Source: a virus
Taxonomy: Duplodnaviria; Caudoviricetes
Virus record (IMG/VR): IMGVR_UViG_3300035703_000118
Location: 1-56,030 of that record
Reading direction: 5' to 3' (one strand)
Length of the DNA stretch: 56,030 nt
Notes under the pieces: generated by a model
Databases searched by the model: none
Seen by the model: only the letters and a program-made list of their open reading frames with translations
Told to the model about the DNA's origin: nothing
Shown here: positions 1-56,030 of the stretch, in pieces
Layout of the letters: the number at the start of each line of letters is the position of its first letter
How positions within the stretch are numbered: position 1 is the stretch's first letter
Position numbers and translations under genes: made by a program

Positions 1-127
1 GGTAAGCTTCGACTGGGTTTGCCCTGAGCCTCTGCGCAGCCTTTGCAGTCGCTCCTCTGCCGTCAACCTTACCTTTTCTTTTCGCGGGTATCGCTCTCTC
101 ATGGTCGCAATTCTCTTTGCTTCGGAC
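1..127. repeat. Terminal direct repeat, copy 1 (circular assembly overlap)
   Basis: Bases 1-127 are identical to 55904-56030, and an ORF reads through the join. Confidence 0.95.
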
Positions 128-492
128 TCTGGGCTTCTTGCCCACCCGTAAGAACCATCGCCACCTGCCGTGCAGTTCAGGCCCTTGTTTTCGTGCCCAT
201 ATGTTCCCATCTTTTCAATCCAGTAGATTTCACGCTCGCAAAGTGCCTCCTGCCCCAGCGTTACTTCTTCAAGGATTTCTTGGATAATGTTGTCTTTGCC
301 GTGTTTTCTGATCCAATTGGAGACCGGAATGTTTCCACGCTTTGTTTCGGCATTGTGAATGTGACCAGCAAGCCGCGAGCGGGGCTTGGCGGATGTGGTC
401 TTGCCGACGTACCTGATTCCGTCTTCCGGGTGACAGGCGCATCTCAGGCCGTATATGAAACCGCCTTTTTCGTGCTTTAGGTATCCAGACAT
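1..492 (-). CDS. GIY-YIG homing endonuclease, 5' part (continues at 55903..55577; 272 aa in total)
   Basis: Manual translation from ATG 492 gives MSGYLKHEKGGFIYGLRC...RYVGKT...R...H...EREIYWI...GLNCTAGGDG, matching GIY-YIG motifs. It is in frame with ORF 55577..56005 across the overlap and is missed by the ORF track. Confidence 0.88.
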   Translation of the reverse strand, partial: MSGYLKHEKGGFIYGLRCACHPEDGIRYVGKTTSAKPRSRLAGHIHNAETKRGNIPVSNWIRKHGKDNIIQEILEEVTLGQEALCEREIYWIEKMGTYGHENKGLNCTAGGDGSYGWARSPESEAKRIATMRERYPRKEKVRLTAEERLQRLRRGSGQTQSKLT

Positions 493-542
493 AGTGCCAG
501 TGTAACACGCCTCAAAGCGATAAGTGATGCTTCTCCGCAAGA

Positions 543-577
543 GAAAAGCCCCCAGCAAGTGCCAGGGGCTTTTCTTT
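543..577 (-). terminator. Intrinsic terminator after the major capsid gene
   Basis: Inverted repeat GAAAAGCCCC...GGGGCTTTTC with A/T runs on both sides. Confidence 0.8.
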
Positions 578-585
578 GGGTTTAT

Positions 586-1740
586 TTAGACGCCAGTCCC
601 AAGACTGTACCCGCCCAAAACCGAGAACCAGGCGATACCCGCGACCGGCATCCGAAGACGCATGTCAATCGAGTCGTTCTGGAACGAACCCTCAAACGGC
701 GACACAGCCGAACCGCCCTGGAAGGTGCCCGTTGCGTTCTCAACCCGAATCTCAGGAGCCTCGTGCCCGCGAAGGCGACCAAGCTCAAGGAAGGGGCGAC
801 GCAGGCCACCCGGACGGGGGACAACGTACCATGCCGTGCCGGTGACGTACTCCGACTCGATAATCTCGATGTTGCCGAAGCCCTGATCCTGGGCGCTGAG
901 GATGAACGAACCGTCCTGCACCTGGATGATGGCCTGAGTCAACTCGAAGCGAGCCGAATCTCCGGCACCAATCGGAACGATGACAGCGTAGCCCGTGCTC
1001 GAACGACCAACGTAGCGGTTGTTGACCGTGCGCAGCGCCATCTGCTCAATCAGCAGGCTGAGCGCGTCGCGGCTGAACGGGGCGTTGGCGACAACCGAAG
1101 CACCCGAGTAGGTCGTACCAGCGTCAAGTTGCTCAGTTGCACCAAGCGCACCGATGAGGGCCGAGTAAACCTCGTACTCTTCGGTGTCGAGCGCCACGCG
1201 AAGCATCTCGCCCGGAAGGTCAGCGAAGAAGCCAGCGGCGTCCTCGTTGATTGACGCTTCCCACGAGTAGCCGGTCTTGAAACCGCGCTTCTTCAGACGA
1301 CCGTAAGCCGCCTCGACGCTGCCAACGGTCGCGTAGGGGTACGGCGCAAGCTCGGCAACGACAGGCGCAATGCCAGCCGGGTTGTCGGGGCCTGCATCGT
1401 CACGCTCAAGACCCTCGAACTCACCGAAGATGCCACGCAGGACAGCCGGACGGAAGTCGGGCAGAACGCGAACGCCAGCGATGCGGTTCCAAGTGCGGGG
1501 AAGCTCAAGGAACTGCGGAATGAACTGAATCTGCGCGAGGAACGCCGCGTTGAAGATGGCGTCCGACGTGGTCACCGTTTCAGCAAGCGTCGCGTTGGCG
1601 ATCTTGTCTCCACGGATTGCAGCCTCCATGAGCTGCTTAACCTTCGCAACCTTGGCCTTGGTAACACCAACACCGGGCTTTGCGTAACCGTCAAGGGTGA
1701 ACTTGTCCTTGAACTCAATCTTGCTCATAGTCTCACTCAT
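586..1740 (-). CDS. Major capsid protein
   Basis: ~384 aa; follows portal, protease and decoration genes; strong codon bias; followed by a terminator. Start is 1740 or 1728. Confidence 0.85.
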   Translation of the reverse strand: MSETMSKIEFKDKFTLDGYAKPGVGVTKAKVAKVKQLMEAAIRGDKIANATLAETVTTSDAIFNAAFLAQIQFIPQFLELPRTWNRIAGVRVLPDFRPAVLRGIFGEFEGLERDDAGPDNPAGIAPVVAELAPYPYATVGSVEAAYGRLKKRGFKTGYSWEASINEDAAGFFADLPGEMLRVALDTEEYEVYSALIGALGATEQLDAGTTYSGASVVANAPFSRDALSLLIEQMALRTVNNRYVGRSSTGYAVIVPIGAGDSARFELTQAIIQVQDGSFILSAQDQGFGNIEIIESEYVTGTAWYVVPRPGGLRRPFLELGRLRGHEAPEIRVENATGTFQGGSAVSPFEGSFQNDSIDMRLRMPVAGIAWFSVLGGYSLGTGV

Positions 1741-1741
1741 C

Positions 1742-2179
1742 TTAGGTCGCGTCCACGAAGTCGCCAATCCAGACCGAGCACTCCGTAGCCGAATCTTCGC
1801 CAATAAAGCGGTCGATTCGTCCGAACGGAGGGTTCGTGCTGGCAGTCAGCGTGAGGCTCGTCACCGTGTCGGTGGAGAGCACGGCGTAAACCGGCGTGTT
1901 GCGCACGGTTGAGGCCGAAGCACCCGTCACCGCAAAGCGGAAAGCGCCGTCGAGGGCAACAGTTGCCTGCGCCGCGTCGAGGCCAATTCCACCACTGGGG
2001 TAGGTGATTTCGTAAGGCCCGAAGGTCTCGGTGCGCTCAGCGTCGCCACGGTCGGTAAGGGCAACCGCAGGAATGCGACCGCTAGCCGAAGTGGAAACAA
2101 GAGGATCGCCCGAAACGACACCCGTAACAACGGGCCACACTTCGGTCTTCGTGTACTTGTGGGTCATGTTCAGTGCCAT
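1742..2179 (-). CDS. Capsid decoration/cement protein (DUF2190-like)
   Basis: 145 aa, G/V/T/A-rich (VVSGDPLV...VALTD...ATVALDGAF), between protease and capsid genes. Confidence 0.6.
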   Translation of the reverse strand: MALNMTHKYTKTEVWPVVTGVVSGDPLVSTSASGRIPAVALTDRGDAERTETFGPYEITYPSGGIGLDAAQATVALDGAFRFAVTGASASTVRNTPVYAVLSTDTVTSLTLTASTNPPFGRIDRFIGEDSATECSVWIGDFVDAT

Positions 2180-3096
2180 TAGAGTCGAACCCCCGCAACA
2201 GTCCAGTCTTCGGTCGAAGACGTGAAGCCACGCCCAACCTCAGACTCGTTCAGAACAGCCGACTTGGCCTCGTCGTAAACCTTTTTCGCCTGCTCGATGA
2301 GCGGTGCAACATCTGCACCACTACGCGCCTGCTCGATCAGCGACGCGCGCTGACTGGGCAGAAGCTCCACCGATTCGATCAGCGCACGCTTGGCGTCGAA
2401 AGCCGTAAGGGCCTCCGTCACAGCCGCGTCCAAAGCCTCGGCGTCAACCTTAGCTTGGGCCTCGACCTGCGTCTTGCCGTCGATCTTGGCAATAAGGGCT
2501 TCAACGAGGGTCTTGAGAGCGTTAAAGCCCTCAACGATTTCCTTGTTGTCCATTATTTCTTTCTCCGTGGACGCCGAGGTGACGCCAGGTTTTTCCGAAT
2601 CAAAACGTGCCGATTCGATAAGACTTTCGATTTGCTCCTGCAAACCAGAGCCTTCAAGGCCGGGTTCGGGAACGAGGTCAACGCTGTTAGCGCGGTGGTA
2701 TTCCATCGTCAGCACGTTGCCCTGGGCATCTTTGCTGCCAGAAACGCTGATACTGGCACCGGCAAGCGGCCCCAACTCATCCAGCACGTCGGCCCACTTT
2801 TTCGTGGCGGGCTGGAGGTCAGCGAAAAGCGCCGCCTCCTCCTCAACCCAATACGCGCCATCGGGGTAGGTACCCACAAGGTCGCGCAGGCTACGATCCT
2901 GCGGCTTGGCGTGTCCAAGAAACGCTTTCGTGCCAGCCGGAATAGCAATGGGGCCGTACTCGCGCAAAACGTCAGCAGAGTAGTAGCCGCTGGAACCCTG
3001 GCCGGGTGTGGCGATCTTTACGCGCCAACGCTTTCCGGCTTTAACCGGCGCGGTTGCGACTTCAGTAAGCATCTCCGACATGATACTCACAATCAT
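2179..3096 (-). CDS. Capsid maturation protease/scaffold fusion
   Basis: N-terminal GSSGYYS..VL, FLGH, ASISV and SVDLVPEPG motifs, then a helical Ala/Glu-rich C-terminal half; lies between portal and capsid. Confidence 0.75.
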   Translation of the reverse strand: MIVSIMSEMLTEVATAPVKAGKRWRVKIATPGQGSSGYYSADVLREYGPIAIPAGTKAFLGHAKPQDRSLRDLVGTYPDGAYWVEEEAALFADLQPATKKWADVLDELGPLAGASISVSGSKDAQGNVLTMEYHRANSVDLVPEPGLEGSGLQEQIESLIESARFDSEKPGVTSASTEKEIMDNKEIVEGFNALKTLVEALIAKIDGKTQVEAQAKVDAEALDAAVTEALTAFDAKRALIESVELLPSQRASLIEQARSGADVAPLIEQAKKVYDEAKSAVLNESEVGRGFTSSTEDWTVAGVRL

Positions 3097-3126
3097 ATCA
3101 CCAAGCCCGTAATGCTCAGTTTATGT

Positions 3127-4680
3127 CTACTCTTTTAGCGAGTTGGCAACTGCCTCAAACCGCTCCACCAATTCACGCATTTCATCTAAACGAAAACTTT
3201 GCAAAGCGTTCGACAGAATATCGGTTCGCATGTCATTAGCACCGACATCGTTACCGCCCGTGTTGTTGCCGCGCCCCTGATCGGGCGATGCGGCCTGGGT
3301 GTTTATGTCCGTGTCAACATCTTTACGCGGCAATGAAGCCGTGTTGTTCGGCAGCATGACGCCATCAGGAGCCTTGTCGTGCAGTGGTGCCACGTCGAGA
3401 ATGTCGAGGATGTTGGAGCGACCCTCGTCGGCGTGGAGCAGACCAGTGCCCCAGGCGATGATGGAGCGTTGCATTTCGCGGTACGGGTCAGGCTCTTGGA
3501 TGGGGTCAAACCACATCTTCGGAACCGGCATCGAGAAGGCGGAAAACACTTCGGCGTAAAACTCAACCCACTCATCTTGTCGGAAGCGCATGGCGTTGAT
3601 TGTGGACGGCGTAAGCGACTGCGCCGCACCATACGATGAGCCAGCCGCAGCAGAGTCCGACAGAAGCTCGATGTTGGGCACGTCCAGCGCCGCCGCCATC
3701 ATGGCCGCAACGGGGCGTGCTGAAGTGAAGTCGTAGCCTTTACCAGCAGTGTTGATCGCCTGGAGGTCTTGGCCGTCCGTCATCACCGCAGTCTGGCCGT
3801 GGCCGGTAGCGTTTTTCACCTTCGTGGATGTGGCGGTTGCCGCCTTGCCGCTCTTGGTGGTGATCTTGTACAGCATTTTCGACAGCGCCTCATTAACGAC
3901 GCGCCCGTAGCGCATAATCTCCGAATACGCTTCGTACCAGGGCAGTGCGGCAATCGAGTCTGGCAGGCCCATCGGCCAACCCGTTTGGCGGTTAAAACGC
4001 TTCACAACTGCCGTGACGTTAGCCGCAACCGGAACGCGCTCGTTGTTTACAGTGAGGCTCGTTTGGCGCGCACCCGTGAACTTATTGGTGTAGAACCACT
4101 CTTTACGCACCTTGCCAGATTCCGCAGCGGGCCACGTTCGCTGAATGGCCCAAATCTCGTCGGGGAAGTCGGGGTTAAACCGAATGTCGCTAACCTGCTC
4201 CAGCGGGAACGACCGCACTTCATCCAACGACGTGTAGCACAACGCAATCCGCACACCATCCGTGTACGCGCAACGCTCCATCTCAGAATGTGCCGACGCG
4301 CCAAACAGGTTGTCCTGGTTTACTTGCCGCTCATAGAAGCGCCGCAGACGGCTGGGAGCGCCAGCCTTCTTACTCGGCTCGACCCCTTCGATGTGGATGC
4401 CTTTCGCCCACACATACCCGCGCCGCAGGTTCACGCCACGCTGCATGAGGCTACCGCCCACCACGTAGGGGCGAATAGTCTCGGAAATGTCTTTCACTTC
4501 ATCGAGCGTCAGACCTTCAGAATGGTCATTGCCGAGCACGCCGGTAATCAGCGTCCAGCCGCGATCCTCGAATGCAAGAGAGCGCCGAACATTGTCAAGG
4601 CTTTCCCGCAAGTCTTCATTTTCGTTGCGCAAAGCCTCGAATTGTTCTTCGATTGCTTGGAAAGGCGTCGATTCAGGCAT
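3127..4680 (-). CDS. Portal protein
   Basis: ~517 aa directly after terL; GWPMGLPD..AA..W...Y motif typical of actinophage portals. Confidence 0.85.
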   Translation of the reverse strand: MPESTPFQAIEEQFEALRNENEDLRESLDNVRRSLAFEDRGWTLITGVLGNDHSEGLTLDEVKDISETIRPYVVGGSLMQRGVNLRRGYVWAKGIHIEGVEPSKKAGAPSRLRRFYERQVNQDNLFGASAHSEMERCAYTDGVRIALCYTSLDEVRSFPLEQVSDIRFNPDFPDEIWAIQRTWPAAESGKVRKEWFYTNKFTGARQTSLTVNNERVPVAANVTAVVKRFNRQTGWPMGLPDSIAALPWYEAYSEIMRYGRVVNEALSKMLYKITTKSGKAATATSTKVKNATGHGQTAVMTDGQDLQAINTAGKGYDFTSARPVAAMMAAALDVPNIELLSDSAAAGSSYGAAQSLTPSTINAMRFRQDEWVEFYAEVFSAFSMPVPKMWFDPIQEPDPYREMQRSIIAWGTGLLHADEGRSNILDILDVAPLHDKAPDGVMLPNNTASLPRKDVDTDINTQAASPDQGRGNNTGGNDVGANDMRTDILSNALQSFRLDEMRELVERFEAVANSLKE

Positions 4681-4699
4681 AAAACCCATTCTATCGCAC

Positions 4700-6322
4700 C
4701 TACATGGGCCAACCTTCAGAGGTGATTAGGTCGTGAAAACCAAAATCGGGGATTTCTTCAGGCTCAATGGCAACGACGCTACCGAGCCTTCCAATCTCAT
4801 CCCGCATGTCTTCGGGAATGTAAAACGAATACCAAGCCGCGTCAGCAAAGTCAGGAGACTTTTTGCCCTCTTTACGCATGTCGGATTTTGACTGAATCTT
4901 GATCCGGTTACGCGCATCGTATTCGTACTGGATGCTTCGCAACTGGTCGATGAAGTCTTCGTCGTCAATGTCGAGGTCAAGCAGTCCTTGGTGCGCTGCA
5001 ATCTTCATGTCGAAAAACGCTTCAGCGCGCGAATTGGTGTACGTCTTGTTTTCTCGCGCCGGATCGCCACCAGCCATCTTGTACAAGTCAAACGTCAAAT
5101 CCCTTGACGCCAAATCCTGAATAACCGCCATGCCAACGCCCGACGAGTCAACTTTCACAAACTGCCCACCGGTAGCCATCGCGAAGTCAATGATGCGGTC
5201 GGCGTTACTCGGATTATCCGGATTATGTCCCGCGAGCGGTGCGCCCTTCCAAATGGCGACACGCCGCACAATCCAGCCCTGCCTGCCCGTAGCAATGGCG
5301 GGCTTGCCGGTTTCGTCGTCAGTCTCCCACACCTCGCCCGACTGGCACGAGTAGATGGAACTAAAGTCACCCTTGTCGCTCCAAGCAATGTCAACGCCCA
5401 GGTGGATTGGCGCATCCGGGTCGGGTAGCACGTAGGCGTTTAGGCAGTTAGTGATGTCGCTTTCGCTGAACACCGTGTTGCCCGAATCGAAAGCCCACTG
5501 GCCGAGCACACGAGCAATGTAACGCGGGTCATCTTCGCCCCACTCTTCTTTGCGCTCGTTGATGTAGTTCCAGCCCGACATACCTTCAGCGCGTGCCGGG
5601 TCAAAGCCCGCCTCGCCCGTAACTAGCGGCGAGTCAAATACGCTAATGTGCATCCGGTTCCACGATTCGGTTTCTTTCACCCAAATCTTCGCCATCTCGC
5701 ACGTCGGGTCGGTCGGGTTGGCGATCAGCAACTGCCGGTTGTGGACACCTGTCGCAATATTTGCGAGTGCTCCAATCATGCCCGCATTCAAGCCCACCGC
5801 CTCGTCGCCAATAGCCAGCAGGTAGGTGGCGTGTACACCCTGGAACGCCACGTCCGACGCCTCGTTCGGCGGCTTGCGGCCCTGCCCAATCAGCACGCCC
5901 GAATCTGTTTTCCACTTCGAGTCGTTTGTCACGTACCCTGGCAACGGGTGGTCGGTCAAGCCTTCGTCGTAGCGCCGCTTAGCAAGCTCGTGGAACTTTT
6001 TGATGTTCGTCCACAAGATAGCGTTCACCTGGTCAACAGTCGGGGCGGTTGATGCCACAAACACTTCATCCAACGGGTGCGTGTCAATCCACCAGCACGC
6101 AGCAAGCGCCGCAATCCACGACTTGCCAACGCCGTGCCCAGCCGCCACCGCCGTCGCACGGTTGTCACGGATCGAGTACAGGATTTCTTTCTGCTTACTC
6201 CAAACCTGCAAGCCCATGAACTCTTCAGCCCACTTCACCGGGTCGTCGCGGTACGTCCATGCTTTAGAGCGTTGTTCGATGCGCCCAGAAGCGATCTGAG
6301 CAATGGCAGAATAACTACCCAT
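4700..6322 (-). CDS. terL: Terminase large subunit
   Basis: Q motif WSKQ, Walker A GHGVGKS, Walker B AIGDEA, motif III ANP, nuclease GVDIA and SPDFADA. Confidence 0.95.
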   Translation of the reverse strand: MGSYSAIAQIASGRIEQRSKAWTYRDDPVKWAEEFMGLQVWSKQKEILYSIRDNRATAVAAGHGVGKSWIAALAACWWIDTHPLDEVFVASTAPTVDQVNAILWTNIKKFHELAKRRYDEGLTDHPLPGYVTNDSKWKTDSGVLIGQGRKPPNEASDVAFQGVHATYLLAIGDEAVGLNAGMIGALANIATGVHNRQLLIANPTDPTCEMAKIWVKETESWNRMHISVFDSPLVTGEAGFDPARAEGMSGWNYINERKEEWGEDDPRYIARVLGQWAFDSGNTVFSESDITNCLNAYVLPDPDAPIHLGVDIAWSDKGDFSSIYSCQSGEVWETDDETGKPAIATGRQGWIVRRVAIWKGAPLAGHNPDNPSNADRIIDFAMATGGQFVKVDSSGVGMAVIQDLASRDLTFDLYKMAGGDPARENKTYTNSRAEAFFDMKIAAHQGLLDLDIDDEDFIDQLRSIQYEYDARNRIKIQSKSDMRKEGKKSPDFADAAWYSFYIPEDMRDEIGRLGSVVAIEPEEIPDFGFHDLITSEGWPM

Positions 6323-6830
6323 CCTCAGCATCCAATTCGGCGGCAATCGCTACAAGCGCCCCCCGGAACGTGTCTTCCACTTCGGCGCGCGGAACGCCCG
6401 ACTCTTCCAGGCGCTTCTCCAACTTGCCCAACGTGAAATAGAACGCCCGGTCAACAATGTCCATCAGCACTTTAGCCTGCGCGGCCTGCACCCGGTCAAT
6501 GTCGGCATCCACCTGCGCACGCTGCTTTTCCAGTTGCTCAAACACGAGTCGGATGGCATCAAGGTAGTTCTTCGTCTGGTGGGCGTCCTGACCGGATTCT
6601 GCACGGTCTTTCAACTTGCCCAAAAGGCCCTGAAGCGCGTGGAAACTCAGGCGGTACACCTGAAGCTCGCTAAGCCAGTCCAGGCTACCGGTGAGCCGGT
6701 CAATCTCCAGCGCGACGGAGGCTTCGGTGGTGTGAACTTCATCGGCAATCTCCGCAATGGTGAGGCCTTTGAACGCCAGGTCAAGGATGCGCTTATCTCG
6801 AATGCTCAAGCCCGTACCAGTAGATGCCAT
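6315..6830 (-). CDS. Probable terminase small subunit
   Basis: N-terminal HTH (GLTIAEIADEV) followed by helices; overlaps the terL start. Confidence 0.65.
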   Translation of the reverse strand: MASTGTGLSIRDKRILDLAFKGLTIAEIADEVHTTEASVALEIDRLTGSLDWLSELQVYRLSFHALQGLLGKLKDRAESGQDAHQTKNYLDAIRLVFEQLEKQRAQVDADIDRVQAAQAKVLMDIVDRAFYFTLGKLEKRLEESGVPRAEVEDTFRGALVAIAAELDAEDG

Positions 6831-6847
6831 AGTCAGGCCAGTCTAGC

Positions 6848-6885
6848 AAAAGAAACAGGCCCCCAACCGGTGAAGGTCAGGGGCC
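6848..6885 (-). terminator. Intrinsic terminator upstream of the terS promoter
   Basis: Minus-strand stem GGCCCCTGACC...GGTTGGGGGCC followed by TGTTTCTTTT; a TGCTAGACT extended -10 follows. Confidence 0.7.
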
Positions 6886-6925
6886 GTAGCGCCGTGGCGC
6901 GGAAACGACTTGTCTAGAGCCGGAA

Positions 6926-7168
6926 CTACTCTACCATCTCTGGAAGTTCAACCATTCCGCTCACGGCAAACTCAAACATGCGCTTCGGCTCGATAACTTC
7001 ACCGTCAATACTATGCTCATGCGTCCAAAGTGGCGTGATAAACACCTGCACATCCGGCCCAACCTTATCCATGTGGGCCATCACAAACACGAACGCATCC
7101 TGCACGCTCGGCACCACCTTAGCGTAGCGCGCCGTGTATTCGGTGGGGCTTTCCGACAACTGGATCAC
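6926..7168 (-). CDS. Hypothetical protein
   Basis: 80 aa in a tightly packed minus-strand operon. Confidence 0.65.
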   Translation of the reverse strand: MIQLSESPTEYTARYAKVVPSVQDAFVFVMAHMDKVGPDVQVFITPLWTHEHSIDGEVIEPKRMFEFAVSGMVELPEMVE

Positions 7169-7169
7169 T

Positions 7170-7400
7170 TTAGACTTCCGTTCGCTCTACAAAAACGTGA
7201 TCGACGTTGGGGCGGGCGCGCACATCCTCCACCAGCCGCTGCAAAATGGCAACATCGCCGGGGTTGGAAATCCACTCATTATCGACCGATTCGCCTTTAT
7301 TGATTGCTTTTGCAAGCCGATCAATCGCCGCCACGAGCGACCGGATGCTGTCACGCGACTGCCGATCCAGCGACACTTCTACGTTTTGTGCTTTAGCCAT
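7170..7400 (-). CDS. Hypothetical protein
   Basis: 76 aa, coupled to neighbours. Confidence 0.65.
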   Translation of the reverse strand: MAKAQNVEVSLDRQSRDSIRSLVAAIDRLAKAINKGESVDNEWISNPGDVAILQRLVEDVRARPNVDHVFVERTEV

Positions 7401-7653
7401 TAGAAACTTCCTTCACGTTCCAGGGCATTTCGTCGCGAGTTGCGCCAGCGGGAATATCCCAAAGCAAAGTCCACCCTTCGTTGCTCCATTCGTAAACCTG
7501 ACAGTCCCTAGGAATGCCTCTGCCATAATCGCGAAATAAAATAGCGTTCTTTGCCTGCCCAAGCCCGGTGTGAACCTTCTGAACCGGACGGCGGTCTGGA
7601 ATGACCGTTAGGTATGGAAACGACTTTACTGGCATCAACTTTGGTTGGCTCAC
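7393..7653 (-). CDS. Hypothetical protein
   Basis: 86 aa, GTGA overlap with GGAGG RBS. Confidence 0.7.
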   Translation of the reverse strand: MSQPKLMPVKSFPYLTVIPDRRPVQKVHTGLGQAKNAILFRDYGRGIPRDCQVYEWSNEGWTLLWDIPAGATRDEMPWNVKEVSNG

Positions 7654-7859
7654 TGCTCCTCCTTCATCTTCCTACGCGCCTCAAACGCTGCTTCAACAAC
7701 ATCGAGCGCATCGCCATCTTCGGTAACCTCAAAAAACACGCGCTCCTCGCCAGCAACATCAAGCGACCACACGTTCATGGCGGAACCCGCATCGTGTAAC
7801 GTAATCACAAGCTCGGTGGCCCCATAGGGGTCGTTGCCTTCCTGCATAAACACTTTCAC
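7650..7859 (-). CDS. Hypothetical protein
   Basis: 69 aa, ends EEQ at a junction linker. Confidence 0.65.
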   Translation of the reverse strand: MKVFMQEGNDPYGATELVITLHDAGSAMNVWSLDVAGEERVFFEVTEDGDALDVVEAAFEARRKMKEEQ

Positions 7860-8034
7860 GGCGCATCTTCCTCTTCTATGAAGTAGTTATGTGGATTTGG
7901 CTGTGATGCAACCCAAGCGTCAGCATCGTCACGCGCATCAAAAGTTCGGCACGGAACATAGCCGCAACAGTCGCACGCGCAGTCAATCGCGTATACGACG
8001 AAGATCACATCATCCATGCCCAAAACCTAGCACA

Positions 8035-8232
8035 TCAAACAACATCCGGCACTTCACGGTCAAACAGCCACCGGCCATCCTGCGTCTGGATTTGCAACCA
8101 AGAATCGCCCGCACCCTGCCTTTGTGGCTCTGCGGGCACCATCACGCAGTCGTGGCCTTTACGCCACACCAGCCAATCGCGGCGGGCACCACTAAACGAG
8201 CCACCACAACCGCAGGACTCAGAGGTTCTCAT
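8035..8232 (-). CDS. Small Cys-containing hypothetical protein
   Basis: 65 aa, ATGA overlap with the upstream gene. Confidence 0.55.
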   Translation of the reverse strand: MRTSESCGCGGSFSGARRDWLVWRKGHDCVMVPAEPQRQGAGDSWLQIQTQDGRWLFDREVPDVV

Positions 8233-8345
8233 AGCGGGTCATCGTCCTGGTCGGTGATTATCGCCAGCGCGATCACCAAGAAGCCGCCGATGAACATGCC
8301 GCCCAAGAGGCCGAAAACGAAGAACACCATAGGGTCATCACTCAT
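8229..8345 (-). CDS. Small membrane protein (38 aa)
   Basis: MSDDPMVFFVFGLLGGMFIGGFLVIALAIITDQDDDPL, one TM segment; fills the operon gap; below the ORF-track cutoff. Confidence 0.6.
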   Translation of the reverse strand: MSDDPMVFFVFGLLGGMFIGGFLVIALAIITDQDDDPL

Positions 8346-8496
8346 CCTCCACCCCCGTCACGTCAAACGCTTTGACATCCAACAAGTACTCGCGGCCTTC
8401 ATGCCAGAAAATAATCGACGCACCATTACGCTGCGCAATGCCCGACTGCTCAACCAAATCGCCGAAAGCAAACAAGGCTTGGATTTCTGCGCTCAC
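8338..8496 (-). CDS. Hypothetical protein
   Basis: 52 aa from GTG 8496 (GTGA overlap). Confidence 0.55.
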   Translation of the reverse strand: MSAEIQALFAFGDLVEQSGIAQRNGASIIFWHEGREYLLDVKAFDVTGVEDE

Positions 8497-8867
8497 AGTT
8501 TGATCCCTTCTGATAGGACTTCGTATTGCCAATCTTGCATTGCCGTGTTCGCGCAAACGTCACCATCACTGTTGCCCCACCACTTGCCTGAAACGTCCGA
8601 CACGAAAATATCCCGAGTGTCGCCGTAAAGGTTGAAACTGTCATTAGACGCAGTAACGCGAATCACCGCACCAACGCCAGTCGGAAGCTCGCGGATCGGG
8701 GTGACTTTTACCATGACACCGCGCTCCATGTATAGGTAGTCGGGGTGATCCGAGGGGGTGCCGTCTTTGTAATTCGAGAGTGACCCACCCAGCGACCACA
8801 TCACCGCCGATACCTCGTCCCCATCAGCATCGGTGAACTGCACCCGGACTTTTTGCCATTCAGTCAT
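8493..8867 (-). CDS. Hypothetical protein (C-terminus similar to 18171..18539)
   Basis: LPTGVGAVIR...W...VLSEG versus VPTKFGAVIR...W...VLFDG. Confidence 0.7.
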   Translation of the reverse strand: MTEWQKVRVQFTDADGDEVSAVMWSLGGSLSNYKDGTPSDHPDYLYMERGVMVKVTPIRELPTGVGAVIRVTASNDSFNLYGDTRDIFVSDVSGKWWGNSDGDVCANTAMQDWQYEVLSEGIKL

Positions 8868-8872
8868 TGCTA

Positions 8873-9046
8873 CTACTCCGCCTCATACGCGGCACCAGTG
8901 ATGCCTCCGGCGACGATAATGGCGATGATCCCGAGCACGCCCGTGTAGCCCCACTTCTCATCTTCCAGCCAAGCCCCAGCCGTGAACGCCGCCAGGGTGC
9001 CCACGATAAGCACCAGCGTCACGGTTGCCATGATTCTTGCAAACAT
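8873..9046 (-). CDS. Small two-TM membrane protein (57 aa)
   Basis: MFARIMATVTLVLIVGTLAAFTAGAWLEDEKWGYTGVLGIIAIIVAGGITGAAYEAE; TAATG coupling. Confidence 0.65.
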   Translation of the reverse strand: MFARIMATVTLVLIVGTLAAFTAGAWLEDEKWGYTGVLGIIAIIVAGGITGAAYEAE

Positions 9047-9285
9047 TACTGCTCCTCCCGAAACTTTTTAGCTATCTTCTTCTGCCGCCTACGAGCCAAA
9101 CGCTTAGCACCCGCCTTGGTCAGCCGTAGCCACGGTTCCGCATTTTCCGCGAAACTCCAAACCAGCGTGCCGAAGGTTCTGCCAATCGTGGCAACCTGGC
9201 CAGTGTTCACTTGCGCTTGCCATCGAACTTGGCCCATGTCATTGACCCACTTAATCGGCTCTGGTACATCTCGCCAATCAACCAT
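9046..9285 (-). CDS. Hypothetical basic protein
   Basis: 79 aa bounded by linker repeats. Confidence 0.7.
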   Translation of the reverse strand: MVDWRDVPEPIKWVNDMGQVRWQAQVNTGQVATIGRTFGTLVWSFAENAEPWLRLTKAGAKRLARRRQKKIAKKFREEQ

Positions 9286-9527
9286 TACTGCTCCTCCATC
9301 ATCTTTTCAATTCGCTCTTTCACTCCACCGGGGCCAGTCCACGTCACCGCAGGAGAAGCATCAACGGCGGTCACAATAGAAGCCACCAGTTCTTCCCGCG
9401 CCTCGCGGATCACTTCGGCAAGCCAGCGGTCGAACGCTTTAGCGTCAGCGGGGTCAGAGATTCCGCCGTCGTTGATCCAATGGCCGTCACGCACTTCTTC
9501 CGTTGTCGGCGTGTATTCGTCGGTCAT
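9285..9527 (-). CDS. YTPTxEEVR-family small protein (paralog of 21176 and 24579)
   Basis: MTDEYTPTTEEVR...AFDRWLAEV..EA. Confidence 0.75.
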   Translation of the reverse strand: MTDEYTPTTEEVRDGHWINDGGISDPADAKAFDRWLAEVIREAREELVASIVTAVDASPAVTWTGPGGVKERIEKMMEEQ

Positions 9528-9724
9528 TACTGCTCCTCCCACCCTGCGTTCGTCGTCAGGCCAGTAGCCAAATGCTCATTAACGACATGGACGTATCCGA
9601 CCGAAAGAGCGTTGACCCTGTAATCCCAGGCCACGCTCACCTTCTGGCAGACATTGCACACAACGTCATAACCGCCACCGGGCTTATTGCGAAGCGTAAA
9701 AGAATCACGCACCACATTGCTCAT
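9527..9724 (-). CDS. Small CxxC/HxxxxH protein
   Basis: 65 aa, CNVC...HVVNEH; GGAG RBS. Confidence 0.6.
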   Translation of the reverse strand: MSNVVRDSFTLRNKPGGGYDVVCNVCQKVSVAWDYRVNALSVGYVHVVNEHLATGLTTNAGWEEQ

Positions 9725-9932
9725 ACCCACTCCCTCCACTAGATGCCCCCAGCCTACAACCACATCGGGCGGCATAGGGGCGCGCACGATCACAGTTGCG
9801 TAACGCTTTGGGCGGCCTTAACGGCGATTTTGTGAGCAAAAAAATTGGCGGCACGGCAACCCGATGTGCCTAAACGCATCGCGGAACCTTTGATGTTGCG
9901 AACGTAGTCAAAGCCATTGCGATCCATGGGCC

Positions 9933-10310
9933 AAAGTTTCGCGCGGGCCTTTAGGGGAAAGTTTCGCGCGGGGGTATGCGAACTCCGATACCCCTGGGGG
10001 TATCCGCATAATGCGTATCCTTTACTCGCGCTAGTGTCAATACCCCCGTTATGGGGGTAGCGCGCATGGCGGGGCGTGTGGTATGCGCCCCATGCCGGCA
10101 TTATGAGCCTCCCTCACTATTACGCGCGCCCCCTGCAAGCTCGCCCCATAGCACCGATTACGTGCAAAGTCAATGCTTGACTTTCGGCTGCAAGTATGCG
10201 CTGAATATGTCTCACTATTACGCGCGGCCTCGTGCCCATGCGTGCGGGCGTTACCGAACCGTTACACATGGGCGGGGTGAAACACTTGCGCCCGTACCTA
10301 TTACGCGGGA
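9933..10310. repeat. Repeat-rich non-coding region at the divergence of the two arms
   Basis: AAAGTTTCGCGCGGG at 9933 and 9958; inverted GGGGTAT/ATACCCC motifs 9970-10060; CTCACTATTACGCGCG at 10113 and 10211. Confidence 0.8.
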
Positions 10311-10320
10311 TAATCGGGGC

Positions 10321-10488
10321 ATGACTAACAGCACCTGCCCCCTGACCACTGACGGCGCGCACGACATTGCATGGATGGATGCCCCGGCCATGCACTACGA
10401 CGGTGGCAGCGCGCATAGCTTCACGACCCCGCCCATGCGCCGGGGTATCTGTCTCGACTGTGATGCGCGTTTTTTTGACGCGATCTAG
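10321..10488 (+). CDS. Small Cys/His early protein
   Basis: 55 aa; preceded by TTGCGC-N17-GATAAT with 6 nt to the ATG. Confidence 0.55.
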   Translation: MTNSTCPLTTDGAHDIAWMDAPAMHYDGGSAHSFTTPPMRRGICLDCDARFFDAI

Positions 10489-10565
10489 TGCCACCCCGCC
10501 CCCTATCCGTCATGAGCGGGTAGCGGGCTGAGTGCTACTAGCAAACCCGCTAGACACTATCGAGA

Positions 10566-10766
10566 ATGAGGGAACACATGCGACACGACGCAATTAGCAC
10601 GCGACTCAGCCCCAAGGGGCAAGCGGTATATGACGAATTGGTGGCCGCCCACGGGCTAGACGCTCTCCTGGAGGGCTACAGTCTGCCCCGGTTCTGCTCA
10701 CCCGCCGATATCGTCACACAGGCCATTCTGTGGGGAGACGTTGACGCTGAGGGGGTGCTGAACTAA
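10566..10766 (+). CDS. Hypothetical early protein
   Basis: GAGGG RBS before ATG 10578; TAATG coupling downstream. Confidence 0.6.
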   Translation: MREHMRHDAISTRLSPKGQAVYDELVAAHGLDALLEGYSLPRFCSPADIVTQAILWGDVDAEGVLN

Positions 10767-11078
10767 TGACCCGCCAACAGTCACAAGCGCGCCGCGACGC
10801 CTACACACTGGCAGAACGTAAGCGCCAACAACGCACGACACAACGACGGGCAGAGCGGGCCGCAAAGGTTCGCGCGCGTGAGAATGGGGGGAAGTGATGG
10901 AGACGCTAGCAACCCCCGGCCACTCTGCCACTGGATGCACCACTAGCGCACGACCGGGTGACTACTGTCCCAGTGCCTACGAAACGGCCACCGGGCGGCT
11001 CGTGCGACTTGACCGAAAACTAGCGCGCTGGCACGATAGCGCACACGGCATCACCGACTAGACAAAGGACTAAACACA

Positions 11079-11324
11079 ATGAGCAAAAACACAACTATTG
11101 TCGCCCGCGTGGGCCGCACCGAACGCGCCGGGGTCAGTTACTACGGTAACCCCGCCTTTACCGTCGCACTCGTGACCGAGAGTGGAGATATCTCCATCCA
11201 TCGGACTATGAGCAACGCGGGCATATCCTACGCAATCAATAACCCCGAATATCGGGAAGAACTGCACGAGTGGCACCTAACCCCTTCCGGTCGTATCAAA
11301 TTCGCTCGCAAGCTCTCAGACTAG
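11079..11324 (+). CDS. Hypothetical early protein
   Basis: 81 aa, AAGGA RBS. Confidence 0.7.
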   Translation: MSKNTTIVARVGRTERAGVSYYGNPAFTVALVTESGDISIHRTMSNAGISYAINNPEYREELHEWHLTPSGRIKFARKLSD

Positions 11325-11394
11325 CGCGCTGCACGGTTGCCCTAGAGTCTCACGGTTCTAGGGCTTCCGCGTTGTTCGCTCGAATGACGAAACA

Positions 11395-11682
11395 ATGATG
11401 GAGGGCAAGACAATGCAAACATTCGACACCTACCCGGACACCTACGCACCCAGCGAAACTATCGCCCCGCGTGCCGTTCGGCTCATTCTCTGTGAGGGGC
11501 CTCACGCCGGTATCACGTTCGCTGCAGACTGTCAGTGTGACCGTGAACGGGTGCCAGTATCGACCCGTTACGGCGTTATCGGTACGGCCTACGGCAAGCT
11601 TCACAACACGGGCGGAGGGTGGCGCTTGTGGAAGTCTGCAAGCCCTGCATATCGCGCGGCGCGTGAGTATGTGAGCATCTAA
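11395..11682 (+). CDS. Hypothetical early protein
   Basis: GGAGG RBS before the internal MQTF start. Confidence 0.6.
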   Translation: MMEGKTMQTFDTYPDTYAPSETIAPRAVRLILCEGPHAGITFAADCQCDRERVPVSTRYGVIGTAYGKLHNTGGGWRLWKSASPAYRAAREYVSI

Positions 11683-11975
11683 TGACCGACTACCGCTCAA
11701 TGCTTCGAAACGCCGGTGTCAATTTTGCGGGTCTGTCGTTCGCTGAGCAAAACAAGCTCATAACGGCGATGCACAATGCGCACACTGTCGGATATTCGGC
11801 AGGGTATCACGCGGCGCTTTCGACCCCCGATTCTTTCGTGCACGGACTGTAAGGGAGACTTTATGACACTTTATGTTTGCACTTTATGCGAATACAAGAC
11901 CGCGTTTATGTCGGGTGCAATTATGCACGAGAATATCGGGCATAATGGCGCGCTAGTAATTTTGGAGGAACGTTA

Positions 11976-12152
11976 ATGTCGCTAATCAAATATCGCGGCA
12001 CAAAACGGTGTGCAATTTGTGGAGTATATCCCGGCGCATCATTTTACGCCATGGGGATATGGCAGAAAGATAAATGTCTAGGCGTTGTTTGCGGCTTACA
12101 CCGTGAGCAATTCGGCAACGTCGAGACTGAGCTACTATCTGGCGTTCACTAA
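11976..12152 (+). CDS. Small CxxC...CxxH zinc-finger-like protein (58 aa)
   Basis: MSLIKYRGTKRCAICG...VCGLH...; GGAGG RBS and TAATG coupling on both sides. Confidence 0.55.
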   Translation: MSLIKYRGTKRCAICGVYPGASFYAMGIWQKDKCLGVVCGLHREQFGNVETELLSGVH

Positions 12153-12229
12153 TGCGCCTAATCCTCCCCCTGCTATTCGTGGCCCTATATCTCGCTGCTG
12201 CTCATGCTTGCAGTGTCCCCTATTGCTAG
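12152..12229 (+). CDS. Short hydrophobic peptide (25 aa)
   Basis: MRLILPLLFVALYLAAAHACSVPYC; TAATG-coupled and followed by a long hairpin. Confidence 0.4.
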   Translation: MRLILPLLFVALYLAAAHACSVPYC

Positions 12230-12282
12230 ACGCTCACCCCCTGCTAGTTGTCTCGACTGGCAGGGGGTGAGCTATGTCTAGC
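12225..12282. terminator. Long hairpin (17-bp inner plus 7-bp outer stem)
   Basis: GCTAGAC-GCTCACCCCCTGCTAGT...ACTGGCAGGGGGTGAGC-TAT-GTCTAGC; no clear U-tract. Confidence 0.55.
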
Positions 12283-12589
12283 GGCTCTCAGTGCCATTCT
12301 AAGCGGTTGGCACCCCCTATTGGCTACCTAGTGCCTAGGGTGCCACAAAAGTCTCTCAAAATGGCACACGCGGCCATTCATGGCATATTGCTACCGGCCT
12401 ACCCCTAGCATCGTACCGTGGCGCGCTAGTGGCTAGTCTCCACACCGCAATGCCCGCCGATACCGGCCAGGGGCAGCACTCGGAGAGTGTGAGAGCACAA
12501 AAACCCTGCAGATCGAAGGGTGCCCACTAGATCGGTTCAGAGGGTGAGAAACCTAGGAGAACCCTGGATGCGCGTTTGCGTGCCCCTCG

Positions 12590-12860
12590 TGTGCGCAATT
12601 CCAATAACGTGTTTCGCTATGGATACTACTACACATGAATAGATATATTATTATTGTTTACGTGTTAAGGAAGGTTTAGCACAAAATGGGGCTTATCGAG
12701 GTCTAAAAGACACCTAGCAACCTAGTTATCAACGATATAGCAATCCTGACAGCAGATCGAACCTAGATACTTTTTACAAAGCCTATGGATTACACCGGCC
12801 ATGAATAGCAAGTTACGTCATTCCAAATACACAGATTGCATATGCTTTGGAGCCTATGGA
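12590..12860. other. AT-rich non-coding region, candidate replication origin or control region
   Basis: Locally very AT-rich (AGATATATTATTATTGTTTA) in a GC-rich genome; no credible ORF. Confidence 0.4.
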
Positions 12861-13013
12861 TTCGACCGGCGATGCATAAGCTTTGCGGGTGCCGCTTGCA
12901 ATATCGAGGTTGCTGGAGTGCGGGATGACCTCGGATGCGCGCGCCCAGAGTAGGTCATGTGGTAGCATCGCACGACGGCATTTGAGGGCTGTCCACACTG
13001 ACAGGAGGAACAC

Positions 13014-13292
13014 GTGGGAAGAAGAAGCATTCTCGACAGCGAGGCGTTTGGGCGGCTGAAAGGTGAACTTGACATGGCTGCTGAAAACCTGGAGGCCGAA
13101 AAAGCGAGTGCGAAAATCCACCTGGAAAATCTGGCACGCAAAATGGACGCTAAAAAGGCGCGAGCAATTGTGGCCGCTAAAGACGCAGGGTTGAGTGATT
13201 ATGCAATTGGTTTAGCGTCAGGCCACACTTCGCATAATTCACGCCGCGCACTAATTCAGTGGGCATTTGATTTGGAGGCGGGAAATGCCTAG
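13014..13292 (+). CDS. HTH-like DNA-binding protein, paralog 1
   Basis: AGGAGG RBS; coiled coil followed by GLSDYAIGLASG. Confidence 0.65.
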   Translation: MGRRSILDSEAFGRLKGELDMAAENLEAEKASAKIHLENLARKMDAKKARAIVAAKDAGLSDYAIGLASGHTSHNSRRALIQWAFDLEAGNA

Positions 13293-13575
13293 GCCAAGTT
13301 TGAACGAAAATCCTGTTTATCGGGAAACTCGGGCACGACTAATTCCGGTCAATAAGATCATGGATGAAGCGAAAGCCGAATGCGAACTAATCATGAGGAT
13401 GGCTAAAAGGAAGGTTGAGCAGGAGACCCTAGACGCCTTGGCTTACGGGGTGAGTAATGGTCTTAGCCAATACGCGATAAGTACCCTCACGGGCAAAACG
13501 CGGGCAAGTGACCGGCGTGAAGTTTTTGCACGGGCACAAAAGTGGATTGAGGAACGGAGTACCCAAAATGCCTAG
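13285..13575 (+). CDS. HTH-like DNA-binding protein, paralog 2
   Basis: MPRPSL...GLSQYAISTLTGKTR. Confidence 0.7.
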   Translation: MPRPSLNENPVYRETRARLIPVNKIMDEAKAECELIMRMAKRKVEQETLDALAYGVSNGLSQYAISTLTGKTRASDRREVFARAQKWIEERSTQNA

Positions 13576-14095
13576 ACCGTCACTAGATGCAGACCCTCAG
13601 TATGCGGAATATAAGGCGCGGCTGGAACCTCTAAAAGGCATCGTGGAGAAAGCCAAAGAGGATGCGGCGCGCGATGTTGAGCGGGCCAAGCAACGTGTTG
13701 AGGCTGAAATGCTGGCGATCATCCGTGAGGCAATCGAGGCCAACTACTCTCAGTACGCGGTTGGCAAGCTCACCGGTAAAACGCGTTCGGAAGATCAGAA
13801 GCGACTGATTGAGCGCGCTATGGGTGCCGATTGGGTGCCGAAAGGGGGGCGCGAAGTACCTGGCGTGGTCGATGTGGGCGGCTGGCTGTTTGGCCCTGCC
13901 GGTGCTGCTGGCACAACCGAGACCGGCACCCACACGCCTTTTGTGGCCCCTGACGGTACGCGGTACACCGTGGCCTACGGCGACGACAACAAGTGCCATT
14001 GGTACTCTGCAGACGGTACGCGACTGACCTACGACCAGTGTGATGCCCTACTCACCTTTGAGGTCGAGGAGTTTGCTCGCGCTAATGCTTTGTAA
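13568..14095 (+). CDS. HTH-like DNA-binding protein, paralog 3, with extra C-terminal domain
   Basis: MPRPSL...NYSQYAVGKLTGKTR. Confidence 0.7.
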   Translation: MPRPSLDADPQYAEYKARLEPLKGIVEKAKEDAARDVERAKQRVEAEMLAIIREAIEANYSQYAVGKLTGKTRSEDQKRLIERAMGADWVPKGGREVPGVVDVGGWLFGPAGAAGTTETGTHTPFVAPDGTRYTVAYGDDNKCHWYSADGTRLTYDQCDALLTFEVEEFARANAL

Positions 14096-14122
14096 CGGTT
14101 TGGTAACGGTGCCTGTTGGGGC

Positions 14123-14151
14123 TTGCTACCACTAAACCGATACCCTAGATT
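14123..14151 (+). promoter_or_regulatory. SigA-type promoter
   Basis: TTGCTA-N17-TAGATT in an intergenic gap. Confidence 0.6.
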
Positions 14152-14355
14152 GGTTTACGAGGGGCCGGGGATGCTGGCCCACGAAAGTTTGGGAGGACAT
14201 GCAATGGCTGTTGACCAATTCGAGCCGGTGGAGGTTGTCGTGCAGCGCGCCATGAACAACGGGCATCGGGGCATCGGCGGGTTTGGGTACTGCGTCGAAT
14301 GCGGCGCTCGTGCTGGCTCGTACCGGGCGCTGAACAACTGCCAGGGCGGTTGGTA

Positions 14356-14637
14356 ATGGCAACTCGCATTAGCTTGAGCAACTGCTTTGGCATGGAACCG
14401 ATTTTCGTGCCCGACAACATGCCGCATGACGAACTGCTGCTCGAAATGGAGCGGTTCGCCGCCGAAGCCGATGCCGCTATGGGTAAGTGGATGCCCGACA
14501 ACACCATTGTGGTTCGCGCGTGGCCTAACGACCGCTTTGTTGCCAGTGAATGTGTTGAGTACCGCCACACTCGGCAGCACTACGATGCGGAGACTGTTGC
14601 CGCGCTGATTGCCGAAGATGCGCGAGTGCGCTCGTGA
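14356..14637 (+). CDS. Hypothetical protein
   Basis: MATRISLSNC..., TAATG-coupled. Confidence 0.65.
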   Translation: MATRISLSNCFGMEPIFVPDNMPHDELLLEMERFAAEADAAMGKWMPDNTIVVRAWPNDRFVASECVEYRHTRQHYDAETVAALIAEDARVRS

Positions 14638-14779
14638 CCTATAACGGCTACGCAAGCCAAGCGCAGTTCCATGCTGCGATGCGCGCGGGCTGGAAGGTTG
14701 ACCAGGCGCGCCAGGTGATTGCACAGTTGGCACACGGATGGTGTGACCATGAGAACCGTAAATGTAGGGAGGTCAAGTA

Positions 14780-14968
14780 ATGCACAAAGACTACGAAGTG
14801 CAGGTCTGGCACGAAGGTATCGAGTGGCGCGCTGAGGTCTACATCATCACTGCTGCCGGTGAGCGCCTGGACGTGCTGAACACCAACATCCACCACGATT
14901 ACTTGGGCAACGTCATGAGCTACGTTGCGCAAGCGATTAGTGACTACGAGCGGGAGGCGGGCAAGTGA
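14780..14968 (+). CDS. Hypothetical protein
   Basis: 62 aa, GGAGG RBS. Confidence 0.7.
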   Translation: MHKDYEVQVWHEGIEWRAEVYIITAAGERLDVLNTNIHHDYLGNVMSYVAQAISDYEREAGK

Positions 14969-15252
14969 CGACCTTTGGCGTTGTGACTGACTACGAATGG
15001 CAACGCACGCATAAGACTGACCGCCTAACCATTTGGAGCGGGCCGTTCATGTCCAACTACGAGGGCGAGGCAATCTCTCTGCCCAATGGCGCGGGCTACA
15101 TGGTGTACGTCTACCAGTCGGGCCGTAAGGTGCGCGTTTCGTGCCCCAGCCCGCGTGACGACACCAACTACCGCGAGGTGGATGATGCGATCAGCGAAGC
15201 CCTGGATGCCCACTACGCGAAGATGGGCTACGCAACGGTGGTGCCCGCATGA
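14965..15252 (+). CDS. Hypothetical protein
   Basis: 95 aa, GTGA overlap. Confidence 0.7.
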   Translation: MTTFGVVTDYEWQRTHKTDRLTIWSGPFMSNYEGEAISLPNGAGYMVYVYQSGRKVRVSCPSPRDDTNYREVDDAISEALDAHYAKMGYATVVPA

Positions 15253-15443
15253 CGTTCATCAACATCCCCAGCGAGGACGAGTTTACCGTTCACGATAACT
15301 TTTACCGGTTGCCGGAAGGTATGTCTGACCTGGATGGTTGGCTGATTGCAGACGAATGCGAGGCGCGCTGTTCGGTTGACGGCGTGATCGTTTGGGGGCA
15401 GTTTGACGCTGCGCTTGCAGAGCATGGGATTGTGCCGCTCTAA
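15249..15443 (+). CDS. Small acidic protein
   Basis: 64 aa, ATGA overlap. Confidence 0.65.
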   Translation: MTFINIPSEDEFTVHDNFYRLPEGMSDLDGWLIADECEARCSVDGVIVWGQFDAALAEHGIVPL

Positions 15444-15451
15444 AGAAACCT

Positions 15452-15480
15452 TTGACAACAAACCCTTTGGGGCGTAGTGT
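15452..15480 (+). promoter_or_regulatory. Near-consensus SigA promoter
   Basis: TTGACA-N17-TAGTGT. Confidence 0.75.
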
Positions 15481-15701
15481 TTACTCATGGCCGCAAACGC
15501 TGGCCGGTAGACGTTAGGAGGATTCGTGAAGCTCATCGACAATCAATTCGTGTCGGCTAAAGGCCCGACTGGTGTGTTTGCCAAAAAGGCGCGGGGCCGG
15601 TGGCAGTACCGTACAGAGTCGGGCAACCTGCTCGCTTCGGGCATGGAACCGGCAGCGTTTGTGAAGTCGTTTTGGATGCGGGATGATTTTGAGGGAGGCC
15701 T

Positions 15702-15947
15702 GTGATGGACGTTATTGAAGATGCTGGCGATGTTTCGCTGGTGAATTTCCAGGTCACGGCAAGCGACGCGCTGAGGACAGCGGGCAACCTTTGGGCGGGT
15801 GAAACTCTCCCCGACTGGCGGGAAAACGAATACCTGCGCGGCCAGGTGGAAACGCTGGCAGACTTGTTCGGTTCGCCGTTCGAGTCTGAGCGCGACTGGG
15901 AAGATGTCAAAGACTGGTACGCGGCACGGATCGGAGGTAACGCATGA
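15702..15947 (+). CDS. Hypothetical acidic protein
   Basis: 81 aa, GGAGG RBS. Confidence 0.7.
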   Translation: MMDVIEDAGDVSLVNFQVTASDALRTAGNLWAGETLPDWRENEYLRGQVETLADLFGSPFESERDWEDVKDWYAARIGGNA

Positions 15948-16666
15948 GCACCACTACAGCACTGACCATGCCGTTCACAGAGGCGGTTGCGGCGTTCAAT
16001 GCCGTGATGCCGCATATCGGCAAAGACCCGACAACTCGCGTGATTGAAGGAATGTATGTGTCGCCTGAGGGTGCGCTGCTGGCGACAGATCGGTACACGG
16101 TTGGCCGGTACACGCCCGCGTATGACTCGCACGACTACTTCCGTGCCCGATTTGAGGGTGAGAGTTTCCAGGGTGCAATTCTGCCGCTGGATGCGGTGAA
16201 GTTCGTTGCGAAGATGCGAGCTACCCAGTTTGGCGATAAGCGGGATGCGCAGTTCTTTGCAATCCGGTTGACGTTTGATTCGAGCAACGGGCCGGTAGTG
16301 CGTATCCAAGTGCTTTCTGGTGTCAACTGGGAGCGTTACGACGACGCTGAAAGCAACGCGCCTGAAGTTGTCCAGAGTGCGCGGTTTGATTTGATCGGCG
16401 GCAAGTTCCCGCCTGTTGAGCGCCTGTTCCCTGACGACACTACCGAGTTTGGCGCGAGCACGCTGAGCCTGAAAACCTCGTTTCTGGTTCGTGTGGATAC
16501 CGCTGTGAAGTGGCTGGGCGGGCGCTCTGGGTGTGCTCGTTTCCAGTTCACTAAGACCGACAATCCGAACAAGCCGGGGCCGGTGCACGCGCGCGTTTTT
16601 GGTGACATTGGGGGCGCGTCGGGTACGTTCGATGCGCTGATTCAGCCGAATCTTTTGATGCGCTGA
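15944..16666 (+). CDS. DNA polymerase III beta (sliding clamp)-like protein, shortened
   Basis: LLATDRY, GGKFPPVERLFP and C-terminal ALIQP motifs resemble DnaN; only 240 aa. Confidence 0.7.
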   Translation: MSTTTALTMPFTEAVAAFNAVMPHIGKDPTTRVIEGMYVSPEGALLATDRYTVGRYTPAYDSHDYFRARFEGESFQGAILPLDAVKFVAKMRATQFGDKRDAQFFAIRLTFDSSNGPVVRIQVLSGVNWERYDDAESNAPEVVQSARFDLIGGKFPPVERLFPDDTTEFGASTLSLKTSFLVRVDTAVKWLGGRSGCARFQFTKTDNPNKPGPVHARVFGDIGGASGTFDALIQPNLLMR

Positions 16667-16866
16667 TGATCTACGTCACGTTCGGACTATACGATTTCGT
16701 CGTGTACCTCAAATGCACGACAGATTGCGGCCAACCGGCGCGAGCGAAACGGCACCGTAGGGGTATCTCACGTAATCCGCTGAAAGCGTGGCGGTTGCTG
16801 CGCAAGTTGCGGCGCGAGTTCTACAAAAGCACCTACTACATGGTTATGGAACGGAGGGCAGCATGA
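16666..16866 (+). CDS. Small basic protein
   Basis: 66 aa, coupled on both sides. Confidence 0.55.
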   Translation: MIYVTFGLYDFVVYLKCTTDCGQPARAKRHRRGISRNPLKAWRLLRKLRREFYKSTYYMVMERRAA

Positions 16867-17342
16867 TTTTCAAGAGCAAGCAAGTGAACCTCGACCCGAA
16901 CCCCTACGTCAGTGAGATTAGCGGTTTGCGTCGTCCTGCACCGACTGACACGAATCCGTCAATCTGGCGCTACGCCCCACGCCCCGAGTTCGAGCCGACG
17001 CGCGACCCGTACCCTTGGCGTAACCGATACGACGGAAGCCGTTGGGCCGACCCGGGCATAGACCTCGGCGCGGTGATGCCCGGAGCGGGAGTGCTCGACT
17101 GGGCGCCCCGCCGCGATCAGTTCGACACGCCGGTCAACCCAGTGTTGGCGGAGTTCCGAAAGTTGTGGGCTGGTCAAGTTGACATGTTTGACCAAGCCGC
17201 GGAGTTGGCGGATAACCTCGGAGACGTCGATTATCTCTGGGAGTTGCAGCGGGATACTGACTACACGCCCAACGAAGTCACCCACGCCCGTAAAGTCTTA
17301 GAGCGACTGGCGGCTTTTGAATCTAAGGAGGCAACGAAGTGA
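16863..17342 (+). CDS. Hypothetical protein
   Basis: ATGA overlap, GGAGG RBS. Confidence 0.7.
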   Translation: MIFKSKQVNLDPNPYVSEISGLRRPAPTDTNPSIWRYAPRPEFEPTRDPYPWRNRYDGSRWADPGIDLGAVMPGAGVLDWAPRRDQFDTPVNPVLAEFRKLWAGQVDMFDQAAELADNLGDVDYLWELQRDTDYTPNEVTHARKVLERLAAFESKEATK

Positions 17343-17875
17343 CTGAGTTCGTAGCAAGCAACGGCACGTACGTGTACACGCCGAATGGAGACGATTCGTT
17401 TGGCGTGAACGGCATCTACATGGATGACGAGGAAATGCAAGCCCTCCGTGAGTTCTTCCTGCATGAGCGTGACATCGAGTTGGGTCGGTGGCGGTCAAAA
17501 AAGCACCCGTCATATGTGGTGTACCTGCATGATGACGACCGGGTGCGTGTCGTTCGCGAGTCGGATGGAGTTTCGTATTCCTGGAATCGGCTGAGCGTCA
17601 CGCTCCCGTATGGGCAGGGTTGCGCAGAGCTTCAGTTTCAGCCTGTGGCGCGTGAGTTTTTCACCGCGCATCCTGAGCCGAAACCGTGGCACGACGCGAA
17701 AGACGGCGAAGTGTGGGCGCTCGGGCTGGGCGGCGGATACCACGCGGAATCCGTAGCCGTCACAGGAGGCAAGTTCGTGCATGGTGTGAAGAATGCTGTG
17801 CGCGTTTGGGAGATTACCGATCCCGGCATTGATTACGGCAAGCGCATCTGGCCGGAGGCTAAAGATGCAGACTGA
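17339..17875 (+). CDS. Hypothetical protein
   Basis: 178 aa, AAGGAGG RBS. Confidence 0.75.
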   Translation: MTEFVASNGTYVYTPNGDDSFGVNGIYMDDEEMQALREFFLHERDIELGRWRSKKHPSYVVYLHDDDRVRVVRESDGVSYSWNRLSVTLPYGQGCAELQFQPVAREFFTAHPEPKPWHDAKDGEVWALGLGGGYHAESVAVTGGKFVHGVKNAVRVWEITDPGIDYGKRIWPEAKDAD

Positions 17876-18131
17876 AGTAAGTCCGAGCGATCTTGTCGGC
17901 GTTGCCGAGATTGCCATGCTGGAAGAGGCTTTTAAGGATGCGCTGAAGTGTCAGATGCAACACGCCGAAGAGTGCACGGTTGAGGTTGTTGCGCGCGGGG
18001 TTTCGTGTATGACGAGCATGAATTTCTGCAAGGTTGCGCAAACCATTCACTTGCTGAAAATGGCAAACGACTATAAGTGTGCTGATTGCACAAGATATGC
18101 GCGTGACTGCTGGCGCATAATCCCAATTTAG
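17865..18131 (+). CDS. Cys-rich hypothetical protein
   Basis: 88 aa, several Cys including CADC. Confidence 0.6.
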   Translation: MQTEVSPSDLVGVAEIAMLEEAFKDALKCQMQHAEECTVEVVARGVSCMTSMNFCKVAQTIHLLKMANDYKCADCTRYARDCWRIIPI

Positions 18132-18170
18132 GGTACGCTGAAATGGTTTCTACGACAGAAGGAGGTAAGC

Positions 18171-18539
18171 ATGGTTGAGAAGTATGTGCCGAAGGTTGGC
18201 GACAAAGTACGCGCCACGTTGGGCGAGAACGTGCTAGTGGGGCGAGTAGATGACATTGGCGAGAAGTTCGGAAACTGGGTCAGCTTGCTTCCTGATGGGA
18301 TCGAAGATGTTGAGCCGTACCTTCTGAGCGGTGCCGACGGTTGGCACTTTGAGCAGTTCGTGTCCGTGCCTACGAAGTTTGGGGCAGTCATCCGACGAGC
18401 AGACGGTCGCACGTTTGTACACGCACCGAGCAGGATTGGCGACACGGTGCCATGGTTTGCCAACAGTCGGCACTGGGCGAGTACAGAAAACGCAACCGCT
18501 GGTGGTTTCACTGTCCTGTTCGACGGGGTAGACGAATGA
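18171..18539 (+). CDS. Hypothetical protein (related to 8493..8867)
   Basis: AAGGAGG RBS; shared PTxxGAVIR motif. Confidence 0.75.
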   Translation: MVEKYVPKVGDKVRATLGENVLVGRVDDIGEKFGNWVSLLPDGIEDVEPYLLSGADGWHFEQFVSVPTKFGAVIRRADGRTFVHAPSRIGDTVPWFANSRHWASTENATAGGFTVLFDGVDE

Positions 18540-18823
18540 GCAACCCGCTCACGCAACTGGTAGTCGAGTTTCAGCACGCCGAAACCGCCCGCGACCGAAT
18601 CATTGCCCGCGCTGAAGTGGAAATCAAAAACGCTGAACACGATTTCCGTGAGCGAATGGCAATCGCTGCGCAAGGTGCCCACACTGCCGGGGTGACGCGC
18701 TACATGGCACAGAAGGTGACCGGCGCACCCGCAAGCCAAGTCAACGAGTGGTTTGGCGACCTGCCGACTGCGAAACCTGGCCGTCGCCGTAAAGACGACC
18801 CGATCTACGGAGGTAAGCAATGA
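18536..18823 (+). CDS. HTH-like protein, distant paralog of the 13014-14095 trio
   Basis: Coiled coil followed by GVTRYMAQKVTG. Confidence 0.6.
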   Translation: MSNPLTQLVVEFQHAETARDRIIARAEVEIKNAEHDFRERMAIAAQGAHTAGVTRYMAQKVTGAPASQVNEWFGDLPTAKPGRRRKDDPIYGGKQ

Positions 18824-19401
18824 GCGAGTTTGAGTACATTGAGTGCCCTGAAGGTCAAGAGCAAGGCCCAGCGATTGAGGGCACAGCGCCCTACTGTGTG
18901 CCCGCCGACGAGGCAAATCCCAGTGCGCCCGTACTGGAAGTGGGCTTGTTGATCTACAAGAAGCTCGACGCCACACTCCCCGCAGCGTGGCCCAATTCGG
19001 GAGAGCAGACGTTTATTGCTGCGCAACCGGGCACGAACTGGTTTACGGTTTTCCCCGGCGAGTTGCCCGCGCATGTGTGCGGTGACGGCTGGGCGGTGCA
19101 GCAGGACGCCATTGAGCATGACGGCAGTTTCGTGTGGCCGCTGACGATTACCTACCCGGACAACGTGTTGTCGAAGGCTGGCGTGTTGAATGCCGCCATT
19201 CACCAGGAGTTGTCGGAGTTGGTTGACGTGCCTGAGTGCGTTACGGTCACGCCCGAGCCGACGCCGCCGCCTACGGCCCCGCGCGAACTTGCGGAAACTG
19301 GCTTTGACCCCTTGACCGGAATGCTTTTTGCCGGTAGTGTTTTCCTTATCGGGGTTGCTGTTCTGGTGGCCCGTTCTCTGCGCAAGGGGGCCAAAGCATG
19401 A
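18820..19401 (+). CDS. Membrane protein with C-terminal LAxTG sortase-like signal
   Basis: PEPTPPPTAP spacer, LAETG, ~20-aa hydrophobic segment, RSLRKGAK basic tail. Confidence 0.7.
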   Translation: MSEFEYIECPEGQEQGPAIEGTAPYCVPADEANPSAPVLEVGLLIYKKLDATLPAAWPNSGEQTFIAAQPGTNWFTVFPGELPAHVCGDGWAVQQDAIEHDGSFVWPLTITYPDNVLSKAGVLNAAIHQELSELVDVPECVTVTPEPTPPPTAPRELAETGFDPLTGMLFAGSVFLIGVAVLVARSLRKGAKA

Positions 19402-19661
19402 CCTACTACAAGTGCGACGACTGCGGTGAAACTTTTGACCGCACCGAAATGGTGTTTGACGAGTCGGGCGAAATCCAAATGTGCCAGACCGATTGGGCTG
19501 ATTTCATGGGCGCACTGGCGTCCGAGGCTTACGCTGACCGTTACCACGACCCGCGCCCCGCTGTCGGTGGCTACGACCCGCACGACCCGAAGCGCCCCGA
19601 CTATGTTGAGCGGCTGCTTGACGCGGCTGACGATTTGCGTAGTGAGCGGGCTTTCGCATGA
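19398..19661 (+). CDS. Zinc-ribbon-like protein
   Basis: CDDC...CQTD; ATGA overlap. Confidence 0.65.
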   Translation: MTYYKCDDCGETFDRTEMVFDESGEIQMCQTDWADFMGALASEAYADRYHDPRPAVGGYDPHDPKRPDYVERLLDAADDLRSERAFA

Positions 19662-19918
19662 CGCGCGGGGGCAACGGCTTGCAATATAGGCTCAACATTG
19701 ATCTGGGTAATTTGCGTGATGCGCTTATCACCTACCTGGAAGATGTTGACGGCGGCTGGTACGACATGCTGAGCAAGGAAGATTTTGTGCAGCGGGTGCG
19801 TATTGCCCTCGATGATCTTGACGAGTCGGAGCTGGGCGCAATGCATGACCAGTACATTCGGGACGACGAAGGCCCGAAACCACACGATTCCAGCACCACG
19901 ACGACAGGGGAGCAGTGA
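19658..19918 (+). CDS. Hypothetical acidic protein
   Basis: 86 aa, coupled. Confidence 0.65.
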   Translation: MTRGGNGLQYRLNIDLGNLRDALITYLEDVDGGWYDMLSKEDFVQRVRIALDDLDESELGAMHDQYIRDDEGPKPHDSSTTTTGEQ

Positions 19919-20172
19919 TGACACGACAGTTTGCCGTCGTATTCAACCCGGACGGCACGCACGTTGTGGAGGCGGTCGGCCCCTTTCGCTCGCCAGAGCG
20001 TGCGCAAGAGGTCATGGAGCGCCTTGAGCGGGCCATCGACTCACACGCGCCAGACGAGTTCCAGGACTTTGCTTGGCGCATCCCGCGAGTGGTGACCTTC
20101 ATCACCGAGCAGGAGGCAATCGACGAGTACGGAGTTGTTCCGCATTCGCCCGATTCCGAGAGCGACCAGTGA
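19915..20172 (+). CDS. Hypothetical protein
   Basis: 85 aa, coupled. Confidence 0.65.
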   Translation: MMTRQFAVVFNPDGTHVVEAVGPFRSPERAQEVMERLERAIDSHAPDEFQDFAWRIPRVVTFITEQEAIDEYGVVPHSPDSESDQ

Positions 20173-20278
20173 GCGCGTGCGGAGTGAAGCATCTGGAGGT
20201 CGGTTACGGCCATTGCCCGAAGTGCTGCGCGATCTGCCGTGAAGAGTTCGCTGCCCCTGTTTCCGGGGAGGGTGACCG

Positions 20279-20464
20279 ATGAGCGGGTTCAGACTCGAAA
20301 CTGCCCACCGGCACCCTGACCCCGACGACCGCGAATCGCGAGACCTGCCGTGGGATCAACACATCTGTGTCGATCACCGGCCACATTCAGGTAAGGCCCG
20401 CGACTGCATGGTGACGTACCCAGTGCCGACTTCTCCTGATTCCCGCACGGAGGGGGAGTCGTGA
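20279..20464 (+). CDS. Small hypothetical protein
   Basis: 61 aa; shares CCTGATTCCCGCACG near its 3' end with the next gene. Confidence 0.6.
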   Translation: MSGFRLETAHRHPDPDDRESRDLPWDQHICVDHRPHSGKARDCMVTYPVPTSPDSRTEGES

Positions 20465-20640
20465 GCGCGCAAACGTGTGCAGTCTGCGGGCAGGGCGGCT
20501 ACTGGGTGGGGTATGACGAACTTGCTCGCGAAGATCGGTGTCTCAACCACGTTGAGATGATGAGGACAAGCCATCTTGACCGCGCGCCCATCATTCCTGA
20601 TTCCCGCACGATCGACCTTGAGGGGGTTTCTGGTGAGTAA
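20461..20640 (+). CDS. Small CxxC...CxxH protein (59 aa)
   Basis: MSAQTCAVCG...RCLNH...EGVSGE; GTGA overlap; below the ORF-track cutoff. Confidence 0.6.
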   Translation: MSAQTCAVCGQGGYWVGYDELAREDRCLNHVEMMRTSHLDRAPIIPDSRTIDLEGVSGE

Positions 20641-21088
20641 CGAAGAACTGATTGCACGGCTGAAGAACCTGTCATTCCACACGTCAAGCCGGGAACTCAG
20701 CGAGATGGTCAGACTTGCTACTGTCGCTCTCGAAGCGCAGTCTGCCCCGCATTGCTCCAACTGTGACTACATGGAGGGCATTGAGGAGGGCATGAAGATG
20801 CGCCCTGCCCCGTTGGTGGCCGACTCGCGGGAGGCGCTGGCGAACGCGCTGGGCGTGGCGCTGGCGAACGCTTACGACGACGATTCCGTTGTGACGGTTG
20901 AGGAGTGTGTGGCCGATACTCTGCTTGCCTCGGGTGTTGTGTCTCTCGCGGCTGACCGTGACCGGGCCGAAGACCCCTACTGTCGCGCCGAGGATTGTCA
21001 GTATCTGAACTGGACTAGCGGCTCCATTCCGACTCACAAGCGCGGCTCGACGTGCCCCAACCCCTACCGTGAGAGCGAGGGCAAGTGA
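20633..21088 (+). CDS. Array gene A1 (SNEELIAR family)
   Basis: Paralog of 24166..24582. Confidence 0.75.
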   Translation: MSNEELIARLKNLSFHTSSRELSEMVRLATVALEAQSAPHCSNCDYMEGIEEGMKMRPAPLVADSREALANALGVALANAYDDDSVVTVEECVADTLLASGVVSLAADRDRAEDPYCRAEDCQYLNWTSGSIPTHKRGSTCPNPYRESEGK

Positions 21089-21175
21089 CCGAGGAAGAAG
21101 CGGCAATGATGCGTCTGCGGATCACGGCGCGCTGGATCGCACAAAATCAACCTGAACCTGAGAGCAAGGCCCGCA

Positions 21176-21616
21176 ATGACTGACTACACGCCAACCGTGG
21201 AAGAGGTGCGCGAGTTCTACAGCGACAAGTGGGATTCCTACTTTGACGAGGCGAACACGCGCGATTACATCGAAGGGCGCATCGCTGACTTCGACCGCAT
21301 GATTGCCGCTGTGGAGCGTGCTGCGGCTGTGAAAGCGTTACGGGACTTTGGCGCAGACCTGCTAGAGCGCGTTAAGCCGGTCGTGATGCACGAGGGTTCC
21401 GGTGCAGTGTTCTCTAATAGCCCGAAGGGTGACTCGACGGAGTTCTGGTCGTACTCGAACGCGAGCGCGTACACGATGGCTGTGCTCGAAGTGTTGCGGC
21501 TTCTCAGTGTCGAGCCGGAGCAGATGCAAGCGACCACCTATCACGGCGGGCGCAGTGAGCGTCGGGACTTCCAGACAGCACTGGCCGACCGTATCGAGAG
21601 TGGGGAGCAAGCGTGA
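21176..21616 (+). CDS. Array gene B1 (YTPTxEEVR family)
   Basis: Paralog of 24579..24950 and 9285..9527. Confidence 0.75.
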   Translation: MTDYTPTVEEVREFYSDKWDSYFDEANTRDYIEGRIADFDRMIAAVERAAAVKALRDFGADLLERVKPVVMHEGSGAVFSNSPKGDSTEFWSYSNASAYTMAVLEVLRLLSVEPEQMQATTYHGGRSERRDFQTALADRIESGEQA

Positions 21617-21846
21617 GTCGAGAGATTCCGGTGCGGTTCCCGCCACCGCTAGCGCAGACAAAGCGCAACGCCGAAGGGCTGCGCGTGCCCGTCATGCAAG
21701 AGCCTGTTATGGAGTGCGGGCAGACGGTTCGACTTGGCGGCAAGTTGGTGCAATGCATACGACAGGCAGGGCATCCGGTTTATGTGGCTTGGGGCCACAC
21801 GAACGGTTACGACGAGTGGTGTTTTGACGAGGAGGAGCAAGCATGA
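21613..21846 (+). CDS. Cassette gene present only in array 1
   Basis: 77 aa, flanked by direct GGAGCAAGC(G/A)TGAG repeats. Confidence 0.7.
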   Translation: MSREIPVRFPPPLAQTKRNAEGLRVPVMQEPVMECGQTVRLGGKLVQCIRQAGHPVYVAWGHTNGYDEWCFDEEEQA

Positions 21847-22133
21847 GCACTGTGGATGAGTGGGCCAAGCGAGAAGCGGAGCGCGAGTACCCGGATGCGG
21901 TTGATGGCTCGACGACATTTCGGCTGGATACAGAGCGTCAGGTTTACATGGAGGGGCTTTTGGCCGTGGCCGCTCTGTTGTTGAGCGACGAAGCCGTAGA
22001 AGCGGCGGCGCTGTCCGGGTGGCACCCCGTGGTGTGGTCCGATGTCAGCGAAGTGGTGAGAGAGTCCGAGAGAACACGAGCGCGCGCCGCTCTCACTGCC
22101 GCTTTGACCAAGATCACGGAGGACAAGGAATGA
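21843..22133 (+). CDS. Array gene C1 (STVDEWAKREAE family)
   Basis: Paralog of 24947..25276. Confidence 0.75.
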   Translation: MSTVDEWAKREAEREYPDAVDGSTTFRLDTERQVYMEGLLAVAALLLSDEAVEAAALSGWHPVVWSDVSEVVRESERTRARAALTAALTKITEDKE

Positions 22134-22399
22134 CCGCACGGGATGAACTGACGCAAGCACTAGGTGTTGCTCTCGCCAATGCTTATGACGATGATTCGGC
22201 GGTGAGCATTGAGGAGCCGGTTGCTGATGCCCTGCTCGCGGCCAATTACAGGAAAGTACCCGACAGAACGGCCCTGCGGCGAGCGATATGGGAAAGGTTT
22301 GCAGTTAGGTTCGGAGAACCTTTCAGCCCGGTTGTGCTTGAAATGACTGACGATGCAACTGACGCAATTTTGGCTTTGATGGATGGGGACAACGAATGA
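22130..22399 (+). CDS. Array gene D1 (TARDEL...DAILALMDGDNE family)
   Basis: Paralog of 25273..25629. Confidence 0.75.
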   Translation: MTARDELTQALGVALANAYDDDSAVSIEEPVADALLAANYRKVPDRTALRRAIWERFAVRFGEPFSPVVLEMTDDATDAILALMDGDNE

Positions 22400-22408
22400 G
22401 TCTGCTGG

Positions 22409-23860
22409 ATGCTTGACGCCCTCACGCCGCACGAATGGCAAAATCGCGACATCGAAAACCTGCTGTTCTGGGACTGCACAGGCCTGGTTGCGGTGCAAAC
22501 CGGTGGCGGTAAGTCGCTGGTCGCGGTGGAAACCGCGCTGCGTTCAGGGCACCACACTCGCGGGGCAGTGCTGGTGATCGCGCCGAAAAGTACGTTCAAG
22601 AAAACATGGGTTCAGACCTTTGAGCGGCAAGGTGGCATTACGCCCAGGAAGATCAACTCGACCAAAGACGGCAAGCAAGCCGAAATGGATTTGCGGTTCA
22701 ACGAGCCGGGTGTGTACCTCATCAACCACGAGTTGTTTACGCGCCGCGACTGGGCGGGCGTTGAGGTTGAGTTGTGCATCACGGATGAAGCTCACAAGAT
22801 GTCCAACTACCAGATGTTGACGAAAAAGAAGGTCAACTCTGGCGCGTGGAAGTTGACGCATTTTGCAGCGAAGCGCCGCATTGCAATGAGTGCTACACCG
22901 TACCGCAACAACTTCTCGAACATTTGGACTTTGCTGCGTTGGCTTTATCCCGACCAGAATGGCCGAGGTCAGATTGCTGATCGCTCATTCTGGCGGTGGG
23001 TCGAAGAATGGTGCGTGGTCGAAAACGATTACTTCGCGGGCAAAGTGGTGCGCGGCGAACTGGTGCCGGGAAAACTGGTCAGCCAGATTCCGTGCTACAT
23101 CTACCACGCGAAACGCCAGCCGTGTTGCGATTTCCACCCGGAAGGCTTTTTGGCAACCGACGAGCCGGAGCGCATTGTACGCACTGTCGAATTGTCGCCC
23201 GCAATGAAAAAAGCCTACAAGCAACTGGAAGAAGACTATGTTGCGTTCTTGGGCGATAACCCCCTGGTGGTGGAACTGCCCATTGTGATGCGTGCGCGGC
23301 TACGTCAAATGTCGCTGGGCATGATCCAGGTGGACGAGAATGACAACGTGACTTACGCGGTTGACTGCGAAAGCCCGAAGTATGACGATTTGAAAGATGT
23401 ACTAGAGCAGGAAATCCCTGGTGAGCCTGTTTTGGTGGTGACCCACTCGAAGCAGTTTGCGATTGTGCTGGCCGAAAAGTTGCGGCGCGACGGATACACG
23501 GTTGCCGAGTGGCATGGCGACCTGAAGCAGTCCGAGCGGGATGCTGAGGGTGAGCGGTTTGAGGCTGGCGAGGCGCAGATCATGGTTGGCACGATTCAGG
23601 CAATGGGGACTGGCACCGACTTTTTGCAGCGAGTTACCCAGACGATGGTGTGGATGTCACGAACTGACGACAGCACGGACAATGAGCAAGGACTTGGCCG
23701 TCTTGACCGCATGGGAGGTTTGGGGCGCGTTGTGAGCATCGAGATTCAGGCGGAGGGGACTTATGACGCTGGCGTTATGGGCAAGGATTTGCAACACGCT
23801 TTGGAAATGAATCGCACACTTGCCGGTGCATCAAATGTCGGCCAGGCTGACAATGAATGA
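22409..23860 (+). CDS. SF2 (SNF2-like) DNA helicase
   Basis: TGGGKS, DEAH, SATP, GTGTD and QGLGRLDRMG motifs. Confidence 0.92.
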   Translation: MLDALTPHEWQNRDIENLLFWDCTGLVAVQTGGGKSLVAVETALRSGHHTRGAVLVIAPKSTFKKTWVQTFERQGGITPRKINSTKDGKQAEMDLRFNEPGVYLINHELFTRRDWAGVEVELCITDEAHKMSNYQMLTKKKVNSGAWKLTHFAAKRRIAMSATPYRNNFSNIWTLLRWLYPDQNGRGQIADRSFWRWVEEWCVVENDYFAGKVVRGELVPGKLVSQIPCYIYHAKRQPCCDFHPEGFLATDEPERIVRTVELSPAMKKAYKQLEEDYVAFLGDNPLVVELPIVMRARLRQMSLGMIQVDENDNVTYAVDCESPKYDDLKDVLEQEIPGEPVLVVTHSKQFAIVLAEKLRRDGYTVAEWHGDLKQSERDAEGERFEAGEAQIMVGTIQAMGTGTDFLQRVTQTMVWMSRTDDSTDNEQGLGRLDRMGGLGRVVSIEIQAEGTYDAGVMGKDLQHALEMNRTLAGASNVGQADNE

Positions 23861-23873
23861 AGGGGAGGTAACT

Positions 23874-24173
23874 ATGACCATGAACGCAAATAGCTCGCTC
23901 AGCACTTACGGCCAATTGCCGGAATCTTTGGCGTGCGCAGAGCAGGTGGATGGCCTGTACCGCGAAGTGAACATTGCGGCGAACCGCTGGTGGGATGCGT
24001 CCGGTGGCGTCGTCGGCGACATCACTGTTGAGCCGTTCAACACCGATGGCTCGTACCGCATCTGTGTTGTGTATTGGGGTTTCAAGACTTACTTCCCCGA
24101 CCTTGCTGCCGCCGATGGTTGGGTTGAGCGCATGGAGGCGGCTCGCAACCCGAAGGGGGTTCCTGGTGAGTAA
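23874..24173 (+). CDS. Hypothetical protein
   Basis: GGAGG RBS before MTMNA; ends GVPGE at the array-2 junction. Confidence 0.65.
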   Translation: MTMNANSSLSTYGQLPESLACAEQVDGLYREVNIAANRWWDASGGVVGDITVEPFNTDGSYRICVVYWGFKTYFPDLAAADGWVERMEAARNPKGVPGE

Positions 24174-24582
24174 CGAAGAACTGATTGCACGCATTGATGC
24201 CTACTTTGATGGAGGTACACCGATTGACGCGGCAGAGAGTTTGCTGATGCGTGCTCGGGCGGCTCTCGAAGCGCAGTCTGCCCCGTTGGTGGCCGACTCG
24301 CGTGAGGCGCTGGCGCGATGGTTCGCTGAGCGGCGCGGGCATATTGTTCCGAGGTCTGGCGATGTGTTGAACGCTGATGCTCTTCTCACTTCGGGTGTTG
24401 TGTCTCTCGCGGCTGACCGTGACCGGGCGGTCGAAGATGGTTTTGAGTACCGCCGTGTTGCCCCCGGAGGGCGGGTCTGGTTTCCCACGTTTGACGAGCC
24501 GCCGTTGTTGGATGAGGGCTTCACGATGCAACGTCGCGCCGTTGGTGAGTGGCACCCCTACCGTGAGAGCGAGGGCAAGTGA
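24166..24582 (+). CDS. Array gene A2
   Basis: SNEELIAR...ALEAQSAPLVADSREALA...SGVVSLAADRDRA...PYRESEGK shared with A1. Confidence 0.75.
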   Translation: MSNEELIARIDAYFDGGTPIDAAESLLMRARAALEAQSAPLVADSREALARWFAERRGHIVPRSGDVLNADALLTSGVVSLAADRDRAVEDGFEYRRVAPGGRVWFPTFDEPPLLDEGFTMQRRAVGEWHPYRESEGK

Positions 24583-24950
24583 TGGCTGCTCGAAATTGCA
24601 TCTGCGACGGCGGCTCGTTCGATATTCGCAGTCGGCCTTTCATCGTCAACGTGCAGTGTGTTGTTCACGGCGCGTTGGGTGGGCACGCTGTGGCGGCTGA
24701 CGAGTACACGCCGACCGTGGATGAAGTGCGGCGGGATTATGCGGCTGGTCGTGACCGTATGGGCTTGGTGATTGACCTCGACACGCACGCCGACTTTGCC
24801 CGGTTCCTTGCCGCTGTGGAGCGTGCTGCGGCTGTGAAAGCGTTACGGGAAGCGGCAGTGATGTTGGAGAACCGACGGGGTAACCTCGCGTACTCATGGG
24901 AGATGGTTCGCGCCGAGGCAGACCTTATCGAGAGTGGGGAGCAAGCATGA
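24579..24950 (+). CDS. Array gene B2
   Basis: YTPTVDEVR...AAVERAAAVKALR...IESGEQA. Confidence 0.75.
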   Translation: MMAARNCICDGGSFDIRSRPFIVNVQCVVHGALGGHAVAADEYTPTVDEVRRDYAAGRDRMGLVIDLDTHADFARFLAAVERAAAVKALREAAVMLENRRGNLAYSWEMVRAEADLIESGEQA

Positions 24951-25276
24951 GCACTGTGGACGAGTGGGCCAAGCGAGAGGCGGAGGAGCGTTACCCGCCT
25001 GAGCACTATTACGGCAATTTGGATGAGTGTGATGCGGCGCAGGAAGCGGGGTCATGGGGCATCAACCGTTTGGCCGCTCTGTTATTGAGCGACGAGGCCG
25101 TGGAAGCGGGGGAGGCCGAGCAGATGAACCACGCACGCAACATCGTCTTTGATGGCGGCTGTGCCTGCGGTGAGCCGTTTCCGCTGACGCTGGCGGGCAT
25201 CCGGGCGCACGATGTTCATGTGATGCGCGCCGCTCTCACTGCCGCTTTGACCAAGATCACGGAGGACAAGGAATGA
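24947..25276 (+). CDS. Array gene C2
   Basis: STVDEWAKREAE...AALLLSDEAVEA...RAALTAALTKITEDKE. Confidence 0.75.
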   Translation: MSTVDEWAKREAEERYPPEHYYGNLDECDAAQEAGSWGINRLAALLLSDEAVEAGEAEQMNHARNIVFDGGCACGEPFPLTLAGIRAHDVHVMRAALTAALTKITEDKE

Positions 25277-25629
25277 CTGATGAGTGGACGCAGGAGCAGC
25301 TGCAGTCTCATGCTTTTGAGAAGGGGCTTGTCGTGACCGCACGGGATGAACTGGTGCAGTGGTTTGCTGACCGTAGGGTTGGCGGTGTCGCTTTGGTTGC
25401 GAGTCCTGAGGACTACGAAACGGCAGAGGCCTTGCACGCGGCGGGTTGGCGGAAGATGCCAAGCCGGGAGAACGTGATTGATCGTTTGCGCGCCGCAGAG
25501 CACGCGCCGATGTACGACCACGACGAACGCGACGGCTCATGCCGCTCGTGCCCGTGGCCGCTTCACATGCTGGCCCCGGAAGACATCGCTGACGCAATTC
25601 TGGCTTTGATGGATGGGGACAACGAATGA
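25273..25629 (+). CDS. Array gene D2
   Basis: TARDEL...RKxP.R...DAILALMDGDNE. Confidence 0.75.
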   Translation: MTDEWTQEQLQSHAFEKGLVVTARDELVQWFADRRVGGVALVASPEDYETAEALHAAGWRKMPSRENVIDRLRAAEHAPMYDHDERDGSCRSCPWPLHMLAPEDIADAILALMDGDNE

Positions 25630-25814
25630 ACCTAGAAGCACGCGCCCTAGCACTCCTTGAAGATGGCGCATCGTACACCGAAACTGCCCGCACAATCGGC
25701 AAATGTCGTAACTGGGTTGCAAGCCGCTTTCCCGGTAGGGGCTGGACAAAGCAGGAGGGCGGCGCGTATGGTTACATGATGCGTAAAGCCAACGAGAGAA
25801 TGGAGTTGAAGTGA
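25626..25814 (+). CDS. Small HTH protein
   Basis: LLEDGASYTETARTIG...WV..RFPGRGW. Confidence 0.7.
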   Translation: MNLEARALALLEDGASYTETARTIGKCRNWVASRFPGRGWTKQEGGAYGYMMRKANERMELK

Positions 25815-25899
25815 GCGAAGATTCAGGATATGCCTTTCTTGCTGGGCTAATTGCTGGTGCTGTGCTTGTGCTTATTGCGATTTTGATTGGAGGGTTGGG

Positions 25900-26118
25900 A
25901 TGACCACCGCAGAAATCAACGCATACTTGGTTTGGCGTGCGCAGCGTGAAGGCCGACAGGTTGATGTGTCGCCGGAGGCCTACGAGGCACATTTGCTCAT
26001 TGAACGAATCATGGAAATCTGCGTTTCCCTCCATGAAGGGGAGGACGAGATGACTTCCGCACTTTTGGAACTTTACGAACTGACCCAGGAATATCACCGA
26101 CTCGAAAAGGAGAACTAA
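25900..26118 (+). CDS. Hypothetical protein
   Basis: 72 aa, GGAGG RBS. Confidence 0.65.
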   Translation: MTTAEINAYLVWRAQREGRQVDVSPEAYEAHLLIERIMEICVSLHEGEDEMTSALLELYELTQEYHRLEKEN

Positions 26119-26648
26119 TGCCCCGACCAACGAAAGCCCAACAGATTGCCCGCGAGCAGGATGCCGCAAAGTTGGCCCGCTACCAGGAGCAGGAGGCTAA
26201 GCGCGCCACACGCATAATGGCCGACACGCCTCCGGTGCTCTGGGCGCTTCTGGTGTTGTCAGCGATTGCGTTGCTCACCTCGTTTGTATTTTCCTACTTC
26301 GCCCTCGTGGAAGTTGCAGTGTGGATGCGACCGCCGCAGGAATGGTTGACGCTGCTCGTCCCCGGCTTCATTGAGCTTGTTATCGTGCTCTCTGCCCTTG
26401 ACTACGTTGTGGCGCGAAGCCGTGGTGAGTCGGGGCGCACGCCGTTTTGGATGATGATTGCTATGAGTGCCGTCGCCGTCATTGGTAACGCCGCCCACAC
26501 GTTCTACGAATGGCTTGCCGAGTTTGATGCGGTGCCGTGGGAAGGCTGGCTGGGCGTTGCGCTGTCGGCCATTGTGCCGCTGATTGTCGTGTACATCTCA
26601 AAGCGCATCACGTCCACCGTCTTCAGCGAGCCTATTGTGCTGGACTAA
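26118..26648 (+). CDS. Four-TM membrane protein (DUF2637-like)
   Basis: SF..SY.AL..VA, P..IE, GNAAH and SA..P motifs with four hydrophobic segments. Confidence 0.65.
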   Translation: MPRPTKAQQIAREQDAAKLARYQEQEAKRATRIMADTPPVLWALLVLSAIALLTSFVFSYFALVEVAVWMRPPQEWLTLLVPGFIELVIVLSALDYVVARSRGESGRTPFWMMIAMSAVAVIGNAAHTFYEWLAEFDAVPWEGWLGVALSAIVPLIVVYISKRITSTVFSEPIVLD

Positions 26649-27568
26649 TGTTCACCCCAACTGGCGTGCATGGCGGGGTGATGTATTGCAAGTACGAGCA
26701 CCCCCTGACCGAATCAAACCGCAGGTGGCGTACCGATCTTCGCAGGCAAAACGGCGGGTACTGGGTGTGTCGGATTTGCGAAAAAAACCGCCAGGTTTCA
26801 CGCAACAAGCCCGAATACAAAAAGACCTTACGCAACGCCTCAAAGGGCAAGTTCTGCAATCATGGTCATGCGCTCGAAGGCGACAACATGATGTGGCATA
26901 AAGACGCGCGCCGTGAGGCTGGCGGGTTTTACACCTGCAAGACTTGCTTTCGCACCAACGCATCTAAGCGGCAGGCCAATTACCGCAAGCGCAAAGCGCG
27001 GCAGGAGCATTTCACTTACGTTGGGCCGCGAGAAATGATTGCCGAAGTTGCGCAGCAGATTGTTGATTCTGCGCTGGAAAAGACGGAGGCCGAAAAACTC
27101 GTTACGCTCAAGGCTGGCCTGGTTGCTCATGCTAGACTCATGCGGCGACCGACTTCTGAGCCTGCTACGGCGGAACAGTTTGAGGCCGAGTTCGCCCGAG
27201 CGTCCGACGAAATGTGGAAGGCAGTTGACCGGCTGATGGCTGCTGAGAAGAAAAACCCGCTGGCGCATCTGAACGTGAAGCCCGATGCTGAACGCGCGTG
27301 GGATCGGTTTAATAAGGCGCTGGAAGAGGCGCGGCTGACCGGCGAGAACGTGCCGAACTGTCAGGATCGCCCTGCGGAGTTTGTTGATTACGATGAAGAT
27401 AACTTGCCGACCGCCGATGAGGCGTATAGGCTGTGCCGCGGCGATGAAAATACGCCGAAATGCCCACTGCTGGAACTGTGTGCCGTATATGCCGAACAGG
27501 AGCGCCCCGCTTGGGGCATCCATAGTGGTGAAGTATGGGTCATGGGCGAACCAGTGAACAACGAGTAG
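26648..27568 (+). CDS. WhiB-like protein fused to two Cys/His zinc-ribbon repeats
   Basis: Two C-x3-H...N...GG-x3-CxxC repeats; C-terminal four-Cys domain (NC...LC...CP...C...WGIHSG) resembling the WhiB GVWGG turn. Confidence 0.7.
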   Translation: MFTPTGVHGGVMYCKYEHPLTESNRRWRTDLRRQNGGYWVCRICEKNRQVSRNKPEYKKTLRNASKGKFCNHGHALEGDNMMWHKDARREAGGFYTCKTCFRTNASKRQANYRKRKARQEHFTYVGPREMIAEVAQQIVDSALEKTEAEKLVTLKAGLVAHARLMRRPTSEPATAEQFEAEFARASDEMWKAVDRLMAAEKKNPLAHLNVKPDAERAWDRFNKALEEARLTGENVPNCQDRPAEFVDYDEDNLPTADEAYRLCRGDENTPKCPLLELCAVYAEQERPAWGIHSGEVWVMGEPVNNE

Positions 27569-27580
27569 AAGGAGGATCAA

Positions 27581-27991
27581 GTGAAGAAGAGTTTTATCAT
27601 TGCGGGGGCGCTTGCGACAGGGCTGGCGCTTTCTGGCTGCGCGAGCGACGCATACGTGGTTTCGGATAACCTTTCAAGGGCGGCAGACCAGTTTGAGGTT
27701 GAGCGCCGCATTGTGTTTTTCAACGGCATTACCGACACTTACCTTTTGACCATTGAGGGCCGGTGCTCGATTGAGTCAGACAATGTTGATTCACAACTGG
27801 AGGTCGTCTGCAAGATCGGCCCTGAGGAGTACGTCAAGCATTTCCTTGGCCTCAGCGACAACGTTTCGTACTTTGTTGAGCAACAGGAAACCATTGATGT
27901 CAGCGAGTACAACTACCGCGTCATCTTCAAGCCTGAGTCCATCATCCCGAACATTGACCCGCAGATTTCGGGTCTTGACGCAAACGACTAA
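27581..27991 (+). CDS. Lipoprotein
   Basis: MKK, hydrophobic stretch, LSGC lipobox. Confidence 0.85.
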   Translation: MKKSFIIAGALATGLALSGCASDAYVVSDNLSRAADQFEVERRIVFFNGITDTYLLTIEGRCSIESDNVDSQLEVVCKIGPEEYVKHFLGLSDNVSYFVEQQETIDVSEYNYRVIFKPESIIPNIDPQISGLDAND

Positions 27992-28003
27992 AGGAGGCAT
28001 CAA

Positions 28004-28666
28004 ATGACTGAATACACCGCACCGCACGTCTACACCGCCCTGTTGGCGATCTTCAAGGACATTGAGGTTGATAAGGATGGCACGCTGCCCAGCAATATGA
28101 GTGGCCGCGCCTACGTCACCGCTGGCAATTTGAGCGCCAAAATCAAGGAGCAGTTTGTCAAGCATGAGCTGATCTTCCACCCGGTCTCGGAGCGCATCAT
28201 CCACCACGAGGTTGCGCAAGATAAGACGCAGCGCACACTGATTGCCCTGTCCGTTGAGGGCACCTACCGGATCATCAGCACCAAGGATGGTTCGTTCATC
28301 GAAATCGGTGGGGCTGGTGACGGCCTCGCAACCGCGACGAGTGTGGCAAACAACATTGCGTCAACGAACGCTCTGAAGAACGCCCTGTTGCGCCTGGTGA
28401 TGGCGACTGAAGGCGGCGTTGAGAGCCAGTCGAAGGATGGCATTGGCGAGGCTGATTCTGCGCCCGCGCAGGTGTCGGGTCTTGCCGCCGTGCGCAAGCG
28501 CCTACAGGATGCGTCGAAGGCGGTCGAAGGCCCGGTGAAAGGTTCGGAGTACCTTGACCTGATTCTTGCATCGTCGGAAGGGGACTTGTCCTCGAAGACC
28601 CTGAAAGACATTTGGGGCGACGAGCAGGCGTTGACCGTGCTTGAGTCGCTGGTGGCTAAGGCGTGA
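28004..28666 (+). CDS. ERF-family single-strand annealing protein
   Basis: V.KDG...AY...K..F.KHEL...DGS.I...G.G......A.T.A.K.AL pattern; next to exonuclease and SSB. Confidence 0.7.
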   Translation: MTEYTAPHVYTALLAIFKDIEVDKDGTLPSNMSGRAYVTAGNLSAKIKEQFVKHELIFHPVSERIIHHEVAQDKTQRTLIALSVEGTYRIISTKDGSFIEIGGAGDGLATATSVANNIASTNALKNALLRLVMATEGGVESQSKDGIGEADSAPAQVSGLAAVRKRLQDASKAVEGPVKGSEYLDLILASSEGDLSSKTLKDIWGDEQALTVLESLVAKA

Positions 28667-28780
28667 GTTGGTTCATCGGTTTTGAGCGCCGGTTCGAGTT
28701 TGACTTCCTGCGTGAGCCTGGGTTCTGGGAGGTTCACATTGGGTGGCTGTACTTCGGTGCGGTTGACCTAGGGTTGCATC

Positions 28781-29173
28781 ATGCCTAAAGCAAATTCGCT
28801 CAAGTTGGTGCCGTATGCCGACGTTGGGATTTGGAACCGAGAGCGCGGTTACTACCAAAAAGTGCGTCGCCTGCTGGAGTACACTTACGGAGCGCCCGGT
28901 GAGCAATCCGAGACCGGCTACGGCGAGGGCGGAAGCAAGATTGACTGGCGACCCAACGAGCCATTCCATGCAACCCTGCGCATCGACAGGCTGGAGCGTG
29001 GGCGGAGTGCGGCGCGCTTCTGGTTTGTTGATGACACGCTCGAAATCGAGTACCCGTTTTTCGGCCAGGGGCTTGTCGAAATGTTGTCGAAAGCAAACAT
29101 GCAGGGCGGCGTAGTCGAAGGCACTTGGATCGCCGTGAAGCGCGGCGCAAACTACGGAATCGAGATGTTGTAA
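28781..29173 (+). CDS. Hypothetical protein
   Basis: 130 aa, abuts the exonuclease start. Confidence 0.7.
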   Translation: MPKANSLKLVPYADVGIWNRERGYYQKVRRLLEYTYGAPGEQSETGYGEGGSKIDWRPNEPFHATLRIDRLERGRSAARFWFVDDTLEIEYPFFGQGLVEMLSKANMQGGVVEGTWIAVKRGANYGIEML

Positions 29174-30046
29174 ATGACTCGCGGCCCAGCCCTGGCACAA
29201 TACTGGAGCGCCGAAGAAAACGACGGACGCGGCTATAAACGCCCCAGCACTGGTGAGCAAGTACCGGGTGTGACATCCATCACCGGCCTGGTTAACAAAG
29301 ACTTGGCGCAGTGGGGCGCAGACCTTGCAACCCGCTGGATGTCTGAGCACTGGTTTCAGTGGAATCCCGGCCAACGCTCCGAAGAGTCTGCGTTCAATTC
29401 GGCGCGCTACAAGTGGAAAGATTACCGCAACGAGCGAGGCCAGGTTGGTACGAACGTCCACAACTACATCGAAGACTTGCTCCTGGGCAGGAATCCGCTC
29501 TTTGAGTTTTTGGAGCCGGAAGAACAACGGCGCGTCTTGCAGTTTGAAGACTTCTGCTTCCTGACCGGCTTTGAGGCTACGGCCACCGAGCGGCAAGTGT
29601 GGGGCGGTTCATACGGCGGCACGCTGGATGCTCATGGCTGGATGTATTCGGAGCGCCTGGGGCGTAAAGCTCATGGGCTGTTCGATTGGAAGACTTCCAA
29701 GCGTGCGTATTTTGAGTACATGATGCAACTCGCTGCACTGAAGAATGCCGACTTCCAGTTCATTCAGCGCCCGCAAGCCGAGGCTGACACTAGCCCGCTG
29801 GTCAAAGACGGTAAGACGACTCACTGGGCTGAAGTGCCAATGCCGGAAGTGGAGACAGCTTGGATTGTGCATCTTACTGACGACAACTGGGCGGTTCACG
29901 AGTTGACGGATGAGGAGATGCACTTGTCTCGATTTGCCGCGTACACTGAAGTTTGGTGGGCGGAGAAGCGTCTGAAAGAAACGCTGGGCGCGCGGGGCCA
30001 GAAACTTGATCGCCCCGTAGACTGGTTTGATCCGAAAAAGGATTGA
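29174..30046 (+). CDS. PD-(D/E)xK exonuclease (RecE/Cas4-like)
   Basis: PGVTSI, GTNVH..IE, YGGTLD, DWKTS and QLAA motifs. Confidence 0.85.
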   Translation: MTRGPALAQYWSAEENDGRGYKRPSTGEQVPGVTSITGLVNKDLAQWGADLATRWMSEHWFQWNPGQRSEESAFNSARYKWKDYRNERGQVGTNVHNYIEDLLLGRNPLFEFLEPEEQRRVLQFEDFCFLTGFEATATERQVWGGSYGGTLDAHGWMYSERLGRKAHGLFDWKTSKRAYFEYMMQLAALKNADFQFIQRPQAEADTSPLVKDGKTTHWAEVPMPEVETAWIVHLTDDNWAVHELTDEEMHLSRFAAYTEVWWAEKRLKETLGARGQKLDRPVDWFDPKKD

Positions 30047-30071
30047 CGCATAGCAGTTCTGGCACTAGAGT
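30043..30071 (+). promoter_or_regulatory. SigA-type promoter for ssb
   Basis: TTGACG-N17-TAGAGT. Confidence 0.65.
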
Positions 30072-30110
30072 GGTGCTAGACTTACACCCTCGAAAGACAA
30101 GGAGATTTAC

Positions 30111-30500
30111 ATGACCATCAACCCGAACAACTACACTGGCGTGAGCGCCACCATCGTCGGCTGGGCCGCGACAGACCCTCGACCGCCTGCATACGACAAG
30201 GATGGCACCAAGGGCGTCATCGAGGTGCCCATCGCCCACAATGAGGGCTACACCAAGGACGGCGAGTTCGTGAAGACTGGCACCACTTGGTACTCGGTGG
30301 TTGCCGCTGGCGATGCCGCGAACGAACTGAAGCGCATCAAGAAGGGCGACAAGATTCGCGTGGATGATGCAAAGCAGGAGGTTCGTGAGTTTGAGACTGG
30401 CGGCGAAAAGAAGCTCGGCATTACGCTGCGTTTCGGCAAGGTCACCGTTCTGGACGCCAAGGGCGGCGCGTCAGCCGCAGATGCAGACCCGGTGTTCTGA
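30111..30500 (+). CDS. ssb: Single-stranded DNA-binding protein
   Basis: OB-fold pattern (TTWYSV...KKGDKIRV) and acidic-hydrophobic tail DADPVF. Confidence 0.85.
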   Translation: MTINPNNYTGVSATIVGWAATDPRPPAYDKDGTKGVIEVPIAHNEGYTKDGEFVKTGTTWYSVVAAGDAANELKRIKKGDKIRVDDAKQEVREFETGGEKKLGITLRFGKVTVLDAKGGASAADADPVF

Positions 30501-30715
30501 TGCCTGAGTTCCGCGTAACTCTTGCTCGCAAGATTGAGGGTAGTGAAAACCCCAATTCTGCCCAGTTTGACGAGTCGGATGCTTTCCTTATCTCCACTTT
30601 TCGGGCAAGCGACGAAAAGATTGCTGGGGTAAAGGCCCTCGACCATTTCCGAGACACCTTTGACTGGCATCCCGACTGGGTTGTCGCTGGCGTTGAGATG
30701 GTTGACGACGATTAG
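30500..30715 (+). CDS. Hypothetical protein
   Basis: 71 aa, TGATG coupling. Confidence 0.65.
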   Translation: MPEFRVTLARKIEGSENPNSAQFDESDAFLISTFRASDEKIAGVKALDHFRDTFDWHPDWVVAGVEMVDDD

Positions 30716-30769
30716 TTTGTGGAGTTGCCCGCCATTTTCAGGGGTGGAGGTGGCGGGACACAATTTCAT

Positions 30770-31193
30770 GGGGGTAGCGGTTTCTGGAATACGGAATGCG
30801 CGCCAATTCCGAGAAGTCCATCTTGGTCGAGCCATCGGTGAACGGGACTGACTGTAATCGTGTCAGGCGAAACCGGAGGAAAAGGACAAAAGCATCTGGC
30901 CCGGATGCAGTGACCGTTAATTCTAGATGAGTACGGCAACCCGTTGCGAAGACGGGAGGGCACCTAACTTCATAAGAGTCGCTGGATAACCGGGAACGCC
31001 AGCGGTCAGTGCAAGTGCAAGCCACCCGGCGCATTTATGCACGCACGAAAGGAAGCCCATCCTGCTTAGCGGCAAAACGGGCACAACCCCCACCACTGGT
31101 AGGCAGCGGTTCAAGCCCGCAACGCTTCGGTTGGTCTAGAAGGGCCGAAAGCCAATGGCGACTGTTGAGGTTCAAATCCTCAGTGGGGGACGA
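30770..31193 (+). ncRNA. Candidate large structured ncRNA ending in a tRNA-like domain
   Basis: Long gap in an otherwise gene-dense arm; multiple GNRA/UUCG-like hairpins; 3' T-arm and acceptor stem. Confidence 0.55.
31087..31190 (+). ncRNA. tRNA-like element (not a canonical tRNA)
   Basis: Perfect 7-bp acceptor CCCCCAC/GTGGGGG, T-arm TGAGG-TTCAAAT-CCTCA and mini D-arm CTG-GTAGG-CAG; the anticodon arm is replaced by ~60 nt of extra sequence. Confidence 0.6.
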
Positions 31194-31266
31194 TATGACA
31201 TACACAACCGACGTGAAGATGGGGCGCTAGACTGTAAACTCTCTCAACTGGAAGGCGGGCAGAAAC

Positions 31267-33477
31267 ATTAAGCACCTTGACCAGCGGGAGTTTCTGACAA
31301 AACTGTTCAGCGGCCTAGACTTCGGCTACGTTCAACTTGTCACCAGCCCCACCACTGGGCCGGATGTAAAGTTCAACATGCCGCGCACCTACGACCTGTT
31401 CACGGGTTTCGGTGACTTTTTAGAAGACGCTAAGCGGCTTTCCGTGGGTGACTTGTGTTTCGCGGTTGCAGCATACGGTCAAGAATACCGGCGCAAGAAT
31501 GACCCCGAAGCGAAGACCCGCGTCGTGTATGCCGATGTGGACGGCCTTGACCCTAAAGATTTCCGGGTAGCACCCACATTCCTTGTGTCGTCTTCCCCCG
31601 GACACTGGCACGCTTACTGGTTGCTGGAAGATTTCGTGCTCAACGATGAGGCCGCAGAAATCTCCACCGCCATTGCCAAGGCGCACGGCTTGGATGCTTC
31701 AAGCGGTATTGCCACCAAACTGCTGCGGGTGCCGGGGAGCGTGAACACTAAGTATGCCCCTGCGCATACAGTTCAGGCGTACCAGAATGTTGAAACGCTC
31801 TACACGCTGGAGCGACTGGCGTCCTTCTATCCGCTGGGCGCTGTCGAGGCTTACGATTCGGTCGAGTTGCAAGCGCCGGTTGAATGGCCCAACTATTTTG
31901 ATGCGCTCGCAGAAATCCCTGCCGACAATCGCATCCAAATGCTCATGGAGTGGGACAAGCGTACCGCCGATGACCCAGAGAAACGTAGCGAGCACCGCTT
32001 TGAGTTGATCCGGTTGCTCATGGAGAAGACGCACCTCACCCCTGAGCAGATCGCTGTCGTTGTTTGGCACGCGCCAGTCTCCGACCATTTCCGTGAGCAA
32101 GACCGGCCCATTGAGCATCTGTATAAGTTTGATGTGGCGAAAGCTCTCGGCAAGCAGGTGGAGCCGACCGAGTTGGAGCGGTACGAGCCTGAAGAGGCCG
32201 TCACTGATGTGCAGTTCATCACCGCCGAAGAGATGATTGCCGTCTACGAAACCCCCGGCTTTTTAGACAAGTGGCGTGAAATCAACTACGCCAACCTGCA
32301 TCCGAAAACGCCCGACCAGTACGTGCGGATCAACGGCTACGCGCTGCTGAGTGCGGCTCTGGGTAACAAGGTTACGGTGATGCCTCCAGGCACGTCGCGC
32401 GCTGTGTTCTGCAACTTGTACGTGCTCAACGTCGGGCAAACCACATCGGGTAAATCTGAGGCCCTGTTTATTCTGAAGCGGTTTATCAAGGCTTATAGCG
32501 AGAAGGTGGGCTATGAACTGTTTGTCGGCTCGTCAGCCACGTCGGAAGGTCTTATCAAGGCCCTGAAGGGCTACGACAAGCGCACGGCTCTGCTCATCAC
32601 CGAAGAAGTGTCGGGCAAGTTCCGCTCGTGGGCGAACAGTGCAAACATGGCGCACGCTCGTGAGACTGAGCTTGAATTGTACGACAACTATTTGCCGAAA
32701 AACTTGCGTGCCGGTGATGGTGCTGGCTCGGTGGAGAACGTTCACTTGTCGTTTTCGCAGTACATGATGGGTGTGGATTCAGAAGTGGAAGGCTTGCTTG
32801 ATCGCGGCTTTCTACGTTCCGGCTACCTGCCGCGTGTTCTCGTGGTGAAAGGTGAGCGCAGCATCTTTGACGCCTCCGAGCAGTTGGAGATTCCGCAGGG
32901 TGACCCCGACAAAACGCAAGACGTTGACCCGATTCCCGGCATTTGGGCTGAATCTTTTGCCGAGTCGATTCGCCGCAACAGTCGTCACGAGCAGGGCCGC
33001 TTTGGCTACATGGTGATGCAGTTTGAGGATGATGCCTGGTCGCGCTTTTTGCAGTTCCGTGCGAGCCTGCTGAAGTTTGCGGAATCCCACGAAGACCCGG
33101 ATGTGGTGCGTCCGATGGCGATTCGTTTTGCAATCAGTGCCCAGAAGATGATGGCGTTGCTTGCTTATGAGCGCGCTGCGGGTGTTGTGCAGATGATTGA
33201 CGTTTTGCGCGTGCTGGCCGACTGCGAAGATTTCTGGGGCTGGAGTATGGACTTAGTGCAGGGCGTGTCCGATTCGGCGTTTGCTCGGATGCAGGATGAG
33301 GTGCTAACGTGGCTGATTGCCCGCAACCGTAAGGCGCGTCTGGTGGACTTCCACACCCGCTACGCCTCGTGGACATTGAAAGAACGTAGTGATGTGCTCG
33401 AAAGTCTGATGGCTCGTGGCGTTGCTGCGGTTAGGACTAGCGATAAAGGATCGAAACACTTGGAGATGGCAGAATGA
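31267..33477 (+). CDS. RepB-like primase (AEP) fused to a P-loop helicase (DUF3987-like)
   Basis: YADVD, SSPGHWHAYW, LLRVPG..N.KY and Walker A GQTTSGKS. Start is either ATT 31267 (inferred) or ATG 31378. Confidence 0.85.
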   Translation: MKHLDQREFLTKLFSGLDFGYVQLVTSPTTGPDVKFNMPRTYDLFTGFGDFLEDAKRLSVGDLCFAVAAYGQEYRRKNDPEAKTRVVYADVDGLDPKDFRVAPTFLVSSSPGHWHAYWLLEDFVLNDEAAEISTAIAKAHGLDASSGIATKLLRVPGSVNTKYAPAHTVQAYQNVETLYTLERLASFYPLGAVEAYDSVELQAPVEWPNYFDALAEIPADNRIQMLMEWDKRTADDPEKRSEHRFELIRLLMEKTHLTPEQIAVVVWHAPVSDHFREQDRPIEHLYKFDVAKALGKQVEPTELERYEPEEAVTDVQFITAEEMIAVYETPGFLDKWREINYANLHPKTPDQYVRINGYALLSAALGNKVTVMPPGTSRAVFCNLYVLNVGQTTSGKSEALFILKRFIKAYSEKVGYELFVGSSATSEGLIKALKGYDKRTALLITEEVSGKFRSWANSANMAHARETELELYDNYLPKNLRAGDGAGSVENVHLSFSQYMMGVDSEVEGLLDRGFLRSGYLPRVLVVKGERSIFDASEQLEIPQGDPDKTQDVDPIPGIWAESFAESIRRNSRHEQGRFGYMVMQFEDDAWSRFLQFRASLLKFAESHEDPDVVRPMAIRFAISAQKMMALLAYERAAGVVQMIDVLRVLADCEDFWGWSMDLVQGVSDSAFARMQDEVLTWLIARNRKARLVDFHTRYASWTLKERSDVLESLMARGVAAVRTSDKGSKHLEMAE

Positions 33478-34109
33478 GTAGCCCCAAGGACATTTATCAC
33501 ATTGAACCAATAGAGTCAAAGTTCGCCCAGGCCCTTGTGGTAGAGAATCATTACCTGCACCGCCGCGCTCAGTGCATGTTTGCTTTTGGGCTATTCGAGG
33601 GTGAAGAACTTATCGGTTGCGTCATCTGGGGTAAGCCCGCATCTCCCTGGCCCTGTCGCGGCATCTGTGGCCCGGAAGAAGCCGATCACGTTTTGGAGTT
33701 GACCCGCCTCTGGATTGATGACAAGTCTGTAAAGAACGCCGAGTCTTTTTTGATCGCATCGAGCATCAAGATGCTACCGGAAAAGTATGACATTTTGCTT
33801 TCCTATGCCGAGATTCAGCAGGGCCACGTTGGCGTTGTTTACCAAGCAACCAACTGGCTTTTTACCGGCATGTCTGACAAAAACCTCGAATGGTGGGTTG
33901 ATGGCAAGCCACTGAAGCACTCTCGTCACGCTTTTGACGAACTGGGTGGCGTCGCTGAGGCCAAGAAGCATTATGGTTCGCGCATGGAAAAGATGGAGCG
34001 ACCCCGGAAGAATCGCTACATCATGTTTCGAGGGTCAAAGAAGAGGAAGAAGGAACTTATGTCAAAGTTGCGCTACAAGCCAATGCCGTACCCCAAGGCC
34101 GAGCAGTGA
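33474..34109 (+). CDS. Mom-like adenine-modification protein (GNAT fold)
   Basis: NHYLH, FGLF....LIG...WG.P, ELTRL, NAES..I...I, LSYA....GH.G.VYQA.NW..TG pattern. Confidence 0.8.
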   Translation: MSSPKDIYHIEPIESKFAQALVVENHYLHRRAQCMFAFGLFEGEELIGCVIWGKPASPWPCRGICGPEEADHVLELTRLWIDDKSVKNAESFLIASSIKMLPEKYDILLSYAEIQQGHVGVVYQATNWLFTGMSDKNLEWWVDGKPLKHSRHAFDELGGVAEAKKHYGSRMEKMERPRKNRYIMFRGSKKRKKELMSKLRYKPMPYPKAEQ

Positions 34110-34867
34110 AACCACCGTTTCCCTACTATGGGGGCAAGCAGAGAATCGCAGAGAAGATCATCGAGACCTTTCCGGCGCACGGGCACTACATTGAGCCTTT
34201 CGCTGGCGGGCTGAGCGTGCTCTTGGCTAAAGAGCCGAGCAAGCACGAGACCGTCAACGACCTCGACAAGTCCCTGGTGACTTTCTGGCGCGTGTTACGA
34301 GAGCGGCCCGAAGAACTTTACAATGCGTGCCTGCTGACGCCGTGGTCGCGTTCAGAGCAAAAGACTTCTACCGACCTTGATGTGCCCGATGAACTGGAAG
34401 TTGCTCGCAGGGTTTTTGTGGCGCTGACCCAAGGGCGCGGTGCTCGGCTGAGCAATACGGGTTGGCGCTTTGTGTCCGATCCGAAGTCACCCACACCCAT
34501 GTCCCGCTACCGGGACGGCTATGTTTCGCGCCTTATGCCCGTTGCCGAGCGGTTGCATTCTGTCACCCTGGAGTGCCGTGATGCGCTTGATGTTATCAAG
34601 ACTTACGGGCGAAAGGGCGCGCTGCTGTACGTTGACCCGCCCTACCTTGCCGAGACTCGCTCTGGGACTGGCTACGGGGTCGAGATGGAAGATGTAGATT
34701 CCCACCGCGGGCTTGCCGAAGTTTTGCGTGCCACTGAAGCCAGCGTCTGCTTGAGTGGGTATGACTCGCCACTGTACGCGGAACTGTACCCCGGCTGGAA
34801 TCGGCTGGAAATCAAAGCTCGCGCCAACTCGGGTAGTCGAACCGAAGTGTTGTGGATGAACTACTGA
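34106..34867 (+). CDS. Dam-family (D12) N6-adenine DNA methyltransferase
   Basis: FPYYGGK, EPFAGG, NDL, DPPY and E.LW.NY motifs. Confidence 0.93.
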   Translation: MKPPFPYYGGKQRIAEKIIETFPAHGHYIEPFAGGLSVLLAKEPSKHETVNDLDKSLVTFWRVLRERPEELYNACLLTPWSRSEQKTSTDLDVPDELEVARRVFVALTQGRGARLSNTGWRFVSDPKSPTPMSRYRDGYVSRLMPVAERLHSVTLECRDALDVIKTYGRKGALLYVDPPYLAETRSGTGYGVEMEDVDSHRGLAEVLRATEASVCLSGYDSPLYAELYPGWNRLEIKARANSGSRTEVLWMNY

Positions 34868-35172
34868 TGGAGCCTAAGCCCCTCCCCTACATAACCCGCC
34901 AACCGCTGACGGATTCTGACCGGCAAAACATCCGGCTCGCCAAGCAAGAAGTCACTGACTTGCTTGTGCGCCTAGTCCCGTGGAGCACCGAGGAGCACGC
35001 GCTGGCGTTTGGCTACACACCGGAAGATAACGATTTACCCACGGGGGCTACTTTCCATTGCGTACAGATGGCGCACCACACTACACTGGTTGAAGCGATC
35101 CGGCGCGTGTTGCTACCGGATGATACTTGGGATGACACCGTTTGGGCGGTGCAGATGATGGGAGGCAAGTGA
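34867..35172 (+). CDS. Hypothetical protein
   Basis: TGATG coupling; ends MMGGK. Confidence 0.65.
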   Translation: MEPKPLPYITRQPLTDSDRQNIRLAKQEVTDLLVRLVPWSTEEHALAFGYTPEDNDLPTGATFHCVQMAHHTTLVEAIRRVLLPDDTWDDTVWAVQMMGGK

Positions 35173-35551
35173 TGGGCGAATATGCAGAGTATGAACTCGC
35201 TCGCCAATATCCAGAAGTTTTTGGCGAACCCCGCAATGGCCGTCGTTGGCGAGATATTGAGGCACCCGTAACGGCTCTCCCGGTTGTAAGAATTGGAAAT
35301 TACCGCTTCAAGGGCCTGACCAGTGGAGAAATTTCCGCCTACGCCCCCGGAGTGCGTATGACCAAAGATTCGGAGCCAGACTTGAGTTGGGGCGAGATGA
35401 TTACACGTAGTGTAATTTCAAAGTCTTTTGCTAAAGGTCACCCGCGAGAACTTGTAGCCCAGCCCGACACAACCAGGGCAGACGTAGATCGAAAAGCAAG
35501 GATTTGGTTGGCCTGGAAGGGCATTGAGATGATGGGAGGTAAGTGATGGGC
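35153..35551 (+). repeat. Gene-junction linker AGATGATGGGAGG(C/T)AAGTGATGGGC, two copies
   Basis: 35153-35177 and 35527-35551, 24/25 identical. Confidence 0.9.
35172..35546 (+). CDS. Hypothetical cassette-like gene
   Basis: Bounded by the two linkers; ends MMGGK. Confidence 0.7.
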   Translation: MGEYAEYELARQYPEVFGEPRNGRRWRDIEAPVTALPVVRIGNYRFKGLTSGEISAYAPGVRMTKDSEPDLSWGEMITRSVISKSFAKGHPRELVAQPDTTRADVDRKARIWLAWKGIEMMGGK

Positions 35552-35719
35552 TGGGTAAGGATTTCCATTGACCGCAAAGGCATAAGCCATGAGGTTGAGT
35601 TTGAGATGCGCGAAGAGCGCAATATTTCTGGCGAGTGGCACACGGACGATTACGAGGTATTGCTTGCTTCTGCGGTGAAGTCGATCAAGGCATCCATTGA
35701 TGCGTCGGATGGCAAGTGA
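35546..35719 (+). CDS. Hypothetical protein (57 aa)
   Basis: MGWVRISIDRK...DGK; fills the operon gap. Confidence 0.6.
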   Translation: MGWVRISIDRKGISHEVEFEMREERNISGEWHTDDYEVLLASAVKSIKASIDASDGK

Positions 35720-35967
35720 TGCACGAAGAAGTCTGGCAGGACTACCGGGAAATCTTTGGCCGCGGCCCGGAGCCGTGGCGTAACCCGTTGGGGGCACTGC
35801 GCTTGACGCTGACGGGCAACCCGGAGCACGTTGATGTCATGCGAGCACAGGCTGAGTGTGAAGAGTTGACGCGCATCATCAACGAGCATGTCCCTTTTGA
35901 CAAGTTGACGGCAATCACCGAACTGCGCAAGCTCGGATACACCGTAGAGCCGGGAGACAATTCGTGA
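35716..35967 (+). CDS. Hypothetical protein
   Basis: 83 aa, coupled. Confidence 0.65.
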   Translation: MMHEEVWQDYREIFGRGPEPWRNPLGALRLTLTGNPEHVDVMRAQAECEELTRIINEHVPFDKLTAITELRKLGYTVEPGDNS

Positions 35968-36209
35968 CGGCGTTCAACGACCAGTATGTCCGTGGCCGCA
36001 TGGCTCAGTTCCTTTTTGAGCGCGGCTACCCCGTGAACGACATTGCGGAAGATGGCATAAGCGAGGAAGGCTACTTTGCGTTTCTCAAAGACGATGATGG
36101 CAAAAGGATCATAAACCGCATAGAGGGAACTGTCGAGCGAGAAGAGCGCCCTTGGCGACACCCCGAACACTGGGTTGGCTTGGAGCGCATTATGAGAGGG
36201 GATTGGTGA
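35964..36209 (+). CDS. Hypothetical protein
   Basis: 81 aa, coupled. Confidence 0.65.
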   Translation: MTAFNDQYVRGRMAQFLFERGYPVNDIAEDGISEEGYFAFLKDDDGKRIINRIEGTVEREERPWRHPEHWVGLERIMRGDW

Positions 36210-36388
36210 TGCACGACCGACGCATCTGGGCTAGGGGCCTCACGAAAAACGAAGTGGGCAAGCCGATCACTGTTGACGGCCATCGCTACTTCCTGCGCAG
36301 CGCCGAACACTATGACGGACGCACCGTGTTGACGGTTGTGGCGACCGTTGAGTTGCAGCATGATGCGGAGGTGATTGTGCATGAGTGA
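36209..36388 (+). CDS. Hypothetical protein
   Basis: 59 aa, TGATG coupling. Confidence 0.6.
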   Translation: MHDRRIWARGLTKNEVGKPITVDGHRYFLRSAEHYDGRTVLTVVATVELQHDAEVIVHE

Positions 36389-36638
36389 GCCAATCAAAAT
36401 TGGTTACATCTGCGAGAAGTCTGGAGGCCATGCTGTTTTCTATGGTATGGAAGATTCTTGCGGCTCACATGATACGGCGGATATTGTTATCGTACCTACT
36501 GGCGGTAATGGGCGCGAGATTGACTACGCCAAGGTTGCTAAAGACCTAGCCGACTGGCTTGCCCGCCTTGAGCGAGATGCAGAAAAGTGGCGCTGGGCGC
36601 AGTACGATGCGTCTATGGCTGGCGATAATGGACGATGA
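36381..36638 (+). CDS. Hypothetical protein
   Basis: GGAGG RBS. Confidence 0.65.
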   Translation: MSEPIKIGYICEKSGGHAVFYGMEDSCGSHDTADIVIVPTGGNGREIDYAKVAKDLADWLARLERDAEKWRWAQYDASMAGDNGR

Positions 36639-37173
36639 AGAACTCGACCTAGAGCCGGAAGAGCCGCAGGAGATTGCACCCCGTGACTTCCAGTTGCGCT
36701 CTAAGCCGCACGTCACCACACCCCCGGAAGAGTTGGCCCGCATTTTCGGCAAGCGCGACACGCTGGAAGACAAGCGCCTGCGGCTGGAATCTACTGCTCG
36801 CCCCAAGAGGGTGATTCAGGCTGCTCAGGAGGTTGCACCTGAGTTGCATATCAAGCGCACGAAGACCGGCGCGTGGAGCACGGCGAGCACCTGGGGCAAG
36901 ATCGTGACGCAACTGGAGGCGCTGGGCATCCCCTACAAGGTGGGCGAAAGCCACTACTTTTCAGGCGACGAAGTGAAAGCCATTATGGGCAAAGTAGAGG
37001 GCAAGCAGACGAAGCGCGTCACCGACTACGTGCTGATTCCCGGCACCGACCAGATGCATGTGTGGTTGAACTTCCCATGGAAAGGTTCACTTGCTGCGGT
37101 GCGGGGTTCTGAGGTATCGTGGGCGAATCGAGTGTATAGCTCGACGGAATGGATGGAGGAGATGGTTAAATGA
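36628..37173 (+). CDS. Hypothetical protein
   Basis: 181 aa, phage-like codon usage. Confidence 0.7.
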   Translation: MDDEELDLEPEEPQEIAPRDFQLRSKPHVTTPPEELARIFGKRDTLEDKRLRLESTARPKRVIQAAQEVAPELHIKRTKTGAWSTASTWGKIVTQLEALGIPYKVGESHYFSGDEVKAIMGKVEGKQTKRVTDYVLIPGTDQMHVWLNFPWKGSLAAVRGSEVSWANRVYSSTEWMEEMVK

Positions 37174-37619
37174 TCTACCTAGGCATTGATCCGGGCAAAA
37201 GAAGTGGCATTGCATTTGTTATGGCCGACGACGATGCGGTCATTCTGATGAACACGAAAGAAGTTTACGGCGGCGAAGAAGGCTTCGTGGCCTGGTGGGG
37301 GGACGCACGCACGGCGCTGACCGCCATCCCCATGAGGATCGTCTATGAAGGCTTTTCCACACGCGAGGGTAAGCACGGGGTAGATCACACGCCCGAGCGC
37401 GTCATTGGGGCACTGAAGGCTTTAGCGAACAGAGATGGGCTGAGCATTACCGAGCGACCGCCTGCGGGTCGTAAACGCCAAATGCCGGACGCTGCGCTGA
37501 AGCGACTGAACCTCTACGTGCCCGGTGAGGCTAACAGGAATGTGCGCGAGGCGGTGCGTCACGTTGCGTCGCATCTCAAGACCATGAAGAACCCGGTTGT
37601 CCTAGACGCATTCCGGTGA
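37170..37619 (+). CDS. RuvC-like Holliday junction resolvase
   Basis: N-terminal LGIDPG..SG.A, central VYE and C-terminal REA.RH. Confidence 0.8.
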   Translation: MIYLGIDPGKRSGIAFVMADDDAVILMNTKEVYGGEEGFVAWWGDARTALTAIPMRIVYEGFSTREGKHGVDHTPERVIGALKALANRDGLSITERPPAGRKRQMPDAALKRLNLYVPGEANRNVREAVRHVASHLKTMKNPVVLDAFR

Positions 37620-37620
37620 C

Positions 37621-37665
37621 AGCAAAAGCCGCCCAGAGCCGTTATATGCCCTGAGCGGCTTTGCT
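37621..37665. terminator. Hairpin terminator at the convergence of the two arms
   Basis: AGCAAAAGCCGC...GCGGCTTTGCT inverted repeat. Confidence 0.7.
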
Positions 37666-37715
37666 AGATCAGCCACCTACCTCTCATTACTTACGTGGAA
37701 TGAGGGCGAGGCGCG

Positions 37716-37931
37716 TTACTCTCCTGCGCTGTAAAACTCTTTGTACTGCTTGTCGGTGATGGCGTTCGGCACGCCAGCGACAATGCCACCAGTTCCGAGC
37801 GCAGCAATGGCAACCCAAATCCACTCTTCGGGCGTCACAACGCCATCGGTGAGCGCGCCAGCAAGGGTGACGAGGGCGGGCACAATGAAAGCCGCAATGG
37901 CCTTCCGGTACTGAGAAATCTTGTCAATCAT
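37716..37931 (-). CDS. Holin (two TM)
   Basis: MIDKISQYRKAIAAF...DGVVTPEEW...GVPN; AGGAG RBS; near the endolysin. Confidence 0.75.
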   Translation of the reverse strand: MIDKISQYRKAIAAFIVPALVTLAGALTDGVVTPEEWIWVAIAALGTGGIVAGVPNAITDKQYKEFYSAGE

Positions 37932-37941
37932 GGTTTCTCCT

Positions 37942-38022
37942 TTATTGGCAACTCTCGCACGCGAGGGCTTCCATAGGGTCAATGGGGCAGGCGTATCCGT
38001 CAACGGTGTTGGTTTCGTTCAT
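37942..38022 (-). CDS. 26-aa CxxC peptide MNETNTVDGYACPIDPMEALACESCQ
   Basis: ATG overlaps the upstream TGA; TGCTAAACT -10 lies 6 nt upstream; its stop runs into the holin RBS. Confidence 0.65.
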   Translation of the reverse strand: MNETNTVDGYACPIDPMEALACESCQ

Positions 38023-38213
38023 CAATCCAGTTTAGCACTTGACTCTTCACGCTCGCGCCCGCATTCCACGCAATAGGTGACGAACTCAGGAGCCTCAGAA
38101 GTCCAGGTGTGCAGCCCGTCAGAAGAGTTGGCGCACGAATACTCGAAGTCGCTCAAAGGGGTCGTACCCCAGTCACAATTGTCATCCGACCAGTCGATGT
38201 ATGCGGTTGCCAT
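38022..38213 (-). CDS. Small acidic Cys/His protein
   Basis: 63 aa, C...H.W...CVEC; TAAGAT 6 nt before the ATG. Confidence 0.65.
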   Translation of the reverse strand: MATAYIDWSDDNCDWGTTPLSDFEYSCANSSDGLHTWTSEAPEFVTYCVECGREREESSAKLD

Positions 38214-38284
38214 TTCTACATCTTACCGTAAACGATAATAAGGACGGGCCTTACTTTCACTTAGGGACATAAATGTAGGTACGG

Positions 38285-39541
38285 CTACATTATGCGCAAG
38301 TTCTCCCAAGCGCCATCTTGCGCCGTGAACGTCAACATGCCAGAACGGGAACTCTCACCAGTCTTGTTTGTGAACCACGAGCTACCGTTGTCGCTGGCGG
38401 GGGAAACCATGAGCCAGCGCGCGTCACCAGACTGCTGCACGCGCAACGAGTGGAAGTGTCCAAACAGGGCAATGTCAGCCTCGCTAAGCGGCAAGCGCCC
38501 ATGGGATTGTCCCTGCCAGAACTTGCTCAAACCGTCAGCCGAATTGGCGAGGTGTCCGTGGGACATGCCGATGGCGGTTCCAGCGACCCGCAGGCAGAGG
38601 CTTTCATGCGGAAGTTCGGGTACGATTACGTCAACATTGGACAGCGCAGTAGAGTGCTTCACCACATCGCGCAGTTGCTCGGCAATCTCAATGCCGTAGT
38701 CGTCTAGCACATGATTTTCGGGAGACTTCGGGCCGATGCGAACCGAGCCGTGGTTTGAGGGCACTGCCGCGTAAGTCAACTTTGGCGACAGGGGTGCAAG
38801 AGTTTTGATGCCCTCCAGAAGTAGGCGGCGTGCGAGCCTGATCTGCTCGGTGAGCGCAAGGGTGTTGGTGCCGCGCTGGGACGATGTGGAATTAATGTTC
38901 TCAACCGAATCGCCAAGTTCGGCAATGAGGATTTCGCTGGGCTGGTATTCGCGGCAGAACGCTTCGGCTTTGGCCCACGACTGCATGACGCGCTCGGTCA
39001 GGTCGTGGTGGTCGAGTCCGTAGTCGCCTTTACCGGCTTGCAAGTCGGAGGGGCAGATGATGAATGCGCCACTGGTTGATTTTGACCAGTCGGTGCGTTC
39101 CGGCTTGTAGGTTTCGATGTTGGCGAGCAGTTCGTCAAGATCGGGTGCGGCAACTCGCGTGCCCGTTTTGGGCGTGGCCGACATTCGGTTGGAGAACATA
39201 TCCACGCCGTAGGCAATGGAACGGATGGAGATGGAAAAGTCGTCAGGGTTGTCACCAGACGATTTAATCCAAGCGCGAGCATCATCCAGCGTGACCGGTC
39301 GGTCGCGCACTGCCTCAACGCTGCGAGAGCCGTCAGAGGACTGCTCGGTGGTTTCTGCTGGCTTGCGAAAGCCGCCAGGGGTGACAATGGACTCTCCCGC
39401 CGCACGCAACTTCCTGTGCTTTTGGATGAAGGTTTTGCCAGTTCCCCAGCGGTGAGCAACTTGCTGGTTGCTGAGGTTCAGATTGTCTAGGTCTGAAATG
39501 AAAGCCTGATTGCCAAAAAGTCCGTCATGCTTGTGCGCCAT
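38285..39541 (-). CDS. Calcineurin-like metallophosphoesterase (Mre11/SbcD-like)
   Basis: SDLQ, GDSVE, SNHG, HGH and GHFH motifs. Confidence 0.85.
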   Translation of the reverse strand: MAHKHDGLFGNQAFISDLDNLNLSNQQVAHRWGTGKTFIQKHRKLRAAGESIVTPGGFRKPAETTEQSSDGSRSVEAVRDRPVTLDDARAWIKSSGDNPDDFSISIRSIAYGVDMFSNRMSATPKTGTRVAAPDLDELLANIETYKPERTDWSKSTSGAFIICPSDLQAGKGDYGLDHHDLTERVMQSWAKAEAFCREYQPSEILIAELGDSVENINSTSSQRGTNTLALTEQIRLARRLLLEGIKTLAPLSPKLTYAAVPSNHGSVRIGPKSPENHVLDDYGIEIAEQLRDVVKHSTALSNVDVIVPELPHESLCLRVAGTAIGMSHGHLANSADGLSKFWQGQSHGRLPLSEADIALFGHFHSLRVQQSGDARWLMVSPASDNGSSWFTNKTGESSRSGMLTFTAQDGAWENLRIM

Positions 39542-39595
39542 TGACGCCTCCCTTAGTCGGGGTAAGTCTACACTAGGCGTTGAGAGTGTAAAGCG

Positions 39596-39910
39596 TCATG
39601 CCCCGTACAACTGATTGAGCAACCCCAGCCCAAATCCGGCAACTGCCACAATGCCGAGGGCGATAGTCCAGCCGTTGACTTTGGGCGGCTTGGATTCACG
39701 GATCGCTTTGATGTCGCCTTTCATCTCGGTGACATCCTGCTGAAGTTTGCTGATAACCAAGTCCTGTGCAGTCTCTTTAGAAGCCTGAACTTTCATTGCC
39801 TCCCCGAAGAACTCCATTGTGACGTTGATCCTCTCAAACTGCTGCGCAATGAATACTGCGTCAACTTGCACGGTTTCGCGCGGTTCGTTGGGGCTTGAAG
39901 AGGATTGCAT
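39596..39910 (-). CDS. Coiled-coil protein with C-terminal TM segment (lysis-associated)
   Basis: Directly downstream of the endolysin. Confidence 0.65.
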   Translation of the reverse strand: MQSSSSPNEPRETVQVDAVFIAQQFERINVTMEFFGEAMKVQASKETAQDLVISKLQQDVTEMKGDIKAIRESKPPKVNGWTIALGIVAVAGFGLGLLNQLYGA

Positions 39911-39988
39911 GGTTTTCTTTCTGTCGGGGTTTCACGCTACCAATTTTACAGGATGGCGTGACTTGTCCTCACCTTGGGGGACTGGCTA

Positions 39989-40759
39989 TTACTGAACGGT
40001 GCGGGGCTTGTTGACGTTGGCGTTGACGCCCGCAAAGTCATCTTTCAGCGCGTCGTTCACGGCCCGTGCAATAACCTGAGGGCTTGCCCCGCCAGTCGTG
40101 GTGCCTGCCGTGTAGCGCGCAATAAGGTCGGCCCACGCCTTGTCCGACACGGGCGTGTGCGGGCCATACGCGGCTGAGAGCGGCACGGCGATGTCGTTGT
40201 CGCGCTCCCGCGTGTACAGCATCACCGGGTTCACCGGCTCCCCGAGCGTGGCGTACTCCGACTTGCCGAAGATGACGCCACCACTTGAGTCCAAGGTGGA
40301 CTTCTTGACGATGTTTAGGGGCATATTCTTTTTCCTAACTGTGGCAGGTTTTGCTTGTCCGAACGGGATAGTGAAGTACGGCTCCGGGTCAACACGAACA
40401 CCGTCGAGAAACACGTCGGTGTGCAGGTGAATTCCATCAACCTGCGTGCCGGTATTGCCCATGCGACCGATGAACGTGACCCCTTGCACGAGGCGTTGGC
40501 CGACGACGACGACAATGCCGTGCTTCGGGAAGTGGGCTTGGCGCACCACAATGCGGGGGTTGATGCGAATGAGTAGGTAGTAGCCGACGAGCGCATTCCA
40601 GCCGATATTCTCGACAACACCGTCTGCGAGCGCGAATACCCGCTGTGAGGTTTCCGGGTCGTCCTCAAGCCACCCGTGGTCGAGGCCGTTGTGGAAACCG
40701 AAACGGGGGCGCGGGCCATACCGAACCGTGATTGGCCCAGGCACGGGGTGCATGAACAT
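39989..40759 (-). CDS. Endolysin, M23 peptidase
   Basis: HNGLD, MGNTG and HLH motifs; probable start ATG 40759 overlapping the upstream stop. Confidence 0.85.
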   Translation of the reverse strand: MFMHPVPGPITVRYGPRPRFGFHNGLDHGWLEDDPETSQRVFALADGVVENIGWNALVGYYLLIRINPRIVVRQAHFPKHGIVVVVGQRLVQGVTFIGRMGNTGTQVDGIHLHTDVFLDGVRVDPEPYFTIPFGQAKPATVRKKNMPLNIVKKSTLDSSGGVIFGKSEYATLGEPVNPVMLYTRERDNDIAVPLSAAYGPHTPVSDKAWADLIARYTAGTTTGGASPQVIARAVNDALKDDFAGVNANVNKPRTVQ

Positions 40760-41559
40760 CAGACGAGGCCCTTCACCGTCAACCGGTTCACGGTCACGTT
40801 GCCCGAACCGGCAAAAATCGTGAAGCTGTTGTACGCCGTCAGCGTGCGATGCAACCCCGACACGTTGTACAAACCCGTTGCGGAAGTCATCGGGTTGGTT
40901 GATGCAACTCCTGCAATGTTCCACATTGTCGCGTCTGTAGTGTTCGGAGTCGTGACCATGATCTGCCCAACGTGACGCGCATTGATCGCACCAATACCTG
41001 ACGACACTTGGACTTCTGCCGCATTCAAAGACTGAACAGCGGCGGCAGTTGCGTTCACTGCCGTGAAACGCTGATTGTCGTATGCAGTCGTCGCGTCTGT
41101 TGCGTCTACCGCAAATCGTGCGTTCAAACCCGCAGCGGCAGATGTCGTCACGTCGTAGTCAATTTGAAACACGCGAAACGTTGACGGGAACGCGTCCCGA
41201 GTTCGCACCAACGCAACGGAAGAGGAGGTGACAACGCCAGCGGCGGAAACCGAGCCGTTGGTTACGGATGAGGGAACTACCTGAACAAGCCCCCCCGCGT
41301 AGTACGGGTTCCAGGCGGTTGTGTAGCGGTAGGTCACATCTGTATCTTGCTGGTAACCCCAGTCGCCCTCCGCCATGCCAGTCTGGGCGGTTCGAGCCGC
41401 CGCGTTTGCCCACACAAAAGACTGGATTTGCCTCGTGTCGTTGACCTTTGAGTCCAGCGCGTCTTGCACCGAAGTCGCCACGGCTGCGCTAATTGCCTCC
41501 GCGCTCATCGCCGTTGACGAATCGGCGTAGTAAATGTTATCCGGGCTGGTGGTTGGCAC
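40759..41559 (-). CDS. Minor tail/receptor-binding protein
   Basis: 266 aa, A/T/S/V-rich, last gene of the tail module. Confidence 0.65.
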   Translation of the reverse strand: MPTTSPDNIYYADSSTAMSAEAISAAVATSVQDALDSKVNDTRQIQSFVWANAAARTAQTGMAEGDWGYQQDTDVTYRYTTAWNPYYAGGLVQVVPSSVTNGSVSAAGVVTSSSVALVRTRDAFPSTFRVFQIDYDVTTSAAAGLNARFAVDATDATTAYDNQRFTAVNATAAAVQSLNAAEVQVSSGIGAINARHVGQIMVTTPNTTDATMWNIAGVASTNPMTSATGLYNVSGLHRTLTAYNSFTIFAGSGNVTVNRLTVKGLV

Positions 41560-41687
41560 TACTGGCTCCTTGAATTGGTTTGGGCCTGAAGGATTGCAAT
41601 TTGGCGACGCATTTCTTCTACGACCCGCTCAAGTTCGGCAATGTACCGACCTTCTGCGCCTGTCCATTGGATTCCGTTGAGCGCCAT
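41559..41687 (-). CDS. Small coiled-coil protein (42 aa)
   Basis: MALNGIQWTGAEGRYIAELERVVEEMRRQIAILQAQTNSRSQ; TGGTAGAAT 7 nt upstream. Confidence 0.65.
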   Translation of the reverse strand: MALNGIQWTGAEGRYIAELERVVEEMRRQIAILQAQTNSRSQ

Positions 41688-41708
41688 ACAAACAATTCTA
41701 CCAGTTGA

Positions 41709-43928
41709 CTAAAGCCCCTTATGGGGAATGATGTCCTGGTCTTCGCAGAGGTAGCCAAGCCATTCCGCGTCGTGATCCCCCACTGTTTTTCCGCTCCAGG
41801 TGGCGTCAAAACTGTCAACAGTAACATGCCGCACGCATTCAAGCGTAGTTTTCGTTCTGCCGATAGCCGCACTTGTTACCCTGTAATCGCAGTTTTGGTA
41901 CTTAATGAGAGAACCGGCCACAAGCCCCAGACCGTCAACATCCTGGGTGGGGATTGCGATACTCAAAGAAAGCCTTGGCCCAGAACCGTCAAGACTCGCC
42001 CAAATCCCAGAATCGTAGGCTTGCTCAACCGTGTTGATAAATGGGTTTGTAATGCTAAACGCGACTTGTTGCTTTACCTTTTCGGGGTCTGCGCCAGTGA
42101 GGAGGCTTACTGTCGCTGGGTTGGCGACGACACCAGTGCCAAAGAGGCTGAGGGCCGCGTATTGATTCTGTCCGTCCGAAACCGCCATTGAGTACGGCGC
42201 GGTCGTGGAGGGGATTTGCTCTCGTGGGCCAACCATTGTTATCTCAATTGCGCCGGGGTTGTTTTGGTCTATTGCTACCGAAACGGAGCCGCCGTAGTCT
42301 TCCCACTGGCCCGCGACAATGGGTAGGCCAGTTGAGTCGATAATGAAATACGTCCCCTGGCCGGGGATGAACGCGGTTGTGCGAGTGGGCTGGATGATGG
42401 CTGTGAGATATGCGTCACTCTGAACGGTGGTTCTATTGGTTTCCGCAGCGTTTACCGAGATGATGCGGTTGTCATCCGAGCGCGCACTGTAGACTTCCGC
42501 ACTAACCGTCGAGTCGTAACTGAGGGGAAGGTTTGCTCCGCTAGCATCGTAGGAGATGGTTTCCACCGTTGCGCTTGCGTTGCTGTGGCGAATGTCAATT
42601 TGCCTGCCAGCCTGAATGTTTGTGGGCGAAACCGTGGGAGACCCTTCATAGTTGCTGAGGTCTATCTGCTGGCTCAGTGAGCGGCGCACAGTTATGACGT
42701 TGTTCACCAGGGCTATTTCCCAGTTGGTGCCATCTGCATTGTTGACCGCGCACGACATCTGAAGCCACTCCCACACACCGCCCCGCCAGCCTTCGGACGG
42801 AGGTGCGAGAATGGCCGTGGGCGCGTCTATCCCGCTACTCAACTCCCACTCTGCTGCGGTTTGGTTGGTGTAGTTTGTGTCGTAGTCCATCCACAGCGCG
42901 CGAGTGCGACCGGTGATCTGCCACGGCCCGACTTCTGGGGTGAAAGTTGCAGAGTCAACAAGAAGGTTCACAGAGGTCGAGTAGTCAGAAGTGTTACACA
43001 CTCGTACATTGAGCTGGGCGTTGCCGTCCGACTTGCCATAGTCCATAAAGACGGCAAGTTCTGAATCCCGGTCGAGGGCCGCGATGGAGGTTGACCCGGA
43101 AATTGTATTTTCGATTCCACCGGACATCGAAGCGCCAGTAAAAGACAGCGTATCTGCCGACCAGTCGAGGGTGACCGTGACGAAAAAGCCGGTGCCCTCG
43201 TTGGAGCTTCGTGGGCCACCGCTGAAGTAGATGCTCCAGTTGTCTCCATTGGAAATGCGGGCCTTACAGGCCAGTCTTGAAAGACCGGGCATGGGGACTC
43301 CGCCCGATGGTGCTGGAGAAAAGTTGGAGCCAGCAATTGACTGCATCCAAATCTTGTTGCTACCAGACACAAGCGCGGGGTTGCTTGCGGCTACGTAGTG
43401 CCAGCGCGGCTGATATGTCGCTCGCCTAAAAAGGGAGCCGTCGCTAAAGGCGACAGTGAAGTTGCCGAAAGACGGCGACGATTGCGCGCCACTGGCGTCA
43501 AAACCGGCACCGTGGCCGTTAAGGCTCCAAAAGACGCCACTGGTCTTAGAACACAGGTTGGTGCCAAGCATTTGCTCTGCCAGCTCAACCGCAGCGGGCA
43601 CCGAGCCGCTAATCATTGGCGGCATGGAGCGAACCGCGTCGTAGCGAGCCAGCAGGGTGTCCTGTACGCACGCAATGCGTTGCCCAGTCTTAGTGACGCT
43701 TCGGATGATGCCAGACACATCTCCCAGCGCCAAAGGGGTCGCGGTTGCTTCATTGTTGATGAGCAACACGCCCTCGCCAGCATCCACACCTGCATACGAA
43801 ACGGAGCCGGTTCCGCCCGCGCGCTCGTTGGGGTTGACCGGTGTGGCGTATTCCATAACCTGCCATCCAGGTTCAATGTCGCCTAGAGCACCAGAGCCAA
43901 CCGTCGTGACTGCCATTCCATTAGTCAT
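41709..43928 (-). CDS. Minor tail (hub/tip) protein
   Basis: ~739 aa, second gene after tape measure. Confidence 0.75.
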   Translation of the reverse strand: MTNGMAVTTVGSGALGDIEPGWQVMEYATPVNPNERAGGTGSVSYAGVDAGEGVLLINNEATATPLALGDVSGIIRSVTKTGQRIACVQDTLLARYDAVRSMPPMISGSVPAAVELAEQMLGTNLCSKTSGVFWSLNGHGAGFDASGAQSSPSFGNFTVAFSDGSLFRRATYQPRWHYVAASNPALVSGSNKIWMQSIAGSNFSPAPSGGVPMPGLSRLACKARISNGDNWSIYFSGGPRSSNEGTGFFVTVTLDWSADTLSFTGASMSGGIENTISGSTSIAALDRDSELAVFMDYGKSDGNAQLNVRVCNTSDYSTSVNLLVDSATFTPEVGPWQITGRTRALWMDYDTNYTNQTAAEWELSSGIDAPTAILAPPSEGWRGGVWEWLQMSCAVNNADGTNWEIALVNNVITVRRSLSQQIDLSNYEGSPTVSPTNIQAGRQIDIRHSNASATVETISYDASGANLPLSYDSTVSAEVYSARSDDNRIISVNAAETNRTTVQSDAYLTAIIQPTRTTAFIPGQGTYFIIDSTGLPIVAGQWEDYGGSVSVAIDQNNPGAIEITMVGPREQIPSTTAPYSMAVSDGQNQYAALSLFGTGVVANPATVSLLTGADPEKVKQQVAFSITNPFINTVEQAYDSGIWASLDGSGPRLSLSIAIPTQDVDGLGLVAGSLIKYQNCDYRVTSAAIGRTKTTLECVRHVTVDSFDATWSGKTVGDHDAEWLGYLCEDQDIIPHKGL

Positions 43929-44812
43929 TAAGTCCAAGCTCCAACTTCTGTAAGCGTAGTGCTCAACGCCTTGCGGGGCGGGTTGATGTACGAATAGGTT
44001 TCAGGGCGGGCATTGTCGGAAAACTTCAGGCCCGTGTGCCCCTCGCCGGGGATGTGGCCCCCCGTCAGCGTTGGAGTCGTTCCGGTGGGCCACAGTTGCG
44101 CCATCGCGGAGGCGATTGTCAGCGTGGATGCGCCGCTACTTGACCGGGTGAAGTAAACTTCTACGGCCTGATATGACGAGCCTGCAAAGGTTGCGTTCAT
44201 GCGGGTGGAGGCGGTGGGGTCGAGAAGAGTCAGGTTGCTCGTGCTGGCGTAGGTGCCGTCCGTATTGACTGGTCGAACCTGCACAACGCCATTACCCGTT
44301 GCACTTCCCGAAAAGCCCAAGTGAAGCGTGTGTGTGGGCGGAATGACGATAATGCACCGATAGGGCATTTCTGGTGCGCCCGTACCGTCCGTCAGGTTGA
44401 AAAGCGCCGAACGCAAAGGTTGATCGTAAGAGTTTGCGCTCGTGTCAGCGTAGCCGTTGTGGTGCACGCTAATACCGGGCCAGCCCAATTCCACCAGGCC
44501 GGGGGAGGCCCAATGCGCGGGCAAGACGTTGGACTCAAAGATGTACGGGTCGGCAAAGTAGATAAGGCCAGTGCCGTAAAAGCCGGATGCAAACTTGTTG
44601 AAGACATTGAGGCCTTCACTACCTTTCAGCGGCGCGTTAAACTCAAACTGGTACTGCTTGTGGAACGCGCTGGAACGCTCAATGGCCGTTCCGCCATTCT
44701 CGAAAAGCATGGAATCAACAAAGCCAACGTTGATTGCTTCGCCACCGGCAAGGGGTGCGGGAACCCACTGCATTTTCTTGGTAGGGACTCCGAACCATAA
44801 TTGCTTAGCCAT
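43928..44812 (-). CDS. Distal/minor tail protein
   Basis: 294 aa immediately after tape measure. Confidence 0.75.
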   Translation of the reverse strand: MAKQLWFGVPTKKMQWVPAPLAGGEAINVGFVDSMLFENGGTAIERSSAFHKQYQFEFNAPLKGSEGLNVFNKFASGFYGTGLIYFADPYIFESNVLPAHWASPGLVELGWPGISVHHNGYADTSANSYDQPLRSALFNLTDGTGAPEMPYRCIIVIPPTHTLHLGFSGSATGNGVVQVRPVNTDGTYASTSNLTLLDPTASTRMNATFAGSSYQAVEVYFTRSSSGASTLTIASAMAQLWPTGTTPTLTGGHIPGEGHTGLKFSDNARPETYSYINPPRKALSTTLTEVGAWT

Positions 44813-47800
44813 TACGGCTGGCCCCCCATCGCAACCATCTGCTTGTTTCCTTTGTTTGAGGCCCGTGCAATCTCTACCGAGTCTACCGCAATCACGACAT
44901 CGCCCGATCCGCCAGCGGCACGCAGTATGGCGCGATCCGTGGGAGACAATTCCACCATGAGCGCACCGCCGCCCCGAACCGGGCCGCCGCCAGCATAGGA
45001 TGCGCCACGACTAGACGGCATTTGACCGCCAAGCGCGTTCATGTATGAAGGCTTCGGCAAGCCCGTCGCCTGGTTGACGCCAGACTTCGGCACGACGTAC
45101 TCGCCCTTGTGGACTACACCGGCAGGGTCGTACTTGCCGCCGCGACCCGTGTAGCCACCCGTGTAATACTGACCCGAGTTGTAGAGGTCACTGAGCGACC
45201 TTGCGCGATCGCCGAAAAGCACTCTTCGGGAGGCCGGTTCTGCCGGATTTGAGGCGATGGCGAGCGCGGATTGAATGGATGCCAAGATTGCCGCACCGCG
45301 AGCTTGCTTTTTGAGCGCATCACTATACGCCTCACTGAAGCCAGCGCCCGCAGCCCCGCCAGCCGAGCGCGCTTGGGCGACGAACTCGTTGAGGGCCTGG
45401 AGCGCAGGGTTGACGTTTGCTGTCACCGTGATGTTGCGCGGCACGTTAGCAATTACCGTCGAGAGGTCATCGAACGATGCAATGTACGGTTGCAGTTGTG
45501 TGTTGCTAAACCCGAGGGCTTGCGCCTGCGCCAAGAACTCCGCCCGTGACTTGTTGACGGCAGCGTTCAACTCCGACTGGTCGGCACCGCCAGCGGCAAG
45601 CGCGGTGATGTAATCTTCGTAGTTTTTGATGAGGCCAGTCAGCACGCTACGGTTCTGGCGAGCGGCTTTCGAGTTGCCTTGCAGTTCCGTGGAGGCGTCG
45701 GCCTGCGTTTCGGCAATCTTTTCGTTTAGTTCAGCGATTTCGCCGCGCAACACATCGCCACGCAAGGTGTCACCGTATGCGTCTGCCACTGACAGGAAGT
45801 ATTCTTTGATGGAGCGGTCGGCGGTGAGTTGCTGGATTTCGATTCGCGCGTCACGGATGCGCTGAGCAAGAGCATCCCACGAGTCGGCCACGTCATCGAC
45901 CGCCAACTGCGATCCGAAGCGAATGTCAAAAGAACGGCTAAAAACACTCGACAGGTCGTTGGCGTAGTCCACAAGCGTGCGAACTTGGCGTCCAGCGCCA
46001 CCGGCTGAAGACCCAACGCCGTCGAGGGCAGAGGCATAGTCTTCGGCCCCGCCCGTTGCCGTTGCGTAAGGGTTTGTTACTGCGGCAGGCCCCTGATTCG
46101 GGTTCTTGAAAGAACTAGACGCTGGGCCTTTAGTCCTTGCAACTTTTGCTCCGCCAAAACCTCCACTGTTGAAGAATTGGAATATGCCACCTAGCGGCCC
46201 CGCCAAAATGCTTGCGGCCATTAGTTCCATGTTGCGACGGATGTTTGCCGTAGATTGCGCAGCCTGGGCTTCGGTCTGCCCAAGGGCTTGAGAAACCCCG
46301 TTGTACCATGCGTAGAACGATCCGAGGTTTTGGTCTAAGGCGCGACTCATGTCTTTGCCGCCGTTGAGCACAATGTCGGTAAGTCCGATGAAGGCGGTTG
46401 CGACAAGGCCGATAAGCCCGAGTCGAGCGGCAAGTCCACCTATTGCCCCATTGAGGGCCAACATGGAAAATGCGGCCCTATTGCCAGAGGCGGAAACAAA
46501 GCCAAGAGTTGTTGCCATCGTGCCCAGCGAAGCGATGATCCCCGTTCCGCCGAGCGCCAGAGAAGCCGTCTTAATGGCAAACAGTGAAGCAACGGTTAGT
46601 GCCGCTGCCGCGCGAACCGCCGCAAGTGCGCCAACCAGTATAAGCAGTGCGCTGGCGGCACGGAATAGGGTTTGCCCCACCGGCGATCCCGCGATTTCGG
46701 TAAGCGCCCCAAAGAACCCAGCCATCGCCGGTAACGCGGTGCGCAGGAACTCCAAGAATGGCTGTCCAGCAGTTGCCAGGAAACGCCCAATAGAGTTGAG
46801 GAGCAATTGAAATTGACTCGCCACATCATCGAGCACAACGGCGAACGCTTGGTCGAGGAAGAGGCCCTTTTCAAACGCAGTCTGAGCGTTACCCATGTCC
46901 TGCTCGACCTGGTTCAAGTTTTGGCTCAGACGCCGGAATGTGTCAGTAACGCGCAGTTGCGCAAGGCCAAGGCGCTCAAGCGACGCGGTAACAGCAACAT
47001 TGTCGCCACGTATGTCATTCAAGCCCTCAACAAACCCGCGCAACACTTCTTCACCTTGGCCGTTACGCACCATTGCCTCAAGTTGCTCAGAGGTGACGCC
47101 TACAACCGTGGCGAAGTCGGAAAGCCGTTGCCCACCATCAGCGACCGCCAAGTTCAGCGTTCCGAAGAAGGTTTCCAGCGAACCGCGAGACTTTTCAGGT
47201 GCCACACCAAGGGAGGCGAGCGACCCTGCAAGACCAACCACTTCGGCCGCAGTGAACCCAGCGCCCGATGCGGCGGCGGCGATTTCTTTGGTGACCGAAA
47301 TGAGTTGCGCTTCAGTCGTGTTCGACTTGCTTGCAACAAACGCAATTGCTGAACCCAAGTTTTCGTACTTGGCGGCAGGTACGTCAAGAAGCTCACCGAT
47401 GCGACCGAACGCAAGTGCCGACTCTTCCGCAGAGATGCCCGACAGCCGGGAGAACTTCGCAACGGTGTCGGTAAACGAAACCAAGTCGGCCTCAGCAATG
47501 CCCAACTGCGCACCGAGCGAGCCGATCTTTGTCAACTCTTGGAAAGTCAGCGGTAGGACTTCCGAGAGGTCAAGGAATTGCTCGCGCAAGCCTTCCAGGC
47601 CCGCACTTGAGCGCCCAGCCGAGTCAAGGGTGGTGCGCTCAATCTCCGTGAAGGCAGTCTCATAGCGCGCCGCAAACAGGCTTGTCGCCGTGACAGCACC
47701 GAGGGTTGCTGCGGAGACTGCGGCATATGTGGTGGCTACGTCGTAGAGGGCGTAGCGGGTGCGAATGAGGTTGCCCTCTTGCGCCGCGAGCGACGCAGTG

Positions 47801-48105
47801 TGGGCCGCAACGCCGGAAGTGGCGCGCTCCTGGTGTCTTAGGTAGTCCTCGTAGATGCGGTTCTGAGCATCCCAAGCTTTTTCGGCTTTCTTTAGCGCGC
47901 GCTCTTGCGCAAGGGTGTCATTGGTTGAGCCGACAATTGCCTTACGGGCATTGTTGAGGTTCTTGTCAATGGCATCGACTTGCCTACCAGTAAGGCCAAC
48001 GGAACTAGCAAACTTAATGTTCGCGTCAATCGCCCGGTCTATCGCGGCGACGTAATCTCGAACGTCGGCTGAAATCTGAGCTTCCATATTGAAGTCGTCA
48101 GCCAC
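44812..48105 (-). CDS. Tape measure protein
   Basis: 1097 aa, Ala/Gly-rich and helical, with hydrophobic segments and a GGYTG..G....G.VH.GEYV motif. Confidence 0.93.
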   Translation of the reverse strand: MADDFNMEAQISADVRDYVAAIDRAIDANIKFASSVGLTGRQVDAIDKNLNNARKAIVGSTNDTLAQERALKKAEKAWDAQNRIYEDYLRHQERATSGVAAHTASLAAQEGNLIRTRYALYDVATTYAAVSAATLGAVTATSLFAARYETAFTEIERTTLDSAGRSSAGLEGLREQFLDLSEVLPLTFQELTKIGSLGAQLGIAEADLVSFTDTVAKFSRLSGISAEESALAFGRIGELLDVPAAKYENLGSAIAFVASKSNTTEAQLISVTKEIAAAASGAGFTAAEVVGLAGSLASLGVAPEKSRGSLETFFGTLNLAVADGGQRLSDFATVVGVTSEQLEAMVRNGQGEEVLRGFVEGLNDIRGDNVAVTASLERLGLAQLRVTDTFRRLSQNLNQVEQDMGNAQTAFEKGLFLDQAFAVVLDDVASQFQLLLNSIGRFLATAGQPFLEFLRTALPAMAGFFGALTEIAGSPVGQTLFRAASALLILVGALAAVRAAAALTVASLFAIKTASLALGGTGIIASLGTMATTLGFVSASGNRAAFSMLALNGAIGGLAARLGLIGLVATAFIGLTDIVLNGGKDMSRALDQNLGSFYAWYNGVSQALGQTEAQAAQSTANIRRNMELMAASILAGPLGGIFQFFNSGGFGGAKVARTKGPASSSFKNPNQGPAAVTNPYATATGGAEDYASALDGVGSSAGGAGRQVRTLVDYANDLSSVFSRSFDIRFGSQLAVDDVADSWDALAQRIRDARIEIQQLTADRSIKEYFLSVADAYGDTLRGDVLRGEIAELNEKIAETQADASTELQGNSKAARQNRSVLTGLIKNYEDYITALAAGGADQSELNAAVNKSRAEFLAQAQALGFSNTQLQPYIASFDDLSTVIANVPRNITVTANVNPALQALNEFVAQARSAGGAAGAGFSEAYSDALKKQARGAAILASIQSALAIASNPAEPASRRVLFGDRARSLSDLYNSGQYYTGGYTGRGGKYDPAGVVHKGEYVVPKSGVNQATGLPKPSYMNALGGQMPSSRGASYAGGGPVRGGGALMVELSPTDRAILRAAGGSGDVVIAVDSVEIARASNKGNKQMVAMGGQP

Positions 48106-48147
48106 GCCAGCCCCTACCGATTGAGAATTAAGTCTTAGACCATTCTA

Positions 48148-48576
48148 TCAGTCGGGACTTGCCTGTTTGGCGATGTAATCATAGTAGTCGTCACGAGTCG
48201 GCAATTCACTAACGGCCGAATCCGGCACGGCGCGCACAAACTCATATTCGCCGTCTTTCAAATCCTTCTTTTTCTTCTGACGCTCTTTACGGCGCTTAGA
48301 CAACTCTTTATCGGCATAACACACATAAGTGTCAACCTCAAAGCGAATTGCGCTATCGGGATTGCGACACAGCCAAACGGGGTTGCCGCACTTATCACAC
48401 ATCTCTGAATTGAGGCGCGAAAAAGCAACGGCAAACTTGTGATCCCATTCAGACCAATTAGAGTTAGGTTTCTTCAGCGCAAGAATGTGCGCGCTAGGCC
48501 GCAAGCCCAATTCGATTGCAGACTTCAGATGCTCCATGTAGCGTGCTCCTGGTTTTGAGGCCAGAAGCTGAATCAA
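48148..48576 (-). CDS. Tail assembly chaperone, second ORF (probable -1 frameshift extension)
   Basis: Overlaps the upstream TAC at GATTTTTGA in the -1 frame. Confidence 0.65.
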   Translation of the reverse strand: MIQLLASKPGARYMEHLKSAIELGLRPSAHILALKKPNSNWSEWDHKFAVAFSRLNSEMCDKCGNPVWLCRNPDSAIRFEVDTYVCYADKELSKRRKERQKKKKDLKDGEYEFVRAVPDSAVSELPTRDDYYDYIAKQASPD

Positions 48577-49223
48577 AAATCTGCGTCGATAGCCCCACGC
48601 AGGTAGTCGTCAGTGATTGACAACTTCAGGGCCATAGACCACAACTTGCCGAACTCAATGGTCGGCCATTTGTCGCGGAAATCAGCCACGTCCTCGTGCG
48701 TGAATCCGGCGTGCTGAATGTGGGCTGCAATAACGCGATCCTGGTAGAAGTCGTCGCGCTCCTCGGCAAACGTGGGGTCGTCGGGCGTGCCAGCCGGGGG
48801 CAGCGGGTAGTCTTTGCGCACATCGTTTCGGATGCGCTTGATGGCGCGCTTGCCCAAACCACGGAACTCGAACGTCACCGCAGAGGCTTCAATGGCCTCA
48901 CGCAGTTCAGCACCTTCGGCCTCCAGCGATTCCAGGCGGGGCTTCAGCGCCAGAATGCGTGCCTCGTATTCGGCATCCTCTTCGCTAATCTGACGAGCCG
49001 ATTCGGCCTTCAGCGTGCGCAGCGCCTCATTGTGCTTCTCAAACGCCAAGTTGATGCGCTTGTTCGGATACACGGTAACCGTGTCCGACACGTCAATGTC
49101 TTCGGCCAGAATCTTGCGCACGGCATCCGGGTCTGAGGCGAGGCGCTTTTTGATTTCTTCAGCGCCGCTAATGGCGCTTTCGATAATCTCGTTCTCGTTG
49201 ATGCCGTCGTTGTCCGTTGACAT
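48573..49223 (-). CDS. Tail assembly chaperone
   Basis: AGGAGG RBS; between tail tube and tape measure genes. Confidence 0.75.
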   Translation of the reverse strand: MSTDNDGINENEIIESAISGAEEIKKRLASDPDAVRKILAEDIDVSDTVTVYPNKRINLAFEKHNEALRTLKAESARQISEEDAEYEARILALKPRLESLEAEGAELREAIEASAVTFEFRGLGKRAIKRIRNDVRKDYPLPPAGTPDDPTFAEERDDFYQDRVIAAHIQHAGFTHEDVADFRDKWPTIEFGKLWSMALKLSITDDYLRGAIDADF

Positions 49224-49299
49224 TAATCCTCCTAAAAGACTTTGACCCGCCAACCCATTAAAGTTGGGCGGCGGGTCTTAGTCTAGCAGGTTTGCTGGT

Positions 49300-50055
49300 C
49301 TAGCTCACGGTTGCGGCAAGCACATCGGGCGTGCCCGAAGCGCCGTAACTCACGGTCACGTTGACCGGCCCGCCAGTGGCAACGGCGGTCACGACGCCGT
49401 GGTTGGAAACCGTCACGACCGCAGGGTTGGCGCTGACGTAGGTTGCACGCGAGCGGATTGACTTCCCATCGAGTGTGGGAAGAAGCACTAGGCGGTCACC
49501 CACCGCCATCGTGTCCGTCGCCGGGATGCCCAACACGGCAGAGCCGGAAGCGACCATCGTGTTCGTGTAGAGCAGACCTTGAGGCAGGAAGTTGACTTGG
49601 AACTTCGTGGACGTGTCACCCGAGGTCAAGTCAGCGGTGAACGAAACAGTAACCTTGTACACGCTGATGTTGTCAGCCGCAGCAAACACCTGAGTAGCGG
49701 GCTTCTCGGCAATGCGCGTGACTAGGTAGCCCGTCACGCCCGACGTGCGGAACGCCTCAAAAGCATCCACATACACCGAGTCGGTGGCCTGGTTGTTCTT
49801 GTCGCGGAAGAAGTCAAGCACGGCCTCATAGTTGCCCGAGCCACGGCTAACCGCGTTGCCCAGGTCGGTGAGTGCGCGGTCTTCAATGTCGTCAGAACCG
49901 GTGGAGCCAAGCGCATAATCTTCCCAAGCGATAGCACTTGACAGATCAAGGCCATCGTTGTTCAGTTCAGTTGCGCTAGGGAACTCAGGGTTGGTGAGGT
50001 CGGCTTCAAGAATCCACGCAACCTTCACGTATCCGTTAGCAGTTTGCTTAGCCAT
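49300..50055 (-). CDS. Tail tube protein 2 with C-terminal Ig-like domain
   Basis: PSATELN....DLS.AI tube motif; C-terminal YVSANPAVVTVS..GVVTAV..G (Big_2-like). Confidence 0.8.
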   Translation of the reverse strand: MAKQTANGYVKVAWILEADLTNPEFPSATELNNDGLDLSSAIAWEDYALGSTGSDDIEDRALTDLGNAVSRGSGNYEAVLDFFRDKNNQATDSVYVDAFEAFRTSGVTGYLVTRIAEKPATQVFAAADNISVYKVTVSFTADLTSGDTSTKFQVNFLPQGLLYTNTMVASGSAVLGIPATDTMAVGDRLVLLPTLDGKSIRSRATYVSANPAVVTVSNHGVVTAVATGGPVNVTVSYGASGTPDVLAATVS

Positions 50056-50585
50056 TACGCGACCACGCTCACATTCGTGTAGATTTCGCCCTGCGGCTTA
50101 AACCGAGCGCCGAAGTAGGTAAGACCGCCATCTTCGGCAATGTCCGTGCCGTAGTCGGTCTCGAAAAGGAAGGCCGAGATGATGTCGTTTTCGGCAATGA
50201 CTTCGCCCTGCAACTTGTCCACGCGCTTGATGAGCCAGTATTCGCGGCCCACCCCGTTGAAGAGGTCGTAGAACGTGTTGTAGTAGGGGGTGTCAGTCGT
50301 GCCGGTCTTGTTGCGGAAACCGTCAAGCTCCGCCTCATAGTTGCGGTACGTCTGGGTCTCGACGCTTGCAATGTCGCACAAACTTTGCGTGTCGTCCGTT
50401 GCGGGGTCGGTCTCGTTCAGCGACTCGCCGCTGTCGTCCGTAATGGCGCACGAAATGTCGAGGATGAGGCCGTCAGCAACATCCAGTGCGATGTCGGCGG
50501 CGCTCGGCGCGCTCCAGTCGGTGCGGGCCTCCGGAAATGCGGCCCAGATTGAAATATGGCCCCTCAGTACCTTTTGCTCCGCCAT
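50055..50585 (-). CDS. Tail tube protein 1
   Basis: PSAADI...DISCAI...NYEA.LD.FR, paralogous to 49300..50055. Confidence 0.8.
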   Translation of the reverse strand: MAEQKVLRGHISIWAAFPEARTDWSAPSAADIALDVADGLILDISCAITDDSGESLNETDPATDDTQSLCDIASVETQTYRNYEAELDGFRNKTGTTDTPYYNTFYDLFNGVGREYWLIKRVDKLQGEVIAENDIISAFLFETDYGTDIAEDGGLTYFGARFKPQGEIYTNVSVVA

Positions 50586-50812
50586 TAGCCGCTTACCTCA
50601 TCAAAATCAGTCACAGGGGACTCCTTGGTAGTCTTGTCCTCCGCAGGAGCCTCGGACTTCTTGGGGTAGACCTTTTTGGCAATAACAACCTTGTCGGACT
50701 CTTCTTCGTCCTCAAAATACAGTTCGAGGTTTTTGCCGAGTTTCCGGTGCGAAATGATATTTAGGGGATAGTCCCTAATCACTCCGGTGACAGTGTTGAT
50801 TGCTAAAGGCAT
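50585..50812 (-). CDS. Small protein upstream of the tail tube genes
   Basis: 75 aa; TAAACT 6 nt before the ATG. Confidence 0.7.
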   Translation of the reverse strand: MPLAINTVTGVIRDYPLNIISHRKLGKNLELYFEDEEESDKVVIAKKVYPKKSEAPAEDKTTKESPVTDFDEVSG

Positions 50813-50838
50813 GAGTCCAGTTTACACCATGGGGTGTA

Positions 50839-51270
50839 TTATGCGTCGGTGAGATTAGCCCAGTACAAAAAGTAGACTTCACTAACGTACACTGTCGGTT
50901 TCGACTCAACGACTTGGCTGAACTGTCCCCCACCAATCAGCCGCAACGGCCCCGTATTATTCGACACCGAATATCCCGTGCCCACTTCGGCAATCTTGCC
51001 AGCGATTTCACGCGCCACCTTGCCGCTGGAAGCCACCGCACTCAAAACGACACGCTGGCTAGTGGGCTGCTTCTCCTCACCAGCCACACTCCGCCCCTGA
51101 GTGGTTGCAACCGGCGAACCAAAGTCGATAACGACATAGGGCACGAGGATGTTGTTCGTCCACGGCATGTCACCGGGTTCCGGGTAGCCATCTTCAAGCA
51201 CGTCTTGCGCAAGCTGAGTGCGGAAATATGCGGCCAGTGCTTCCTGGTCTGCGTAAGGGTTAACCGTCAT
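50839..51270 (-). CDS. Tail terminator
   Basis: 143 aa, PYVV motif, canonical position. Confidence 0.65.
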   Translation of the reverse strand: MTVNPYADQEALAAYFRTQLAQDVLEDGYPEPGDMPWTNNILVPYVVIDFGSPVATTQGRSVAGEEKQPTSQRVVLSAVASSGKVAREIAGKIAEVGTGYSVSNNTGPLRLIGGGQFSQVVESKPTVYVSEVYFLYWANLTDA

Positions 51271-51692
51271 TTGCCGAACTCTGCTTTCATTCTCGCCATA
51301 AACTTTTCACGCACAACCACATATGAGTCGAGCAGGCTGCGCGCTTCAGGCACACCGTAGCCTTTTTCTTGAATCTCAAAGTATTCAAGAATCTCTTTCA
51401 GCCAGCCCCATCGGCCTACGATCAGGGTTTTTGACTCTTTTTTCGTGTCAGAAGAAATGGCTTTCATCATGTCGCCAGAATCGTTGCGTCCAGCACTATT
51501 ACCGATGTTACGCCCGAAGCGGTAGCGTCCATAAGGTGTGGTCGCTTTGTCAAGGAAGTCGCGTTGGATTTCTTCGCCCTCTTTTACGCTTTCATCAACG
51601 ATGGCAAAAGCCTTTAGCGGGATTTCACGCTTCCGTTTTTGCAACTCCGCGATAAGCGCCTGCGGGCTACCTTTCGTGTACTTGACTCCCAT
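51267..51692 (-). CDS. Neck/tail-completion protein (HK97 gp10-like)
   Basis: GRNDSGDM...I and Y...QE.G pattern; position. Confidence 0.6.
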   Translation of the reverse strand: MGVKYTKGSPQALIAELQKRKREIPLKAFAIVDESVKEGEEIQRDFLDKATTPYGRYRFGRNIGNSAGRNDSGDMMKAISSDTKKESKTLIVGRWGWLKEILEYFEIQEKGYGVPEARSLLDSYVVVREKFMARMKAEFGK

Positions 51693-52114
51693 TAGACGAC
51701 ATTTTCTACGTTCACAGTCGCCTCAATGGTGGTCGTTGCGCGCCAAGACGAGTTGACTTCCGAATCCACCGCAAACAAGTAGCCAAGCAGTTCCGGGTTG
51801 CGCTCAGCAGCAGTCACACTAATCAGCCAGCCGCGCTTGATGCGCCCACTATACGAGTCACGAGGTATTTGCACTCGGATGCGAACTTCACCGCTAGGAT
51901 TACCGCCACCGCGCGTATCAACGGAAAGCCGCACGGGCTGCACGCGCGCCGGAATGCCCGAAGCCACCACGGACGAGCCGGTGTTGGTGTACTCGTTGGT
52001 GTCCACGTCAAAATCTGATGTAACGAGCGAAGGGTCAAGGATGCTCACCGTTGCGTTCATAAAAGTGGTGCTGACGTTGGCAATTTGGTCAGCCCAGACG
52101 ACCTGCTCTTTCAT
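51692..52114 (-). CDS. Head-to-tail stopper (DUF6093-like)
   Basis: M...V.I...D.......G..ARVQ...RVQIP; ATG overlaps the upstream TGA. Confidence 0.7.
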   Translation of the reverse strand: MKEQVVWADQIANVSTTFMNATVSILDPSLVTSDFDVDTNEYTNTGSSVVASGIPARVQPVRLSVDTRGGGNPSGEVRIRVQIPRDSYSGRIKRGWLISVTAAERNPELLGYLFAVDSEVNSSWRATTTIEATVNVENVV

Positions 52115-52554
52115 CAGGGAATATACCCAATCGGCCAGGGCCAGCGCGTAATCGGCACCGGGCCAAGCTCGGGGGGCCACTCGTATTGCTTGCCCGTGTC
52201 AACAATCAGGAAACCCTCATCGCCTTCCGCATCTGCCGCCTCGCCTTGGGCAAACATCTGCCGCGCTTGTTCGCGGAACTGTTCGGCACGCTCACGCATG
52301 TCCACTTGCAGATCGTAGTCCTTGACAGTCTGCGCTTGGTCTGCGGCCTGTGTGGCGAGAGCATTGAGGGCCAAGCCTGCGGCGCGGTAGATGTTCGTGT
52401 TGAGCAGCAGGTAGCCGTCAATTTCGTCGTCACTGAAAAAGGCGTAGTTGCCGACACCCTGGTTGACCCCAGTGGCGTTAGTGTCGCCCACCAAAAGCCG
52501 GAACTTTCCGACATCGGTAGTGAAAACTGGGGGGAAGACGCCGGAAGTTGACAT
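52114..52554 (-). CDS. Head-to-tail adaptor
   Basis: VG..RLLVGD...FSDDEI...L.....RAA..A motif. Confidence 0.75.
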   Translation of the reverse strand: MSTSGVFPPVFTTDVGKFRLLVGDTNATGVNQGVGNYAFFSDDEIDGYLLLNTNIYRAAGLALNALATQAADQAQTVKDYDLQVDMRERAEQFREQARQMFAQGEAADAEGDEGFLIVDTGKQYEWPPELGPVPITRWPWPIGYIP

Positions 52555-52581
52555 GAGACTATTCTACAGCGTTGGCGATTC

Positions 52582-54059
52582 TTAGATAAAGGTGGTATTG
52601 ACCATCGCGCCAGCGGCAGTTGCCGTCGTGTCTGTATTTGCCGCCGCCCCTGTAATTGCCATAGCAATTCCCGTCGCAAAACGTTCACCCATTGGCCCGA
52701 AGTCGCTGATAAATACGGCACCTGCCAACACCGGAATAACAAGCACCGGCACCGCAGATGCAAGGGTTGGGGCCGTCGTCTGGTTATACAACTTTACGAA
52801 AATTGGCGATGCGGTTTGGTTGAAAATGGAGATGTTGTAAACCGTGCCAGCAGATGCCTTCAGAAATGAAGTATTCGTAGTCGTGGTGGTAATTGTGCGA
52901 GTAGTCGTTGGCGTTGCGGGCGTGTTCGTCGTCGTGCCCGCGCTAGTCAGCGAGCCACCAACCGTGAACGTGCCGGAACCCGTCACCGCGCCAACAATGT
53001 TCGACCCTGCCGCCAAGCGCGCGTCAAGCGTGTGCATGGAGGGGGCTTGACGCTGATCCTGAATGACCACATCTTGCCCCGCGAAGTTGGCAATCGTCAC
53101 AGAGCCAATAGTCCATGTGGTCGTAGAGGCTGGGTTGGTTGTACCGTTGACGCTGCGCAGTTGCAAGTAAAGGTTTTGGTCGTCGGGCACATTGACGGCA
53201 CGATAGGCGCGGTCGGTAATGTTGGGCGACGTTGCCGAAGTAACAACTTGATCGGATACGCGCGCACGGGCGTCATTGCCGCTAATGATGATCGCGTGGC
53301 CGGGGCTTACGGTCGTGTTGATGGTCAGGGTCGTGTCAGTGTCTTTCCATCCGTACCGTTGGTTGTTGTAGGTGGCGGCTGTTGCCGTGGTGCCGCTGTA
53401 CACAACTTGGTAGTACGACCAGCCGAACGCGCTGACGGTGCCCGTGCCCGCCGAGCCGCCCGCAATGGTCAGAGTAATGACGTTGCTGGCAATAGATGCG
53501 ATGGTGGCACGTTGCGACGGAAGGGTGCCCGTACCCGAATACCCGCCAACGGTGAATGCTTGACCCACGCTCATCTGAGTCGGAACCGAAGGTAGGGTTA
53601 CCGTCATTGATGTCGCGCTGGCAATTGTGGCCGCTAAAGCATCGCCCAAAACGTCAACAAGTTCGACAATGAAGCTCTGGTTGGCGATTCTCTGTGACAG
53701 GAAGCTCGCGCAACTAAGCCGGACGCCACCCGAGTAGGTTTCCAACCCCCGCAAAATAATTTCTTGGTTTGCGGTCGTACCTGTAGTGATAACTAGGTTC
53801 CCGCCACCCTGGCTGACACCGACACCCGCGCTACGAAAAACAATGCTGAGCATGTCCGTATCGACTGCGTTTGCGGCGACAACTTTGCTAAAGCCCAGTC
53901 GATGCTGGCGCTGGGGAACTGACTGAACCGGAACTGCGGTAGTGAACTCAGTGGGGATTGTGTCGGCTGCAATCAGCGGCGGCGTTTTAGCATCAATGGA
54001 CTCAACGGCAACCTCCGTGGCCGCACTTGAAGTTTCAAGATTCTGAAATACGGATGGCA

Positions 54060-54060
<1 letters not shown>
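52582..54060 (-). CDS. Large beta-rich fibre/receptor-binding-like structural protein
   Basis: 492 aa, T/A/S/G/V-rich, TAATG-coupled to the collagen gene. Confidence 0.6.
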
Positions 54061-54744
<684 letters not shown>

Positions 54745-54752
<8 letters not shown>

Positions 54753-55089
54753 GAGTTACATCCTGAGTCCACACGGTGCGCCCTTGAAGGAAGGTGCGCT
54801 CAATGGGGCCATTGATGCCGCGCAAATCCATGAAGCCATCTGAGCCAAGAGACTGCGCTTGACCCGAAGTCATGGTTAGGATAATCACGCCATTGGCTTT
54901 GTCGCTCTGGTCAACCGTGAAGGCCACGAACTCTTCATCGCTACGGTTTTTGCGCCACTGTGCGCTAAACGTCCAAGCGGAAAGGTCTACCGGGTCACCT
55001 GCGGGTTCTGGCTCGGTGCGGAAACGGTATTCCAAATAAACGCTGTCGCCTGCGTAAATTGGGATGTCGCTAACGGTTGCCGGTGCCAT
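54745..55089 (-). CDS. Fibre-attachment (BppU/LtfC-like) protein
   Basis: I.AGD...PVDLS....AQ.R...G.I.LT....DL......G.V...DVT pattern. Confidence 0.6.
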
Positions 55090-55128
55090 GAGAGCCTTTC
55101 GTTGCCTAGAAACAAGTTTATCAGGCGC

Positions 55129-55222
55129 AAAAGGCCCCCTCGGAATCTGCCCGAAAGGAGAAGGAGGGAAAAACTTTCGGGTGACTCTACGAGGGGGCCG
55201 CGAGCGGGAAGGGCACTCGCTT
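55129..55222 (-). ncRNA. Candidate ~95-nt sRNA with C/U-rich loops
   Basis: Own TGCTAGGAT -10 (55229-55237), two hairpins, terminal GC stem followed by TTTT. Confidence 0.55.
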
Positions 55223-55237
55223 TATTACATCCTAGCA

Positions 55238-55280
55238 CGCCAAAACGCCCTGGGATTTTCAGGCCCCAGGGCGTTTAGCG
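55238..55280 (-). terminator. Intrinsic terminator
   Basis: AAACGCCCTGGG...CCCAGGGCGTTTT. Confidence 0.75.
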
Positions 55281-55309
55281 TTACCTTGTCGGGTATAACC
55301 CTATTTGGA

Positions 55310-55525
55310 TCAGGAGAAGAAGGGGCTGGCCTTCAGTTCCGTTACCAAGGTATTCAGGTAGGTGCGAACAGCCGCGAGGTCAGCAAACGACCCCGGAACG
55401 GCAGTAAGCGCCTGAACCTGCGCAGTCGGAACCGGCAGGTTGCCCACGATAACCAACGGCTCAGGATCGTGCGTGGCCGGATTGGTTGCCGACTGCGTAA
55501 GCACGACGGGCTTGGGTGAAGTCAT
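55310..55525 (-). CDS. Small capsid-associated/head-fibre-like protein
   Basis: 71 aa, ADLAAV...LN.LV.ELKA coiled motif; first structural gene after the capsid and endonuclease genes. Confidence 0.6.
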   Translation of the reverse strand: MTSPKPVVLTQSATNPATHDPEPLVIVGNLPVPTAQVQALTAVPGSFADLAAVRTYLNTLVTELKASPFFS

Positions 55526-55576
55526 GGTGTTGTCCTAACGTTAGGTGGTGCGACTAGTCGTTTCCAGTTTACCGCA

Positions 55577-55903
55577 TTACTCCACCCATTTGTATCGCTG
55601 CCCGGAAATCACCCTCCCGACCTGAGAGTTGGAAATGCCCAAAGCATTTGCTATCCGATACCTACCAAGCCCAGATCGAGACATTTGCCTAATAGTCAAA
55701 ACTTGCTCTTTGGTCAATTCGGCCTTTTTTTGAGCGTGCGAAATAACGGTTTTCGGCCTATCACTAGGCCAAGGGACGTGATTCCAGCGAGAGTTTGTTG
55801 CGATGGAAGATATAAGGCTCTTTGATACAAAAAACTGCTGGGCCAATACAACTTGCGATTCCCCATCCCAAATCCTTGCTTTGATTTCTAAAACCTGATC
55901 TTC
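55577..55903 (-). CDS. GIY-YIG endonuclease, 3' part (two HTH-like DNA-binding repeats)
   Basis: KLTEDQVLEIK...LAQQF.VS...IS.I and ELTKEQVLTIR...IA..LGIS...V..VI. Confidence 0.85.
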   Translation of the reverse strand, partial: EDQVLEIKARIWDGESQVVLAQQFFVSKSLISSIATNSRWNHVPWPSDRPKTVISHAQKKAELTKEQVLTIRQMSRSGLGRYRIANALGISNSQVGRVISGQRYKWVE

Positions 55904-56030
55904 GGTAAGCTTCGACTGGGTTTGCCCTGAGCCTCTGCGCAGCCTTTGCAGTCGCTCCTCTGCCGTCAACCTTACCTTTTCTTTTCGCGGGTATCGCTCT
56001 CTCATGGTCGCAATTCTCTTTGCTTCGGAC
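55904..56030. repeat. Terminal direct repeat, copy 2
   Basis: Identical to 1-127. Confidence 0.95.

Follow-up and report, generated by a model that had tools for sequence, protein, structure and literature searches.

The window, that is, the whole 56,030-nt stretch that was analysed, is a complete 56-kb viral genome: its record is rated complete, and an exact-repeat scan across its full length finds a 127-nt terminal repeat (1-127 and 55904-56030). The region considered here is best explained as a plastic region of early genes in an uncultured tailed phage, for which leads, short of proof, point to an actinobacterial host. Its small, overlapping genes follow the order U-A-x-B-y-C-D, SNF2 helicase, U-A-B-C-D (Table 1); all reading frames of both arrays are open, and the overlapping stops and starts probably couple the translation of the small array genes. 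As an earlier note on this DNA had stated, A, B, C and D occur twice in unchanged order. Array 1 additionally carries x1 and y1, for which array 2 has no counterpart, and two mutually unrelated genes, U1 and U2, stand before arrays 1 and 2 respectively, both ending in one common junction block.

U1 has no family match in Pfam or PHROG, and A1 likewise has no family match. A1 contains a 63-nt in-frame insert (20750-20812) bounded by two copies of an 8-nt repeat, and the N-terminal module of D1 is an old paralog of a module in A1. On each side of the y1 gene stands a copy of a 14-nt junction motif (within 21600-21617 and 21834-21847); a related locus, L012, holds an 88% identical copy in the same slot, and another, L009, is without x1, its A end being joined directly to the x end. 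The AlphaFold2 model of B2 comprises three helices (mean pLDDT 89.7), and B is predicted to be a small three-helix protein with its conserved blocks in the N-terminal segment, the middle helix and the C-terminal end.

Table 1. Genes, blocks and exactly repeated stretches of the two arrays, with two putative recombination genes.
Feature	Position	Strand	Partner in array 2	Exact pair (length)	Remarks
U1	20461..20640	+			59 aa; before array 1; final codons and stop inside b1
A1	20633..21088	+			151 aa; b1-b5; GTG start overlaps U1 stop by 8 nt
x1	21085..21183	+			32 aa; array 1 only
B1	21176..21616	+			146 aa; b6, b7, b8; large family of small three-helix proteins
y1	21613..21846	+			77 aa; array 1 only
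C1	21843..22133	+			96 aa; b9, b10, b11
D1	22130..22399	+			89 aa; b12, b13
SNF2/DEAD-type helicase	22409..23860	+			between arrays; PF00176, PF04851, PF00270, PF00271; phrog_62 at 1.5e-78
U2	23853..24173	+			before array 2; unrelated to U1 except end in b1
A2	24166..24582	+			138 aa
B2	24579..24950	+			ORF 123 aa; family core from 24693
C2	24947..25276	+			109 aa
D2	25273..25629	+			118 aa; 60 additional nt after start relative to D1
Candidate single-strand annealing protein	28004..28666	+			ERF-like lead only; language-model look-alike search
Exonuclease	29174..30046	+			phrog_298 at 1.6e-24
b1	20621..20658	+	24154-24191, 1 mismatch/38	20630-20658=24163-24191 (29 nt)	U end/A start; also in L009, L010, L011
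b2	20726..20749	+	24262-24285, identical	20726-20749=24262-24285 (24 nt)	inside A; two copies in L010
b3	20805..20842	+	24278-24315, 1 mismatch/38	20805-20829=24278-24302 (25 nt)	inside A
b4	20930..20967	+	24391-24428, identical	20930-20967=24391-24428 (38 nt)	inside A; three copies in L010
b5	21060..21088	+	24554-24582, identical	21060-21088=24554-24582 (29 nt)	A end and stop
b6	21173..21212	+	24705-24730, weaker, 88% over 26 nt		B start
b7	21290..21345	+	24808-24850, identical over 43 nt	21303-21345=24808-24850 (43 nt)	predicted middle helix of B
b8	21584..21617	+	24921-24951	21592-21612=24926-24946 (21 nt)	B end/next start
b9	21834..21881	+	24938-24985, 2 mismatches/48	21834-21856=24938-24960 (23 nt)	C start; three copies in L011
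b10	21967..22005	+	25071-25109, 3 mismatches/39		inside C
b11	22082..22134	+	25225-25277, identical over 53 nt	22082-22134=25225-25277 (53 nt)	C end/D start
b12	22131..22150	+	25334-25353, identical	22131-22150=25334-25353 (20 nt)	start of D
b13	22359..22399	+	25589-25629, 40/41	22371-22399=25601-25629 (29 nt)	D end and stop

The alternation of blocks and modules is confirmed. The whole-window scan returns 13 direct repeats of at least 18 nt, 11 of which are collinear array 1/array 2 pairs of 20-53 nt, the remainder being the terminal repeat and a lone 19-mer (13164/53621). All eight block pairs listed previously, including the 40/41 pair at the end of D, were found. The arrays have 222 12-mers in common, against a mean of 0.6 and a maximum of 5 in 200 first-order Markov simulations. 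The thirteen blocks, of 20-56 nt each, are situated at gene junctions and in conserved helices, and a scan for promoter-like and terminator-like sites found no excess.

The nine inter-block segments are indeed unalignable, global nucleotide alignment performing no better than 200 shuffles (z -0.7 to 2.5), and among these nine none is common to arrays 1 and 2. The claim that the segments differ in length yet stay in frame is accurate for seven, whose length differences are multiples of three; the other two extend across the A/x/B junction, at which there is a change of frame. The A1/D1 module pair serves as an internal control for ordinary divergence, with 69.7% DNA identity and 30 differences, of which 21 affect third codon positions, in contrast to the 17 of 458 nt that differ between the arrays over the 12 blocks placed in array 2. 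Ordinary divergence after duplication, already rejected in the earlier note, does not describe the pattern, since the blocks recur in unrelated backgrounds with other modules between them.

This recurrence extends to five other metagenomic loci (L009-L013), where the blocks keep their order, mostly at 88-100% DNA identity; L011 holds all 13, and L009, L010 (a partial locus), L012 and L013 (a fragment) hold subsets. All data are metagenome assemblies, and the phage population carrying block/module genes spans at least four studies. Outside the array, L009 and L011 match the window only in a Mom-like gene (72% DNA, 76% protein) and in one protein at about 40%. The inter-block modules occur as many unrelated in-frame alleles of varying length, up to whole domains or whole extra genes: HNH_3 in L009, in frame and flanked by the C start and C end blocks (1.6e-15), WDGH between two b4 copies of L010 (5.8e-34), and DUF7574 as an extra gene in L011. 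Additional modules are bounded by repeated blocks, namely b2 and b4 in L010 and b9 in L011.

Modules are also found in new combinations, both in B, C and D proteins of other samples and in a long contig. This 20,550-nt contig from another study (X2) carries the helicase, U2, an A1-type body, a C1-type and then a D2-type gene, with 4 differences from the window in 316 nt of U2 and 2 in 276 nt of the A1-type body. In one D protein (P0181), a D1-type first module is followed by a D2-type second module, and the first module of C2 is common to P0019, P0020 and P0024, the second to P0018, P0021, P0022, P0023 and P0025. In a set of 24 close B proteins, each variable segment has 19 alleles, three of which occur with more than one partner; a complete four-gamete set was not found among these 24. 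Shared sequence gives way to unshared sequence at block edges, where the loose ends of contigs from X1, X7 and X8 also lie (21290, 21345, 21834, 21881, 25071, 21617, 24155, 25276). The y1 interiors of the window and L012 are 89.7% identical, and the adjoining blocks show 3 mismatches in 34 nt and 4 in 48; a common variable module thus diverges about as much as its neighbouring blocks, so that the blocks do not stand out as frozen. Among more distant relatives of C and B, changes in the block motifs accumulate at the protein level as they would in any conserved motif. The pattern as a whole is a product of history rather than recombination events seen directly, and selection could also set limits at blocks.

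On balance, the probable explanation is that modules are shuffled across the population by homologous recombination at short coding blocks that are conserved. The blocks look like swap sites because they are present in otherwise unrelated phages and the intervening pieces are newly combined elsewhere; their proposed role as exchange places for sub-gene modules is strengthened by these recombined alleles and by the extra modules between duplicated blocks. The gene families A, B, C and D, together with a free U slot ahead of each set, would constitute chains of blocks and modules, in which new combinations would arise by equal and unequal homologous recombination that begins within blocks when phages co-infect a cell or meet a prophage. 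Arrays 1 and 2 would then be two draws from a common pool, not a self-converting donor/acceptor pair. What appears is population-level mosaicism rather than the dedicated diversification system that had been suggested.

The phage's own exonuclease and the candidate annealing protein are the probable helpers, and both may take part in the shuffling. The exonuclease, as previously proposed, is supported by its PHROG match, with no match in Pfam or NCBIfam. The accompanying ERF assignment is not borne out: PF04404 matches neither 28004-28666 nor any part of the six-frame translation, even at E 10, and the candidate has no HMM match and no PDB match; in the look-alike search, 29 of its 30 nearest clusters belong to the ERF set (best score 0.93). 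A RuvC-like resolvase is present in the genome, in which no reverse transcriptase was found, in agreement with the earlier note.

Selection alone is an unlikely explanation, albeit one with several observations on its side. It holds that the blocks encode essential helices, ribosome-binding sites and start/stop overlaps and play no part in recombination, the variable segments arising by illegitimate recombination and indels at random places, with survivors in frame and blocks kept. It agrees with the placement of blocks in three parts of the B model (N-terminal segment, middle helix and C-terminal end) and at 12 of 13 overlapping gene junctions, and with distant relatives that keep the motifs at the protein level with codons or residues changed; the 63-nt A1 insert with its 8-nt flanking repeats and the 60-nt D2 extra with 4 nt fit illegitimate events. 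Protein selection alone is nevertheless insufficient, since the blocks hardly differ at third codon positions between genomes whose other shared genes have 40-76% protein identity. Moreover, extra modules are bounded by duplicated blocks of 14-38 nt, as unequal homologous exchange predicts, and alleles recur, newly combined, at 92-99% identity.

It is distinctly unlikely that homing endonucleases account for the pattern, with free-standing or fused HNH genes cutting rival genomes near blocks and repair copying the donor's adjoining modules, so that flanks are kept identical and cassettes moved. Two HNH_3 genes do occupy array slots in L009, and some 900 nt downstream from array 2 there is an HNH-like gene (phrog_826 at 8e-6); furthermore, the X2 and X7 relatives carry an insertion at the helicase DEAH box, which indicates that mobile selfish elements are active in this phage group. 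However, the window's arrays are without an endonuclease, and no cleavage site is known; thirteen different block sequences would demand many specificities. Such endonucleases could supplement recombination at the blocks instead of replacing it.

Less likely again is a self-contained device in which the genome's own two arrays swap modules by pilin-type gene conversion. The two arrays share one orientation and eleven identical stretches of 20-53 nt, and all 53 nt of b11 agree between them, against 5 mismatches to L011 and 8 to L009; in addition, the map implies that only conversion-like events would survive, since a crossover between the arrays would delete the helicase. Exchange between the arrays, as formerly proposed, is not supported, given the lack of any common variable segment and block comparisons in which the arrays differ from each other at 17 of 458 positions and from the unrelated L011 at 20 of 464, the summed identity within the genome (96.3%) thus not exceeding that to L011 (95.7%). 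Rather than silent copies, both arrays consist of full genes that have their own starts and overlaps, and L009, L011 and L012 reveal the same block/module structure, with a single array in the stretch of sequence available for each.

An assembly artefact, in which modules of several co-occurring strains were joined through shared blocks, is very unlikely. In its favour, a relative that shares the blocks is present at about 44x depth in the probable source run, the k=31 contigs of that run end at blocks, so that module linkage in the window rests on the original assembly, and among the contigs listed array 2 pieces have depths of 5.2-8.1 against 7.7-12.4 for array 1 and the helicase. The exact repeats, however, do not exceed 53 nt, a short length beside ordinary reads and the upper k-mers used in assembly, and the unique pieces listed cover the window with zero differences at 5-12x. 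The record closes with its terminal repeat and is rated complete, a single contig of an independent study joins the D-end block, the helicase, U2 and A, and the block phenomenon is also present in five other loci.

Shuffling at conserved blocks has several partial counterparts. Pilin-type antigenic variation proceeds by gene conversion from silent cassettes; conserved blocks likewise alternate there with variable mini-cassettes in repeated copies, whereas both arrays here are complete genes with no sign of inter-array transfer found. Diversity-generating retroelements also target variability to phage proteins, with substitutions at adenines; here there is no reverse transcriptase, and the variants are of unrelated sequence and length. 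A modular theory with linker sequences is reportedly due to Botstein (in 1980), and lambdoid phages possess conserved boundary sequences.

In temperate phages, according to the available part of one study, Rad52-like recombinases, including an Erf/Exo pair, recombine diverged and short homologies well, this relaxed homologous recombination being a source of mosaics (De Paepe et al. 2014, PMC3945230). As in the mosaics covered there, pieces are bounded by short stretches of higher identity, with an annealing protein and an exonuclease as proposed catalyst; those mosaics, as portrayed in that part, are gene-sized or larger with partial-identity flanks, whereas the units here measure 55-240 nt, many of them intragenic, the flanks are 20-56 nt and nearly identical, and the recombinase is without an HMM match. 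The hyperplastic regions of T4-type phages contain PeSL (promoter-early stem-loop) cassettes (Arbiol et al. 2010, PMC2839356). In both systems, insofar as the accessible portion of that article describes the cassettes, short repeats bound small genes in a plastic region and recombination inserts, deletes and replaces genes, yet PeSLs are non-coding promoter and terminator units and the blocks here are coding and in frame.

The T-even gp38 adhesin and distal tail fibre system was reportedly treated by Tetart et al. in 1998. In the gp38 adhesins and distal tail fibres, as set out in the available section of a later paper, conserved glycine-rich motifs separate hypervariable segments, and exchanges occur in or near those motifs (Trojet et al. 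2011, PMC3157838). To the extent covered by that section, both systems alternate short conserved motifs with hypervariable segments within an ORF, yield newly combined natural chimeras and exchange at the conserved motifs, whose conserved parts are also thought to be a structural core. Unlike the adhesins as depicted in that section, the genes here are small early genes of a phage group unrelated to T4, the blocks also cross gene junctions (stop, ribosome site, start), the modules include whole genes and whole domains (HNH, WDGH), and the design is common to four adjoining gene families in two arrays.

The two arrays, lying on either side of an SNF2 helicase gene, are built of short, near-identical DNA blocks (b1-b13) that occur in unrelated genomic backgrounds, coincide with the limits of shared sequence and are duplicated around added modules, the alleles between them being reassorted. 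The 56,030-nt viral record is rated complete and carries direct terminal repeats (1-127 = 55904-56030). An exact-repeat scan of the whole window returned 13 direct repeats of at least 18 nt: the terminal one, an isolated 19-mer and 11 pairs, collinear and 20-53 nt long, that join 20630-22399 with 24163-25629. Every block pair listed in an earlier note on this DNA was recovered by the scan and by alignment of the arrays, which have 222 12-mers in common, whereas 200 Markov simulations averaged 0.6 and never exceeded 5. The 19-mer (13164-13182 = 53621-53639) is the sole such repeat besides those of the arrays and the termini.

Positions and matches of the genes of the two arrays, of the numbered blocks and of genes with recombination or endonuclease matches
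Feature	Position	Strand	Remark
U1	20461-20640	+	
A1	20633-21088	+	
x1	21085-21183	+	
B1	21176-21616	+	
y1	21613-21846	+	
C1	21843-22133	+	
D1	22130-22399	+	
SNF2/DEAD helicase	22409-23860	+	Pfam and PHROG matches
U2	23853-24173	+	
A2	24166-24582	+	
B2	24579-24950	+	
C2	24947-25276	+	
D2	25273-25629	+	
HNH-like gene	26537-27568		343 aa, just downstream of array 2; phrog_826 at 8e-6, weak
Exonuclease	29174-30046		phrog_298
RuvC-like resolvase	37170-37619		PHROGs match
b1, b5, b6, b8, b9, b11			span gene ends or starts; 6 of 13 numbered blocks
b2, b3, b4, b7, b10, b12, b13			remaining blocks, inside A, B, C, D
HNH_3 genes in array slots of L009	4920-5642 and 6521-7234 (L009)		one fused in frame within family C

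Families A, B, C, D, U, x and y have no match in Pfam or PHROGs, and the array genes adjoin the helicase, in which both an N-terminal ATPase domain with a DEAH box and a Helicase_C domain are present, as well as replication genes. At 12 of 13 junctions the stop overlaps the next start by 4 or 8 nt, so the array genes are probably translationally coupled.

Between the blocks, global DNA alignment of array 1 with array 2 was no better than shuffles in any of nine segments (z -0.7 to 2.5). In seven of these the arrays differ in length by a multiple of three; the two others both cross the A/x/B junction, at which the reading frame changes. The arrays differ by replacements and by in-frame insertions with repeated flanks: A1 holds 63 nt absent from A2, bounded by two copies of an 8-nt repeat, and a 14-nt junction motif, present in two copies, encloses the entire y1 gene. 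Additionally, D2 has 60 nt more than D1 after its start. A yardstick for ordinary divergence is offered by a module common to A1 (20828-20926) and D1 (22139-22237), which is 69.7% identical in DNA, has 21 of its 30 differences at third codon positions and is an old paralog under protein selection. By comparison, the 12 blocks that have a place in array 2 differ between the arrays at only 17 of 458 nt; the blocks are therefore not left by spread-out divergence, which bears out the earlier note.

Protein matches to B1 in a word-indexed search numbered 16, the window's own protein included, and a B-family profile led to five loci elsewhere, one in a viral contig collection (L009) and four in a metagenome collection (L010-L013). 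L011 has all 13 blocks in the order of the window, and L009, L012, the partial locus L010 and the fragment L013 have subsets with order kept, block identities to the window being mostly 88-100%. Apart from the array, L009 and L011, each a 12-kb locus, have in common with the whole window only one Mom-like gene (72% DNA and 76% protein identity to the window copy) and a single protein match at about 40%, so that the blocks form islands of DNA identity amid otherwise unrelated genomes. The Mom-like DNA modification gene, which adjoins a DNA methyltransferase gene in the window (33474-34867), is the window's sole non-array gene common to L011 at the DNA level.

The smallest modules measure about 55 nt and the largest are whole domains and genes; those that have been added are bounded by repeated blocks, as unequal homologous exchange between blocks would yield. 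In L009, an HNH_3 domain (1.6e-15) is fused in frame between the block that opens C and the block that closes it, and a second HNH_3 gene, in the U slot, ends in the same junction block as U1 and U2. In L010, gene A (206-1330) is enlarged to about 374-403 aa, the upper figure being that of the stop-to-stop frame, with b2 present twice, b4 three times and a WDGH domain (PF25311, 5.8e-34) between two b4 copies. L011 has b9 three times, at the head of a DUF7574 gene and of each of two tandem C genes, and more small genes lie between C and D. In L012 the slot of y1 is occupied by a y gene with 88% identity to it; repeated junction blocks flank x1, y1 and the additional genes of both L011 and L012.

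Megablast and blastn with region 20400-25700 gave no match in the isolate-phage collection, tblastn with B2 found no isolate phage, and a more typical B member (P0135) gave only weak matches, to Microbacterium phage Min1 and Pseudanabaena phage Pan2. Searches of viral contigs gave no relative of the helicase and no further contig with either of two exact 29-nt block patterns; a second B profile, whose first sequence was shorter, retrieved the same viral contig only. No match to the B profile came from the genome collection.

Family B is large at the protein level, its profile retrieving 719 representative clusters at E ≤0.001 and 50 at 1e-10. An AlphaFold2 model of B2 from 98 sequences has three helices (mean pLDDT 89.7), and the blocks map to its N-terminal segment, middle helix and C-terminal end; fold searches with it gave no match below E 0.3, and B1 has no named family in the Atlas. 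Inside the reading frames of B, C and D, short conserved motifs alternate with hypervariable segments, as in gp37/gp38-type proteins. Each of the two variable segments, first and second, has 19 alleles among the 24 closest B proteins, which show 24 combinations; for either segment, three alleles are paired with more than one partner, and there is no complete four-gamete set.

Natural chimeras with new segment combinations and with limits at the motifs occur in B, C, D and one metagenomic contig. P0002 has the first segment of B1 with another second segment, and P0005 and P0044 have the second segment of B2 with other first segments. Similarly, the first module of C2 is common to P0019, P0020 and P0024, its second to P0018, P0021, P0022, P0023 and P0025, and the first module of C1 to P0028, while P0181 combines a D1-type first with a D2-type second module. 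Furthermore, nine proteins (P0072, P0102, P0105, P0117, P0122, P0151, P0156, P0174 and P0177) unite a B front half with an A-like tail, which suggests that exchange between families B and A may occur at a similar helix.

Contigs of four out of twelve sequencing runs (X1, X2, X7 and X8) were compared with the window; stretches of it left uncovered in X2, X7 and X8 were not counted as evidence. X2, from another study, yielded one 20,550-nt contig at 118x that starts with the block at the end of D and proceeds through the helicase, U2 (4 differences in 316 nt), an A1-type A body (2 differences in 276 nt, the 63-nt insert absent), a C1-type C followed by 236 other nucleotides, and a D2-type D (11 differences in 131 nt). 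The partners of U2 are thus A2-type modules in the window but A1-type modules in the X2 phage, the switch lying at about b1-b3. In the X2 helicase, 1026 other nucleotides replace 22766-22792, which looks like an intein or other mobile insertion of which the window has the empty form. The site lies in motif II (residues 119-129 with the DEAH box, 22765-22793), and X7 contigs break at the two limits of the X2 insertion.

Population-wide homologous recombination at the blocks is the probable source of the mosaic; the blocks would then serve as crossover sites, and the phage's own proteins would catalyse the exchange. Efficient recombination on short and on diverged homologies is reported for Rad52-like proteins, one Erf/Exo pair included (De Paepe et al. 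2014, PMC3945230). The exonuclease named in the earlier note is borne out by a PHROGs match, and an SSB-like protein is weakly matched in the genome. The ERF label given there to 28004-28666 found no such backing: the protein has no match to PF04404 at E values up to 10, in six-frame Pfam, or in PHROGs, NCBIfam or PDB sequences. A language-model search, with 29 of the 30 nearest clusters in the ERF set (best score 0.93), leaves a candidate ERF-like annealing protein as a lead.

Whether phage mosaicism originates in homologous exchange at short conserved linkers or in random illegitimate joins followed by selection is an old open question, and for actinobacterial phages the latter view prevails. 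Random joins filtered by selection are a rather unlikely source of the present pattern. The linker case rests on 13 handles, dozens of alleles and duplicated handles around inserted domains, with the same alleles newly combined in samples of four studies, making the locus a clean natural case for linker exchange below the gene scale. The mosaic question thereby becomes testable by a small synthetic assay and by block-anchored metagenome censuses.

A more far-reaching proposal, which we hold only as a speculative one, is an evolved in-frame cassette-exchange system, in which coding handles of 20-56 nt would be kept identical so that an annealing protein could swap, stack and delete modules or small genes without breaking frames or coupling. 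Such a system would provide combinatorial variation of early proteins, perhaps serving counter-defence or host take-over, without reverse transcriptase or site-specific recombinase, and the second array would double the repertoire and could act as a reservoir.

That homing endonucleases drive the pattern is improbable. The HNH-like protein encoded downstream of array 2 in the window has no Pfam family.

Self-contained conversion between the two arrays, one of the routes allowed by the earlier note, is very improbable and left no sign: alignment of the nine segments found no variable segment common to both arrays, and block identity between them (96.3%) is about the same as that of array 1 to L011 (95.7%), b11 being the sole block clearly closer within the genome. 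A module common to two genomes diverges about as much as its adjoining blocks. In the simplest picture, the arrays are one draw each from a common pool of block-delimited modules. Antigenic-variation gene conversion with silent cassettes was rejected on the same grounds and because both arrays have starts and coupled junctions.

Every line of evidence comes from metagenome assemblies, and an assembly artefact is scarcely credible: k=31 contigs of X1, the probable source run, match the window without differences (depth 5.2-12.4 in the eight pieces listed), and X1 covers it in 30 of 30 depth bins. These contigs terminate at blocks, and loose ends of X1, X7 and X8 contigs lie at block edges (21290, 21345, 21617, 21834, 21881, 24155, 25071 and 25276). 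Joints at about 44x in X1 were considered as deletion variants of the window and rejected, since they belong to a second, L009-like phage matching the blocks only. Phages able to swap modules thus co-occur in one sample.

Among the closest known cases are the T-even gp38 adhesins, as described with their glycine-rich motifs and hypervariable segments (PMC3157838), and the T4-type PeSL cassettes (PMC2839356), so that the principle itself is already known. In contrast to T-even gp37/gp38, the array genes are not adhesin or tail fibre genes, having helicase and replication neighbours and no family, and the three-helix model has no fold match. As with PeSLs, repeats flank small genes that are inserted, deleted or replaced; whereas PeSLs place a sigma-70-type promoter and a stem-loop terminator between genes, the array genes overlap. 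Regulatory cassettes of PeSL type were rejected, promoter-like sites (1 against 2.0 expected) and terminator-like sites (7 against 7.3 expected) not being in excess in 19000-27000. A diversity-generating retroelement was likewise rejected: the reverse transcriptase family PF00078 is absent from all six frames, in agreement with the earlier note, and the variants differ in length and cannot be aligned. New are the setting (small early genes in a group of uncultured, probably actinobacterial phages), handles that are coding, in frame and also bear the stop/start overlaps, a module range from loops through domains to genes, and the spread over four adjoining families and two arrays; a search of the literature returned no account of these gene families or of early-gene arrays delimited by blocks. 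Moreover, B emerges as a large family of small phage proteins built of interchangeable pieces, which matters for annotation and family grouping.

The host is a guess: an actinobacterium, on the basis of weak leads and of a match at 27581-27991 to PF25682, a Mycobacterium phage VG64 family (4e-54), which PHROGs labels a recombination directionality factor.

Follow-up and report, generated by a model that had tools for sequence, protein, structure and literature searches.

The ∼420 nt that separate the ssb and primase genes of this cyanophage-like virus are best read as a hypervariable slot that takes cassettes of small RNA genes rather than as one RNA. We place the slot at 30758–31197 and conclude, with a probability of about 0.55, that it carries a tRNA mimic without an anticodon. 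The architecture of the slot, its conservation, its covariation and its mosaic exchange between relatives are all seen directly in the sequences compared. Its features are collected in the table below, in which positions are those of the window, by which we mean the whole stretch of DNA analysed, a complete virus record of 56,030 bp with direct terminal repeats.

Features of the ssb–primase interval and of the gene that follows it, in window coordinates
Feature	Position	Strand	Description
Hairpin A	30727–30757	+	13 pairs, GGGG loop; left border of the variable slot
Module 1	30758–30891		134 nt; no counterpart in the loci compared
Module 2	30892–30961	+	70 nt, three hairpins; fold z −1.91, 11/200 shuffles
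Module 3	30962–31048	+	Two hairpins; layout as in L004:2469–2556 (alignment and folds)
H-type pseudoknot	31050–31082	+	Ends 4 nt 5′ of the tRNA-shaped element
tRNA-shaped RNA gene without anticodon arm	31087–31190	+	104 nt; 4 nt 3′ of the pseudoknot
Right border	31198–31266	+	Promoter-like motif, ribosome-binding-like site, primase leader
RepB-primase/DUF3987 gene	31267–33477	+	Pfam matches

The ssb–primase slot and its exchange among related phages

The gene 5′ of the gap has a weak Pfam match to SSB, and other ORFs of the phage match capsid, terminase, tail tube, tape-measure-like and helicase families. The Pfam scan took in 51 of the 82 candidate ORFs together with the eight genes neighbouring the gap, and no family that handles tRNA or tmRNA was found in this set. 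Among named relatives of the primase the nearest, at 71% identity, belongs to Pseudanabaena phage Pan2, which is described as a siphovirus from Lake Chaohu, in culture and with a known Pseudanabaena host (PMC9837993). The closest primases, P0001–P0004, are 82–96% identical to that of the present phage.

A search with an alignment of 26 primases recovered one IMG/VR locus and eight metagenome loci; with Pan2, nine loci cover the region 5′ of the primase gene. An alignment scan of genome contigs gave no loci, a scan of viral contigs with the single protein gave no relatives, and blastn against phage records gave none. In all nine loci the slot between ssb and primase holds at least one gene for tRNA-Asn, tRNA-Leu(CAA) or a mini-tmRNA without a tag. 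ARAGORN calls tRNA-Asn(GUU) or tRNA-Leu(CAA) in the slot of seven of the nine, six of these seven tRNAs being backed by the Rfam tRNA model at 56–68 bits, and a mini-tmRNA is present in five of the nine.

The relatives' mini-tmRNAs are ∼80 nt long. Their acceptor stem is GGGGCGC/GCGCUCC with a G3:U70 pair, and they carry the 5′ signature of tmRNA together with a T arm and a discriminator A. That of locus L004 matches the Rfam tmRNA model from end to end (40.2 bits, E = 2e-15 in a 106-nt search), at a score below the gathering threshold of 47, and has 13 nt in place of the 306-nt message and pseudoknot part of the model. The ∼80-nt elements are tag-less mini-tmRNAs of the kind published, as a TLD-only tmRNA, for mycobacteriophage DS6A (Hudson, Lau and Williams 2014, PMC4131195). 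Among viral contigs, the mini-tmRNA pattern is found in the contig of locus L003 only.

Exchange of the slot is seen in Logan contigs from four runs belonging to four studies, which were compared with 30400–31700 at ≥80% likeness. The contig from run X3 matches as far as 30757, has 363 unrelated letters in place of 30758–31197, and matches again from 31198. In the X9 contig 30722–30757 is kept unchanged with unrelated letters on either side, 30758–30891 is swapped for 72 letters, 30892–30961 is present with no differences, 30962–31197 is swapped for 221 letters, and the match is again resumed at 31198. Contigs from X2 and X3 end their match at 30961. No RNA sequencing runs are listed among those containing the stretch; run X2 is labelled RNA-Seq but is flagged as probably DNA, and the ends and depth of its contig were excluded as evidence. 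The break points of the mosaic are 30757, 30891, 30961 and 31197, with exchange seen in two independent runs (X3 and X9). They show that the stretch singled out in the earlier note, 30770–31193, nearly coincides with an exchangeable slot lying between two conserved borders. Because relatives replace 30758–31197 en bloc or keep 30892–30961 alone, the 420 nt are, on this sequence comparison, several independent modules.

The hairpin at the left border, hairpin A, had been picked out earlier by inspection and is a strong one, with a folding energy of −22.1 kcal/mol (z −4.26) that none of 200 shuffles equals. Three of its pairs are U.G pairs, possible on + strand RNA only, so that it is stable only as + strand RNA. 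Copies are seen in Pan2/L004, L008 and L009, in which the apical CCA-GGGG-UGG is constant and the stem varies compensatorily; over the four sequences 91.7% of cells are paired, compared with 31–64% when the alignment is slid, and three of the nine counted pairs are changed on both sides. An intrinsic terminator was considered at this place. The G+C-rich stem is present but the U-tract is absent, the next letters 3′ of the hairpin being ACACAATTTCAT, and a terminator scan gives no + strand site here. Lacking a U-tract, hairpin A is not a classical terminator.

The right border is covered by blastn matches. It contains a promoter-like motif, GTGAA-N-TAGACT, at 31213–31233, which is unique in the window and is also found 5′ of the primase gene in five of the related loci (L002, L004, L005, L009 and L011). 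The ribosome-binding-like site is a GGAAGG at 31250–55.

A tRNA-shaped element behind a pseudoknot leader

The acceptor stem of the tRNA-shaped element (31087–93/31183–89) is formed by a perfect 7 pairs, and its T arm (31166–70/31178–82) by a 5-pair stem with the loop TTCAAAT. The discriminator is A31190, and CCA is not encoded. A small D hairpin can be formed by 31096–98 with either 31104–06 or 31107–09, and the 5′ part of the element can be aligned to the D arm in tRNAs of the relatives. From the D region to the T arm there are 56 nt, compared with about 23 in a tRNA; in the modelled fold the position of the anticodon arm is taken by a long arm, roughly a 58-nt irregular hairpin, made up of the helices 31107–11/31160–64, 31115–17/31157–59 and 31124–32/31143–52 and closed by a 10-nt apical loop at 31133–42.

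A descriptor for the acceptor stem and T arm has a single match in the 56 kb, both strands included, and this is the element (31087–31189). Applied to the nine related loci, it finds tRNAs and mini-tmRNAs only. Shuffled windows give 0.355 matches each, with at least one in 62 of the 200 shuffles; for a match in the 440-nt slot on the + strand, ∼0.001 is expected by arithmetic. When the acceptor stem, the T arm and the helix 31124–30/31145–52 are enforced, the cloverleaf has an energy of −37.4 kcal/mol, compared with −40.5 for the MFE structure, which is a different fold, and the z score of the element is only −1.43. This constrained fold, within ∼3 kcal/mol of the MFE, gives a long helix in the place of the anticodon arm, for which changes in only one variant contig speak.

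The variant, from run X2, is about 88% identical, and among the listed 15 of its 27 differences 11 fall within the 104-nt element. Within these 15, the pair 31128:31147 changes from C-G to U-A, 31127 changes from U to C alongside A to G at 31148, the U.G pair 31111:31160 becomes U-A and the C-G pair 31093:31183 becomes U.G, and no change falls in the T arm. A further change, 31097 T>C, disrupts the D stem in the cloverleaf and fits only the alternative register with 31108. These substitutions suggest that compensatory changes keep the fold of the element in the variant; coming from one contig, with 15 of 27 differences listed, the covariation is suggestive and not proof.

Neither ARAGORN at default settings nor the Rfam tRNA model (E≤10, 126 nt) calls the element, which presents neither a regular anticodon stem with a 7-nt loop nor a cloverleaf that the models recognise. 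ARAGORN at default settings finds no tRNA or tmRNA gene in the whole window. Relaxed calls (a tRNA-Pyl with an intron, a tRNA-?), made at thresholds ≤80%, contradict one another and were discarded. A search of the 126 nt 31075–31200 against 4227 Rfam families at E≤10 returns no tRNA, tmRNA or tRNA-like family, the bacterial tRNA-like RNAs catalogued there (skipping-rope and similar) being likewise absent. The earlier judgement that no family could be assigned is thus upheld, as the tRNA-like element in the stretch matches no catalogued family. Since the element has no U8, no G3:U70 and no 7-nt anticodon loop on a regular stem, an aminoacylation identity is not readable from it.

Several other identities were tried and rejected. 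The element is not a mini-tmRNA, as its acceptor pair 3:70 is C31089-G31187 and not G3:U70. Scored with filters off against a covariance model (R1) built from the five sister mini-tmRNAs, whose training sequences reach 83–104 bits, it attains at best 4.4 bits, at E about 1 and through the T arm only. The Rfam tmRNA families, which are characterised by a 5′ GGGG...UUCGACGG signature and a 3′ T arm with acceptor, give no match at E≤10. A full-length or two-piece tmRNA was suggested by tmRNA-like 5′ letters at 30770 and by the 3′-end-like CCCCCACCA at 31087–95, but no T arm precedes the latter. It was rejected for this reason and also because no tag frame is seen by eye, ARAGORN and Rfam are negative, and 30770 and 30772 vary from G to A. 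An attP-type copy of the 3′ end of a host tRNA was rejected as well: the exact 22-mer of the T arm and acceptor has no match in IMG/VR viral contigs or GTDB genome contigs, and no integrase family is found among the 51 of 82 ORFs and eight neighbouring genes scanned with Pfam.

In the overall layout of its modelled fold the element resembles the TLD-only tmRNA described for DS6A (PMC4131195), a phage-encoded tRNA shape with no message part, whose acceptor stem and T arm are accompanied by a helix where a tRNA has its anticodon arm. It differs in its C3-G70 pair, in having no tmRNA 5′ signature and no match to the Rfam tmRNA models, in its greater length (104 compared with about 80 nt) and in the presence of the small D hairpin. 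With the Pan2-like tRNA-Leu(CAA) and tRNA-Asn(GUU) it shares the slot, the strand and a pseudoknot leader at 3–4 nt, as well as the acceptor stem, discriminator A, alignable D-arm letters and, in the T arm, a loop of the TTCRANY type. The difference here is that the element has no regular anticodon stem-loop and that ARAGORN and the Rfam tRNA model reject it.

The element might alternatively be a tRNA pseudogene in decay, such as a tRNA-Leu(CAA) with its anticodon region disrupted by an insertion, the rest of the gap being non-functional debris of cassette exchange. tRNA-Leu(CAA) does lie at the same place in relatives, the element contains a GCGG-TTCAAGC-CCGC hairpin whose loop is readable as carrying the anticodon CAA, tRNA finders and models reject the element with inconsistent relaxed ARAGORN calls, and turnover of the slot is fast. 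We nevertheless consider a pseudogene unlikely. The variant at about 88% identity retains the acceptor stem and T arm while the strands of its long arm change in step, and the pseudoknot upstream is 97% identical to that of L004; neither the retained arms nor the retained pseudoknot is expected of a pseudogene.

In the pseudoknot, stem 1 pairs 31050–53 with 31060–63 (AGGA/UCCU) and stem 2 pairs 31055–58 with 31079–82 (GCCC/GGGC); loop 3 is rich in A. The window contains one copy of the motif, with 0.01 copies expected by chance. Its identity to L004 extends over 39 nt (L004:2556–2594), between phages whose primases are only 71% identical. In the window and the nine loci together there are 11 copies, of two sequence types, and nine of the 11 end 3–4 nt before a tRNA, a mini-tmRNA or the element described here. 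A nine-sequence alignment has 95.2% of cells paired, compared with 27–48% when slid, and three pairs are changed on both sides; locus L008 is misaligned in it and by eye has CAGGT/ACCTG. In the variant contig the pseudoknot is changed in a loop only, with 4 letters absent at 31065.

Searches for the pseudoknot pattern in viral contigs found the contig of L003 and two unrelated stretches, apparently inside coding sequence and with no tRNA; the second type of pseudoknot has no matches in viral contigs. Genome contigs gave 35 stretches, none of them beside a tRNA, and as ∼20 are expected by arithmetic we treat these as about what chance would yield. A known ribozyme or riboswitch was rejected, Rfam giving no match to the pseudoknot at E≤10. 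An HDV-like fold needs an extra hairpin, which by eye is absent, and this identity was rejected too. Among the papers listed for cyanophage tmRNA, phage tRNA-like RNAs and tRNA leaders, no title or abstract opening describes such a leader or mimic.

In the tRNA-like structures of plant RNA viruses, a pseudoknot domain lies directly 5′ of the tRNA mimic. The arrangement seen here, with a pseudoknot immediately upstream of a tRNA mimic, resembles this by analogy only. The plant-virus structures terminate an RNA genome at its 3′ end, where they are aminoacylated, whereas here the genes are those of a DNA phage, and the pseudoknot belongs to the leader, 5′ of the expected RNase P site.

The regular spacing of the pseudoknot bears on a second alternative, that the whole arrangement acts in cis only. 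The tRNA-like fold would then be RNase P punctuation between the ssb and primase messages, and the hairpins and pseudoknot would set the ends and stability of these messages, with no trans-acting RNA made. This would suit a slot that falls exactly between two transcription units and beside a conserved promoter-like motif, a pseudoknot that ends 3–4 nt before the expected RNase P site in nine of 11 copies, and a hairpin A with no U-tract. In the sister phages, however, the same slot holds bona fide tRNAs and mini-tmRNAs, which are trans-acting molecules, and punctuation has no need of a conserved 58-nt long arm with compensatory changes. We therefore regard a purely cis-acting role as rather improbable.

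Proposed expression and role of the tRNA mimic

If the slot is, as we favour, a cassette for small RNA genes that carries an anticodon-less tRNA mimic, hairpin A would close the ssb–orf71 unit, and the conserved promoter and primase leader would stand on the other side of the slot. Transcription of the slot would be on the + strand, probably by read-through from a promoter-like site at 30043–30071, given that hairpin A has no U-tract. The transcript would be cleaved by RNase P at 31087 and by a 3′ enzyme after A31190, followed by addition of CCA. The resulting product would be unable to decode a codon; it may instead compete for, or occupy, a host factor that binds tRNA, as proposed for the mini-tmRNAs of the sister phages. 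Once RNase P has cut, the pseudoknot would form the 3′ end of the upstream RNA, where it may block 3′ exonucleases. We infer transcription, processing, CCA addition and the function of the mimic as a decoy or competitor from the architecture of the slot and from the mini-tmRNAs found in the same slot.

Codon usage, or evasion of defences that cut tRNA, is the usual explanation for phage tRNA genes, and interference with ribosome rescue is the role assumed for mini-tmRNAs that lack a tag. A broader reading, which we offer tentatively, is that the Pan2-like cyanophages possess an exchangeable toolkit of tRNA mimics, in which the pseudoknot serves as a universal leader that licenses the processing or stabilisation of tRNA-shaped cargo. 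If this were true, the cargo would consist of decoding tRNAs, mini-tmRNAs and an uncatalogued anticodon-less tRNA mimic, the 104-nt RNA, each directed at a different function of host translation or of tRNA-directed defence, and the pseudoknot would be a new RNA motif with a role in the expression of tRNA-type genes.

In this one slot, tRNAs that decode, mini-tmRNAs and a tRNA-shaped RNA without an anticodon are exchanged among related phages behind a common pseudoknot. The slot offers a natural comparison set, both for the role of tRNA mimics in infection and for the purpose of a structured leader that ends 4 nt short of an RNase P site, and since Pan2 is a cultured relative the unit of pseudoknot and tRNA is open to experiment. 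The annotation is also corrected: what had been taken for a large ncRNA is a mosaic, and neither the mimic nor the mini-tmRNAs are picked up by the tRNA and tmRNA finders now in use.

Upstream modules and the gap as a whole

Module 1 has a fold z score of −0.77, and the mini-tmRNA model gives at best 0.2–3.6 bits on it; its 5′ letters are loosely tmRNA-like yet do not score as such, and positions 30770 and 30772 are changed from G to A in the X2 and X8 contigs. The last of the hairpins of module 2 (30940–30956) is followed by GGGCAC, and by eye looks like stem 2 and the tail of the pseudoknot. In module 3, hairpin C is formed by 30979–84/30998–31003 and hairpin D occupies about 31008–31041. 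Compared by eye with L004, the only other sequence considered, hairpin C has the 6-pair stem of its counterpart, its two strands having changed places, and a 13-nt loop that is similar, and hairpin D has the apical CACCCG in common. For the 290 upstream nt, the comparison covered this one architectural parallel and near-identical variants.

A replication origin, or some other site acting at the level of DNA, might be looked for between ssb and primase because the gap adjoins replication genes. This we consider very improbable. No iterons or AT-rich block are present, only short two-copy repeats, the GC content is 0.54–0.585 in the 200-nt windows that overlap 30770–31193 (starts 30600–31100), and there is no skew inflection; moreover, the content is replaced between close relatives with the same primase, and the G.U pairs function only as + strand RNA.

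The proposal made in the earlier note, of a single large structured ncRNA of ∼420 nt in the class of GOLLD and ROOL, has in its favour a long non-coding stretch with many hairpins beside a tRNA-like element, but is hardly tenable, given that no catalogued Rfam family matches, that the folding energy of the whole region is ordinary (z −0.50 on the + strand, +0.37 on the − strand), that tetraloops are not enriched, that the parts are swapped independently in relatives, and that the quoted tetraloop hairpins are not conserved. Like GOLLD, ROOL and other large phage ncRNAs, the gap is a non-coding phage locus adjoining tRNA-type genes; it differs from them in giving no model match, in being modular rather than one conserved unit, and in being explained by far smaller functional pieces. 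What stands of the proposal is the non-coding character of the stretch and the presence of + strand RNA structure; the single large RNA does not stand.

The check that had been suggested for it, a search with the Rfam models (GOLLD, ROOL, tmRNA and group I introns among them), gives no matches at gathering thresholds in the whole 56-kb window. At E≤10, only chance-level matches to miRNA, lncRNA and plastid families are found in 30500–31500, and none in 30716–31090. The four strings quoted for their GNRA- or UUCG-like loops are located at 30866–74, 30940–56, 31121–32 and 31143–53, but the claimed richness in such loops is not above chance in a shuffle control. Tetraloops of these types closed by at least three pairs number zero, the shuffle mean being 1.35, and those closed by at least two pairs number five, compared with 3.37±1.86 in shuffled sequences, with 119 of 500 shuffles reaching five. 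The UUCG and GAAA loops are lost in the natural variant, through 31127 T>C, 31128 C>T, 31147 G>A and 31148 A>G, and the strings AACGCTTCGGTT and GGCCGAAAGCC are, in the modelled fold, better read as two strands of one helix.

Between the stop codon of a 71-aa ORF at 30715 and about 31230, all ORFs starting with ATG, GTG or TTG are ≤98 aa long. Codon-usage log-odds, for which 16 long ORFs of the phage served as the training set, are ≤0.06 bits/codon in all six frames across 30680–31160, compared with 0.25–0.57 in the flanking genes. Six ORFs internal to the gap score from −0.12 to −0.29, and none of the six has a Pfam or PHROG match. On these codon-usage scores and absent matches, protein-coding small ORFs were rejected. 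The earlier impression that the gap has no credible ORF is borne out by the flat codon usage, and the coding signal in short ORFs that might have spoken against it is not found by codon usage, Pfam or PHROGs.

The extent of the gap needs revision on its right side. Here the primase frame is coding from 31231, the segment 31231–31377 scoring 0.234 bits/codon compared with 0.254 in the body of the gene, so that the right edge of the non-coding stretch is at about 31230–31266 and not at 31377. No ATG, GTG or TTG is present in this frame between 31231 and 31378. In all the relatives' primases an ATT or ATC is found at the same aligned position, 3′ of a GGGAGGG-like site, and the residues that follow are held in common. 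From this we conclude that the primase probably starts at ATT 31267 rather than at ATG 31378.

Small-RNA genes in the slot of sister phages

In five sister phages the variable gap between the ssb and primase genes carries tag-less mini-tmRNA genes of ∼80 nt each, which comprise the tRNA-like domain only, with G3:U70 and A73. All five were undetected by ARAGORN and at Rfam gathering thresholds; that of L004, one of the related loci, scores 40.2 bits against RF00023, for which the gathering score is 47.

Four relatives carry tRNA-Leu(CAA) genes of 74–76 nt that have no long variable arm, a normal feature of bacterial tRNA-Leu. The tRNA-Leu(CAA) of a further locus, L008, is 82 nt long and scores below the Rfam tRNA threshold. 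Near the conserved pseudoknot of relatives there is an additional hairpin, absent from the window, in which the loop TTGRCCCGAACTT is conserved and the stems covary (CACCAAC/GTTGGTG versus ACCGGC/GCCGGT).

Positions of features in the window and in related loci
Feature	Locus	Positions	Remark
Mini-tmRNA, tag-less	L003	2613-2693	ssb-primase slot
Mini-tmRNA, tag-less	L004	2670-2748	ssb-primase slot
Mini-tmRNA, tag-less	L005	2627-2705	ssb-primase slot
Mini-tmRNA, tag-less	L009	1246-1324	ssb-primase slot
Mini-tmRNA, tag-less	L011	2627-2705	ssb-primase slot
tRNA-Leu(CAA)	L003	2769-2844	
tRNA-Leu(CAA)	L006	509-584	
tRNA-Leu(CAA)	L009	1325-1398	
tRNA-Leu(CAA)	L010	2642-2717	
TTGRCCCGAACTT-loop hairpin	L003	~2579-2611	
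TTGRCCCGAACTT-loop hairpin	L005	~2556-2582	
TTGRCCCGAACTT-loop hairpin	L008	~1652-1680	
TTGRCCCGAACTT-loop hairpin	L006, L009-L011		
Mom-family gene (E 6e-42) and D12-class adenine methyltransferase	window	33474-34867	immediately 3' of primase

Start codon of the primase

In the primase frame, the 147 nt that precede the first ATG (window 31231–31377) are coding and contain no ATG, GTG or TTG in that frame. Because an ATT or ATC lies 7–9 nt past a GGGAGGG-like site, upstream of the primase match, in all relatives (L002–L011), a conserved AUU/AUC start codon is suggested, which in the window is probably ATT 31267. The GTG annotated as the primase start in the Pseudanabaena phage Pan2 overlaps the ribosome-binding site, and is GCG at the same place in the window.

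Surroundings of the slot

Genes for a Mom-family protein and a D12-class adenine methyltransferase directly adjoin the primase gene, which points to DNA modification functions within the replication module. Flanking insertions and losses were read from Logan contigs of sequencing runs X3 and X9. One relative lacks the 71-aa ORF (window 30500–30715), with 5 letters in place of 223 (30499–30721), and in another, 777 additional letters separate position 31261 from 31279, at the start of the primase gene.

What the first reader, a model, noticed from the sequence alone, without database searches (positions are those of the whole stretch)
55129..55237. Stand-alone small RNA candidate displaying anti-Shine-Dalgarno loops
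A minus-strand unit lies between a terminator (55238-55280) and the next gene's own promoter (TGATAAACT, 55115-55123). It has an extended -10 TGCTAGGAT, then hairpin GCGAGUG-CCCUUCC-CGCUCGC. A long stem follows whose apical loop UUUUUCCCUCCUUCUC contains the 16S anti-SD CCUCCUU, closed by GGCCCCCUCG/CGAGGGGGCC plus UUUU. The loop is complementary to AGAAGGAGG RBSs in this genome (before 18171 and 27581). Inference: an RBS-blocking sRNA could repress leadered host or early mRNAs while sparing the leaderless late transcripts.
Basis: partly seen in the sequence, partly recalled or inferred. Interest (0 to 1): 0.7.

Follow-up and report, generated by a model that had tools for sequence, protein, structure and literature searches.

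The report
Phage small RNA with anti-ribosome-site loops
A roughly 95-base folded RNA gene in this phage, and in relatives including a cultured Pseudanabaena phage, keeps a copy of the ribosome's mRNA-docking sequence in an exposed loop, so it probably blocks ribosome-binding sites; this has not been tested.

Summary
Minus strand 55129-55237 holds an extended -10 box, hairpin H1 (loop CCCUUCC), and a long terminal hairpin with a 16-nt apical loop containing CCUCCUU followed by UUUU. It folds far better than shuffles (z -6.7).

It is a conserved, non-coding, single-copy unit. A covariance model built from type-A copies recovers diverged copies in related phage contigs and in cultured Pseudanabaena phage Pan2. 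Stems are rewritten: 23 of 28 pairs carry compensatory changes and 99.1% of cells are paired. CCUCCUU stays invariant in the apical loop. A TGCTAnnnT-type box sits upstream in 11 of 13 copies. No Rfam family matches.

In the window and in Pan2, structural genes have weak or no Shine-Dalgarno sequences and some look leaderless, while early genes have strong GGAGG sites. The loop is predicted to pair strongly with 13 of 72 early and 0 of 29 late start regions.

Best reading: a new phage-borne family of trans-acting anti-SD-loop sRNAs, working like cuckoo/NfeR1 or 6C RNAs. Expression, timing and targets are untested. The host is uncertain (cyanobacterium per the Pan2 record).

The parts
55310..55525 (-). 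71-aa gene of unknown function. It is the conserved upstream neighbour of the RNA unit.
   Evidence: ORF. No PHROG or Pfam match. Homologues were used to collect related loci.
55242..55276 (-). T1, the intrinsic terminator of the upstream capsid/71-aa transcript (GC stem, then UUUU).
   Evidence: Sequence and fold. It is nearly identical in L002, L005, L006 and L017. Analogous terminators with other sequences occur in the other types.
55229..55237 (-). Extended -10 promoter box TGCTAGGAT of the RNA. The start is predicted near 55221-55223 (inferred).
   Evidence: Boxes of the form TG(C/T)TAnnnT lie 8-13 nt before H1 in 11 of 13 copies. It is one of 9 TGNTARRMT sites in the window, most of them in gaps ahead of co-oriented genes.
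55200..55220 (-). Hairpin H1, with a 7-bp stem including one U-G pair and the loop CCCUUCC (55213-55207).
   Evidence: The loop motif CCUUCC is kept in types A, B, C, E and Pan2 over different stems.
55133..55199 (-). Terminal hairpin with a 10-bp outer stem, a 5-bp middle stem, an 8-bp inner stem and a 16-nt apical loop.
   Evidence: Fold. Covariation. L002 has a C-G to U-A swap in the outer stem.
55158..55173 (-). Apical loop UUUUUCCCUCCUUCUC. The heptamer CCUCCUU (55167-55161) is invariant in the family.
   Evidence: invariant columns in 9 model-aligned copies; Pan2.
55129..55132 (-). U tract ending the RNA.
   Evidence: There are 4-6 U in types A and E. L010 has CCCUUUU. L013 and L014 have no clear tract.
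55115..55123 (-). Extended -10 box TGATAAACT of the next gene. It is not part of the RNA.
   Evidence: The relatives have TGGTAGAAT at this position.
54745..55089 (-). 114-aa gene (phrog_1084), the downstream neighbour in type A only.
27567..27575 (+). AGAAGGAGG, the ribosome-binding site of the gene starting at 27581 (Phage_VG64 family). It is the best predicted partner of the loop (-16.0 kcal/mol).
18157..18165 (+). AGAAGGAGG, the ribosome-binding site before the ATG at 18171. It is a 9-nt complement of the loop.

Best explanation
The stretch is a gene for a small, stable, non-coding RNA of about 92-95 nt on the minus strand. The inferred route is as follows. Host RNA polymerase starts about 7 nt after the extended -10 box TGCTAGGAT. 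The transcript folds into hairpin H1 and a long terminal hairpin that also acts as its terminator. The two pyrimidine-rich loops stay single-stranded: CCCUUCC, and the invariant CCUCCUU, which copies the core of the 16S rRNA 3' tail (a recalled motif). These loops pair directly with purine-rich Shine-Dalgarno regions of mRNAs and keep 30S subunits off them. The best predicted partners are the strong GGAGG-type sites of the phage's own early and replication genes, and possibly host genes. Structural genes are leaderless or have weak SD sequences and so largely escape. The RNA would work like the cuckoo/NfeR1, 6C or RsaE classes, but it belongs to none of them.

Shown here: the structure, its conservation and covariation, the conserved -10 box, the non-coding nature, and the early/late split in SD strength.

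Inferred: transcription, timing, base pairing and repression.
For: 1. Fold. The energy is -49.5 kcal/mol, z is -6.74, 0 of 200 shuffles fold as well, and the MFE structure takes 0.87 of the ensemble.

2. Conservation above the flanks. The flanking genes are 72-76% identical to L002, L005 and L006, while the RNA core is almost unchanged and L002 carries a compensatory C-G to U-A swap.

3. Family. Model R1 was built from 4 type-A copies. It recovers L017 (114 bits), L025 (E 2.7e-9), L014 (2.6e-6), L013 (0.023) and L010 (0.07), Pan2 (E 9.5e-7), and the terminal hairpins of L175 and L176 (E 0.01-0.02). Negative control: no match at E<=1 in 719,115 bases of bacterial loci that carry an H1-like 20-mer, and one match at E 0.84 in a further 181,540 bases.

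4. Covariation on the 9 model-aligned copies. 99.1% of 231 cells are paired, and 23 of 28 pairs have changes on both sides. No shuffle of 500 reaches any of the five measures. Slid controls pair in at most 55% of cells.

5. Loop. CCTCCTT is the longest invariant block of that alignment. By eye, all 8 sequence types (A, B, C, Pan2, D, E, F, G) have CCUCC in at least one hairpin loop, while none of the 7 T1 loops inspected does.

6. Own promoter. TG(C/T)TAnnnT lies 8-13 nt before H1 in 11 of 13 copies.

7. Non-coding. There are 1-nt indels among type-A copies, and the antisense ORFs of the window and Pan2 share nothing.

8. Strand. The CM scores 112.4 bits on the minus strand against 18.5 on the plus strand. 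The U tract and the -10 box are on the minus strand. The sense fold is the more stable in 11 of 13 copies.

9. Target logic. In Pan2, with deposited starts, SD pairing energy has a median of -4.55 for 22 structural genes against -9.75 for 76 others, p 1.5e-4, and strong SD sites occur in 2/22 against 45/76. In the window, with crude ORFs, strong SD sites occur in 5/29 against 36/72, p 3.9e-4. Loop-to-start-region duplexes beyond the 1st percentile of controls number 13/72 early against 0/29 late in the window, and 14/76 against 0/22 in Pan2.

10. Precedent. Cuckoo/alpha-r14 sRNAs have an ultraconserved anti-SD loop motif over variable stems and block ribosome-binding sites (PMC4615179 and PMC10746234, passages read). 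6C acts through C-rich loops without a chaperone (PMC6486639, abstract read).
Against: - There is no evidence here that the RNA is made.
- Pairing energies largely restate that the loop resembles the anti-SD, so they cannot show specificity. A 5-9-nt anti-SD seed would touch very many mRNAs, and titrating them would need very high RNA levels.
- 5 of 29 late ORFs in the window and 2 of 22 in Pan2 have strong SD sites, for example before 49223 and 39541. These would be hit too.
- My window gene set is a crude greedy ORF call.
- The same -10 box type is also found in the early region, at 27130 and 30074. Its total count is not above chance (9 found, 5.9 expected), so timing is unknown.
- 12 of 24 other records with the 71-aa gene lack the element. 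It is therefore dispensable or replaceable.
- In L016 the terminal loop lacks the motif. L016, L028 and L029 are assigned by eye only (R1 gives no match or E 1.4).
- The covariation counts come from an alignment fitted to the model. In types B, C and Pan2 the model aligned the middle hairpin to H1, not the true H1.
- The thermodynamic strand preference is small (at most 4.5 kcal/mol) and is reversed in 2 of 13 copies.
- The high identity among type-A copies could partly reflect gene conversion driven by homing endonucleases.
Confidence: 0.55

Rival explanations
1. The RNA is real and independently made, but its loops do not act on mRNAs. They would mimic the 16S rRNA 3' tail as a decoy or sponge for a protein or nuclease that recognises that tail, for example a toxin RNase that cuts at UCCUU-type sites or a ribosome-associated factor, or for a G-rich host sRNA.
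For: In 4 of 5 model-supported types the loop reads CCUCCUUUC, extending the match to the rRNA tail beyond the SD-pairing core. The motif is displayed in a large open loop on a very stable stem, as expected for a decoy. That actinobacterial MazF toxins cut the anti-SD is recalled, not checked here.
Against: No candidate binding partner was identified. The base upstream of CCUCC varies (C, G, A, U, A), so mimicry of the tail does not extend 5'. The second loop, CCCUUCC, is not a piece of the rRNA tail. The early/late split in SD strength is explained by mRNA targeting and not by a decoy.
Confidence: 0.15
2. It is a cis-acting module of the late operon with no trans role. It would serve as a second terminator or insulator, an RNA-stability or processing element between the capsid block and the next transcription unit.
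For: It always lies directly after terminator T1 and before a promoter of the next gene. The terminal hairpin with a U tract is terminator-like in types A and E. Highly expressed capsid transcripts often need strong termination (general knowledge).
Against: A conserved -10 box lies between T1 and H1, which a mere back-up terminator does not need. The apical loop sequence is invariant while the stems are rewritten; terminators constrain stems, not loops. T1 loops carry no such motif (0 of 7 inspected). L013 and L014 lack a U tract. The downstream gene differs between types and is leaderless in several, so there is no cis SD to sequester.
Confidence: 0.17
3. The conservation is a DNA-level by-product. 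The region would be a recombination or homing-endonuclease target zone, or the hairpins would be chance palindromes, with no RNA function.
For: A GIY-YIG endonuclease gene lies just upstream in the window. An HNH endonuclease gene is inserted between the 71-aa gene and T1 in L017. Stretches of 100% identity flank these sites in otherwise 72-76% identical relatives.
Against: Co-conversion cannot explain types B-G. These share no alignable stem sequence yet keep the architecture, the loop motifs and the -10 box. G-U pairs occur in the stems. 23 of 28 pairs carry compensatory changes.
Confidence: 0.06
4. The functional product is on the other strand. It would be either a small protein, as annotated in Pan2 (Pan2_07), or a plus-strand RNA displaying GGA/GGAGG loops.
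For: Pan2's deposited annotation places a 73-aa CDS antisense over the element. Antisense folds are nearly as stable, and more stable in 2 of 13 copies.
Against: The antisense ORFs of the window and Pan2 show no similarity (E 8.4). 1-nt indels among type-A copies would shift any frame. There is no U tract or -10 box on the plus strand. The CM scores 18.5 bits on the plus strand against 112.4 on the minus.
Confidence: 0.04

Closest known systems
Cuckoo / alpha-r14 / CcsR sRNAs of alphaproteobacteria, e.g. NfeR1 (PMC4615179 and PMC10746234, passages read)
   Same: They have two to four hairpins whose loops carry an ultraconserved anti-SD motif, while the stems differ widely through compensatory changes. 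They act in trans by occluding ribosome-binding sites. NfeR1 is described there as Hfq-independent.
   Different: The motif here is CCUCCUU(UC) plus CCCUUCC, not CCUCCUCCC. The gene is on a phage, not at the chromosomal cuckoo loci. The taxa differ. No Rfam model matches. It is an analogue, not a member.
6C / B11 sRNA of Actinobacteria, Rfam RF01066 (PMC6486639, abstract read)
   Same: It is a small RNA with C-rich hairpin loops that bind many mRNAs by G-C-rich pairing without a chaperone.
   Different: The 6C loops are C runs. 6C is a host gene. There is no match to any Rfam model at E<=10 on 55000-55400.
RsaE/RoxS and other Firmicute sRNAs with UCCC loops (recalled; mentioned in PMC4615179 passages)
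   Same: Exposed C-rich loops pair with SD sequences.
   Different: The sequence and structure are unrelated, they are host-encoded, and they are under metabolic control.
Phage P1/P7 c4 antisense RNA (review PMC12197685, passages read)
   Same: It is a phage-encoded RNA whose loop sequences pair around a ribosome-binding site to block translation.
   Different: c4 targets one specific mRNA (ant) for immunity. Here the loop is a generic anti-SD sequence in the structural-gene region of what appears to be a lytic-type siphophage.
Highly expressed non-coding RNAs of actinobacteriophages, i.e. WC1 nc_1-3, D29 and Kampy (PMC10986025, passages read)
   Same: They are short intergenic phage transcripts with no known function, some of them next to structural genes.
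   Different: No sequence or structural link was tested, and their loops were not described in the passages read.
T4 RegA translational repressor (recalled)
   Same: It is a phage-encoded factor that shuts off translation of early mRNAs by acting at their ribosome-binding sites.
   Different: RegA is a protein. Here the proposed agent is an RNA.

Membership tests
Cuckoo / alpha-r14 / CcsR sRNA family | The motif CCUCCUCCC (or listed close variants) in the loops of at least two hairpins. | tested here: not met
   The window loops are CCCUUCC and UUUUUCCCUCCUUCUC. No family member shows CCUCCUCCC. The nearest are CCUCCUCU (L016) and CCCCUCCUCUC (L028/L029) in one loop each.
Cuckoo / alpha-r14 / CcsR sRNA family | A series of simple hairpins with a conserved loop and stems that vary by compensatory change. 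| tested here: met
   23 of 28 pairs have changes on both sides, and CCTCCTT is invariant.
Cuckoo / alpha-r14 / CcsR sRNA family | A match to the curated Rfam models, and an alphaproteobacterial chromosomal context. | tested here: not met
   No Rfam match at gathering score in the window. None of these families appears at E<=10 in 55000-55400 or at E<=1 in six related loci. The context is a phage genome.
6C sRNA (RF01066) | A match to the Rfam covariance model. | tested here: not met
   no match.
Trans-acting base-pairing sRNA (generic class) | Its own promoter and its own terminator, separate from the neighbouring genes. | tested here: met
   By sequence only. There is a conserved -10 box after T1, a terminal GC hairpin with a U tract, and a separate -10 box for the next gene.
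Trans-acting base-pairing sRNA (generic class) | A discrete transcript is detected. | not testable with these tools
   This needs Northern blotting or end-mapped RNA-seq of infected cells.
Trans-acting base-pairing sRNA (generic class) | Demonstrated pairing with, and regulation of, target mRNAs. | not testable with these tools
   Only duplex predictions are available.
Intrinsic (Rho-independent) terminator | A GC-rich stem directly followed by a U tract. | tested here: inconclusive
   Met in types A and E (4-6 U) and partly in L010. Not met in L013 or L014. The generic scanner called none, because the loop exceeds 8 nt and there are fewer than 5 T.
Protein-coding gene (as Pan2_07) | A conserved open frame. 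| tested here: not met
   1-nt indels among close copies, and no similarity between the antisense ORFs.

The most novel reading that the evidence does not exclude
The RNA is a phage-made mimic of the 16S rRNA 3' tail. It accumulates to high levels and soaks up Shine-Dalgarno sequences genome-wide. This would switch the infected cell's ribosomes from SD-led messages (phage early genes and host genes) to the leaderless or SD-poor structural-gene messages. That would be an RNA-based temporal switch and host shut-off acting at translation initiation, in a phage group that includes a cultured cyanophage.
Probability: 0.22. Interest if true: 0.85.

Novelty: new variant of a known kind. Interest (0 to 1): 0.62.

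Why it matters
Small RNAs with anti-SD loops are known from bacterial chromosomes. The 2025 review of phage sRNAs has no hits for the words 'mycobacteri' or 'actino', and its single hits for 'Shine-Dalgarno' and 'ribosome binding' concern AsxR/FnrS and the c4 RNA, not a generic anti-SD-loop RNA. My five topic searches did not turn one up.

Here the RNA forms a conserved family that sits at a fixed place in the structural-gene region. It occurs in phages whose early genes use strong ribosome-binding sites while their structural genes largely do not. If the RNA does what its loops suggest, it would be a simple RNA device for timing phage gene expression, or for taking over translation.

One family member lies in the cultured Pseudanabaena phage Pan2, where the region is annotated as an antisense hypothetical protein. 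The idea can therefore be tested directly at the bench, and that annotation can be corrected.

Tried and rejected
- RNA evidence. One look-up of public runs listed no holder on record as RNA. The two runs listed are kept as contigs and are probably DNA. Laying them gave only pieces of relatives, and nothing on starts, ends, strand or level.
- Known RNA families. Rfam gave no match at gathering score on the whole window. At E<=10 on 55000-55400 it gave only four chance-level microRNA or viral hits. At E<=1 on six related loci it gave only an unrelated His_leader hit.
- tRNA or tmRNA. None in the window.
- Nucleotide search of isolated phages with 54700-56030 found no match. Searching with Pan2's element found only Pan2 itself.
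- An exact 26-mer of the stem found nothing in viral contigs. A loop 26-mer found only the three contigs already known.
- The 114-aa neighbour gave no viral loci and only 2 short-contig homologues in the protein search.
- Prophage or host copies. The portal and the 71-aa protein found no relatives in genome contigs. The host was therefore not identified this way.
- The genome search 'relatives' is not available for a virus record.
- The actinobacterial host I first assumed, from the 42% portal match to Microbacterium phages, was set aside. The genome proved syntenic with Pseudanabaena phage Pan2. The host remains uncertain.
- A MAFFT alignment of all types misaligned the inner stem, so I used a covariance model instead.
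- Cis sequestration of the next gene's SD was considered and rejected. The next gene is leaderless in L010, L014, L016, Pan2 and L175/L176.
- Pfam on the best predicted targets gave only Phage_VG64 for the 27581 gene and nothing for the others.
- Earlier scan notes had nothing on this genome or this sequence.

Full report
**1. What the window is**

The window is a complete 56,030-bp virus record with a 127-nt terminal repeat. It is a siphovirus-type genome.

- Going down the minus strand it encodes terminase (4700-6346), portal (3127-4689) and a capsid/protease-like protein (586-1803).
- Next comes a GIY-YIG homing endonuclease that runs across the record's ends.
- Then follow a 71-aa gene (55310-55525), the element, a 114-aa gene, a collagen-like protein, head-tail and major tail proteins, and the tape measure.
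- The plus-strand block at about 12.9-38 kb and the small minus-strand genes at 6.9-11.8 kb are non-structural.
- There is no tRNA.
- The genome is syntenic over most of its length with cultured Pseudanabaena phage Pan2. TerL is 82% identical at the protein level and many genes are 55-90% identical.
- The portal is the exception. It resembles Microbacterium phage portals (42%) more than Pan2's (34%).
- The host is therefore uncertain. It is a cyanobacterium if Pan2's record is taken at face value (PMC9837993, passages read: Pan2 was isolated on Pseudanabaena sp. Chao 1811).
- Pan2 has 58.6% GC.

**2. The observation**

- The 96-nt RNA 55127-55222(-) folds into H1 plus a three-tier terminal hairpin. 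The energy is -49.5 kcal/mol, the structure takes 0.87 of the ensemble, z is -6.74, and 0 of 200 shuffles fold as well.
- Both AGAAGGAGG ribosome-binding sites exist.
- The generic promoter/terminator scanner reports nothing here, because its rules need a -35 box and a short loop.
- CCUCC inside some short hairpin is common by chance: 22 of 79 minus-strand occurrences. The motif alone proves nothing.

**3. Relatives**

Three viral contigs found through the portal carry the same intergenic region.

- The flanking genes are 72-76% identical, while T1 and the RNA core are nearly unchanged.
- L002 has a C-G to U-A compensatory swap in the outer stem.
- Between T1 and H1 the sequence differs, but a -10 box persists: TGCTAGGAT in the window and TGCTACACT in the relatives.

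I then sampled loci without reference to the element, using an alignment of the 71-aa protein (A2).

- This returned 11 metagenome loci and 26 viral loci.
- I read the region after the gene in 10 of the 11 metagenome loci. L019 ends inside the gene.
- I read it in 8 of the 26 viral loci.
- Six of the other viral loci are second copies of contigs I already held.
- The 12 weak partial matches (L034-L045) were examined only with the covariance model.
- I also looked at two isolated phages found by tblastn.

Counting distinct records other than the window, 24 carry the 71-aa gene.

- Nine have an element supported by the model: L002, L005, L006, L017, L025, L014, L013, L010 and Pan2.
- Three have a variant I assign by eye only: L016, L028 and L029.
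- Twelve have none. In these the next gene follows directly, or only T1 and the next promoter are present. In L007 a tRNA-like sequence without an acceptor stem occupies the slot.

A second sampling used the 146-aa protein that follows the RNA in most types (A8). It gave three new contigs.

- Two of them (L175, L176) have a further variant, type G: a hairpin with loop UUACCUCCUUUAC, a middle hairpin, and a terminal hairpin with loop UCCUCCC.
- One (L177) has no element.

**4. Structure and covariation**

Model R1 has 94 positions and 28 pairs. It was built from the four type-A copies using my structure.

| Source | Score / E-value |
|---|---|
| Window, minus strand (the only strong match) | 112.4 bits |
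| Window, plus strand of the same place | 18.5 bits |
| L017 | 114 bits |
| L025 | E 2.7e-9 |
| L014 | E 2.6e-6 |
| L013 | E 0.023 |
| L010 | E 0.07 |
| Pan2 | E 9.5e-7 |

- As a negative control, R1 found nothing at E<=1 in 719,115 bases of GC-rich bacterial loci that contain an H1-like 20-mer. It found one match at E 0.84 in a further 181,540 bases.
- On the nine copies with E<=0.1, 99.1% of 231 cells pair and 23 of 28 pairs show changes on both sides.
- None of 500 shuffles reaches any of the five measures, and slid controls pair in at most 55% of cells.
- One caveat is that the alignment is fitted to the model. Another is that in types B, C and Pan2 the model placed the middle hairpin on H1, so helix-1 counts mix two hairpins.
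- An independent RNAalifold run on a plain MAFFT alignment still found the outer stem, with compensatory changes in 10 of 18 pairs.

In that model alignment the longest invariant block is CCTCCTT in the apical loop. Besides it, only T.GA of a GUUGA motif and a few T are invariant.

By eye, all eight sequence types carry CCUCC in at least one hairpin loop, sometimes in H1 and sometimes in the terminal hairpin. CCUUCC is kept in H1 of types A, B, C, E and Pan2. None of the seven T1 loops I inspected has such a motif.

**5. Independent unit, non-coding, and strand**

- A box of the form TG(C/T)TAnnnT lies 8-13 nt before H1 in 11 of 13 copies. L028 and L029 have GGCTAGGAT.
- After the RNA comes another -10 box for the next gene.
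- In L017 an HNH endonuclease gene is inserted between the 71-aa gene and T1. T1, the promoter and the RNA remain together as one block.
- One-base indels among type-A copies, and the lack of any similarity between the antisense ORFs of the window and Pan2, exclude a protein.
- This includes the CDS Pan2_07, which the Pan2 record places antisense over the element.
- The minus strand is favoured by the -10 box, the U tract, the orientation of the neighbouring genes and the CM scores.
- The energy difference between strands is small. The sense strand is more stable in 11 of 13 copies, by at most 4.5 kcal/mol.

**6. How it probably works**

The loops are complementary to purine-rich ribosome-binding sites. 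The genome shows a marked split between gene classes.

| Measure | Structural / late | Other / early | p |
|---|---|---|---|
| Pan2, deposited starts: median SD-antiSD energy | -4.55 (n=22) | -9.75 (n=76) | 1.5e-4 |
| Pan2: strong SD sites | 2/22 | 45/76 | |
| Window, crude ORF set: strong SD sites | 5/29 | 36/72 | 3.9e-4 |
| Window: loop-to-start-region duplexes beyond the 1st percentile of control windows | 0/29 | 13/72 | |
| Pan2, own loop: same measure | 0/22 | 14/76 | |

- Several structural genes start 6-7 nt after a TAnnnT box, which is the arrangement of leaderless mRNAs. In the window these are at 4680, 52554 and 50812. In Pan2 they are at 1525, 5992 and 18226.
- The gene after the RNA is leaderless in L010, L014, L016, Pan2 and L175/L176, with a conserved N-terminus from that ATG.
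- These energies partly restate that the loop looks like the anti-SD. They show a consistent logic, not an interaction.
- The same -10 box type also occurs in the early region, so timing cannot be read from the sequence.

**7. Comparison with what is known**

- The evolutionary signature is an ultraconserved anti-SD loop motif over stems that change freely. This is exactly what is described for cuckoo/alpha-r14 RNAs such as NfeR1, which block ribosome-binding sites (PMC4615179 and PMC10746234, passages read).
- 6C of Actinobacteria acts through C-rich loops without a chaperone (PMC6486639, abstract read).
- The element fails the membership tests for both families. The motif differs, there is no Rfam match, and the gene is on a phage.
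- A 2025 review of phage sRNAs has no hits for 'mycobacteri' or 'actino'. Its single 'Shine-Dalgarno' and 'ribosome binding' hits concern AsxR/FnrS and c4 RNA, not a generic anti-SD-loop RNA (PMC12197685, passages from a term search).
- Actinophage transcriptomes report abundant intergenic RNAs of unknown function (PMC10986025, passages read).
- My searches found no paper describing this family.
- Earlier notes of this scan describe other phage RNAs with anti-SD-like loops, together with cautions. In one phage the leaderless idea failed. In another, the likeness to 16S beyond six bases was no better than chance. I therefore tested the SD split and the motif's invariance here rather than assuming them.

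**8. Verdict**

This is a real, conserved, previously uncatalogued small-RNA gene family of a Pan2-like phage group. It most likely works as a trans-acting anti-SD-loop regulator (confidence 0.55). The main alternatives are a tail-mimic decoy and a purely cis terminator/insulator module. It is a new variant of a known kind, and it is testable in a cultured phage.

Noticed in passing
window 1-558 and 55577-56029, minus strand: A GIY-YIG homing endonuclease with C-terminal helix-turn-helix DNA-binding domains runs across the record's 127-nt terminal repeat. It lies between the capsid gene and the 71-aa gene.
   Followed up: partly
L017 544-987: A 147-aa HNH endonuclease gene is inserted between the 71-aa gene and T1 in a contig otherwise almost identical to the window here. 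Pan2 also has an HNH gene nearby (record 7044-7253). This intergenic zone looks like an insertion hotspot for homing endonucleases.
   Followed up: partly
L007 5947-6002: In the slot where the RNA lies in other contigs, there is a tRNA-like sequence after a terminator and a TGTTATGCT box. It scores 40.4 bits against Rfam tRNA, covers model positions 8-63 of 71 and has a CCA anticodon. It has no paired acceptor stem, and ARAGORN calls nothing.
   Followed up: partly
window 55283-55291, and the same place in L014, L025, L028, L017, L175, L176 and Pan2: A short motif CCGACAAGG (or CCGGCAAGG) just upstream of T1 is kept across sequence types that share little else. In L017 the endonuclease insertion begins right after it.
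   Followed up: no
ON968453.1 5772-5993 (L046 3198-3419), minus strand: The annotated CDS Pan2_07 (hypothetical protein) lies antisense over the RNA element and is probably spurious. The paper's mass-spectrometry table is in supplements that I could not open.
   Followed up: partly
window 20576-22400 versus 24082-25630: There is a patchy duplication of a gene block, seen as a dozen direct repeat pairs 3.1-3.5 kb apart at 89-100% identity (families D3-D14).
   Followed up: no
window 4680, 50812, 52554, 6830 (minus-strand starts): Structural-gene start codons lie 6-9 nt after TAGAAT, TAAACT or TAGACT boxes, which suggests leaderless or near-leaderless mRNAs. Extended -10 boxes TGNTARRMT precede several late genes at 6840, 41695, 48142 and 49280.
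   Followed up: partly
window 3127-4689 versus the rest: The genome is mosaic. Most of it is Pan2-like (TerL 82% aa), but the portal is only 34% identical to Pan2's and 42% identical to those of Microbacterium phages.
   Followed up: no
window 55090-55276: A contig of public run X1 carries a more diverged copy of 55152-55276 (22 differences, 5 gaps), in which 55090-55151 is replaced by 65 other letters. Its sequence could not be retrieved.
   Followed up: no
window 54060-54752, minus strand: There is a collagen-like (Gly-X-Y repeat) protein matching tail-fibre PHROGs. It is absent from this position in types B, C, D and Pan2.
   Followed up: no
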